NCBI GenBank assembly: GCA_002269645.1 | Contig: NIVC01001833.1 | Coordinates: forward strand, 124,001 to 188,000 | Length of the DNA: 64,000 nucleotides | Direction of reading: 5' to 3' | DNA from: Macrostomum lignano | Taxonomy: Eukaryota | In this document: positions 1 through 64,000 of the stretch, in pieces | How positions within the stretch are numbered: the stretch's first letter is position 1 | Layout of the letters: each line of letters opens with the position of its first letter | Program-made: the position numbers and the translations under genes | Notes under the pieces: model-generated | Told to the model about the DNA's origin: nothing | The model's database searches: none | The model's input: the letters and a program-made list of their open reading frames with translations, nothing else

Positions 1-751
1 CTCAGTAGTATATACGGTACACACTTCCGTCTACTTCACTCTTTCTTAAAAAAAAGAATTAACACGGAAAACACTTCTTCAATTCTTATTTTCTCGGAAC
101 TCTTCTATTTGCTATCAATTGCTTATTGCGAACCGCGATGCGCGAGGTTGGTCTCTCCTCTGCCAAAAACGCTTCTATTTATACTAAAATTTGCTACAGT
201 TTTAAACAAAAATTCGTTAGTGCAAAATATTATAGAAAATACGAGTATTAAAACAAAATATGTTTCTTAGTTTTGGCGTAAATTCAAATTGACTAAATGG
301 TGACTATTTTATAAAGAAATCGGGAGGGGCCCTGCACACTTTGAAACAGTGAAAAATTACTTGTTATTAAGGATTTTCTACCTATCAAATTAATGGTTCC
401 AATGGTCCTAAAGTCTTATGTCTTTTATGTTATTGTATGGCAAATTAACCTGTTTCTTTCTGAGCTAGATACCATTTAGTTTCTGCAATTCATATCTTAT
501 ACTAATGCTATAAGTAATTTATTGATTATTGGAGTTTGTTGAATTTTAAGATTTGTATGAATTTTGACAATTCAGTGGAGTTATTTGTGAAAGGTAAGGT
601 AGGGCATCTTGTTTTTCTACTTGTCATCTTTAATTAAGTTTTGAGTGTCATTCTAAATACTTGAAAAACTTGCTAAATGTACTCTAAAGACAGTGTCTTC
701 TATTTAATTCACATTTTAAATTTTGTTTTTCAGTTGAAAACAATTTTCATA

Positions 752-2425
752 ATGATTGACTTTAGCAATGCTGATGCACTTAATCTGGACGCAGCTCTGG
801 ATGCAACTGTTGAAGATATTGATGATATTTTTAATAATAGGTAAGTCTGGAATCAAAATTTCTATGCTACATTTACCGGTATATTTTTAAAGCTAATCTC
901 TATAGAATTTATCTCGATTTTTTAAAAACTTTTAAGCTTATTTGACAATTCAACTTGTCACAATGGCAACTGCAATGGTGTCGCATTTCGCTGCTTTGAA
1001 GAGTCGGAACTGCACTACAGCCTGTGCCATCGACACGCCTGCGAGGCATGTCATCAGGCTTTTCCTAATCACCGACTGCTGGACTGTCATATTCAGGCCG
1101 CACATTCTGGGCCGCTGTGCAAACTGGTGGGTCCTCTTCCCACACTCTACTTCTCTGTCTACCCACACTCTACTTCTCTGTCTACCTACACTCTACTTCT
1201 CTGTCTACCTACACTCTACTTCTCTGTCTACTCACACTCTACTTCTCTGTCTACTCACACTACTTCTCTCTCTACTACACACTATTCTGCCTACCTACTC
1301 TACTTCTATGTCTACCTACACTCTACTTCTGTCTACCTTTTCTACTTCTATGTCTAACTACTCTACTTATCTGTCTACCTACACTACTCTGTCTACCTAC
1401 ACTCTACTTCTGTCTACCTTTTCTACTTCTCTGTCTACCTACACTCTACTTCTGTCTACTTACTCTACTTCTGTCTACCTACTCTACTTCTCTGTCTACT
1501 TACACTCTACTTTTCTGTCTATCTACACAACCTTTCTGTCTATCTACACAACCTTTCTGTCTATCTACACAACCTTTCTGTCTATCTACACAACCTTTCT
1601 GTCTACCTAAACTACTTCTGTGTCTACTTACACTTAACTTTTTGTCCACTCACACTTTACCTGCGTCATCTTACTATACTACTGTACCCCTGAAAATTTT
1701 AATAATTTTAAATTTTAAAATTTAATAACAAAATTGCATATCGCTGTACCTGTCAGTCAAACCAATAATTGTTCTACTTCAATTCCTAAAAACAGTTTTC
1801 CTGCGTTCTGCCAGTGTGCGACGAAAAATTTTCAAATCCATCGTTGGCTAAAGAGCACGCCATTCGTGAGCACAAATTTCCATCGAATTATCGATTCTTT
1901 CCGCCAACTAAAGAGTTGCCAAATCGACCGCTCGATGTTCGGTTAGTAAATTTTAGCTTTCTGCTTGTATTTCTACTTTAAGTAGACGATTTGCACAGAA
2001 ATATAAAAATTAAACTTTTTTTCTACTTCAAGTAGACGATTGGCATAGAAATAGAAAAATTAAACTTTTTTTCTACCTCAAGTAGACGATTGGCACAGAA
2101 ATAGAAAAATTAAATTTTTTTTTCTTCTTTCAGCAGACGACTCGCACAGAAATAGAAAAATAGACACTTCTTTCTATTTTAAGTAGACAATTCGCACAGA
2201 AATAGAAAATTAAAACTTTTATATCTACTTTAAGTAAGTCATTAGTACATAAATGAAAAATTATCCACCGCTGAAAAAACATTTAATTACCTTCGTTGCA
2301 GAAAGCGACCTACTTTGTTATTTCCCTCGAAGACATCTCGACATCAGCAGAGTACTGATACAAAATGTACTTTAACTGACACTGCTGCGACAGCTACAGG
2401 CTCTGAACCAATGGAGACTGAATGA
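752..2425 (+). CDS. ZNF511: Zinc finger protein 511-like (C2H2), 4 exons: 752-840, 937-1126, 1796-1941, 2302-2425 (182 aa)
   Basis: Not in the ORF track; assembled by hand. GT-AG introns have matching phases (2,0,2) and the 549-nt CDS is a multiple of 3. Translation includes CHNGNCNGVAFRCFEESELHYSLCHRHACEACHQAFPNHRLLDCHIQAAH...FSCVLPVCDEKFSNPSLAKEHAIREHKFPSNYRF, which follows the three-finger ZNF511 pattern (C..C...FP..HLL..HI...H; C....C..KF......H.I..H.FP..FRF) recalled from memory. Confidence 0.85.
1135..1680. repeat. CT-rich minisatellite (ACACACTCTACTTCTCTGTCTACCT-like, ~22-25 bp) in ZNF511 intron 2
   Basis: Visible tandem units; source of the low-complexity ORFs 942-1610 and 1117-1725. 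Confidence 0.9.
1972..2235. repeat. ~47-bp tandem repeat (AAGTAGACGATTGGCACAGAAATAGAAAAATTAAACTTTTTTTCTACTTC-like) in ZNF511 intron 3
   Basis: About 5-6 imperfect copies; each unit has an internal inverted repeat AAGTAGA/TCTACTT. Confidence 0.85.
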
Positions 2426-2684
2426 TTCACGGGCTTCTAAGCGCTAATATCAAACACTGCATTCATGTTTGCGACGTCGAAGTTCTATTAAGAACGATTA
2501 TGAATCTGTATTTTGTTTGCTTTTTCTCTTATTAAATGATCTAATCTTTTTGATAATATTGATTAATTTTTACTGGATTGAAAATTCAGCCGCTTGCTTT
2601 TGTATTTTTTCAAAGTTCGAAAGTATTAGGCAAGCTTTTATGGCTTTTTGTCATTCATTAGGTTATTTAATAGTTCTTTCCTTG

Positions 2685-3480
2685 GGTCATACAGTAGCTC
2701 AAAGAGTAGATCATGCACTGGGTCATACAGCAGGTTATACAGTAGCTCAAAGTAGATCATGCAGTGGGTCATACAGCTGCTCATATAGGGTCATACAGTA
2801 GCTCATACAGCAGGTCATACAGTAGTTCATACAGTAGCTCATATAGGGTCATACAGCAGCTCTTATAGGGTCATTCAGCTCATACAGTAGCTCATACAGT
2901 AGTTCATACAGTAGCTCATATAGGGTCATACAGCAGGTCATACAGTAGCTCATACAGCAGGTCATACAGTAGCTCATATAGGGTCATACAGTAGCTCATA
3001 CAGCAACTCATATAGGGTCATACAGTAGCTCATACAGCAACTCTTATAGGGTCATACAGTAGCTCATACAGCAACTCTTATAGGGTCATTCAGCTCATAC
3101 AGTAGCTCATACAATAGTTCATACAGTAGCTCATATAGGGTCATACAGCAGGTCATACAGTAGCTCATACAGCAGGTCATACAGTAGCTCATATAGGGTC
3201 ATACAGTAGCTCATACAGCAACTCATATAGGGTCATACAGTAGCTCATACAGCAACTCATATATGGTCATACAGTAGCTCATACAGCAACTCATATAGGG
3301 TCATACAGCAGGTCATACAGTAGCTCATACAGCAGGTCATACAGTGGCTCATATAGGGTCATACAGTAGCTCATACAGCAACTCATATAGGGTCATACAG
3401 TAGCTCATACAGCAACTCATATATGGTCATACAGTAGCTCATACAGCAACTCATATAGGGTCATACAGCAGGTCATACAG
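2685..3480. repeat. Compound minisatellite of TCATACAGTAGC (12 bp) and TCATATAGGG (10 bp) units
   Basis: Directly visible tandem array between ZNF511 and the orphan ORF. Confidence 0.9.
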
Positions 3481-3608
3481 TTCCAAAGCAGGCACAAGCT
3501 CGCACGGGTATGCACAACACTTGCTTACTTTAAAAATGACAAATTCTAGGGTCTAAATTCGCTAATGTTGGCATTTCTGCGGTGCAAACAGGCCAAACAC
3601 TAGTCAGC

Positions 3609-4072
3609 ATGTCAGAAGACTCCGACTCTCCTAGACCAAAACGCCGCTGCCTGAAATGCGGCATTGAGAATTGCGAGGCCCAGATAGAAATTGCAATTCT
3701 GATAATAATTTATGCTCTACTCATGCTACTGATGAGTATAATAAACGATTATTACGCGCTAAAATGCAAACAATGGAAAATTTAGAAAAGATTCGATCAA
3801 TAACTGGGGATTTTGAGACTCAGCGACAGTCTCTACTAGCTGAGCAGCAGTCGCTGCAGCAACAGGTTGAGTCTACTGGAGCAGCTTTCGACTCTGCAAT
3901 TGCAACAATTGTCCAGTTCCGTGCTCAATTTCGTCAGGCTGCAGGTTCGATGACGCCCGAGAATAGGGCGGCGGCTGTTGAGCAGTTGCGACAATTGCAA
4001 GCTAATATTGATGCTCACATGGGTAATGTAATGCGCGAAGCTGGATTATCTGATGATGGAGCTAATGCTTAA
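3609..4072 (+). CDS. Orphan Cys-rich + coiled-coil protein, apparently split by a 1-nt frameshift near 3670-3680
   Basis: ATG 3609 follows an acceptor-like TGCAAACAG (3590) and gives MSEDSDSPRPKRRCLKCGIENC. The overlapping frame (3671-4072) gives GPDRNCNSDNNLCSTH followed by a Q/A/E-rich helical region. No family recognised. Confidence 0.45.
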
Positions 4073-4114
4073 CTTTATATGTCCCTAGCGACTCTTGTGA
4101 CTTTAATGACTCAA

Positions 4115-4350
4115 TAGTAATAGTACAATCTGAAGGCTGCGTACGACTGTTCAGTCCAAGGACGGGGGGTCGCCACACACAGCCTCAATTACCCCAGCTA
4201 ATGCTGGCACCCATTTTACAGCTGAGTGAACTGAAGCAATGCAGAGTTGAATAATTTCTTAATCAAGGACACAAATTGTTCCGAGTGGGATCGGGAATCG
4301 AACCCCCGACCTTCAAGTCGCGAGTCCAACGCTCTGACCACTGGGCTACG
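4115..4350 (-). mobile_element. tRNA-derived SINE, copy 1
   Basis: The reverse strand has A-box TAGCCCAGTGG and B-box GGTTCGATTCC, then a body with GTGTCCTTGA...CTTCAGTTCACTCAGCTGTAAAATGGG (CORE/MIR-like motif). About 200 bp are clearly homologous to 36617-36818. Confidence 0.85.
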
Positions 4351-5389
4351 ACTCAGATGACTATTGAGTCACGAGCGCATCACGTGAGTTGCAGTTGCGG
4401 AATCATAAAAAATCGTCCAAAAGTCGTTGTGTTAGCGCTTAACTTTCTACTGACTAAAGTAGACTAAGTAGAGTTGTTAGAATATCGATGTGAAATGCGA
4501 TTCTAATTCATAAAGTCACCCGGCAGCTCAGTGATTCTACAGCAACTCTGGCGCCGCTTTAGATACTGGGAGTCGTTTAGGGTCGCATAGGGTCGATTCT
4601 TTCCTATTTCTAGGCCTTAGGTACCGTTTTCATTGGGCAGCGTCAAACGTTTGTTAATTAGATGACGAGGCGATTGTTTACTATATTACATAGATAGTTA
4701 CTCATGCCGTTTACCCTACGCTGTCGCTATACGCTACAACTTAGCAAAGTTAGATACCAAAACGTTTTTTACTTTGCTCAATTCAAGCACTACTGTTAGT
4801 AGTACGAGAGACGAAACACGTTAAAATTATTGATTATAAAAATTATAAAATATTATTTCACAGGCTTAGTTAATGTAGCTAATTCACATTTTAAAATAAA
4901 ATCAAGCTTTAAAAAGTAATTATAAAACAGTCTGTATTCCATTCCATGCATCTTTGACGTTACAATACAACTGTTTGTGTTGTTATTATTTGTTATTGAA
5001 AGTACTGTTTTTATATAGCATGCATTATGTGTGCATACACCAGATTGTTTTGTATTGTTTTGCATCTTTCATTTTTTTTAATTTTATTTAACTGTGAAAT
5101 GAAGCTCATTTCAATCATATAGTTATGAACTTAATTTACTTTTAATTTAATAATATACAAAGCGTTATTGCTTGATGTCAGATGCACTTTATATCTATTA
5201 ATCATAGGTAATATTTGTTTTAGAATTCAAAAGTAAGGAACCAATTTTTTTATGGATTTTTTAAAAAATATATCAGCTTTTGTTTGTTTTAGCTCGTGTT
5301 TTATTCACCTGTATTTTTGTTGTATTACATTTTAAGAAAATCAATAATTCCTAAAGTAATTCCCAAACTCTAAGATTCAATCGTAATTC

Positions 5390-5805
5390 TTCTTTGATCC
5401 ATGATTCCCCAGTAATCCATAGTTTCCCAATAATCCATAATTCCCCAATAATCCATAGTTCCCTAGTAATCCATAATTCCCCAATAATCGAAAGTTCCCT
5501 AGTAATCTATAATTCCCTAGTAATCCATAATTCCCTAGTAATCCATAATTCCCTAGTAATCCATAATTCCCTAGTAATCCATAATTCCCTAGTAATCCAT
5601 AATTCCCTAGTAATCCATAATTCCCTAGTAATCCATAATTCCCTAGTAATCCATAATTCCCCAATAATCCATAATTCCCCAGTAATCCATAATTCCCCAA
5701 TACCCCATAATTCTCCAATAATCCATAATTCCCCAATACCCCATAATTCCCCAATGATCCATAATTCCCCAATAATCCATAATTCCCTAATCATCCATAA
5801 TCCCA
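5390..5805. repeat. 18-bp minisatellite (CCCTAGTAATCCATAATT)
   Basis: Tandem array upstream of UBXN11; explains ORFs 5377-5772, 5394-5861 and 5507-5806. Confidence 0.92.
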
Positions 5806-5958
5806 ACGAGATCTGTAGTTCTTCTGATTTAAAGTTCCCTTCTATAGATTCGTCACCCTAAAAATATTTTGCTTAAAAACCCTCGAGGTCATCTGTGACA
5901 TCCCATCTGGTGCATTAGCAGCCTACCGTAACCCAATATTTGCAGACTGCCAACAACC

Positions 5959-8189
5959 ATGAGCGGCCCAATGTCTTCGCTCAACAAATCGCGTCGAATG
6001 CCGTTTAAACCGCCATCGAATCCGAATTTTGGCGGCGCTAACAATAACATCAATACTACTCATAGCAACAGTAGTAGAAGTAGTAGTAGGCAGTCCAGCG
6101 ATTTGACAACTGAAACAGGCGGTGGCGATTCTAAGAGGTCTTCGCCTCGGCTGCCCCCAATGTCTTCTTTATCCACTATTGACGACAAGAGTCTGGGCTC
6201 GCCGACATCTGCAAATACTGCGGAAGACGATTCAGAGTTGCTTAAATTAGCCAACGAAGTTCTTGACGACGAAGTCAGTCGTAGAATGCGACGCGATAGG
6301 CAGAAGCGCGAAACTGCGACAGTGAAATCTGCTGATAGACCGCCGAGTGCCCGGGGGAACAGCGACGCAGACCTGCTGACCACTGCCGTCAGCCGGGTGG
6401 GAGCTCTTGAACGGCTGTGCAAGGAGCAGCGGGAGGAGCTGAGCCGGCGGCAGCGAAGGATCGACGTGCTAGAGGATAAGGTCTGTCTTGGTTTTCAGCT
6501 GCCCTCCCAGATCCTCAGTTGCTGGGCCAGTGTCCCAGATCCTCAGTTGCTGGGCCAGCCTCCGAGATCTTCAGTTGCTGGGCCAGCCTCCCAGATCCTC
6601 AGTTGCTGGGCCAGCCTCCCAAATCCTCAGTTGCTGGGCCAGTGTCCCAGATCCTCAGTTGCTGGGCCAGCCTCCCAAATCCTCAGTTTCTGGGCCATCC
6701 TCCCAAATCCTCAGTTGCTGGGCCATCCTCCCAGATCCTCAGTTTCTGGGCCAGTCTCCCAGATTCTCAGTTGCTGGGCCATCCTCCCAGATCCTCAGTT
6801 TCTGGGCCAGCCTCCCAGATCCTCAGTTGCTGGGCCAGCCTCCCAGATCCTCAGTTTCTGGGCCAGCCTCCCAGATCTTCAGTTGCTGGGCCAGCCTCCC
6901 AGATCCTCAGTTGCTGGGCCAGCCTCCCAGATCCTCAGTTTCTGGGCCAGTCTCCCAGATCCCAGACAGCTGCATGTTTACATAAATCAATAGCAGCATT
7001 CGCCAGTCACCCAGGTTATAGTCAGTAACACCAATTGTGTTGTGCACAATTCACTCAGGTTCGCCTTCTGACCACAGCCGCTGGCGCAGCCAAAGGCAGC
7101 TCCAGAGAAGTGGACTCTCTGCGATCGCGCTGCCGGGAACTGCAAAAGCAAGTTCACGAGATGGAGAATTTCTTAGCCGATTACGGATTAATCTGGGTTG
7201 GAGAAGATGACGCAGATGAGGCTGGCAGCAATGAAAGTGATGAGGCTGCCAACTGGAACTGGGATCCCAGCAGTTTCTGGCGTCCCAAAGATTCCACATC
7301 AACCGATGCAGCTGACAGCATTGAGACTACTCCAAACTTTTTCAATCGTCTATTAGAATGCATCGGGGAATTGAATCGTCTGGTTGGCGAGGACGAACTG
7401 CAAGTGACCAAAACTGGCACTGGAGCTAAACTAGCCAGACAAAAGTTGGAGTCTGCTATACCTTTATCAGTGTACGCCAATGGTCTGGCTCTGTGGGACG
7501 GTCCGTTTCGATTGTACACCGAGCCGTCCACTAGGCAGCTGGTTGCGGACATTCTTGACGGTTATTTTCCAACAGAATTGCAGAGTCGCTATCCGGATGG
7601 CGTAGCATTTGTGGTTAACGATAGGAGAGAGGTGCAGTTTGACTCTACTAGCAGTAATAGTACACTTGGATTCGCTGGTCAAGGCCGAGTGCTGGGCGGT
7701 GGCAGCAGAGATGATCAACAACAGCAGCAGAGGCGTCAGCAGTTCTTAGGCCGTCTGCCAGCCTCGGTTGTAGCAAAATCTGGTCAGCTGGTCGATGTCC
7801 GGCAGTCAGTAGCTGATACATTAAGCGCCGGTCATGAGCAGCAACTACCAGCTCGTCAGCTGTCAAACGTGTTGATTGACGCTTCAGGCGACACCCCAGC
7901 CGATCGGGTTGCATCTGTAAAGATTCGATGCAATGTCAGACAGGCCAATGCTGGTACATATTTAATCAGATTGCCGTTTAATTCGAAAGTGTCTCAGCTA
8001 TTTAGCTTGTTGAGAGATCGGGGTGCAATGTCCAATTTAAACATTGCCAATGGCGAACAAGTTGCTCTGGTGAATGCTTATCCAAGATCTACGCTAAGTG
8101 AGGATGGCGAATCAACGGCTACTGTGGAAGAGTGCGGACTGGCACCTAATGCTACTCTGATGCTAGTTGTGCAGAAGATTAATAAGTAG
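5959..8189 (+). CDS. UBXN11: UBX domain-containing protein 11 (coiled coil + SEP + UBX), exons 5959-6480 and 7059-8189 (550 aa)
   Basis: Phase-0 GT-AG intron 6481-7058 joins LEDK|VRLL. Diagnostic QVHEMENFLADYGLIWVGE, SEP-like IPLSVYANGLALWDGPFR...DILDGYFPTELQSRYPDGV, and a C-terminal UBX ending AYPR...CGLAPNATLML. Confidence 0.92.
6500..6965. repeat. 28-bp minisatellite (CCCAGATCCTCAGTTGCTGGGCCAGCCT) in the UBXN11 intron
   Basis: Tandem units with an internal CCCAG/CTGGG inverted repeat; read-through ORFs show a 28-aa period. Confidence 0.92.
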
Positions 8190-8967
8190 TCTTGCTTGAC
8201 GATTGATTGTAGTGTCATTTTTTATGATGTCGTGTTGTGAGGTGCGCCTATGATGCCTTATTTCAGGTGTATGTGTGTTTCTGTGATGCCATGTATCAAA
8301 TGATTAGTGCCTACCATCATGCAGGTATTCTGTTACTGGTGTCATGTGCTGAATGTCTGTTATGTTATTTTATGTCATGTATTGTATGCCTTATGTCATA
8401 CCATACATTGTATGTTTGTTATGTTATGTGTTGTATAATGTCATGTATAAGGCGTATATGACATTATTTTTTTGATATCCGTTATTTGATTTTATTTTTT
8501 ATGTATATTTGCCGACATCTGACGCATGTTTAAATCACAGTATGTCCTGGTTTTAAATGTCATGTATACATGTGTCTATAGTATTTAACGTACGATATGA
8601 ATATCTATCTAATAAAGAATCTCAAAAATGTAATAAATTGCAAATTATATAAGCATGCTACTCGTTAGTTCCACCTGAGGTTTTTTCAAAGTTTTTTGAG
8701 ATTTTAATTAGATTCTGATAATAATTATTACTGTATTTGCAATTAACATTAATTGCTGTGATACTATATTTGACTTTCCAACAACTGTAGTGTCTATTAC
8801 AGTAATGCTTACTGTGTAATACCATCAGTAGTCCGTCCAAAATTATTTTAAAATTTCTCTTTTTATGAAAAATTTTTCTTTGCAATTATTGTAAAATTTG
8901 CCTCAGAAAATACATCTGCAATGTTTCTTTTGTTGCTGATTAATTTCATTTTGTATGTTTTAAAATC

Positions 8968-9636
8968 TGTTATTTCCCATATATTGAGCAGTGTGTGTGT
9001 CATTTCCCATATATTGAGCAGTGTGTGTGTCATTTCCCATATATTGAGCAGTGTGTGTGTCATTTCCCATATATTGAGCAGTGTGTGTCATTTCCCATAT
9101 ATTGAGCAGTGTGTGTGTCATTTCCCATATATTGAGCAGTGTGTGTGTCATTTCCCATATATTGAGCAGTGTGTGTGTCATTTCCCATATATTGAGCAGT
9201 GTGTGTGTCATTTCCCATATATTGAGCAGTGTGTGTGTGTCATTTCCCATATATTGAGCAGTGTGTGTGTCATTTCCCATATATTGAGCAGTGTGTGTGC
9301 CATTTCCCATATATTGAGCAGTGTGTGTGTCATTTCCCATATATTGAGCAGTGTGTGTGTGTCATTTCCCATATATTGAGCAGTGTGTGTGTCATTTCCC
9401 ATATATTGAGCAGTGTGTGTGTCATTTCCCATATATTGAGCAGTGTGTGTGTCATTTCCCATATATTGAGCAGTGTGTGTGTCATTTCCCATATATTGAG
9501 CAGTGTGTGTGTCATTTCCCATATATTGAGCAGTGTGTGTGTCATTTCCCATATATTGAGCAGTGTGTGTGTCATTTCCCATATATTGAGCAGTGTGTGT
9601 GACATTTCCCATATATTGAGCAGTGTGTGTGTCATT
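8968..9636. repeat. ~30-32-bp minisatellite GTCATTTCCCATATATTGAGCA(GT)n
   Basis: Tandem array with a variable GT tract between UBXN11 and the GNAT gene. Confidence 0.93.
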
Positions 9637-9717
9637 TAGCTTATATTTTGCAGTGCATAACTGCTACTTTAAGTATCAAATAGATGTATTTTTAACGCAA
9701 TTCATGCAACACTAAGA

Positions 9718-12496
9718 ATGTCCTATCAGCTATCAACATCCCCTTTAAGTCAGCTGTTCGCTGACGCCAGCACTAAAGACAAATTTGGTAAACAGATTCG
9801 CGAGGTCATAATGCAGTATTGCTATCGGACTGGGCTGCTACCTGACGGAGCTGATGACAAAACAATTGATGCCTCAGTGGCCAGTTTGAATGAACTTGAT
9901 GAAGCCGCTAGCAGCTGGTCAAGCTTGCAGGTGCGCTAAGCTGATGTCTGCTGACTGACGCGCCACCACGACCCCCTTGACTTAGTAGTTTCTTAGAAAA
10001 GGCAGTCTTGGCATCCCTTGTTTCTCTGGGACTCTGGTTTATCCTATAATTTTTTGTTTCTTAGAAAGGCGATGTTCACTCTGCTTTTTCTTTAAAAAAT
10101 CTTTAGTTAACGTATATAGGTTTTTTACAGATTTTAATTTATCCAGCACCTGAAGTTTCTTAGAAAGACCAGTTAAGCCAGAATTTTTATTTTCTTAGAA
10201 AGGCCTTTTTTCGCTAGCTTAAACAGTTTCTTAGAAACAAAAGGCCAGTTTAGCCAGCATTTGCAGTTTCTTAGAAAAGAAAGGCCAGTTCAGCCAGCAT
10301 TTGCAGTTTCTTAGAAACAAAAGGCCAGTTCAGCCAGCATTTGCAGTTTCTTAGAAACAAAAGGCCAGTATAGCCAACATTTGCAGTTTCTTAGAAACAA
10401 AAGACCAGTATAGCCAACATTTGCAGTTTCTTAGAAACAAAAGGTCAGTTAAGCCAGAATTTACAGTTTCTAAGAAACAAAGGCCAGTTCAGCCAACATT
10501 TGCAGTTTCTTAGAAAAGAAAGGCCAGTTCAGCCAACATTTGCAGTTTCTTAGAAAAGAAAGGCCAGTTTAGCCAGTATTTGCAGTTTCTTAGAAAAGAA
10601 AAGCCAGTATAGCCAACATTTGCAGTTTCTTAAAAAGTTTCTTAGAAAGTTAAGTTTACCTCACACATGATCAGCCACTACCCCCATCCGATAACCCAGG
10701 TGTGCAGTCTGGCGGAGGTGGCTCAACCCCAGAAGCCTCTATTAGGCTGCATCATATTTTATCCAACCTACTCAACTTGGGTTGGCGGCCGGCTCAGACT
10801 GGGGCTAGTGCAGTGCGACAGCAGCCAGCAGTCAAATCAGCAGCTGCTCTATAGCCTGCTCAGATCCGTGATCTGCCGGGCGTTGGATGATGAAGATTTG
10901 CAACGGATTGAACTGCTGCATCCGGCTTCTGATGCTGCCGTATATGGACCGCTCATGCAGCTGGGGTTTGAAGATCTCACTCAGACTGAGGAGTGGCATT
11001 TTGCCAGGTGATTTCTTGAATAATAAACGCCACACCCCAGGATCAGAAACCCCACACGCCAGAATCAGAAACCCCACACCCTAGAATCAGAAACCCCACA
11101 CCCTAGAATCAGAAACACCACACCCTAGAATTAGAAACACCACACCCTAGAATCAGAAACACCACACCCTAGAATCAGAAACACCACACCCTAGAATCAG
11201 AAACCCCACACCCCAGAATCAGAAACCCCACATCCCAGAATCAGAAACCCCACATCCCAGAATCAGAAACCCCACACCCTAGAATCAGAAACCCCACACC
11301 TCAGAATCCGAAATCCCACACCCTTGAGATCCCATTATCTAACTCGAACGCACAAATCTCCCCACCACGCAGGCTGGACAGGGACGGATTGCAAAACCTG
11401 GCCGAACGTCCGGCAAAGTCCGGCATAGCTGTCCGGGCTGGCGCCGAGTCCGACTGCGCCGAAGTGATGAAGATGATTCATGGATTGGCCAGCTTTGAAA
11501 AACTTCAAGCTCAGGTGAGTTTGTTTTGGCGCCGAAATAAGATAGTAATGGCCCCAAAATTAAATAGTAATGGCCCCAAAATTAAATAGGAATGTCGCCA
11601 AAATTAGATAGGAATGGCGCCAAAATTAGATAAGAATGGCGCCAAAATAAGATAGGAATGGCGCCAAAATTATATAGGAATGGCGCCAAAATTAGATAAG
11701 AATGGCGCCAAAATAAGATAGGAATGGCGCCAAAATTAGATAAGAATGTCGCCAAAATAAGATAGGAATGGCGCCAAAATTAGATAAGAATGTCGCCAAA
11801 ATAAGATAGAAATGGCGCCAAAATTAGATAAGAATGTCGCCAAAATAAGATAGGAATGGCGCCAAAATTAGATAAGAATGTCGCCAAAATAAGATAGGAA
11901 TGGCGCCAAAATTAGATAAGAATGTCGCCAAAATAAGATAAGGAATGGCGCCAAAATTAGAAGTTAAAAGCGCGATTAAAAACTTTTTAAACTGGCGCCA
12001 AAAGCCTCACGAGACTACTTACTACTCGTGCAGCAGTAGAAATGCAAGCATTTTCATTCTAAACTATTTTCATTCCAAGGTCCGCATCAACGAGGATCAA
12101 TTGAGACGGGATATTTTTGGCGAGCGCAAATTTGCTCAACTATTCATAGCTGAGCGCTCGAATTCGGGGGAAATTCTTGGCTACGCGTTGGCATTCGACG
12201 AGTTCTGGCCCAGTGGTCGCGGAGTTTGCTTAGAAGACGTGTTCGTTCAGCCGGCGCATCGCGGCAAAGGCGTCTGTAGCGCCCTGTTCTCAGCTGTGGC
12301 TCGCGACTCGCTTTATAATCGGCGTTGCCATTTTATGAGCCTCTGTTATCTGGCTTGGAATTCCGCCGCCTTTGATGTTTACCGACACTACGGCTTTGTA
12401 GACATCACCGGCTCTGATAGCTCCAAGTCGAATGGGGCGCATTTTTTAAGATTGTCGCGCGACCAGTTCCGATCCGCGCTTGGCCGGGCTCTGTAG
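9718..12496 (+). CDS. Tandem two-domain GNAT acetyltransferase of the spermidine/spermine (SSAT/SAT1-SAT2) type, exons 9718-9930, 10700-11007, 11373-11514, 12080-12496 (359 aa)
   Basis: GT-AG introns with matching phases (0,2,0); 1080-nt CDS. The C-terminal domain is canonical (VRAGAESDCAEVMKMIHGLASFEK...LEDVFVQPAHRGKGVCSALF...WNSAAFDVYRHYG). The N-terminal domain is degenerate but alignable (CSLAE...GCIIFYPTYSTWVG...GFEDLTQTEEWHFARLD). Confidence 0.8.
10160..10650. repeat. 40-bp minisatellite (GCAGTTTCTTAGAAACAAAAGGCCAGTTCAGCCAGCATTT) in GNAT intron 1
   Basis: Visible tandem units; internal TTTCT-T-AGAAA quasi-palindrome. Confidence 0.9.
11020..11325. repeat. 22-bp minisatellite (AGAATCAGAAACCCCACACCCT) in GNAT intron 2
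   Basis: Tandem units; the same unit occurs inverted at 14285-14640. Confidence 0.9.
11540..11960. repeat. 22-bp minisatellite (GAATGGCGCCAAAATTAGATAG) in GNAT intron 3
   Basis: Tandem units, many containing GGCGCCAAAA. Confidence 0.9.
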
Positions 12497-12892
12497 TATG
12501 ATTTGGGCGCGCTGTCCTCAGTAGCCTACTGATAGTAGAAATATTGACATTTTTGTCGAATTTCTTTTCTCTCCGCTAAAAATCCTATTGACAATCAATA
12601 TAGGGTCAAATTTTCCACGTTTGTGTAGAAATTTCGATTTTCATTGTTTTGGTTTTGTTTTCAAACAGGAAAAATCTGTTTATTTTGATTTGTTATTACA
12701 TTATTGTGCAGCTTATTACTTGTTATTTCGGCTTCTAGCAGTTTAATACTGTCATTAACCTATATTAGTATTGTTCTGATTGTTTTCCATGTCAAGTAAT
12801 TTTGTTAAGGATTGGTCAGTGGCAATCAGTAATGTGCACGACTTAATTGTGCACAGCTTTTATTATGGGACCTTTTGTGCACATACTAACTC

Positions 12893-13680
12893 TCCCTCTA
12901 CCTCTACCCTCCCACTCATCCTCTCTCTCCCTCTCCCCCTCTCCGTCTCTCCCTCTCCGTCTCTCCCTCTACCTCTACCCTCCCACTCATCCTCTCTCTC
13001 CCTCTCCCCCTCTCCGTCTCTCCCCTCTCCGTCTCTCCCTCTACCTCTACCCTCCCACTCATCCTCTCTCTCCCTCTCCCCCTCTCCGTCTCTCCCCTCT
13101 CCGTCTCTCCCTCTACCTCTACCCTCCCACTCATCCTCTCTCTCCCTCTCCCCCTCTCCGTCTCTCCCCTCTCCGTCTCTCCCTCTACCTCTACCCTCCC
13201 ACTCATCCTCTCTCTCCCTCTCCCCCTCTCCGTCTCTCCCCTCTCCGTCTCTCCCTCTACCTCTACCCTCCCACTCATCCTCTCTCTCCCTCTCCCCCTC
13301 TCCGTCTCTCCCCTCTCCGTCTCTCCCTCTACCTCTACCCTCCCACTCATCCTCTCTCTCCCTCTCCCCCTCTCCGTCTCTCCCCTCTCCGTCTCTCCCC
13401 TCTCCGTCTCTCCCTCTACCTCTACCCTCCCACTCATCCTCTCTCTCCCTCTCCCCCTCTCCGTCTCTCCCCTCTCCGTCTCTCCCTCTACCTCTACCCT
13501 CCCACTCATCCTCTCTCTCCCTCTCCCCCTCTCCGTCTCTCCCCTCTCCGTCTCTCCCTCTACCTCTCCCCCTCCCTCTTACCCCTCTCTCTGTCCCTCT
13601 CCCTCTACCCTCTCTCTCCCTCTCTTCCTCACCCTCTCCCCTCTCCATCCCGCTCTCTTACCCTTTCCCCCTCTTCATCT
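12893..13680. repeat. Polypyrimidine/polypurine (CT-rich) minisatellite, ~60-bp higher-order unit
   Basis: Recurring CCTCTACCCTCCCACTCATCCTCTCTCTCCCTCTCCCCCTCTCCGTCTCT... block; source of ORFs 12780-13707. Confidence 0.9.
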
Positions 13681-14284
13681 CGCAACTTTTCCTCTAGTTT
13701 TATATAAGTGATTTCAATGTTATTTAGTATTATTTATTTACAGATATCATCTAGTATTCTTTATTAGTTAGTACTCAATTATTTCTGTAAATTTCTTGAA
13801 GCAAAATACTAACAAAAAGTTTCATAAGCGCCCAGTTGTCTGCATTCAAATAAACAGACCTTATTAATATTACTATAATTATCTTATTCTGAGCCTCTTG
13901 CAAGACGGGTGCTTTGCAGTTAATTTTTATTTTATTTTGTTTATTTTTCCTACATTTCCCCTTTTTAATTTCCGATCAGCTTACAATGATAATTATTAAA
14001 GTAATTACAATATAAGTCTGTCGTGTGATTTTCATATTTCTTATTGTCTTATTTAGTACAGCTATTAGCTTCAATATTGTCAATCCACTTAACCATTATT
14101 CATTTTATTAAATAGTTTTGTTCTTATAATAAATTTAGTCAAAGTGATTTTGGCTTTTACCTGCTAATCTTTTGCCTGTTTATGTTATATGAATCTACTT
14201 TATTCATTCAATAGGTTTTCCACAGGAGTTTTATTCTAGCTAATTTCAGTTTTAATAGGTTTTAGATGATGCTTTTCTGACTCT

Positions 14285-14640
14285 CTGTGTGGGATTTCCG
14301 ATTCTGAGGTGTGGGCTTTCTGATTCTGGGGTGTGGGGTTTCTGATTCTGTGTGGGATTTCTGATTCTGGTGTGGGCTTTCTGATTCTGAGGTGTGAGGT
14401 TTCTGATTCTGGGGTGTGGGTTTCTGATTCTGGGGTGTGGGGTTTCTGATTCAGGGGTGTGGGGTTTCTGATTCTATGGTGTGGGGTTTCTGATTCTGGG
14501 GTGTGGGGTTTCCGATTCGGAGTGTGGGGTTTCCGATTCTGGAGTGTGAGGTTTCCGATTCTGGAGTGTGGGGTTTCCGATTCGGAGTGTGGGGTTTCCG
14601 ATTCTGGAGTGAAGGTTTTCTGTGTTTGAGTGTGAGATTG
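14285..14640. repeat. 22-bp minisatellite (GGGGTTTCTGATTCTGGGGTGT), reverse complement of the GNAT intron 2 array
   Basis: Direct reverse-complement comparison with 11020-11325. Confidence 0.88.
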
Positions 14641-14748
14641 CTGTATTTGGGTGTGGGATTTCTGATTGAAGGTACTTAGAAAAGTTTCTAGATTCAGCGT
14701 GTTACACTTATTGTATTCATGCAACTGCAATCGGAGTAGTAGACCAGA

Positions 14749-15254
14749 ATGGACACTCTGGGCGGTCTGCAAGCTCTGCAAACTCTGCTGAAGCCGCCAG
14801 GCGGCGGTCAAGATGAAGACAGCGACAGCGAGTCAGAGTCGGGCGGCCAGCAGCGCAAGAATCACTACGCCAAGCTGAACCCGGGAGACATCGGCAGCAA
14901 GCCTTCGTCTGCGCCAGCTGCTGACCAGTCAGGCGACGCCGCTGCTAAACTGCCGCAGGCGAACCCCAACGATATCTGGCATCCCGACGAAATTGGCGAA
15001 GGCGAATCCGGCGTCCTTGACGACCGTCTGGACCCCCGAGCTCAGCCGGAGTACGAGATGCACTTCCGGCAGGCTGTGTCGCCTGAGGACATGTTTCTGG
15101 GCACCGGGAATAAGACTCCGGCTACCGCCAGCTGCGAGCAGATGGTGGTGAGCAGTCTTGTAGCTAACGCTGACTGCTGAGCACAGGATAGCGCAAGCCA
15201 GTACTGTACGCAGGCACTACTACTACTGCTATACTACTACTACTGATACTACTA

Positions 15255-15306
<52 letters not shown>

Positions 15307-18300
15307 TCGAATTGCTAGTGAATTAGTCCGTCAAGTTTCCCAATACCCACTCACATTGACATTGCAATGCCCACAACAAGCTGGCTCATGCATCATCTAT
15401 CAGTACGATAATTATTGTTTGATCTAGGCTAAGCGGGAAAAAAAACAATTTTGTTTCTATGTGAAAGAAACTGCGCAAAGCGCTGAACTCTCAAGCTGGA
15501 CTCAATATATATACACGGATGTTGCCTGAGCCAAAGCAAGCAAGACATCATCAGCTATGCATAGCCAATCGAGCAAAGCATTCCCTACCGATCGGCAATT
15601 GACTTTGCGTCAAAAGATTCACAAAGGCTGGCACTGGAGCAATGGAATAGGCAGCTACGGTAGCCTCTCAGATCAGAGCATAACCGACTCAGAGCTGGAT
15701 CACGTGACTAAAGTTATGAAACGTTGGGAAGCTTTGCAACTGGCTGACACGTTGCGTTTACACGGCGCCGCTCAGAGATTGCGCTGTTTAAAGAAATCTC
15801 TAGCCGGAGATGGAATCCAGTCTTGCTTGATGTGCGGCTTGAGACTGGCTAATGCGTCTCATTGCTGCTTCCCCGGCTCCTTTGCTGCTTCAGCTGGCAC
15901 CATGTGCTGTCTCTGCGGACTGCGATTCTGTGCTGACTGTCTGTGAGTACCTGCGGCAGCTCGTGCGGTTTTCTTAAAATCATCTGATTTAGCATTTACA
16001 TAATCTGACATGATTTCTCACAATCTGATATGATTTCTGACAATCCGACATGATTTCTGACAATCCGACATGATTTCTGACAATCCGTCATGATTTCTGA
16101 CAACTTGACTTGATTTCTGACAATCTGACATGATTTCTGACAATCTGATATGATTTCTGACAATCTGACATGATTTCTGACAATCTGATATGATTTCTGA
16201 CAATCTGACATGATTTCTGACAATTTGATATGATTTCTGACAATCTGACATGATTTCTGACAATCTGACATGATTTCTGACAATTTGACATGATTTCTGA
16301 CAATCTGACATGATTTCTGACAATCTGACATGATTTCTGACAATTTGACATGATTTCTGACTATATAACACGATAACTGACACTCTGACACATTAGTTGA
16401 CAATCTGACACAGTTGTTGACAATCTGACACAGTTGTTGACAATCTGACACAGTTGCTGACAATCTGACACAGTTTTTGACAATCTGACACGGTTGTTGA
16501 CAATCTGACAATCTGACAGTCTGACAATCTGACACAGTTGTTGACAATCTGAAACAGTTGCTGACAATCTGACACAGTTGTTGACAATCTGACACAGTTG
16601 TTGACAATCTGACACATTAGTTGACAATCTGACAGTTGCTGACAATCTGACACAGTTGTTGACAATCTGACAATCTGACAGTCTGACAATCTGACACAGT
16701 TGTTGACAATCTGACACAGTTGTTGACAATCTGACACAGTTGCTGACAATCTGACACAGTTGTTGACAATCTGACACAGTTGCTGACAATCTGACACAGT
16801 TGCTGACAATCTGACACAGTTGTTGACAATCTGAAACAGTTGCTGACAATCTGACACAGTTGCTGACAATCTGACACAGTTGTTGACAATCTGACACAGT
16901 TGCTGACAATCTGACACAGTTGCTAACAATCTGACACAGTTGTTGACAATCTGACACAGTTGCTGACAATCTGACACAGTTGTTGACAATCTGACACAGT
17001 TGTTGACAATCTGACACAGTTGCTGACAATCTGACACAGTTGCTGACAATCTGACACAGTTGTTGACAATCTGACACAGTTGTTGACAATCTGACACAGT
17101 TGCTGACAATCTGACACAGTTGCTGACAATCTGACACAGTTGTTGACAATCTGATACAGTTGCTGACAATCTGACACAGTTGTTGACAATCTGACACAGT
17201 TGCTGACAATCTGACACAGTTGTTGACAACCTGATACGATTTGTGACACTTGAAGTCCTGACAGTTTGCCACAGATATTCTCAGTCAAGCGCTACTCAAC
17301 CACACATGCCAGACCGCCTAAGGAAGATTCTCCAGCATCCACTCCATCCTGGAGCTCCACAGCCAGCTCCAACGCTGCCACCGCATCACCTCTAGCCGAG
17401 AAGGCCTGCCATTGCGCCAAGAAGCTGGTCTGCGAAGTTTGCCTACAAAGAAACCGGTTGCAGACAGAATCGGGCAGTTGGTGGCAAAACAATTCCGGCG
17501 CGATTTCGTCGGTTGTTGATAAGAAAATCTCTGTAACCGCCTGTCCCACAGCTGTGTCGCAAATGCCCAGTGTGAAGAAGTCAGACAGCTCCAAGTTGAA
17601 CAGATTCGGGACAAGATCGGCGAGTGTCAGCTGCTACTGCTGTATTGGCAGCGCTCTGGCAATGCGCAGGGCTGGTCTGCCCAAACTGAAGCTAATTAGG
17701 CCTGTTTTAACCGATTGAGACACGAACTGAATTATGCTTTATCGATAATAAATTAACAGATCGTGCTGCTAAGACTGTTAGCGAGAGTTTTTGTCTTCCT
17801 TGCTGGTCTTGCTGTTTTCCTATCTTATGGTATTCCAGGTGCTATTCTTGTGCACTGATAATCGACCTTTTGTTCATTTCAACCTGAGAATTCCCTTCAG
17901 TCTTACCTGAGAATCTCCTTCAATCTCACATGTGAATCGGCCCTCAATCTCACATGTGAATCGGCCCTCAATCTCACCTCTGAGAATCGCCCCTCAATCA
18001 TCTCACCTAAGAATCGCCCTGAATCTCACCTCTGAGAATCGCCCCTCAATCTCACCTCAGAATCGCCCCTCAATCATCTCACCTAAGAATCGCCGCTCAA
18101 TCTCACCTAAGAATTGCCCCTCAATCATCTCACCTAAGAATCGCCCTCAATCTCACCTCTGAGAATCGCCCCTCAATCATCTCACCTAAGAATCGCCACT
18201 CAATCTCACCTAAGAATCGCCCCTCAATCATCTCACCTAAGAATCGCCCTGAATCTCACCTCTGAGAATTGCCCCTCAATCTCACCTCTGAGAATCGCCC

Positions 18301-19254
18301 CTCAATCTCACCTCTGAGAATCGCCCCTCAATCATCTCACCTAAGAATCGGCCCTCAATCTCACCTTTGAGAATCGCCCCTCAATCTCACCTCTGAGAAT
18401 CGCCCCTCAATCTCACCTCAGAATCGCCCCTCAATCATCTCACCTAAGAATCGGCCCTCAATCTCACCTTTGAGAATCGCCCCTCAATCTCACCTCTGAG
18501 AATCGCCCCTCAATCTCACCTCAGAATCGCCCCTCAATCATCTCACCTAAGAATCGCCGCTCAATCTCACCTAAGAATTGCCCCTCAATCATCTCACCTA
18601 AGAATCGCCCTCAATCTCACCTCTGAGAATCGCCCCTCAATCATCTCACCTAAGAATCGCCACTCAATCTCACCTAAGAATCGCCCCTCAATCATCTCAC
18701 CTAAGAATCGCCCTCAATCTCACCTCTGAGAATCGGCCCTCAATCTCACCTCTGATAATCGCCCCTCAATCTCACCTCTGATAATCGCCCCTCAATCCCA
18801 CCTGAGAATCGGCTCTCAATTTCATTTGAGAATCGTCGTTCAATCTCACCTGAGAATCGGCCCTCAATCTCACCTCCTAGAATCGCCCCTCAATCTCACC
18901 TGAAGATCGGTAAAGAGAAGCCTTTTTAAATCTACAACATTTTAGCTTACCAAAGTTCGTGCTGCATTCACTACTAGTTTAGCCAACAATTTCAGTAGTA
19001 ACGCACGCACATCTTCACCCCCCTTCTCCTCCGCGCAGATCAGCATTAAACTGCCTGGCACAAAATCTGCTAACGAATTAAACTTGGACATTCGCGAGAA
19101 ATTTCTTGACCTTCGTTCGGCTCGTTACCGGCTGGGTTTGCACCTGCCCAATGCGGTGGACCCAGATTCGGGTAGCGCCAAATTCGACTGCGACTCTGCC
19201 AGCCTAACTATCATTCTCAACAATAAGCGGGAGTATGACTTTGTTAATTTTTAG
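14749..19254 (+). CDS. DNAAF6: Dynein axonemal assembly factor 6 (PIH1D3), exons 14749-15147 and 19039-19254 (204 aa)
   Basis: Exon 1 has IWHPDEI...DPRAQPEYEMHFRQAVSPEDMFLG...KTPATASCEQMV. Exon 2, absent from the ORF track, reads ISIKLPGTKSANELNLDIREKFLDLRS...LHLPNAVDPDSGSAKFD...LTIILNNKREYDFVNF*, the CS/PIH-type C-terminus. Phase-0 GTGAGC...GCGCAG intron; AATAAA at 19421. Confidence 0.92.
15213..15306. repeat. (CTA)n microsatellite
   Basis: Near-perfect trinucleotide run early in the DNAAF6 intron. Confidence 0.95.
15557..17718 (+). CDS. RPH3AL: Rabphilin/Noc2 (RPH3AL)-like Rab effector: Rab-binding helix + FYVE-type Zn finger, no C2 domains; exons 15557-15942 and 17265-17718 (279 aa); nested in the DNAAF6 intron
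   Basis: FPTDRQLTLRQKIHKGW resembles the CPNDRQLALRAKL..GW motif; GDGIQSCLMCG; four CxxC pairs (CLMC, CCLC, CADC, CEVC); SGSWW resembles the SGAWF Rab-binding motif. Phase-2 intron GTGAGT...CTGACAG; 840-nt CDS; AATAAA at 17747. The symbol denotes architecture, not proven orthology. Confidence 0.8.
15995..17235. repeat. Two adjacent related 20-bp minisatellites (GACAATCTGACATGATTTCT then GACAATCTGACACAGTTGTT) filling the nested gene's intron
   Basis: Visible tandem units, with a switch of unit type near 16370. Confidence 0.93.
17905..18905. repeat. 24-27-bp minisatellite (AATCGCCCCTCAATCTCACCTCTGAG-like) in the DNAAF6 intron
   Basis: Reverse complement of the 21050-22600 unit. Confidence 0.92.
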
Positions 19255-19494
19255 CATCAGTTTTCTTGTTAGAACACATTCCAATTGTGAGTAGGCTGTG
19301 CCGAATATCCGTCCAATATAATTATGTACTCAAATTATTGCTTGCATTCACGCGGATGTGTCTTAATAAAGCTTTACCGTGTGCCTTTTCTGATGAAAAT
19401 ATGTTTTGTTTCATATTACTAATAAAAATAGTCATTCTTTTCGAATTTGTTATTTTGTCAATCATAATGTGAATCACATGACTTGATTCAACGA

Positions 19495-19700
19495 GATTTA
19501 CTCTACTGATGAGTGACCATAGAGTGACTCAATTCAGGAGATTCACACTACCGATGAGTGAGGGACCGGACTGACTCAATTCAGGAGATTCACACTACTG
19601 ACAAGTGACCAGATAGTGACAATTTAGGGAGATTCACACCATTCTGACAAGTGACCAGAGAGTGACTCAATTTAGCGACATTCCCGCTACTGATGAGTGA
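19495..19700. repeat. Degenerate ~42-48-bp tandem repeat (GAGTGACTCAATTCAGGAGATTCACACTACTGAT...)
   Basis: 4-5 imperfect copies downstream of DNAAF6. Confidence 0.7.
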
Positions 19701-20429
19701 CTCCATTCACACTATATTGGCTCTAGTTAGTGACTAGATCAGTGACTATAGAATCGCAGCTAACCTCTCACTAATGCTGAATGAGACACTTCAGTCTGGT
19801 TAAATAATTAATAGCTAGCATTTAGCCAGAAATCTTTCACCTGGCCTGGGCAGTGAGTGCTTGATAAGCTACCTATTTGAAGAGAATTAAATGAAGCGAC
19901 ATCTTGCTAATCTCAGCGGGGGATCCTGGAATTTCAACCACTCACTCGCTCAGATTCTGTTATAGTCAAAGAGTGAGAATCGGAGAGAGTGGTTCTGCAG
20001 TTCATATCAATAATTGAACAGGTATATTTAGTGTAAAGTTGAAAGTTTTTTTGCGTCAGGCAATTAGTTATAAATTATTTCGTCCTGCATCCAACTGCGG
20101 TGCAGCTTCATCATTCTTGCCTCACTTAAGGGTGAATTTTAAGTGGAAGCTGGATCACTTGATGACGTGACACGGGAAACCCTGACGGATTGTTCAAAGG
20201 TAAAAACCTGATCCTTACTCCATACACACCAGTATATTGCACAGATAATCTTCACCTGTCTTTGCATTGTGTGCTCAGTCATGGATACTTCAAAACAGAA
20301 CTTGGGTTGCCAAGTCTTAAGTTTGTTTTTTCAGTTAGGGCAACTTTATATGAATAATATTTTACTGAATCTGTCATGATTTCGGCTTGGTCAGACCCAA
20401 GTCTTAGCATTCCAGATATTTGGATTGAG

Positions 20430-22600
20430 GTGGGCGATTCTCAAGGAAATTTAGGGGCGATTCTCAAGGAGATTTGGGGGCGATTCTCAAGGAGATTTGG
20501 GGGCGATTCTCAAGGAGATTTGGGGGCGATTCTCAAGGAGATTTGGGGGCGATTCTCAAGGAGATTTGGGGGCGATTCTCAAGGAGATTTGGGGGCGATT
20601 CTCAAGGAGATTTGGGGGCGATTCTCAAGGAGATTTGGGGGCGATTCTCAAGGAGATTTGGGGGCGATTCTCAAGGAGATTTGGGGGCGATTCTCAAGGA
20701 GATTTGGGGGCGATTCTCAAGGAGATTTGGGGGCGATTCTCAAGGAGATTTGGGGGCGATTCTCAAGGAGATTTGGGGGCGATTCTCAAGGAGATTTGGG
20801 GGCGATTCTCAAAGAAATTTGGGGCGATTCTCAAGGAGATTTGGGGGCGATTCTCAAGGAGATTTGGGGGCGATTCTCAAGGAGATTTGGGGGCGATTCT
20901 CAAAGAAATTTGGGGCGATTCTCAAGGAAATTTGGGGGCGATTCTCAAGAAGACTCGGCCGATTCTCAATTACTCTGGGCGATTCTCGAGGAGACTCTGG
21001 GAAGATTCTCAAGGAGATTCGGGGGCGATTTTCAAGAAGACTCAGGGCGATTCTAAGGTGAGATTAAGGGGTGATTCTCAGGTGAGATTGAAGAACGATT
21101 CTAAGGTGAGATTGAGGGCCGATTCTATGGTGAGATTGAGGGGCGATTCTCAGGTGAGATTGAGGGGCGGTTCTCAGGTGAGATTGAGGGCCGATTCTCA
21201 TGTGCGATTGAGGGGCGGTTCTCAGGTGAGATTGAAGAACGATTCTAAGGTGAGATTGTGGGCCGATTCTCAGGTGAGATTGAGGGGCGGTTCTCAGGTG
21301 AGATTGAGGGGCGGTTCTCAGGTGAGATTGAGGGCCGATTCTCATGTGCGATTGAGGGGCGGTTCTCAGGTGAGATTGAAGAACGATTCTAAGGTGAGAT
21401 TGTGGGCCGATTCTCAGGTGAGATTGAGGGGCGGTTCTCAGGTGAGATTGAGGGGCGGTTCTCAGGTGAGATTGAGGGCCGATTCTCATGTGCGATTGAG
21501 GGGCGGATCTCAGGTGAGATTGAAGAACGATTCTAAGGTGAGATTGTGGGCCGATTCTCAGGTGAGATTGAGGGGCGGTTCTCAGGTGAGATTGTGGGCC
21601 GATTCTCAGGTGAGATTGAGGGGCGGTTCTCAGGTGAGATTGTGGGCCAATTCTCAGGTGAGATTGAGGGGCGGTTCTCAGGTGAGATTGAGGGGCGGTT
21701 CTCAGGTGAGATTGAGGGGCGGTTCTCAGGTGAGATTGAAGAACGATTCTAAGGTGAGATTGTGGGCCGATTCTCAGGTGAGATTGAGGGGCGGTTCTCA
21801 GGTGAGATTGAGGGGCGGTTCTCAGGTGAGATTGAGGGCCGATTCTCATGTGCGATTGAGGGGCGGTTCTCAGGTGAGATTGAAGAACGATTCTAAGGTG
21901 AGATTGTGGGCCGATTCTCAGGTGAGATTGAGGGGCGGTTCTCAGGTGAGATTGAGGGGCGGTTCTCAGGTGAGATTGAGGGCCGATTCTCATGTGCGAT
22001 TGAGGGGCGGATCTCAGGTGAGATTGAAGAACGATTCTAAGGTGAGATTGTGGGCCGATTCTCAGGTGAGATTGAGGGGCGGTTCTCAGGTGAGATTGTG
22101 GGCCGATTCTCAGGTGAGATTGAGGGGCGGTTCTCAGGTGAGATTGTGGGCCGATTCTCAGGTGAGATTGAGGGGCGGTTCTCAGGTGAGATTGAGGGGC
22201 GGTTCTCAGGTGAGATTGAGGGCCGATTCTCATGTGCGATTGAGGGGCGGTTCTCAGGTGAGATTGAAGAACGATTCTAAGGTGAGATTGTGGGCCGATT
22301 CTCAGGTGAGATTGAGGGGCGGTTCTCAGGTGAGATTGTGGGGCGATTCTCAGGTGAGATTGAGGGGCGGTTCTCAGGTGAGATTGAGGGGCGGTTCTCA
22401 GGTGAGATTGAGGGGCGGTTCTCAGATGAGATTGTGGGCCGATTCTCAGGTGAGATTGAGGGGCGGTTCTCAGATGAGATTGTGGGCCGGTTCTCAGGTG
22501 AGATTGAGGGGCGGTTCTCAGATGAGATTGTGGGCCGATTCTCAGGTGAGATTGAGGGGCGATTCTCAGGTGAGATTTTGGGCCGATTCTCAGGTGAGGT
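20430..22600. repeat. Compound array: 23-bp GGGGCGATTCTCAAGGAGATTTG (20430-21050) grading into 24-bp GGGGCGGTTCTCAGGTGAGATTGA (21050-22600)
   Basis: Directly visible; source of the 701-aa and 529-aa artefactual ORFs. Confidence 0.95.
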
Positions 22601-23939
22601 AACAACATGCAGTGCTGTAATGATGAGGTTTGGGTAGAGAACTGACACTCCATATTACGTTTTCCAAGTGTCCTTGGCGCAGTCCATGCAGCTCCAGCTC
22701 GATGCTCCCCTCGTCAACTGATCTACGTGACTGAAGAAGGAAAAAAATTGTTTGACAAATTTCAAGTTACTCTTCTTACACAACGTGCGGTGGCCAAGCC
22801 ATTGAGTGGGGGGGGGGGTTCGCTGTTTATAACTTCATGCTATCAGTGTGTTTGGTTGGCTGGGCACGGGGCTTGGGTGTACATGTGTTTAGAGGCTGTT
22901 ATAAAGAGTTCAGGCAAGTAAAATCAGTTTTCTTTTTTCCAATTTTGGTTCTAAAACTGAAGTTGGTTTATTCGATATTGGAGTGCTAAACATGGAGCTT
23001 TTGGGTGCCTATTAATCTATAAATTTTAGTGCCTTAGTGCATCAGGTGTCCAGGAGGTCAAAGCAGCCACCCTGAGTGATAATTCCGGCCTCTATAGTCC
23101 TCCCAAGTCGACATCCCCTTGGTTATGCAATGCAGCACCGTTTAATACCAAATCGAGAGCTTTACTGATCTCATGCCACCCATGAAGAGTGAAATTGAAA
23201 ACTCTGTGTCGGTGATTTTTTCACCTGCCCGCCTGGATAATTGATGAGGTCGCTACTTTAATTCATCGCGCGAAATCAATTGGCCGACCCATGCAGTGTG
23301 TTAGCGGGCAAGTCTTGATAGATAAGTGAGAGAAAGACAAAGACAAGGAGAGACATCAAGTGGCTTAGAAAGATTAAACCTTGAGACAAAATGAATTTGG
23401 TGGAAATTAATTATTCAATAAGGATTACTGGATGAGCACCCGATGTAAACTGCCAACCCTGCCGTGTATACCAGTTTGTTTTAGTCAGCGAAAGTGGTCC
23501 CAGCCGAGTTGGCAAGAGGCTGGGATGTGGACGCCGGGACCTGGGGGTTAGAGTGAACTGCTGTCAACTCAACGGCAACACAGCGCCTGTTTAATTCTTC
23601 AACAAGGTGACGTGACCGTGTCGTAACTGTGGACGCGCGGCAGGAGAGAGCAGAACCCGACAGATGTGGCTCTCCCACACCGGGGGGGGGGGGGGGGGTT
23701 TGAGGCTGGGGAAGTCAGACCCCGGTCTCTGATTGGTTGCCGCTATACGTGGGAAGAAGAAGCGCGGAAGTCTCTTCTCCATCATCATTGAGGTTCCGCG
23801 TGTCCTAGTTTGCTCAACAAAGTTATAAAGACAATAAAAAACTTCAGAGTGAGAGAGAGAGAAAGCCAAATCTGCGTTTGGAAAATTTTCCTTAATAATC
23901 AACAGATCGAGTTTCTATACAATCTGAACACTCTTCAAA

Positions 23940-33906
<9,967 letters not shown>

Positions 33907-34074
33907 TGCTTTTAAATAACTGACTGGATTATAGAAACTGAATTGGAGGAAGTTAAAAATTTTTAATATGATTTTTTAATTTAGCATTCGATGTAACCCC
34001 ATGCATATAATCTGTCTCTGCGTATTCCCCTATCTAATTACTATATAACCAGCTTCATCTCGGCACCCCTAGAA

Positions 34075-34735
34075 ACCCTAACAGTGGCCCTAGCAACCAC
34101 TGATCTATTCTAGCAGCGACCCTAGCAACCACTGACCTATTATATCAGTGGCCCTAGCAACCACTGATCTATTCTAGCAGTGGCCCTAGCAACCACTGAC
34201 CTACTCTAGCAGTGGCCCTAGCAACCACTGACCTATTATATCAGTGGCCCTAGCAACCACTGATCTATTCTAGCAGCGACCCTAGCAACAACTGACCTAT
34301 TCTAGCAGTGGCCCTAGCAACTACTGACCTATTCTAGCAGTGGCCCTAGCAACCACTGACCTATTCTAGCAGTGGCCCTAGCAACCACTGATCTATTCTA
34401 GCAGTGGCCCTAGCAACCACTGACCTATCCTAGCAGTGGCCCTAGCAACCATTGACCTATTATATCAGTGGCCCTAGCAACCACTGACCTATTATATCAG
34501 TGGCCCTAGCAACCACTGACCTATTATATCAGTGGCCCTAGCAACCACTGACCTATCCTAGCAGTGGCCCTAGCAACCACTGACCTATCCTAGCAGTGGC
34601 CCTAGCAACCACTGACCTACTCTAGCAGTGGCCCTAGCAACCACTGACCTATTCTAGCAGCGATCTTAGCAACGTTATTATCGCGTCATTAGCAACCTCT
34701 AACACTGTAAGAAATGGCCCTAGCAACCAGCTGAA
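34075..34735. repeat. 32-34-bp minisatellite (CAGTGGCCCTAGCAACCACTGACCTATTCTAG)
   Basis: Tandem units with an internal CAGTGG/CCACTG inverted repeat. Confidence 0.92.
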
Positions 34736-35389
34736 TTTTGTTCTTTTGTGTGCACTTTAGACAACTAATTTTTTTCTCAAGCGTCCGTAGAAACCATCCA
34801 ACCATTTATTAAATATGCATAAATGTAATACAAGGCTTATATTAAACTTTCTTTCATCGATGTACTTAACTGCTTTGATAAAATCACATATACATTATCA
34901 CAAAAATCTCTTTTCGAATCAATGAATTGATTTTTAATGTCAAATCCTTTGCATTCTACTATTCAAGTAGTAATGATGAAAAAACGTTACTAAATAACAA
35001 TACTGTTTGATAAAATTGCTTAATAATTAATAATCGTTAAAGTGCGGTGTTCTCTATATACATGTATGTGTAAGTTGTAAGAAAACTCACTGCACTTTTA
35101 TTTACTGGTATGTAATTGTTTTCTTCTTGTATTACAATGGCAACATCATTAGATTAATTGATACAATAAAATTTTAGTGATGAAAATAAAGCTATAACAA
35201 AAAAATTGATAATATAGCACTAGCTTTTTTAGCTATGCTTCATTCCTTGTTAAAATAAAATTCACAATTTGAACTGACGGCTTTAAATGTCAAATACAGC
35301 CAATTTTAATCGTTTCACTCTTCATTGCTTTCTTGATCAAATCAACAAATCAAAATATATAGAATTCAAATTGCAATGGGTTTTCTTTC

Positions 35390-36125
35390 ACTGGGATAGA
35401 ATCCCCATCGATAGAACCCAGATAAGTCTCAGTTCCCGATGGGATAAAATCCCCATCGATAGAACCCAGATCAATCCCAATTCCCAATGGGATAAAATCC
35501 CTATCGATAGAACCCAGATCAATCCCAATTCCCAATGGGATAAAATCCCTATCGATAGAACCAAAGTAATCCAACTTCCCAATGGGATAAAATTCACATC
35601 GATAGAACCCAGATAAATCTCACTTTTAGATGGGATAAAATCCTCATCGATAGAACCCAGATAAATCTCACTTTCAGATGGGATAAAATTCACATAGATA
35701 GAACCCATATAAATCCCAGTTCCCGATGGGATAAAATCCTCATCGATGCAACCCAGATAAATCTCACTTTCAGATGGGATAAAATTCACATAGATAGAAT
35801 CCATATAAATCCCAGTTTCCGATGGGATAAAATCCTCATCGATAAAACCCAAATAAATCTCACTTTCAGATGGGATAAAATTCACATCGATAGAACCCAG
35901 ATAAATCCCAGTTCCCGATGGGATAAAATCCCCATCGATAGAACCCAGATAAATCCCAGTTCCCGATGGGATAAAATCCCCATCGATAGAACCCATATAA
36001 ATCCCAGTTCCCGATGGGATAAAATCCTCATCGATAGAACCCAAATAAATCCCAGTTCCCGATGGGATAAAATCCCCATCGATAGAGCTTAGATAATAGA
36101 TCCCACTTCCTAAAGGGATAAATAT
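35390..36125. repeat. 48-bp minisatellite (GATGGGATAAAATCCCCATCGATAGAACCCAGATAAATCCCAGTTCCC)
   Basis: Tandem units (16-aa period in artefactual ORFs); internal GATGGG/CCCATC inverted repeat. Confidence 0.92.
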
Positions 36126-36616
36126 CCCTATTAATAAAGATCTGAATCCTAATTCCTACAGATAGACAAAAATCTGTAAATTCCCTCCCGACCAAAACAA
36201 ATCCTCTGTTTATTCGTATGAGTAATGATATATCAGACTTACCAAGTTACCAATGGTATTATTAACCTATTTACTTATCATAAGGTAGTTGAGCCAGTTC
36301 CAGCTCAACTGGAACTCCCAGTTCCAGCCCCCCAAACCCGAGCAATGGCTCCTCATAAAAAATAGTATAAAACGATAAGAGGTTTTTAAGCAACAGACAG
36401 ATAAGAGGTCGCTCGATTTTATTTTGGTAGGGGATAGGAAAAACATTTCTAAAAGTATTAAGGCGCTCATGGCTTCTTATCTAACATTATTTTTGTCTGA
36501 TAATATTAGTATTTGGCAGTCAAATAGGGGGATCATAACCTGTAGGAGAGCGGGAGACAGACTGCCCAGAAGTCACCTGACAGTTCCTGAAGAACTGTTT
36601 TTTAACCCGCATAATC

Positions 36617-36845
36617 TAGCCTAGTGGTCAGCAGCGTCAGACTCACGACTTGAAGGTCGGGGGCTCGATTCTCGGTCCACTGGAACAGTTTGTGTCCTTG
36701 AGCACTTGACAATTAACTCTGCATTGCTTCAGTTTACCCAGAGCTGTAAAATGGGTGCCAGCATTAGCTGGGGTAATTGACGGTGGTGTGGCGACCCCCC
36801 AGTCCTTGGACTGAACAGCCCAAGCTGTCGGTTGCACAAATGAAA
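36617..36845 (+). mobile_element. tRNA-derived SINE, copy 2 (same family as 4115-4350)
   Basis: TAGCCTAGTGG A-box, degraded B-box GGCTCGATTCT, and shared body ...GCTGTAAAATGGGTGCCAGCATTAGCTGGGGTAATTGA...GTCCTTGGACTGAACAG. Confidence 0.85.
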
Positions 36846-37144
36846 TAGGGCAGGTGAAAAAATGAAAAAATCTTACTTATATTAAGATTCTACTCGGATA
36901 GAAATTAATATAGTCAATTTAGCAGCGTAGATTAGGCTAGGGTAGGGTAGAGTAGGGTAAAGTAGAGCGGAGCATAGTAGAGTGGAGTAGAGTAGCAAAG
37001 GTAAATGATACAGTATACTCGTATTAGAGTAGAATAGGATTACAACTCTGGAATAGAGTACGGTGGAATAGCACATAAATATCTGATAATAAAATAGGAA
37101 ACACGAGTAGCTCTTATATCGATCAGAGAACCAGATTAATCAGA

Positions 37145-40100
37145 TAGCGCCAATCAAGCGTCGCAGGTGAGATTCTAGCGCCAATCAAGCGCCGCAGGTG
37201 AGATTCTAGCGTCAATCAAGCGTCGCAGGTGAGATTCTAGCGCCAATTAAGCGCCGCAGGTGAGATTCTAGCGTCAATTAAGCGCCGCAGGTGAGATTCT
37301 AGCGTCAATTAAACGCCGCAGGTGAGATTCTAGCGTCAATTAAGCGCCGCATGTGAGATTCTAGCGCCAATTAAACGCCGAAGGTGAGATTCAGCGCCAA
37401 TTAAACGCCGAAGGTGAGATTCTAGCACCAATTAAACGCCGCAGGTGAGATTCTGGCGCCAATTAAGTGCCGCATGTGAGATTCTATCTCCAATCAAACG
37501 CCGCAGATGTGACTCTAGCGCCAATTAAACGCCGCAGGTGAGATTCTAGCGCCAATTAAACGCCGAAGGTGAGATTCAGCGCCAATTAAACGCCGAAGGT
37601 GAGATTCTAGCGCCAATTAAACGCCGCAGATGTGACTCTAGCGCCAATTAAACGCCGCAGGTGAGATTCTAGCGCCAATTAAACGCCGAAGGTGAGATTC
37701 AGCGCCAATTAAACGCCGAAGGTGAGATTCTAGCACCAATTAAACGCCGCAGGTGAGATTCAGCGCCAATTAAACGCCGAAGGTGAGATTCTAGCACCAA
37801 TTAAACGCCGCAGGTGAGATTCTAGCGCCAATTAAACGCCGAAGGTGAGATTCTAGCGCCAATTAAGCGCCGCAGGTGAGATTCTAGCTCCGCAGGTGAG
37901 ATTCTTGCTCGGCAGGTGAGATTCTAGCTCTGCAGGTGAGATTCTAGCGTCAATTAAGCGCCGCAGGTGAGATTCTAGCGTCAATTAAGCGCCGCAGGTG
38001 AGATTCTAGCGCCAATCAAGCGCCGCAGGTGAGATTCTAGCGTCAATTAAGCGCCGCAGGTGAGATTCTAGCGCCAATCAAGCGCCGCAGGTGAGATTCT
38101 AGCGTCAATTAAGCGCCGCAGGTGAGATTCTAGCGTCAATTAAGCGCCGCAGGTGAGATTCTAGCGCCAATCAAGCGCCGCAGGTGAGATTCTAGCGCCA
38201 ATCAAGCGCCGCAGGTGAGATTCTAGCGCCAATTAAACGCCGCAGGTGAGATTCTAGCGCCAATTAAACGCCGAAGGTGAGATTCAGCGCCAATTAAACG
38301 CCGAAGGTGAGATTCTAGCACCAATTAAACGCCGCAGGTGAGATTCTAGCGTCAATTAAGCGCCGCAGGTGAGATTCTAGCGTCAATTAAACGCCGCAGG
38401 TGAGATTCTAGCGTCAATTAAACGCCGCAGGTGAGATTCTAGCGCCAATTAAGCGCCGAAGGTGAGATTCAGCGCCAATTAAACGCCGAAGGTGAGATTC
38501 TAGCACCAATTAAACGCCGCAGGTGAGATTCTAGCGTCAATTAAACGCCGCAGGTGAGATTCTAGCGTCAATTAAGCGCCGCAGGTGAGATTCTAGCTCC
38601 GCAGGTGAGATTCTAGCTCGGCAGGTGAGATTCTAGCTCTGCAGGTAAGATTCTAGCGTCAATTAAGCGCCGCAGGTGAGATTCTAGCGTCAATTAAGCG
38701 CCGCAGGTGAGATTCTAGCGCCAATCAAGCGCCGCAGGTGAGATTCTAGCGTCAATTAAGCGCCGCAGGTGAGATTCTAGCGCCAATCAAGCGCCGCAGG
38801 TGAGATTCTAGCGTCAATTAAGCGCCGCAGGTGAGATTCTAGCGTCAATTAAACGCCGCAGGTGAGATTCTAGCGTCAATTAAGCGCCGCATGTGAGATT
38901 CTAGCGCCAATTAAACGCCGAAGGTGAGATTCAGCGCCAATTAAACGCCGAAGGTGAGATTCTAGCACCAATTAAACGCCGCAGGTGAGATTCTGGCGCC
39001 AATTAAGCGCCGCAGGTGAGATTCTAGCGTCAATTAAGCGCCGCAGGTGAGATTCTAGCGCCAATCAAGCGCCGCAGGTAAGATTCTAGCGTCAATTAAG
39101 CGCCGCAGGTGAGATTCTAGCGCCAATTAAACGCCGAAGGTGAGATTCTAGCGCCAATTAAACGCCGCAGATGTGACTCTAGCGCCAATTAAACGCCGCA
39201 GGTGAGATTCTAGCGCCAATTAAACGCCGAAGGTGAGATTCAGCGCCAATTAAACGCCGAAGGTGAGATTCTAGCACCAATTAAACGCCGCAGGTGAAAT
39301 TCTAGCGCCAATTAAACGCCGAAGGTGAGATTCTAGCGCCAATTAAACGCCGCAGGTGAGATTCTAGCGTCAATTAAGCGCCGCAGGTGAGATTCTAGCT
39401 CCGCAGGTGAGATTCTAGCTCGGCAGGTGAGATTCTAGCTCTGCAGGTGAGATTCTAGCGTCAATTAAGCGCCGCAGGTGAGATTCTAGCGTCAATTAAG
39501 CGCCGCTGGTGAGATTCTAGCGCCAATCAAGCGCCGCAGGTGAGATTCTAGCGTCAATTAAGCGCCGCAGGTGAGATTCTAGCGCCAATCAAGCGCCGCA
39601 GGTGAGATTCTAGCGTCAATTAAGCGCCGCAGGTGAGATTCTAGCGTCAATTAAGCGCCGCAGGTGAGATTCTAGCGTCAATTAAGCGCCGCAGGTGAGA
39701 TTCTAGCGCCAATCAAGCGCCGCAGGTGAGATTCTAGCGCCAATTAAACGCCGCAGGTGAGATTCTAGCGCCAATTAAACGCCGAAGGTGAGATTCAGCG
39801 CCAATTAAACGCCGAAGGTGAGATTCTAGCACCAATTAAACGCCGCAGGTGAGATTCTAGCGTCAATTAAGCGCCGCAGGTGAGATTCTAGCGTCAATTA
39901 AACGCCGCAGGTGAGATTCTAGCGTCAATTAAACGCCGCAGGTGAGATTCTAGCGCCAATTAAGCGCCGAAGGTGAGATTCAGCGCCAATTAAACGCCGA
40001 AGGTGAGATTCTAGCACCAATTAAACGCCGCAGGTGAGATTCTAGCGTCAATTAAACGCCGAAGGTGAGATTCTAGCGCCAATTAAACGCCGCAGGTGAG

Positions 40101-42950
40101 ATTCTAGCGTCAATTAAGCGCCGCAGGTGAGATTCTAGCTCCGCAGGTGAGATTCTAGCTCGGCAGGTGAGATTCTAGCTCTGCAGGTGAGATTCTAGCG
40201 TCAATTAAGCGCCGCAGGTGAGATTCTAGCGCCAATCAAGCGCCGCAGGTGAGATTCTAGCGTCAATTATGCGCCGCAGGTGAGATTCTAGCGTCAATTA
40301 AGCGCCGCAGGTGAGATTCTAGCGTCAATTAAGCGCCGCAGGTGAGATTCTAGCGCCAATCAAGCGCCGCAGGTGAGATTCTAGCGCCAATTAAACGCCG
40401 CAGGTGAGATTCTAGCGCCAATTAAACGCCGAAGGTGAGATTCAGCGCCAATTAAACGCCGAAGGTGAGATTCTAGCACCAATTAAACGCCGCAGGTGAG
40501 ATTCTAGCGTCAATTAAGCGCCGCAGGTGAGATTCTAGCGTCAATTAAACGCCGCAGGTGAGATTCTAGCGTCAATTAAACGCCGCAGGTGAGATTCTAG
40601 CGCCAATTAAGCGTCGCCGGTGAGATTCTAGCTCCGCAGGTGAGATTCTAGCTCGGCAGGTGAGATTCTAGCTCCGCAGGTGAGATTCTAGCTCCGCAGG
40701 TAAGATTCTAGCTCCGCAGGTGAGATTATAGCTCGACAGGTGAGATTATAGCTCGGCAGGTGAGATTCTAGCTCGGCAGGTGAGATTCTAGCTACGCAGG
40801 GGAGATTCTAGCGTCAATTAAGCGCCGCAAGTGAGATTCTAGCTCCGCAGGTGAGATTCTAGCTCGGCAGGTGAGATTCTAGCTCGGCAGGTGAGATTCT
40901 AGCTACGCAGGTGAGATTCTAGCGTCAATTAAGCGCCGCAGGTGAGATTCTAGCTCCGCAGGTGAGATTCTAGCGCCAATTAAGCGTCGCAGGTGAGATT
41001 CTAGCGCAAATTAAGCGTCGCAGGTGAGATTCTAGCTCTGCAGGTGAGATTCTAGCTTCGCAGGTGAGATACTAGCTCTGCAGGTGAGATTCTAGCTCTG
41101 CAGGTGAGATTCTAGCTTCGCAGGTGAGATTATAGCTCGACAGGTGAGATTCTAGCTCGGCAGGTGAGATTTTAGCTCGGCAGGTGAGATTCTAGCTACG
41201 CAGGTGAGATTCTAGCGTCAATTAAGCGCCGCAGGTGAGATTCTAGCTCCGCAGGTGAGATTCTAGCGCCAATTAAGCGTCGCAGGTGAGATTCTAGCGC
41301 AAATTAAGCGTCGCAGGTGAGATTCTAGCTCTGCAGGTGAGATTCTAGCTTCGCAGGTGAGATACTAGCTCTGCAGGTGAGATTCTAGCTCTGCAGGTGA
41401 GATTCTAGCTTCGCAGGTGAGATTCTAGCTCGGCAGGTGAGATTCTAGCTACGCAGGTGAGATTCTAGCGTCAATTAAGCGCCGCAGGTGAGATTCTAGC
41501 TCCGCAGGTGAGATTCTAGCGTCAATTAAGCGCCGCAGGTGAGATTCTAGCGCCAATCAAGCGCCGCAGGTGAGATTCTAGCGTCAATTAAGCGCCGCAG
41601 GTGAGATTCTAGCGTCAATTAAGCGCCGCAGGTGAGATTCTAGCGTCAATTAAGCGCCGCAGATGAGATTCTAGCGCCAATTAAACGCCGCAGGTGAGAT
41701 TCTAGCGCCAATTAAACGCCGAAGGTGAGATTCAGCGCCAATTAAACGCCGAAGGTGAGATTCTAGCACCAATTAAACGCCGCAGGTGAGATTCTAGCGT
41801 CAATTAAGCGCCGCAGGTGAGATTCTAGCGTCAATTAAACGCCGCAGGTGAGATTCTAGCGTCAATTAAACGCCGCAGGTGAGATTCTAGCGTCAATTAA
41901 ACGCCGCAGGTGAGATTCTAGCGCCAATTAAGCGTCGCCGGTGAGATTCTAGCTCCGCAGGTGAGATTCTAGCTCGGCAGGTGAGATTCTAGCTCCGCAG
42001 GTGAGATTCTAGCTCGGCAGGTGAGATTCTAGCTCCGCAGGTGAGATTATAGCTCGACAGGTGAGATTCTAGCTCGGCAGGTGAGATTCTAGCTCGGCAG
42101 GTGAGATTCTAGCTCGGCAGGTGAGATTCTAGCTACGCAGGTGAGATTCTAGCGTCAATTAAGCGCCGCAGGTGAGATTCTAGCTCCGCAGGTGAGATTC
42201 TAGCGCCAATTAAGCGTCGCAGGTGAGATTCTAGCGCAAATTAAGCGTCGCAGGTGAGATTCTAGCTCTGCAGGTGAGATTCTAGCTTCGCAGGTGAGAT
42301 ACTAGCTCTGCAGGTGAGATTCTAGCTCTGCAGGTGAGATTCTAGCTTCGGAGGTGAGATTATAGCTCGACAGGTGAGATTCTAGCTCGGCAGGTGAGAT
42401 TCTAGCTCGGCAGGTGAGATTCTAGCTCGGCAGGTGAGATTCTAGCTACGCAGGTGAGATTCTAGCGTCAATTAAGCGCCGCAGGTGAGATTCTAGCTCC
42501 GCAGGTGAGATTCTAGCGCCAATTAAGCGTCGCAGGTGAGATTCTAGCGCAAATTAAGCGTCGCAGGTGAGATTCTAGCTCTGCAGGTGAGATTCTAGCT
42601 TCGCAGGTGAGATACTAGCTCTGCAGGTGAGATTCTAGCTCTGCAGGTGAGATTCTAGCTTCGCAGGTGAGATTCTAGCTCGGCAGGTGAGATTCTAGCT
42701 ACGCAGGTGAGATTCTAGCGTCAATTAAGCGCCGCAGGTGAGATTCTAGCTCCGCAGGTGAGATTCTAGCGTCAATTAAGCGCCGCAGGTGAGATTCTAG
42801 CGCCAATTAAGCGTCGCAGGTGAGATTCTAGCGCAAATTAAGCGTCGCAGGTGAGATTCTAGCTCGGCAGGTGAGATTCTAGCTCTGCAGGTGAGATTCT
42901 AGCTTCGCAGGTGAGATTCTAGCGCCAATTAAGCACCACAAGTGAGATAT
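37145..42950. repeat. Large (~5.8 kb) minisatellite of 31-bp (GCAGGTGAGATTCTAGCGCCAATTAAGCGCC) and 20-bp (GCAGGTGAGATTCTAGCTCC) units
   Basis: Directly visible; variant units recur in higher-order blocks. Confidence 0.97.
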
Positions 42951-43499
42951 CTCGATAATATTTATTAGATCCTTAACAAAACTGATTCAGGACCATCAAA
43001 GAGCAAAAATCAAAATTACAAGTCTGCATGATTCATAAGAAAGAGACTAACCCATATCGTGTAGTGTTTATATTACGCATTTGCTTACTCAAACATACAG
43101 GCTTTCAAGTCACTATAAGAACAAAAAACAGCAGCCTTGATGTAGCTTGTAGCTCTAAAAGGGTGTTTTCTTGCAAAGTAGGGAGTATAATATTTCATGG
43201 AAATAGAATACCAAAAAACTGCAAGTTTCTATCTGAAGACAAGGTCAGGTAATCATCAGAATACTAAAATTCTCAATTATTTTAACATGAAGAAGATAAG
43301 TTTGCTTACCTTATAAATTTGTATTGTATTAATTAAGATAACTAATATGCAGTTTCCAAAAAATGGAAATATCAGATTTCAACTCATCCATTATTAACCT
43401 CAGACCACGAATAAGACCGCGTTCGAGTTCGCGTTCAAAGCAAACAGACAGCGCGTTTATGTTTAATTTAGAACCAGCAATCACACATCAGTCCCTATG

Positions 43500-46400
43500 T
43501 GTTAATCTCCCCATAGGATCTTAAATTCTCAACTGAGAACCTCCCCATGGGATACTAGATCCTCATTCCCAACTGAGAACCTCCCCATTGGATCCTATAG
43601 ATCCTAATTCCTAACTGAGAATCTCCCCATGGGATCCTAGATCCTCCTTCCTAACTGAGAACCTCCCCATGGGATCCTAGATCCTCCTTCCTAACTGAGA
43701 ACCTCCCCATGGGATCCTAGATCCTCCTTCCTAACTGAGAATCTCCCCATGGGATCCTAGATCCTCCTTCCTAACTGAGAATCTCCCCAATGGATCCTAG
43801 ATCCTCCTTCCTAACTGAGAATCTCCCCATGGGATCCTAGATCCTCCTTCCTAACTGAGAATCTCCCCATGGGATCCTAGATCCTCATTCCTAACTGAGA
43901 ATCTCCCCATGGGATCCTAGACCTAGATCCTCATTCCCAACTGAGAATCTCCCTATGGGATCCTAGATCCTCATTCCCAACTGAGAATCTCCCCATCGGA
44001 TCCTAGATCCTCCTTCCTAACTGAGAATCTCCCCATGGGATCCTAGATCCTCATTCCCAACTGAGTATCTCCCCATGGGATCCTAGATCCTCATTCCCAA
44101 CTGAGAATCTCCCCATGGGATCCTAGATCCTCATTACCAACTGAGAATCTCCCCATGGGATCCTAGATCCTCATTCCCAACTGAGAATCTCCCCATGGGA
44201 TCCTAGATCCTCATTCCCAACTGAGAATCTCCCTATGGGATACTAAATCCTCATTCCCAACTGAGAATCTCCCCATGGGATCCTAGATCCTCATTCCCAA
44301 CTGAGAATCTCCCCATCGGATCCTAGATCCTCCTTCCTAACTGAGAATCTCCCCATGGGATCCTAGATCCTCATTCCCAACTGAGAATCTCCCCATGGGA
44401 TCCTAGATCCTCATTCCCAACTGAGAATCTCCCCATGGGATCCTATAGATCCTCATTCCTAACTGAGAATCTCCCCATGGGATCCTAGATCCTCATTCCC
44501 AACTGAGAATCTCCCCATGGGATCCTAGATCCTCCTTCCTAACTGAGAATCTCCCCAATGGATCCTAGATCCTCCTTCCTAACTGAGAATCTCCCCATGG
44601 GATCCTAGATCCTCCTTCCTAACTGAGAATCTCCCCATGGGATCCTAGATCCTCATTCCTAACTGAGAATCTCCCCATGGGATCCTAGACCTAGATCCTC
44701 ATTCCCAACTGAGAATCTCCCTATGGGATCCTAGATCCTCATTCCCAACTGAGAATCTCCCCATCGGATCCTAGATCCTCCTTCCTAACTGAGAATCTCC
44801 CCATGGGATCCTAGATCCTCATTCCCAACTGAGAATCTCCCCATGGGATCCTAGATCCTCATTCCCAACTGAGAATCTCCCCATGGGATCCTATAGATCC
44901 TCATTCCTAACTGAGAATCTCCCCATGGGATCCTAGATCCTCATTCCCAACTGAGAATCTCCCCATGGGATCCTATAGATCCTCATTCCTAACTGAGAAT
45001 CTCCCCATGGGATCCTAGATCCTCATTCCCAACTGAGAATCTCCCCATGGGATCCTAGATCCTCATTCCCAACTGAGAATCTCCCCATGGGATCCTATAG
45101 ATCCTCATTCCTAACTGAGAATCTCCCCATGGGATCCTAGATCCTCATTCCCAACTGAGAATCTCCCCATGGGATCCTAGATCCTCCTTCCTAACTGAGA
45201 ATCTCCCCAATGGATCCTAGATCCTCCTTCCTAACTGAGAATCTCCCCATGGGATCCTAGATCCTCCTTCCTAACTGAGAATCTCCCCATGGGATCCTAG
45301 ATCCTCATTCCTAACTGAGAATCTCCCCATGGGATCCTAGACCTAGATCCTCATTCCCAACTGAGAATCTCCCTATGGGATCCTAGATCCTCATTCCCAA
45401 CTGAGAATCTCCCCATCGGATCCTAGATCCTCCTTCCTAACTGAGAATCTCCCCATGGGATCCTAGATCCTCATTCCCAACTGAGAATCTCCCCATGGGA
45501 TCCTAGATCCTCATTCCCAACTGAGAATCTCCCCATGGGATCCTATAGATCCTCATTCCTAACTGAGAATCTCCCCATGGGATCCTAGATCCTCATTCCC
45601 AACTGAGAATCTCCCCATGGGATCCTATAGATCCTCATTCCCAACTGAGAATCTCCCCATGGGATCCTAGATCCTCATTCCCAACTGAGAATCTCCCCAT
45701 GGGATCCTAGATCCTCATTCCCAACTGAGAATCTCCCTATGGGATACTAAATCCTAATTCCCAACTGAGAATCTCCCCATGGGATCCTATAGATCCTCAT
45801 TCCCAACTGAGAATCTCCCCATGGGATCCTAGATCCTCATTCCCAACTGAGAATCTCCCTATGGGATCCTAGATCCTCATTCCCAACTGAGAATCTCCCC
45901 ATGGGATCCTAGATCCTCATTCCCAACTGAGAATCTCCCCATCGGATCCTAGATCCTCCTTCCTAACTGAGAATCTCCCCATGGGATCCTAGATCCTCAT
46001 TCCCAACTGAGAATCTCCCCATGGGATCCTAGATCCTCATTCCCAACTGAGAATCTCCCCATGGGATCCTAGATCCTCATTCCCAACTGAGAATCTCCAC
46101 ATGGGATCCTATAGATCCTCATTCCTAACTGAGAATCTCCCCATGGGATCCTAGATCCTCATTCCCAACTGAGAATCTCCCCATGGGATCCTATAGATCC
46201 TCATTCCCAACTGAGAATCTCCCCATGGGATCCTAGATCCTCATTCCCAACTGAGAATCTCCCCATGGGATCCTATAGATCCTCATTCCCAACTGAGAAT
46301 CTCCCTATGGGATACTAAATCCTAATTCCCAACTGAGAATCTCCCCATGGGATCCTATAGATCCTCATTCCCAACTGAGAATCTCCCCATGGGATCCTAT

Positions 46401-49400
46401 AGATCCTCATTCCCAACTGAGAATCTCCCTATGGGATCCTAGATCCTCATTCCCAACTGAGAATCTCCCCATGGGATCCTAGATCCTCATTCCCAACTGA
46501 GAATCTCCCCATCGGATCCTAGATCCTCCTTCCTAACTGAGAATCTCCCCATGGGATCCTAGATCCTCATTCCCAACTGAGAATCTCCCCATGGGATCCT
46601 AGATCCTCATTCCCAACTGAGAATCTCCCCATGGGATCCTATAGATCCTCATTCCTAACTGAGAATCTCCCCATGGGATCCTAGATCCTCATTACCAACT
46701 GAGTATCTCCCAATGGGATCCTAGACACTCATTCCCAACTGAGAATCTCCCCATGGGATCCTAGATCCTCATTACCAACTGAGAATCTCCCCATGGGATC
46801 CTAGATCCTCATTCCCAACTGAGAATCTCCCCATGGGATCCTAGATCCTCATTCCCAACTGAGAATCTCCCTATGGGATCTAATCCTCATTCCCAACTGA
46901 GAATCTCCCCATGGGATCCTAGATCCTCATTCCCAACTGAGAATCTCCCCATCGGATCCTAGATCCTCCTTCCTAACTGAGAATCTCCCCATGGGATCCT
47001 AGATCCTCATTCCCAACTGAGAATCTCCCCATCGGATCCTAGATCCTCCTTCCTAACTGAGAATCTCCCCATGGGATCCTAGATCCTCATTCCCAACTGA
47101 GAATCTCCCCATGGGATCCTAGATCCTCATTCCCAACTGAGAATCTCCCTATGGGATACTAAATCCTAATTCCCAACTGAGAATCTCCCCATGGGATCCT
47201 ATAGATCCTCATTCCCAACTGAGAATCTCCCCATGGGATCCTAGATCCTCATTCCCAACTGAGAATCTCCCTATGGGATCCTAGATCCTCATTCCCAACT
47301 GAGAATCTCCCCATGGGATCCTAGATCCTCATTCCCAACTGAGAATCTCCCCATGGGATCCTAGATCCTCATTCCTAACTGAGAATCTCCCCATGGGATC
47401 CTAGATCCTCATTCCCAACTGAGAATCTCCCCATGGGATCCTAGATCCTCATTCCCAACTGAGAATCTCCCCATGGGATCCTATAGATCCTCATTCCTAA
47501 CTGAGAATCTCCCCATGGGATCCTAGATCCTCATTCCCAACTGAGAATCTCCCCATGGGATCCTAGATCCTCATTCCCAACTGAGAATCTCCCCATGGGA
47601 TCCTAGATCCTCATTCCAACTGAGAATCTCCCCATGGGATCCTAGATCCTCATTCCCAACTGAGAATCTCCCCATGGGATCCTAGATCCTCATTCCCAAC
47701 TGAGAATCTCCCTATGGGATCTAATCCTCATTCCCAACTGAGAATCTCCCCATGGGATCCTAGATCCTCATTCCCAACTGAGAATCTCCCCATGGGATCC
47801 TAGATCCTCATTCCTAACTGAGAATCTCCCCATGGGATCCTAGATCCTCATTCCCAACTGAGAATCTCCCCATGGGATCCTAGATCCTCATTCCCAACTG
47901 AGAATCTCCCCATGGGATCCTATAGATCCTCATTCCTAACTGAGAATCTCCCCATGGGATCCTAGATCCTCATTCCCAACTGAGAATCTCCCCATGGGAT
48001 CCTAGATCCTCATTCCCAACTGAGAATCTCCCCATGGGATCCTAGATCCTCATTCCCAACTGAGAATCTCCCCATGGGATCCTATAGATCCTCATTCCCA
48101 ACTGAGAATCTCCCTATGGGATCCTAAATCCTCATTCCCAACTGAGAATCTCCCCATGGGATCCTATAGATCCTCATTCCCAACTGAGAATCTCCCCATG
48201 GGATCCTAGATCCTCATTCCCAACTGAGAATCTCCCCATGGGATCCTAGATCCTCATTCCCAACTGAGAATCTCCCCATGGGATCCTAGATCCTCATTCC
48301 CAACTGAGAATCTCCCCATGGGATCCTAGATCCTCATTCCCAACTGAGAATCTCCCCATGGGATCCTAGATCCTCATTCCAACTGAGAATCTCCCCATGG
48401 GATCCTAGATCCTCATTCCCAACTGAGAATCTCCCCATGGGATCCTAGATCCTCATTCCCAACTGAGAATCTCCCCATGGGATCCTAGATCCTCATTCCC
48501 AACTGAGAATCTCCCCATGGGATCCTAGATCCTCATTCCCAACTGAGAATCTCCCCATGGGATCCTAGATCCTCATTCCCAACTGAGAATCTCCCCATGG
48601 GATCCTAGATCCTCATTCCCAACTGAGAATCTCCCCATGGGATCCTAGATCCTCATTCCCAACTGAGAATCTCCCCATGGGATCCTAGATCCTCATTCCC
48701 AACTGAGAATCTCCCCATGGGATCCTAGATCCTCATTCCCAACTGAGAATCTCCCCATCGGATCCTAGATCCTCCTTCCTAACTGAGAATCTCCCCATGG
48801 GATCCTAGATCCTCATTCCCAACTGAGAATCTCCCCATGGGATCCTAGATCCTCATTCCCAACTGAGAATCTCCCCATGGGATCCTAGATCCTCATTCCC
48901 AACTGAGAATCTCCCCATGGGATCCTAGATCCTCATTCCCAACTGAGAATCTCCCCATGGGATCCTAGATCCTCATTCCCAACTGAGAATCTCCCCATGG
49001 GATCCTATAGATCCTCATTCCCAACTGAGAATCTCCCCATGGGATCCTAGATCCTCATTCCCAACTGAGAATCTCCCCATCGGATCCTAGATCCTCATTC
49101 CTAACTGAGAATCTCCCCATGGGATCCTAGATCCTCATTCCCAACTGAGAATCTCCCCATGGGATCCTAGATCCTCATTCCCAACTGAGAATCTCCCCAT
49201 GGGATCCTAGATCCTCATTCCTAACTGAGAATCTCCCCATGGGATCCTAGATCCTCATTCCCAACTGAGAATCTCCCCATGGGATCCTAGATCCTCATTC
49301 CCAACTGAGAATCTCCCCATGGGATCCTAGATCCTCATTCCAACTGAGAATCTCCCCATGGGATCCTAGATCCTCATTCCCAACTGAGAATCTCCCCATG

Positions 49401-52400
49401 GGATCCTAGATCCTCATTCCCAACTGAGAATCTCCCCATGGGATCCTAGATCCTCATTCCCAACTGAGAATCTCCCCATGGGATCCTAGATCCTCATTCC
49501 CAACTGAGAATCTCCCCATGGGATCCTAGATCCTCATTCCCAACTGAGAATCTCCCCATGGGATCCTAGATCCTCATTCCCAACTGAGAATCTCCCCATG
49601 GGATCCTAGATCCTCATTCCCAACTGAGAATCTCCCCATGGGATCCTAGATCCTCATTCCCAACTGAGAATCTCCCCATGGGATCCTAGATCCTCATTCC
49701 CAACTGAGAATCTCCCCATGGGATCCTAGATCCTCCCCAACTGAGAATCTCCCCATGGGATCCTAGATCCTCATTCCCAACTGAGAATCTCCCCATGGGA
49801 TCCTAGATCCTCATTCCCAACTGAGAATCTCCCCATGGGATCCTAGATCCTCATTCCTAACTGAGAATCTCCCCATGGGATCCTAGATCCTCATTCCCAA
49901 CTGAGAATCTCCCCATGGGATCCTAGATCCTCATTCCCAACTGAGAATCTCCCCATGGGATCCTAGATCCTCATTCCCAACTGAGAATCTCCCCATGGGA
50001 TCCTAGATCCTCATTCCCAACTGAGAATCTCCCCATGGGATCCTATAGATCCTCATTCCCAACTGAGAATCTCCCCATGGGATCCTAGATCCTCATTCCC
50101 AACTGAGAATCTCCCCATGGGATCCTATAGATCCTCATTCCCAACTGAGAATCTCCCTATGGGATCCTAGATCCTCATTCCCAACTGAGAATCTCCCCAT
50201 GGGATCCTAGATCCTCATTCCCAACTGAGAATCTCCCCATGGGATCCTAGATCCTCATTCCCAACTGAGAATCTCCCCATGGGATCCTAGATCCTCATTC
50301 CCAACTGAGAATCTCCCCATGGGATCCTAGATCCTCATTCCCAACTGAGAATCTCCCCATGGGATCCTAGATCCTCATTCCAACTGAGAATCTCCCCATG
50401 GGATCCTAGATCCTCATTCCCAACTGAGAATCTCCCCATGGGATCCTAGATCCTCATTCCCAACTGAGAATCTCCCCATGGGATCCTAGATCCTCATTCC
50501 AACTGAGAATCTCCCCATGGGATCCTAGATCCTCATTCCCAACTGAGAATCTCCCCATGGGATCCTAGATCCTCATTCCCAACTGAGAATCTCCCCATGG
50601 GATCCTAGATCCTCATTCCCAACTGAGAATCTCCCCATGGGATCCTAGATCCTCATTCCCAACTGAGAATCTCCCCATGGGATCCTAGATCCTCATTCCC
50701 AACTGAGAATCTCCCCATGGGATCCTAGATCCTCATTCCCAACTGAGAATCTCCCCATGGGATCCTAGATCCTCATTCCCAACTGAGAATCTCCCCATGG
50801 GATCCTAGATCCTCATTCCCAACTGAGAATCTCCCCATGGGATCCTAGATCCTCATTCCCAACTGAGAATCTCCCCATGGGATCCTAGATCCTCATTCCC
50901 AACTGAGAATCTCCCCATGGGATCCTAGATCCTCATTCCCAACTGAGAATCTCCCCATGGGATCCTAGATCCTCATTCCCAACTGAGAATCTCCCCATGG
51001 GATCCTAGATCCTCATTCCCAACTGAGAATCTCCCCATGGGATCCTAGATCCTCATTCCCAACTGAGAATCTCCCCATGGGATCCTAGATCCTCATTCCT
51101 AACTGAGAATCTCCCCATGGGATCCTAGATCCTCATTCCCAACTGAGAATCTCCCCATGGGATCCTAGATCCTCATTCCCAACTGAGAATCTCCCCATGG
51201 GATCCTAGATCCTCATTCCTAACTGAGAATCTCCCCATGGGATCCTAGATCCTCATTCCCAACTGAGAATCTCCCCATGGGATCCTAGATCCTCATTCCC
51301 AACTGAGAATCTCCCCATGGGATCCTAGATCCTCATTCCAACTGAGAATCTCCCCATGGGATCCTAGATCCTCATTCCCAACTGAGAATCTCCCCATGGG
51401 ATCCTAGATCCTCATTCCCAACTGAGAATCTCCCCATGGGATCCTAGATCCTCATTCCCAACTGAGAATCTCCCCATGGGATCCTAGATCCTCATTCCCA
51501 ACTGAGAATCTCCCCATGGGATCCTAGATCCTCATTCCCAACTGAGAATCTCCCCATGGGATCCTAGATCCTCATTCCCAACTGAGAATCTCCCCATGGG
51601 ATCCTAGATCCTCATTCCCAACTGAGAATCTCCCCATGGGATCCTAGATCCTCATTCCCAACTGAGAATCTCCCCATGGGATCCTAGATCCTCATTCCCA
51701 ACTGAGAATCTCCCCATGGGATCCTAGATCCTCATTCCCAACTGAGAATCTCCCCATGGGATCCTAGATCCTCATTCCCAACTGAGAATCTCCCCATGGG
51801 ATCCTAGATCCTCATTCCCAACTGAGAATCTCCCTATGGGATCCTAGATCCTCATTCCCAACTGAGAATCTCCCCATGGGATCCTAGATCCTCATTCCCA
51901 ACTGAGAATCTCCCCATGGGATCCTAGATCCTCATTCCCAACTGAGAATCTCCCCATGGGATCCTAGATCCTCATTCCCAACTGAGAATCTCCCCATGGG
52001 ATCCTAGATCCTCATTCCCAACTGAGAATCTCCCCATGGGATCCTAGATCCTCATTCCTAACTGAGAATCTCCCCATGGGATCCTAGATCCTCATTCCCA
52101 ACTGAGAATCTCCCCATGGGATCCTAGATCCTCATTCCCAACTGAGAATCTCCCCATGGGATCCTAGATCCTCATTCCCAACTGAGAATCTCCCCATGGG
52201 ATCCTAGATCCTCATTCCCAACTGAGAATCTCCCCATGGGATCCTAGATCCTCATTCCCAACTGAGAATCTCCCCATGGGATCCTAGATCCTCATTCCCA
52301 ACTGAGAATCTCCCCATGGGATCCTAGATCCTCATTCCCAACTGAGAATCTCCCCATGGGATCCTAGATCCTCATTCCCAACTGAGAATCTCCCCATGGG

Positions 52401-52630
52401 ATCCTAGATCCTCATTCCCAACTGAGAATCTCCCCATGGGATCCTAGATCCTCATTCCCAACTGAGAATCTCCCCATGGGATCCTAGATCCTCATTCCCA
52501 ACTGAGAATCTCCCCATGGGATCCTAGATCCTCATTCCCAACTGAGAATCTCCCCATGGGATCCTAGATCCTCATTCCCAACTGAGAATCTCCCCATGGG
52601 ATCCTAGATCCTCATTCCCAACTGAGAATT
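43500..52630. repeat. ~9.1-kb satellite of a 40-bp unit (ACTGAGAATCTCCCCATGGGATCCTAGATCCTCATTCCCA), roughly 225 copies by length
   Basis: Directly visible; the left end is degenerate and the right third nearly invariant. Confidence 0.98.
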
Positions 52631-54389
52631 CTCCCCTCATGGAATTTCCAATAATTTCAAATTCGCTATTGAAGTGGTGAATCTCGTTTCCCATTTAATA
52701 AGGGGATTCTAATTTTCTTAAAGATAGTTATAAAATGTTATAATTAAATTAAAATGTGGGATAAAACGTAATGAGATGAGTTAACGGTTGCCAGGAGAGC
52801 TAGCGAGGTGTTCAGATGGACTTGGACAAAGCAAATTTTGAACAAAAACTTCATTTCTGACGTATTTGTTACACAAAACCGCTTTGCCTAATTAATTAAT
52901 ACATAGCACATCTAAACAACCCACTACCTCACCTCGGTAAATTTGATTAACAAATTAACAACCGATTAAATATATAATTATTAATCACTTGTAGTTTCGT
53001 TTGGTTCGGTTTGCAGCCTTTGCTAAAAAAAACGCCGCATAAGCAAAAATTTCGCAATAAAACAAAACTGGCCCCCTCGCTTACGCACAGAAGTCTCCGG
53101 TGGCGCACAGATTTTTTTCTTAAGCCGACGATTATTAGGCGACGAAAAATTTTGGAGCTCCCGTCCCGTCCCGCCGGGCCCGCCCCGATTCCGCCCGGCC
53201 AGAAAATCGTTGGCGCGTTGCGGGCAAACGGGGGAGGGAGGGCCTTGAAAAGCCATGGAAATATATATATTTTTAACCCCCCCCCTCCTGCCCGCAGGGG
53301 CTTGTTGGGTTGAGGTTGGGCCCGCCGCCGGCCGGCACCAGGAGGGTATGAGATTTCTACTGTGCAGCGGCGGGGACTATGGCGTGGAATTGGGTATAGA
53401 GAGCTAGTCTAAAAAACGTTTGGCTGAACGGAGGGGGTTGGGACTGCGAGACTTGCGGGGGCGCGGGTTGGTTGTGCCTTTGTCTGGGGTGGTGGGCGCA
53501 ACAACACCCCCGGGCCACCACTCCCCCTCCTCCCCGGCCACCCCCCTCCGCTAAGTGGAGTGGAGGCCCTGGTTGTAAACTGACGTCAGGTCTATTAATA
53601 AAACGTGCTCCCCTCCCCCAGCCGGCCACGGGCCCTGGAGGGTTTGGATAGAGAAGGGAGTTATTACATTGAAGCGAGAATGGTCCTAGACTTGAACTAT
53701 ATAAAACTGGCAAATCCAAGCGTCGTGCATGTACATACACACACACACACATATACACACCGCGAACACAGTGACGCCCACCATCCCAAGGCTGCGCAAA
53801 TAATCACGTGCCCCTCCCCGCAATTTTTTACAGAACTAATACTGACTTTGCGCTTGCGGTTTATGGAAGGGTAAGGGAGGGGGGGGCAGCGGCGGCGGGT
53901 GCGGGACGAGAGGCCGGGACTTGGAAGCCATGCATTTGGCCTGGCTCACTGTCTGGCTTGGGCTAAGAAAGGAACTCGGTTAGAGAAATTTATCAAGCCC
54001 CAGCTGGTCCAGTTCTTCCTTACAGCAAACACCGACCCCCGACCCGTTCTCTCTCCCCTCTCTCAAACGCCCCACCAAACTAAAACTAAATCAAACCACC
54101 CCGCCCGCTGGTGCGGGGAGGGGTGGGAGTCTGACTATCGGGACAGATTTTCAACTTGCAGTTGGGACAGCTGGGAGACACCCGCTTGGACTGATCGGCC
54201 AATAAGGCTTAATACCTAAAGCCCTACAGTTACAGAGCCTTAACCGCTTTGTGCTAAATATTACGAAATGATCGAAAAACAGACAAAAAACCTAAACCTC
54301 TGCTTCCTAGGTTTAAATTTATTAAGGAAACCTCTGCTTATGGAGTCCAGGGCCAGGCATTAGATTTATATTTTGGCAAGGCCGAAAAC

Positions 54390-54610
54390 CAATGACGGAT
54401 ACACGGGGGTCAAGAGGGTCAGCTGACCCCCTGAGAAAATTAAGGGGGTCATTGACTCCATGGAAATTTGAAACAAAAATTTTACTGTTTTGTATGTGCA
54501 AGGGTTAGAGTCTGGATCTGGACTGAGAGCAAAACATTACTCAATTGCGGCTCCAGGGGGGGTCAGCTGACCCCTGACCCCGTAGTGAAAAATCCTGAAC
54601 CCACCCCCAG
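54390..54610. mobile_element. Degenerate MITE-like element with ~28-bp subterminal inverted repeats containing the GGGTCAGCTGACCC palindrome
   Basis: Left ACGGGGGTCAAGAGGGTCAGCTGACCCCC aligns with the reverse complement of the right arm (ACGGGGTCAGGGGTCAGCTGACCCCC). Termini are degraded; no TSD found. Confidence 0.5.
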
Positions 54611-54614
54611 CCCC

Positions 54615-56730
54615 GGCCGCAGGTGAGATTTATCGCCAATTAAGCGCCACAAGTGAGATTTATCGCCAATTAAGCGCCACAGGTGAGATTTATCGCTAAT
54701 TAAGCGCCACAGGTGAGACTTATCGTCAATTAAGCGCCGCAGGTGAGATTTATCGTCAATTAAGCGCCGCAGGTGAGATTCTAGCTCCGCAGGTGAGATT
54801 CTAGCGCCGCAGGTGAGATTCTAGCTCTGCAGGTGAGATTCTAGCTCCGCAGGTGAGATTCTAGCGCCGCAGGTGAGATTCTAGCTCTGCAGGTGAGATT
54901 CTAGCTCCGCAGGTGAGATTCTAGCTCCGCAGGTGAGATTCTAGCTCCGCAGGTGAGATTCTAGCTCCGCAGGTGAGATTCTAGCGCCGCAGGTGAGATT
55001 CTAGCGCCGCAAGTGAGATTCTAGCGCCGCAGGTGAGATTCTAGCGCCGCATGTGAGATTCTAGCGCCAATTAAGCGTCCCAGGTGAGATTCTAGCTCCG
55101 CAGATGAGATTCTAGCTCCGCAGATGAGATTCTAGCTCCGTAGGTGAGATTCTAACGCCACAGGTGAGATTCTAGCGCCGCAGGTGAGATTCTAGCGCCG
55201 CAGGTGAGATTCTAGCGCCGCAGGTGAGATTCTAGCTCCGCAGGTGAGATTCTAGCTCCGCAGGTGAGATTCTAGCGCCGCAGGTGAGATTCTAGCGCCG
55301 CAGGTGAGATTCTAGCGCCGCAGTTGAGATTCTAGCGCCTATCAAGCGCCGCATGTGAGATTCTAGCGCCAATCAAGCGCCGCATGTCATGTGAGATTCT
55401 AGCGCCAATTAAGCGTCCCAGGTGAGATTTTAGCGCCACAGGTGAGATTTTAGCGCCGCAGGTGAGATTCTAGCGCCGCAGGTGAGATTCTAGCGCCGCA
55501 GGTGAGATTCTAGCTCCGCAGGTGAGATTCTAGCTCCGCAGGTGAGATTCTAGCGCCGCAGGTGAGATTCTAGCGCCGCAGTTGAGATTCTAGCGCCGCA
55601 GGTGAGATTCTAGCGCCGCAGGTGAGATTCTAGCGCCGCAGTTGAGATTCTAGCGCCGCAGTTGAGATTCTAGCGCCTATCAAGCGCCGCATGTGAGATT
55701 CTAGCGCCAATCAAGCGCCGCATGTCATGTGAGATTCTAGCGCCAATTAAGCGTCCCAGGTGAGATTTTAGCGCCACAGGTGAGATTTTAGCGCCGCAGG
55801 TGAGATTCTAGCGCCGCAGGTGAGATTCTAGCGCCGCAGGTGAGATTCTAGCGCCACAGGTGAGATTTTAGCGCCGCAGGTGAGATTCTAGCGCCGCAGG
55901 TGAGATTCTAGCGCCGCAGTTGAGATTCTAGCGCCTATCAAGCGCCGCATGTCATGTGAGATTCTAGCGCCAATTAAGCGTCCCAGGTGAGATTTTAGCG
56001 CCACAGGTGAGATTTTAGCGCCGCAGGTGAGATTCTAGCGCCGCAGGTGAGATTCTAGCGCCGCAGGTGAGATTCTAGCGCCGCAGGTGAGATTCTAGCT
56101 CCGCAGGTGAGATTCTAGCGCCGCAGGTGAGATTCTAGCGCCGCAGTTGAGATTCTAGCGCCGCAGGTGAGATTCTAGCGCCGCAGGTGAGATTCTAGCG
56201 CCGCAGTTGAGATTCTAGCGCCGCAGTTGAGATTCTAGCGCCTATCAAGCGCCGCATGTGAGATTCTAGCGCCAATCAAGCGCCGCATGTCATGTGAGAT
56301 TCTAGCGCCAATTAAGCGTCCCAGGTGAGATTTTAGCGCCACAGGTGAGATTTTAGCGCCGCAGGTGAGATTCTAGCGCCGCAGGTGAGATTCTAGCGCC
56401 GCAGGTGAGATTCTAGCGCCACAGGTGAGATTTTAGCGCCGCAGGTGAGATTCTAGCGCCACAGGTGAGATTCTAGCGCCGCAGTTGAGATTCTAGCGCC
56501 TATCAAGCGCCGCATGTCATGTGAGATTCTAGCGCCAATTAAGCGTCCCAGGTGAGATTTTAGCGCCACAGGTGAGATTCTAGCGCCAATTAAGCGCCGC
56601 AGGTGAGATTCTATCGCCAATTAAGCGCCGCAGGTGAGATTCTAGCGCCAATTAAGCGCCACAGATGAGATTCTAGCGCCAATCAAGCGCCGCAGATGAG
56701 ATTCTAGCGCCGCAGGTGAGATTCTAGGTG
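54615..56730. repeat. 20-bp minisatellite (GCAGGTGAGATTCTAGCGCC) with interspersed 31-mers; same family and orientation as 37145-42950
   Basis: Direct unit comparison. Confidence 0.96.
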
Positions 56731-57464
56731 AGATTTTAGTAACATTTCAATACTGAATATACTATACCCAGTGTACTGTAAGTATTTTTCTAATCTGGCA
56801 CTATCCTGCTGTGCGGGTGTGACGCATTAAATTATATAATAGGAATTAGAAGTACATGTATAGTACTATTGTGCAGTGCACCGTACCGGTGCTCCAGACA
56901 GGCGGTCTGAGGGGGGTCTGGGTAAGGGGGGGGTTGGCCAATGAGCCGTATCGTTTTCTATTTTATTCCCTCTCTGAGCTCTACCTATATAACATTATAG
57001 CAAGCCCATAATAAGTAAAACAACAGACAGAGCAAAAACACTTATTCACAGGTTGGCTTAGTGAAGAAAAAACTTGAGGATAAAAGTATACAAAGATGGA
57101 GAATTGACAAGGGGAATCCTACGCTCATATCATGTTGATTGCTTCGTTTACCATCAGGTGCACTATGCACTATTGAAAGTCCAAAGTGGGACAAGACTGT
57201 ATAGATAAACATTATAAATGCGAGACTAAGGTGTGATTAGCATTTTAGTTTTTAGCCATATATACATGTTATTTAAGAAACTAGCGAACTAGCAACGTTA
57301 GCTAGACGCTTTAATATATAATAACAGTGTGTACTTACATATTTATAATATTGTTATTGCACACACGATAAGGCAGCCATCAATGCCTTCAAATATGAGT
57401 GTCATAATTTAAATATTGTTTACCGATAAAGCGCTTGGTTAGGTTGGGTTTGGGGCTAGAACAT

Positions 57465-59740
57465 GATGAGAGGGAGAGATGGGAGAGGGAGAGATGGGAG
57501 AGGTGAGAGAGGGAGAGATGAGAGAGGAAGAGGGGAGAGAGGGAGAGGTGAGAGAGGGAGAGATGAGAGAGGGAGAGATGGGAGAGGGAGAGGTGAGAGA
57601 GGGAGAGATGAGAGAGGGAGAGGTGAGAGAGGGAGAGGTGAGAGAGGGAGAGATGAGAGATGAGAGAGGGAGAGATGGGAGAGGAAGAGATGGGAGAGGA
57701 AGAGATGGGAGAGGAAGAGATAGGAGAGGGAGAGATGGGAGAGGAAGAGATGGGAGAGGGAGAGATGAGAGATGAGAGAGGGAGACATGGGAGAGGAAGA
57801 GATGGGAGAGGGAGAGATGGGAGAGGAAGAGATGGGAGAGGGAGAGATGAGAGATGAGAGAGGAAGAGATGGGAGAGAAAGAGATAGGAGAGGGAGAGAT
57901 GGGAGAGGAAGGATGGGAGAGGGAGAGATGAGAGATGAGAGAGGGAGAGATGGGAGAGAAAGAGATAGGAGAGGGAGAGATGGGAGAGGAAGGATGGGAG
58001 AGGGAGAGATGAGAGATGAGAGAGGAAGAGATGGGAGAGAAAGAGATAGGAGAGGGAGAGATGGGAGAGGAAGGATGGGAGAGGGAGAGATGAGAGATGA
58101 GAGAGGGAGAGATGGGAGGGGAAGAGATGGGAGAGGAAGAGATGGGAGAGGGAGAGATGGGAGAGGAAGAGATAGGAGAGGGAGAGATGGGAGAGGAAGA
58201 GATGGAAGAGGGAGAGATGAGAGATAAGAGAGGGAGAGATGAGAGAGGAAGAGATGGGAGAGGAAGAGATGGGAGAGGAAGAGATAGGAGAGGGAGAGAT
58301 GGGAGAGGAAGAGATGGGAGAGGGAGAGATGAGAGATGAGAGAGGGAGACATGGGAGAGGAAGAGATGGGAGAGGGAGAGATGGGAGAGGAAGAGATGGG
58401 AGAGGAAGAGATGGGAGAGGGAGAGATGAGAGATGAGAGAGGAAGAGATGGGAGAGAAAGAGATAGGAGAGGGAGAGATGGGAGAGGAAGGATGGGAGAG
58501 GGAGAGATGAGAGATGAGAGAGGAAGAGATGGGAGGGGAAGAGATGGGAGAGGAAGAGATGGGAGAGGAAGAGATGGGAGAGGAAGAGATAGGAGAGGGA
58601 GAGATGGGAGAGGAAGAGATGGAAGAGGGAGAGATGAGAGATAAGAGAGGGAGAGATGGGAGAGGAAGAGATGGGAGAGGAAGAGATGGGAGAGGGAGAG
58701 ATGAGAGATGAGAGAGGAAGAGATGGGAGAGGAAGAGATAGGAGAGGGAGAGATGGGAGAGGAAGAGATGGGAGAGGGAGAGATGAGAGATGAGAGAGGG
58801 AGAGATGGGAGAGGGAGAGGTGGGAAAGATGAGAGAGGGAGAGATAAGAGAGGGAGAGATGGAGAGAGGGAGAGGTGAGAGAGGGAGAGGTGAGAGAGGG
58901 AGAGATGAGAGATGAGAGAGGGAGAGATGGGAGAGGAAGAGATAGGAGAGGAAGAGATGGGAGAGGAAGAGATGGGAGAGGAAGAGATGGGAGAGGAAGA
59001 GATAGGAGAGGGAGAGATGGGAGAGGGAGAGATGAGAGATGAGAGAGGGAGACATGGGAGAGGAAGAGATGGGAGAGGAAGAGATGAGAGAGGAAGAGAT
59101 GGGAGAGGGAGAGATGAGAGATGAGAGAGGGAGAGATGGGAGGGGAAGAGATGGGAGAGGAAGAGATGGGAGAGGGAGAGATGGGAGAGGAAGAGATAGG
59201 AGAGGGAGAGATGGGAGAGGAAGAGATAGGAGAGGGAGAGATGGGAGAGGAAGAGATGGAAGAGGGAGAGATGAGAGATAAGAGAGGGAGAGATGAGAGA
59301 GGAAGAGATAGGAGAGGAAGAGATAGGAGAGGAAGAGATGGGAGAGGGAGAGATGGGAGAGGAAGAGATGGGAGAGGGAGAGATGAGAGATGAGAGAGGG
59401 AGAGATGGGAGAGGAAGAGATGGGAGAGGAAGAGATGGGAGAGGAAGAGATGGGAGAGGAAGAGATGAGAGATGAGAGAGGGAGAGATGGGAGAGGAAGA
59501 GATGGGAGAGGAAGAGATGGGAGAGGAAGAGATAGGAAAGGAAGAGATGGGAGAGGAAGAGATGGGAGAGGGAGAGATGAGAGATGGGAGAGGGAGAGAT
59601 GGGAGAGGGAGACGTGGGAAAGATGAGAGAGGGAGAGATAAGAGAGGGAGAGATGGAGAGAGGGAGAGATAAGAGAGGGAGAGATGGAGAGAGGGAGAGA
59701 TGGGAGAGTCGGGAGAAGGGGAGAGGGGAGAGGCAGAGAG
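57465..59740. repeat. GA-rich 15-bp-based minisatellite (GGGAGAGGGAGAGAT/GGGAGAGGAAGAGAT)
   Basis: Directly visible; source of the 764-aa and 538-aa S/L/P artefactual ORFs. Confidence 0.95.
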
Positions 59741-60384
59741 TGGATATCAAAAGAAGTATAATGTATAACCTATAATCAAATTTACGTAGCAGGCAAGTGA
59801 AGGAATGTATAATCTGAGACGGATATTATTGCAATAAAATTAAGAAAAGGCCTTCTTTGAATATAAATATTTGTTTTGAAATTTATTAACATACGAGTAC
59901 CAATTTCCTAGTGGTATTGCATTTGCATTCGCACACACTTTAGTTTGGAGTTGACATTGACTAGTCTACAGGGAATGGAGGTCGGAGGCTGAATGGAGAT
60001 GATGGAGACAGACTCACTCACTGTCACTAGCTGTAAACTTACATGTAAAATGTAATGTATACAAGTGTCATCTTTTACTCTTTCTCTTCTTTTGCTTGTT
60101 AGAAATTGTCTTCGTGCACCTTAAATGCAGGTCTCTTTTGAGTAGACACACACAGCGGTTAACAAATCTTTTAAACCTGACCTCAAACCCTCCAAGACCC
60201 AGTACAGAGTCCACAGACAAGACTGGGTCGGAGAAGAGAGAAGAGAACAGACCGAAGTAGACAGATAAGATTTAACCTAAAGAGTAAAAATAGAAATGAA
60301 TATATGTACGATTCTGCACGCTTAATGTTTGTAGTAACGTTGCAAATGCGTACCTGTGTGTGTGTGTGTGTCACTGACCTAGTG

Positions 60385-61240
60385 TGTGAACCTCTCCTTC
60401 CTCAGTGCGAATCTCTCCTTCCTCAGTGTGAACCTCTCCTTCCTCAGCATGAATCTCTTCTTCCTCAGTGTGAACCTCTCTTTCCTTAGTGTGAATCTCT
60501 CCTTCCTCAGCATGAATATCTCCTTCCTCAGTGTGAACCTCTCCTTCCTCAGTGTGAATCTCTCCTTCCTTAGTGTGAACCTCTCCTTCCTCAGTGTGAA
60601 CCTCTCCTTCCTCAGCATGAATATCTCCTTCCTCAGTGTGAACCTCTCTTTCCTCAGTGTGAATCTCTCCTTCCTCAGTGTGAATCTCTCCTTCCTCAGC
60701 ATGAATCTCTTCTTCCTCAGTGTGAACCTCTCTTTCCTTAGTGTGAATCTTTCCTTCCTCAGCATGAATATCTCCTTCCTTAGTGTGAATCTCTCCTTCC
60801 TCAGCATGAATCTCTTCTTCCTCAGTGTGAATCTCTCCTTCCTTAGTGTGAATCTCTCCTTCCTTAGTGTGAATCCCTCCTTCCTCAGTGTGAATCTCTC
60901 CTTCCTCAGCATTAATATCTCCTTCCTTAGTGTGAATCTCTCCTTCCTTAGTGTGAATCTCTCCTTCCTTAGTGTGAATCTCTCCTTCCTCAGCATGAAT
61001 CTCTTCTTCCTCAGTGTGAACCTCTCCTTCCTTAGTGTGAATCTCTCCTTCCTTAGTGTGAATCTCTCCTTCCTCAGCATGAATATCTCCTTCCTTAGTG
61101 TGAATCTCTCCTTCCTTAGTGTGAATCTCTCCTTCCTCAGCATTAATATCTCCTTCCTCAGTGTGAATCTCTCCTTCCTCAGTGTGAATCTCTCCTTCCT
61201 CAGCATGAATCTCTCCTTCCTTAGTGTGAACCTCTCCCCA
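60385..61240. repeat. 21-bp minisatellite (TCAGTGTGAATCTCTCCTTCC)
   Basis: Directly visible tandem array. Confidence 0.94.
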
Positions 61241-62049
61241 ATATAAATCGCTTGTAAAGAAATGTAAATCTATTCCTCAGTGTGAATCTCCTTCTTCAGT
61301 CATCATGTTGGTCGGGCTTCTTGTCCTTTCTCTCTTCTTCCAGTACAGCTGGGCCTGGGATATCAGTTAGCATAACTAGCAAAGTCCCACTCCCACCGCA
61401 AGACAAAGCCTATTGCCCTGCACTTTCTAACCCATGGTAAAGGTCCCCCCTCTTCCTTGAGCGTGACTCATAAGGGTATAAAAGCTGGAAAACGGACCCG
61501 ACCGCAGACTAAAAGTAAACCCTTGGTCTGGAATGGGATGATGGGAGGGGTACTTCTCTGGGAGGGGATCCCGAGTGTGGAGATAAAGATTTGTACGGGA
61601 CAAGGACGGCTTTCGTGGCAAATCGGGAATCCAGACCGTCTGTGTCCATGACCTTGAACTGGAATTTACGGCGGAGGGGGTTGCTTGCGGCAGACGTGCG
61701 TGGAAGGTCTAAGGATCGCTTCGCACTGTTGGGTGTGTAAAATCGGCAATTGTGACTCACTTTGACTCACTGACCTTGATAATTCTTTTCGCCACCAGCT
61801 ATTGAACTATTGTTAGTTGAAATTACTACTTGAAACGGATAAGTGAGTAGTAGGTCGATATGTAAGGCTAAATAAAATCACAATTTGTTTCAACAAAATA
61901 GAAAGAACTTGGATTTTTCTATGTATTCTACTTACATGCGAAACAAGAGTAGTGCGTTAAAGAAAGACGCTGTTTTTTATCTAAATCACCGAGAGTCTTG
62001 GAGTCCCACTTTAGTAATAACTCTAATTGATTCAAGTCGATTCACTATG

Positions 62050-62262
62050 CTCTCCTCTCCTCACCTCACCTCACCTCTCCTCTCCTCTCCTCTCCTCTCC
62101 TCTCCTCTCCTCTCCTCTCCTCTCCTCTCCTCTCCTCTCCTCTCCTCTCCTCTCCTCCTCTCCTCTCCTCTCCTCTCCTCTCCTCTCCTCTCCTCTCCTC
62201 TCCTCTCCTCTCCTCTCCTCTCCTCTCCTCTCCTCTCCTCTCCTCTCCTCTCCTCTCCTCCT
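62050..62262. repeat. (CCTCT)n pentanucleotide microsatellite
   Basis: Near-perfect run. Confidence 0.97.
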
Positions 62263-62267
62263 CTCGC

Positions 62268-62408
62268 GGGTTGCTTTCATAAACGCAAAACTTTGCAACC
62301 GCTAATTTTTTTGCAGTCATTTTCACAACCGCTAAAAAGACTGCCGTATATGAAAGTAAGTGCAAAAATTTTAGCGGTTGTGAAATTTCGCGTTTGTGAA
62401 ACCAACCC
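62268..62408. mobile_element. 141-bp MITE with ~48-bp imperfect terminal inverted repeats (GGGTTG...CAACCC)
   Basis: Left GGGTTGCTTTCATAAACGCAAAACTTTGCAACCGCTAA vs right-arm reverse complement GGGTTGGTTTCACAAACGCGAAATTTCACAACCGCTAA. Flanks CCTCTCGC/CCTCTCCC could be an 8-bp TSD but lie in CT-rich DNA. Confidence 0.75.
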
Positions 62409-62741
62409 CCTCTCCCCTCCTTTCTTATTCTATTCTATCCTTTCCTCACCTCTCCTCACCTCCTCCTCACTATCTTTACCTCTCAATTTCTCATTGCCTC
62501 TCCTCTTCTGTCCTTTCTTTCTCAGTCCCCTCTCTCCCCTCTCCTTTCTTCTACCAGAGTTTTTGCTAAAATTATGTTTCCAATTAAGATAGTGTCGTTT
62601 CTTGCAAAAATTTCTATTTCCCCCCACCTATTTGTGTTTTTTGCGCAAAAATGGACTCAATTATTTTCTTAGAAACTATAATGTTCCTGCCGCATCTACT
62701 TACTCAGCCTCTCTTAGCTGCATCCAGAAGTTTTAATCCAT

Positions 62742-62755
62742 GTTGTCATGACAAC
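62742..62755. promoter_or_regulatory. Perfect palindromic X-box (RFX-type site) GTTGTCATGACAAC
   Basis: Matches the GTHNYY-AT-RRNAAC X-box consensus; ~325 bp upstream of ATG 63080, with CCAAT near 62965. Confidence 0.5.
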
Positions 62756-63079
62756 GTTAAAAATGGACGCTGTCTTTCATATGTCCACTAGCTTTGTTCC
62801 ATAGTTCCATAGCGTGTCGCATTAAAAATTCACCTAATGACTTTTCCGTGAGAACTTAAATTGAGACTTCGATGCTATGTGCCCGTTTGTGTCAGCTGTC
62901 CAGTCATTGACGTAAATCATTCCTCACTCTGTGTCTAATTTTAAACTAGAGAGATTTCTTGTTGGTCCAATCACGCAGACCCGCGACTGCTGCGTGTGAA
63001 TATTAACAGCTACTTTCGCGGGACTCAGGACCGTCGCATCAAAAAATTTTCATGTGCAAAAATACTGGAGCATTGCAAC

Positions 63080-64000
63080 ATGAAATTTGCCTTAAGTCTG
63101 TACACCTTGGCCTTCTTGACTTCTCTGGCTTGTGGTGAGTAAACACAATGTTAGTTTTGTAAAATGATATTTAAGCTTACGTGCTACACGGGTCTCTCCT
63201 GACATCTTCACTGCGTGTGTCCTCTGACACCCCACTGTCTCTCCTGACATCTTCACTGCGTGTGTCCTCTGACACCCCACTGTCTCTCCTGACATCTTTA
63301 CTGCGTATGTCCTCTGACACCCCACTGTCTCTCCTGACATCTTCACTGCGTGTGTCCTCTGACACCCCACTGTCTCTCCTGACATCTTCACTGCGTGTGT
63401 CCTCTGACACCCCACTGACTCTCCTGACATCTTCACTGACCCCGTCGCTAGCCAGTGGGACACCAGCTAACTCTATCAAAGTCTTCTTCTTCTACCAGAA
63501 GTACAGCTTGCACTTTTGAATCCTGTCACGCAACTCCCATCTGATCTCCCCAACTTGCTCGCAGCCGACGTGCCGCCATTCGAGCTCACTGAGGCCCCGG
63601 TCCAGCTCAACGCCTCCTCGAGCAGCGAGCTTTTCAACTCCACCGGCTTGCGCTCCGACTCCGAGTGCCTCGCCGTCTGTCGGTCACGTGACTGTCTGGC
63701 AACCGCCTTCGTTCCATCGACCGGCTTCTGTCAGCAGCTGTTGGTGCACCACGATTCTCTGGGCCAGCAGCCTCAGGAGACTCGCGTGGACAGGCGACTG
63801 GGAGCCGAGCTGGGCGACTCCGGCATGCGCGTGTGGCGGCGAGAGGACTTCGACAGCCAGGTTGGGCAACGCCGCATCGGAGCACCTACGACGACAACTC
63901 CGACGACTACTCCAACGACAACTCCAACGACAACTCCGACGACAACTCCAACGACAACTCCGACGACAACTCCGACGACAACTCCGACGACAACTCCGAT
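63080..64000 (+). CDS. Secreted PAN/Apple-domain protein with Pro/Thr-rich (mucin-like) repeat; exons 63080-63134 and 63565-(>64000 or 63860); partial
   Basis: Signal peptide MKFALSLYTLAFLTSLAC; phase-1 intron GTGAGT...CTCGCAG. Exon 2 contains SECLAVCRSRDCLATAFVPSTGFCQ (PAN-like C-x3-C...C...C) and continues in frame into (PTTT)n to the window edge. The ORF track misses it because no stop is reached. Confidence 0.75.
63195..63440. repeat. 45-bp minisatellite in intron 1 of the PAN gene
   Basis: About 5 copies of CCCCACTGTCTCTCCTGACATCTTCACTGCGTGTGTCCTCTGACA; internal GTGTC/GACAC hairpin. Confidence 0.9.
63886..64000. repeat. 12-bp repeat CCGACGACAACT (codes PTTT if exonic)
   Basis: Runs to the window end; may be coding or intronic (possible donor CAG|GTTGGG at 63860/63861). 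Confidence 0.85.

What the first reader, a model, noticed from the sequence alone, without database searches (positions are those of the whole stretch)
14749..19254. Complete Rab-effector gene nested on the SAME strand inside the single intron of DNAAF6
Seen: DNAAF6 exon 1 (to 15147) and exon 2 (from 19039) join in phase to give the full conserved protein. Between them lies a two-exon rabphilin/Noc2-like gene with its own ATG, stop, strong GTGAGT donor and AATAAA (17747). Known: nested genes are usually antisense to the host. Here the DNAAF6 pre-mRNA must skip a competing acceptor (17264), a competing donor (15943) and an intronic poly(A) signal. Inference: a mutually exclusive switch between a motile-cilia assembly factor and a secretory-vesicle effector, or release of the inner mRNA from the host intron by trans-splicing.
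Basis: partly seen in the sequence, partly recalled or inferred. Interest (0 to 1): 0.78.

Follow-up and report, generated by a model that had tools for sequence, protein, structure and literature searches.

The report
Noc2-like gene nested inside flatworm DNAAF6
In the flatworm Macrostomum lignano, a small unannotated Rab-effector (Noc2/rabphilin-type) gene sits on the same strand inside the only intron of the cilia gene DNAAF6; this is a real but ordinary host/nested gene pair, and nothing supports a special switching or trans-splicing mechanism.

Summary
The window is Macrostomum lignano scaffold NIVC01001833.1. Joining 14749-15147 to 19039-19254 gives a 204-aa protein identical to the RNA-seq-guided annotated model BOX15_Mlig019242g1, a DNAAF6/PIH1D3 orthologue.

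The 3.9-kb intron holds a same-strand, two-exon ORF:
- ATG at 15557 and GTGAGT donor at 15943
- acceptor AG ending at 17264, with 17312 as an alternative
- stop at 17716-17718 and AATAAA at 17747

The ORF encodes a rabphilin/Noc2-type Rab-binding domain without C2 domains. All eight zinc-ligand cysteines, the N-terminal PxDRQLxLRxKxxxGW motif and an SGSWW motif are present.

The arrangement recurs at three loci of the assembly, so it is not a misjoin. It predates the split of the diverged third locus (DNAAF6 dS 0.11). The host intron is an ancient phase-0 intron shared with an oyster and a liver fluke, which carry no nested gene there.

Function of the inner gene is not proven. It is unannotated, its omega against the diverged copy is about 1, and that copy carries a 2-nt insertion beside the proposed acceptor. 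I could reach no RNA data. Same-strand nested genes are a known class (about 29% of Drosophila nested genes). The switch and trans-splicing ideas are untested, and the second is disfavoured. Low interest.

The parts
14749..15147 (+). DNAAF6 (PIH1D3) coding exon 1, 133 codons, ends in phase 0; GTGAGC donor at 15148
   Evidence: The join is 100% identical to BOX15_Mlig019242g1/g2. Best named homologues are 'dynein axonemal assembly factor 6-like' (50% identity over 99% of the length).
15148..19038 (+). DNAAF6 intron (3891 nt), at an ancient phase-0 intron position; holds the nested gene plus three tandem-repeat arrays
   Evidence: The same phase-0 position (after ...SCExxV) occurs in Saccostrea echinata and Opisthorchis felineus DNAAF6.
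15307..15556 (+). Conserved 250-nt block upstream of the inner ATG, a putative promoter/5' UTR; TATATATA at 15506-15513
   Evidence: About 97% identical to the diverged copy L005 apart from four short indels. Promoter function is inferred, not shown.
15557..15942 (+). Inner Noc2/rabphilin-like gene, coding exon 1: N-terminal motif, helix alpha1 and Zn ligands Cys1-6
   Evidence: tblastn homology to Noc2/rabphilins stops at 15940-15943, which is where the donor lies.
15943..17264 (+). Inner gene intron (GTGAGT...CAG), almost entirely a 20-nt minisatellite (16002-17248, 62 copies). May extend to 17312 if the alternative acceptor is used.
17265..17718 (+). Inner gene coding exon 2: loop insertion, Zn ligands Cys7-8, helix alpha2 with SGSWW, an unconserved tail, and TGA stop at 17716-17718
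17747..17752 (+). AATAAA poly(A) signal of the inner gene
   Evidence: Conserved in L005. Similarity between the two copies collapses about 25 nt downstream of it.
17882..18901 (+). 26-nt minisatellite filling the 3' part of the host intron. Its reverse complement forms a 2.2-kb array at 20423-22598.
19039..19254 (+). DNAAF6 coding exon 2, the second half of the PIH1_CS domain; TAG stop at 19252-19254; AATAAA at 19365-19370

Best explanation
This is an ordinary sense-oriented host/nested gene pair in Macrostomum lignano.

DNAAF6 has lost four of the five introns seen in the oyster and fluke orthologues. It keeps one ancient phase-0 intron. That intron houses a small, fast-evolving, C2-less rabphilin/Noc2-type Rab-binding-domain gene of two exons (263-279 aa, depending on the acceptor).

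The two genes most likely act as separate transcription units. The inner gene would start from its own promoter in the conserved 250-nt block upstream of its ATG and end at its own AATAAA. When DNAAF6 is transcribed, polymerase would read through the inner gene, and the whole 3.9 kb would be removed as one intron by pairing donor 15148 with acceptor 19038.

Shown: the gene structures, the family assignments, recurrence at three loci, the ancient intron position, and the conservation pattern. Inferred: that the inner gene is expressed and functional, that it has its own promoter, and that the host simply splices over it.
For: - The DNAAF6 join equals the annotated, RNA-seq-guided protein.
- The inner ORF matches the rabphilin-3A Rab-binding domain and Noc2 proteins, with all eight Zn ligands and the family motifs.
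- No C2 exons occur anywhere in the 64 kb.
- The arrangement is identical at L001 (the window), L002 and the diverged copy L005, with the same upstream neighbours.
- Both inner exons stay open in all copies. There are no indels in about 830 coding nt, against four indels in the 250 nt upstream.
- The upstream block, donor and AATAAA are conserved, and similarity is lost just past the poly(A) signal.
- The intron position is shared with oyster and fluke.
- No terminal inverted repeats or target-site duplication flank the inner gene.
- Same-strand nested genes, typically with zero or one intron and fast-evolving, are a described class (PMC3814207).
Against: - No gene is annotated inside the intron at any of the three loci of the RNA-seq-guided GenBank annotation, and one search found no annotated protein matching it apart from one chimeric gene prediction (P0001).
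- Against the diverged copy, dN = dS = 0.035 (omega 1.0), compared with omega 0.075 for DNAAF6.
- Replacements avoid family-conserved columns only weakly (3 observed against 5.7 expected, P=0.12).
- L005 carries a 2-nt insertion that breaks the frame if the 17264 acceptor is used.
- Pfam FYVE_2 is below its threshold.
- The AlphaFold model was of low confidence.
- I could reach no RNA evidence for the inner gene.
Confidence: 0.6

Rival explanations
1. The inner ORF is a non-functional or decaying relic: a silent or barely expressed gene copy carried passively in the DNAAF6 intron. The locus then behaves as a plain two-exon DNAAF6 gene with a repeat-rich intron.
For: - Omega is about 1 between the diverged copies, with 20 amino-acid replacements.
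- It is unannotated at all three loci of a transcriptome-guided annotation.
- L005 has a 2-nt insertion at the acceptor.
- Pfam is sub-threshold, with large loop insertions.
Against: - The ORF is open in all three copies and all eight Zn ligands and family motifs are intact.
- There is no indel in about 830 coding nt, although the adjacent 250 nt carry four.
- The block is two to three times less diverged than DNAAF6 synonymous sites and the unique flanks.
- The AATAAA and donor are conserved.
- An alternative acceptor at 17312 keeps the frame in every copy.
Confidence: 0.28
2. One reading: the two genes share the DNAAF6 promoter. The primary transcript is then resolved in one of two ways. Either it is a mutually exclusive choice between intronic polyadenylation at 17747 and full splicing to 19039, or the inner mRNA is released by spliced-leader trans-splicing (a 'nested operon').
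For: - M. lignano trans-splices 30-39% of its genes, and about 7% of its transcriptional units are polycistronic precursors (PMC5730564; PMC8629364).
- The same-strand layout makes read-through unavoidable.
Against: - An acceptor with a donor upstream in cis is cis-spliced rather than SL trans-spliced (Conrad et al. 1993, as quoted in PMC8629364).
- No YTNCAG SL-acceptor motif lies in 15148-15560. This is weak evidence, since only about 44% of SL sites carry the motif.
- The one conserved CAG just before the ATG (15554) would place the SL's own AUG out of frame with the ORF (sequence).
- Cis-chimeras are either truncated (151 or 135 aa) or in frame only in this copy and not in L005.
- A conserved upstream block with a TATA-like element suggests an independent start.
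Confidence: 0.08
3. Assembly artefact: a Rab-effector gene was wrongly joined between two halves of DNAAF6.
For: The region is full of minisatellites, and 56% of the window is tandem repeat.
Against: - The same order appears at three separately assembled loci that differ in repeat copy number and, for L005, by 3-17% in sequence.
- Gene predictions made on another, ParaSite-derived annotation also interleave DNAAF6 with inner-gene pieces (P0001, P0003, P0037, P0110).
- The annotated DNAAF6 model spans the region.
Confidence: 0.01

Closest known systems
Same-strand host/nested ('including/nested') protein-coding gene pairs, as catalogued in Drosophila, C. elegans and mammals
   Same: - One complete gene lies inside a single intron of another, on the same strand, with no exon overlap.
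- The nested gene is short, has only one intron and evolves fast, as described for Drosophila same-strand nested genes (PMC3814207).
- The host must splice over internal splice and poly(A) signals.
   Different: - The organism is a flatworm with widespread SL trans-splicing and a partly duplicated genome.
- The host intron is the only one the host has kept.
- Expression of the nested gene is not documented.
Rab effector Noc2 (RPH3AL) / rabphilin-3A N-terminal Rab-binding domain
   Same: - N-terminal PxDRQLxLRxKxxxGW motif and a long helix alpha1.
- FYVE-type finger with eight Cys, and a second helix ending in SG(A/S)W.
- No C2 domains, as in Noc2.
   Different: - Only 22-27% identity to family members.
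- A 10-aa insertion between Cys2 and Cys3 and a roughly 55-aa insertion between Cys6 and Cys7.
- SGSWW instead of SGAWF.
- Below the Pfam FYVE_2 gathering score.
- Orthology to Noc2 rather than to a truncated rabphilin is not resolved.
SL-resolved operons of M. lignano and nematodes
   Same: Same-strand genes that could be covered by one primary transcript, in a species where polycistronic precursors are common.
   Different: In operons the genes lie in tandem, and the downstream acceptor has no unpaired donor upstream. Here the inner gene lies between a donor and its acceptor, so the operon logic does not carry over.

Membership tests
DNAAF6 / PIH1D3 (host) | C-terminal PIH1-type CS domain in a protein of about 190-215 aa, with the best matches being DNAAF6 orthologues | tested here: met
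   PF18201 PIH1_CS scores 52.1 bits against a cutoff of 23.3. Top named hits are 'dynein axonemal assembly factor 6(-like)', 43-50% identical over 97-100% of the length.
DNAAF6 / PIH1D3 (host) | Role in axonemal dynein arm pre-assembly | not testable with these tools
   Inferred from orthology only.
Rabphilin/Noc2 Rab-binding domain (Pfam FYVE_2, RabBD) | Reaches the curated Pfam FYVE_2 gathering score | tested here: not met
   22.3-24.7 bits against 27.2. The match is split by loop insertions.
Rabphilin/Noc2 Rab-binding domain (Pfam FYVE_2, RabBD) | Significant sequence similarity to bona fide members, collinear over the whole domain | tested here: met
   1ZBD_B rabphilin-3A at E=2.7e-7, with alpha1 plus finger in exon 1 and the 'CxxC...SGxW' segment in exon 2. 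68 hits at E<=1e-3 in 1.8 billion proteins, of which the seven that carried a source name are Noc2, Rabphilin 3A-like, Rabphilin or RabBD.
Rabphilin/Noc2 Rab-binding domain (Pfam FYVE_2, RabBD) | Eight zinc-ligand cysteines (four CxxC pairs) and the SGAWF-type motif after helix alpha2 | tested here: met
   C90, C93, C117, C120, C125, C128, C185 and C188 are invariant in the alignment. The motif reads SGSWW with an invariant G199.
Rabphilin/Noc2 Rab-binding domain (Pfam FYVE_2, RabBD) | The fold: two long helices flanking a zinc finger | tested here: inconclusive
   The AlphaFold model has mean pLDDT 53.7. Helices 44-82 and 186-198 sit where expected, but the finger is not modelled. Foldseek against the PDB gave no meaningful match.
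Rabphilin/Noc2 Rab-binding domain (Pfam FYVE_2, RabBD) | GTP-dependent binding of Rab3/Rab27 | not testable with these tools
   Needs pull-down or yeast two-hybrid assays.
Noc2 subtype (as opposed to rabphilin) | No C2 domains downstream of the Rab-binding domain | tested here: met
   A stop at 17716-17718 is followed by a conserved AATAAA. tblastn with eight full-length rabphilins finds no C2 exon in the 64-kb window.
Host/nested gene pair, same strand | The nested gene lies entirely within one intron of the host, on the same strand, without exon overlap | tested here: met
   The inner gene spans 15557-17752, inside the intron 15148-19038, both on the + strand.
Host/nested gene pair, same strand | Both genes are transcribed | tested here: inconclusive
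   The host model comes from an RNA-seq-guided annotation. The inner gene is unannotated at three loci and I could reach no RNA data. The papers' supplements held no entry for it.

The most novel reading that the evidence does not exclude
In M. lignano the DNAAF6 primary transcript could be a 'nested operon'. The Noc2-like mRNA would be cut out of the host intron by SL trans-splicing and intronic polyadenylation. Each transcript would then yield either the ciliary assembly factor or the vesicle effector, and the need to keep the nested gene would explain why this is the only intron DNAAF6 retained.
Probability: 0.06. Interest if true: 0.6.

Novelty: new member of a known kind. Interest (0 to 1): 0.22.

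Why it matters
The practical gain is small.
- It adds an unannotated Noc2/rabphilin-type gene to the M. lignano gene set.
- It explains several chimeric 'DNAAF6' predictions in UniProt (A0A1I8FJP1, A0A1I8FH18, A0A1I8IWL8, A0A1I8FAU4).
- It offers a tidy example in which the sole surviving ancient intron of a gene is the one that houses another gene.

If the inner gene proves to be expressed, the pair would be a convenient, transgenesis-accessible test case for how a trans-splicing animal avoids mis-splicing and premature polyadenylation at same-strand nested genes. That problem has so far been studied mainly in flies and mammals.

Tried and rejected
- I first took the inner exon 1 to end at 15943 and join 17275. 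I rejected this because the intron would then begin with TG.
- Exact-protein look-ups for inner transcripts failed. The 129-aa exon-1 ORF and P0001 are not on record. M. lignano DNAAF6 itself has no Logan-derived record, so absence from that index says nothing about expression.
- The near-identical copy L002 has no substitutions in either gene, so it is uninformative for selection.
- Literature and supplement searches for Mlig019242, Mlig013996, RPH3AL and PIH1D3 found nothing.
- AlphaFold on a nine-sequence alignment gave a low-confidence model, and Foldseek against the PDB returned noise.
- The profile search with alignment A1 returned only vertebrate Noc2 proteins. It could not show whether M. 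lignano has a second, canonical rabphilin.
- Transposon-mediated insertion: no terminal inverted repeats or target-site duplication around the inner gene.
- No Rfam family in 12-23 kb, and no SL RNA gene in the window.
- C2-domain exons downstream, which would make the genes interleaved rather than nested: none found.
Full report
**Source of the window.** The window is from the free-living flatworm Macrostomum lignano. A locus fetched from GenBank assembly GCA_002269645.1 (scaffold NIVC01001833.1:128749-153254) is base-for-base identical to window 4749-29254. The region is extremely rich in minisatellites: TRF marks 36,084 of 64,000 nt as tandem repeat.

**The host gene.**
- The ORF starts at 14749 and runs to 15147 (399 nt, phase 0), followed by GTGAGC.
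- After CGCAG at 19038, a second ORF runs from 19039 to the TAG at 19252-19254.
- The joined 204-aa protein has a PIH1_CS domain (52 bits).
- It is 43-50% identical over its full length to proteins named dynein axonemal assembly factor 6 in molluscs, annelids and vertebrates.
- It is 100% identical to the annotated M. lignano proteins BOX15_Mlig019242g1/g2.
- That annotation was built from RNA-seq (StringTie/TACO plus SL and poly(A) read evidence; PMC5730564).
- In the oyster Saccostrea echinata and the liver fluke Opisthorchis felineus, DNAAF6 has six coding exons. One intron is a phase-0 intron at exactly this position (...SCEDMV|VKIKLPG and ...SCEFLV|ARIRLPG, against ...SCEQMV|ISIKLPG here).
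- The M. lignano gene has therefore lost the other four introns and kept this ancient one. Neither the oyster nor the fluke locus contains any rabphilin-like sequence.

**The inner gene.**
- On the same strand, an ATG at 15557 (with an in-frame stop ten codons upstream) opens a 386-nt exon ending at 15942.
- The canonical donor GTGAGT begins at 15943. The in-frame TGA at 15944-15946 belongs to that donor.
- With this phase-2 donor, the acceptor whose AG ends at 17264 joins in frame to an ORF that runs to the TGA at 17716-17718. AATAAA lies at 17747-17752.
My own first model (15943|17275) needed a non-canonical donor and was dropped.
- The 1.3-kb intron is almost entirely a 20-nt minisatellite.

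**Family of the inner protein.**
- The 279-aa product matches the Rab-binding domain of rabphilin-3A (PDB 1ZBD chain B, E=2.7e-7). Helix alpha1 and the first half of the zinc finger are in exon 1. The last CxxC pair and the 'SGxW' helix are in exon 2, in the right order.
- An exhaustive HMMER scan of 1.84 billion representative proteins gave 68 remote hits at E<=1e-3. The seven that carried a source name are Rab effector Noc2 (Geodia, Latimeria, Aplochiton, rabbit), Rabphilin 3A-like without C2 domains (carp), Rabphilin (Helobdella) and a RabBD protein (Rotaria).
- In a nine-sequence alignment, all eight zinc-ligand cysteines, the N-terminal P-x-D-R-x-x-x-L-R...G-W motif and the glycine of SGAW are invariant.
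- There are two lineage-specific loop insertions. These explain why Pfam FYVE_2 stays just under its gathering score (22-25 bits against 27.2).
- No C2-domain exon exists anywhere in the window. The protein is therefore Noc2-like rather than rabphilin-like, and the gene ends inside the host intron. It is truly nested, not interleaved.

**Not an artefact, and how old.**
- The assembly holds three copies of the locus with the same upstream neighbours (a SEP/UBX gene and a GNAT acetyltransferase gene).
- These are the window itself, a near-identical copy on NIVC01000100.1 that differs only in repeat copy number, and a diverged copy on NIVC01000327.1 annotated as Mlig013996g1.
- All three have the inner gene between the two DNAAF6 exons.
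- Several UniProt gene predictions for M. lignano (A0A1I8FJP1, A0A1I8FH18, A0A1I8IWL8, A0A1I8FAU4) are chimeras that string DNAAF6 exons together with inner-gene pieces. This is independent evidence for the same gene order.
- The nesting therefore predates the divergence of the two copies (DNAAF6 dS = 0.11).
- No terminal inverted repeats or target-site duplications flank the inner gene.

**Is the inner gene functional?** The evidence is mixed.

In favour:
- Both exons are open in all three copies, and every diagnostic residue is intact.
- About 830 coding nt carry no indel, whereas the 250 nt just upstream carry four.
- The upstream 250 nt, the donor, the AATAAA and about 25 nt beyond it are 96-97% identical between the diverged copies. 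Similarity then collapses, as expected at a real 3' end.

Against:
- Between the diverged copies dN = dS = 0.035 (omega 1.0; 21.5 non-synonymous and 6.5 synonymous changes). DNAAF6 shows dS 0.114 and omega 0.075.
- The 20 replacements avoid family-conserved columns only weakly (3 against 5.7 expected, P=0.12).
- The diverged copy has a 2-nt AT insertion right after position 17274. This puts the 17264 acceptor out of frame there. An alternative acceptor (GCCAG|A, AG ending at 17312) is in frame in all copies and shortens only the unconserved loop.
- No gene is annotated inside the intron at any of the three loci.
- I could reach no transcript data.

The uniformly low divergence at all site classes, combined with omega of about 1 and the absence of indels, is not fully explained. 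Fast protein evolution is typical of nested genes in Drosophila, especially same-strand ones (PMC3814207). I put about 0.6-0.7 on a functional, fast-evolving gene and about 0.3 on a relic.

**Mechanism.** The simplest reading has three steps.
- The inner gene has its own promoter. A conserved block with TATATATA at 15506-15513 lies 44 nt before the ATG.
- The inner gene has its own poly(A) site.
- DNAAF6 transcription reads through it and removes it as part of one 3.9-kb intron.

That is the general problem of same-strand nested genes, and it is the proposed reason for their under-representation in flies, where 71% of nested genes are opposite-strand. In mouse and human the two orientations are 'broadly similar' (PMC11694760).

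Mis-splicing of DNAAF6 exon 1 to 17265 or 17313 would give truncated 151-aa or 135-aa products. Splicing to 17275 would give an in-frame 280-aa chimera in this copy but not in the diverged copy, so I treat that as chance.

The trans-splicing idea has a real basis in the species: 30-39% of genes are SL trans-spliced, and about 7% of transcriptional units are polycistronic. It still fits the geometry poorly.
- On a host pre-mRNA, any acceptor upstream of the inner ATG has the DNAAF6 donor upstream in cis. That favours cis-splicing (the Conrad rule, quoted).
- The commonest SL-acceptor motif, YTNCAG, is absent from 15148-15560.
- The only conserved CAG next to the ATG would put the SL's terminal AUG out of frame.
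- A 'mutually exclusive switch' is neither supported nor excluded by sequence alone.

**Verdict.** The feature is a new member of a well-known class, the same-strand host/nested gene pair. It has two modest points of interest: an unannotated, divergent Noc2-like gene, and a host that kept only the intron that houses it.

Noticed in passing
window 1-64000: 56% of the window (36,084 nt) is tandem repeat. There are dozens of distinct minisatellites with 14-243-nt units, including a 9.1-kb array of a 40-mer (43525-52636) and a 5.8-kb array of a 93-mer (37145-42923). This is far above the 15% genome-wide figure reported for simple and tandem repeats.
   Followed up: partly
window 17882-18901 (+) and 20423-22598 (reverse complement): The same roughly 24-26-nt minisatellite unit (GAGAATCGCCCCTCAATCTCACCT) forms two arrays in inverted orientation that bracket DNAAF6 exon 2 and its 3' UTR. 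A read-through transcript could fold into a very long hairpin.
   Followed up: partly
window 14287-14667 (+) and 11018-11324 (reverse complement): A second inverted pair of minisatellite arrays (unit GTGTGGGGTTTCTGATTCTGGG). One sits immediately 5' of the DNAAF6 ATG and the other inside the upstream GNAT acetyltransferase gene.
   Followed up: no
window 15148-17775 compared with L005 10400-12470: The whole inner-gene block is about 3-4% diverged from the diverged copy at every class of site, with dS equal to dN. DNAAF6 synonymous sites (11%) and the unique flanks (8-17%) are much more diverged. This is possibly a gene-conversion tract, but the lack of indels in the coding part argues for constraint. 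Unexplained.
   Followed up: partly
window 14749-19254; L003, L004: M. lignano DNAAF6 kept only one of the five coding introns present in the oyster and liver-fluke orthologues, and it is the one that contains the nested gene. This fits the idea that a resident gene protects an intron from loss.
   Followed up: partly
window 25564-26988 (-): A 474-aa ORF with retroelement integrase domains (Integrase_H2C2 and rve), presumably part of an LTR retrotransposon.
   Followed up: no
window 5959-8189 and about 9733-12496 (+): Two annotated genes upstream on the same strand as DNAAF6: a SEP/UBX (p47-like) gene and a GNAT acetyltransferase gene. After subtracting repeats, the acetyltransferase-to-DNAAF6 spacer is about 1.1 kb, near the 1-kb operon threshold used for this species.
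   Followed up: no
UniProt A0A1I8FJP1, A0A1I8FH18, A0A1I8IWL8, A0A1I8FAU4 (P0001, P0003, P0110, P0037): These M. lignano database proteins are chimeric gene predictions that fuse DNAAF6 exons with frame-shifted or partial pieces of the nested Noc2-like gene. They should not be used as DNAAF6 or Arf-GAP sequences.
   Followed up: yes
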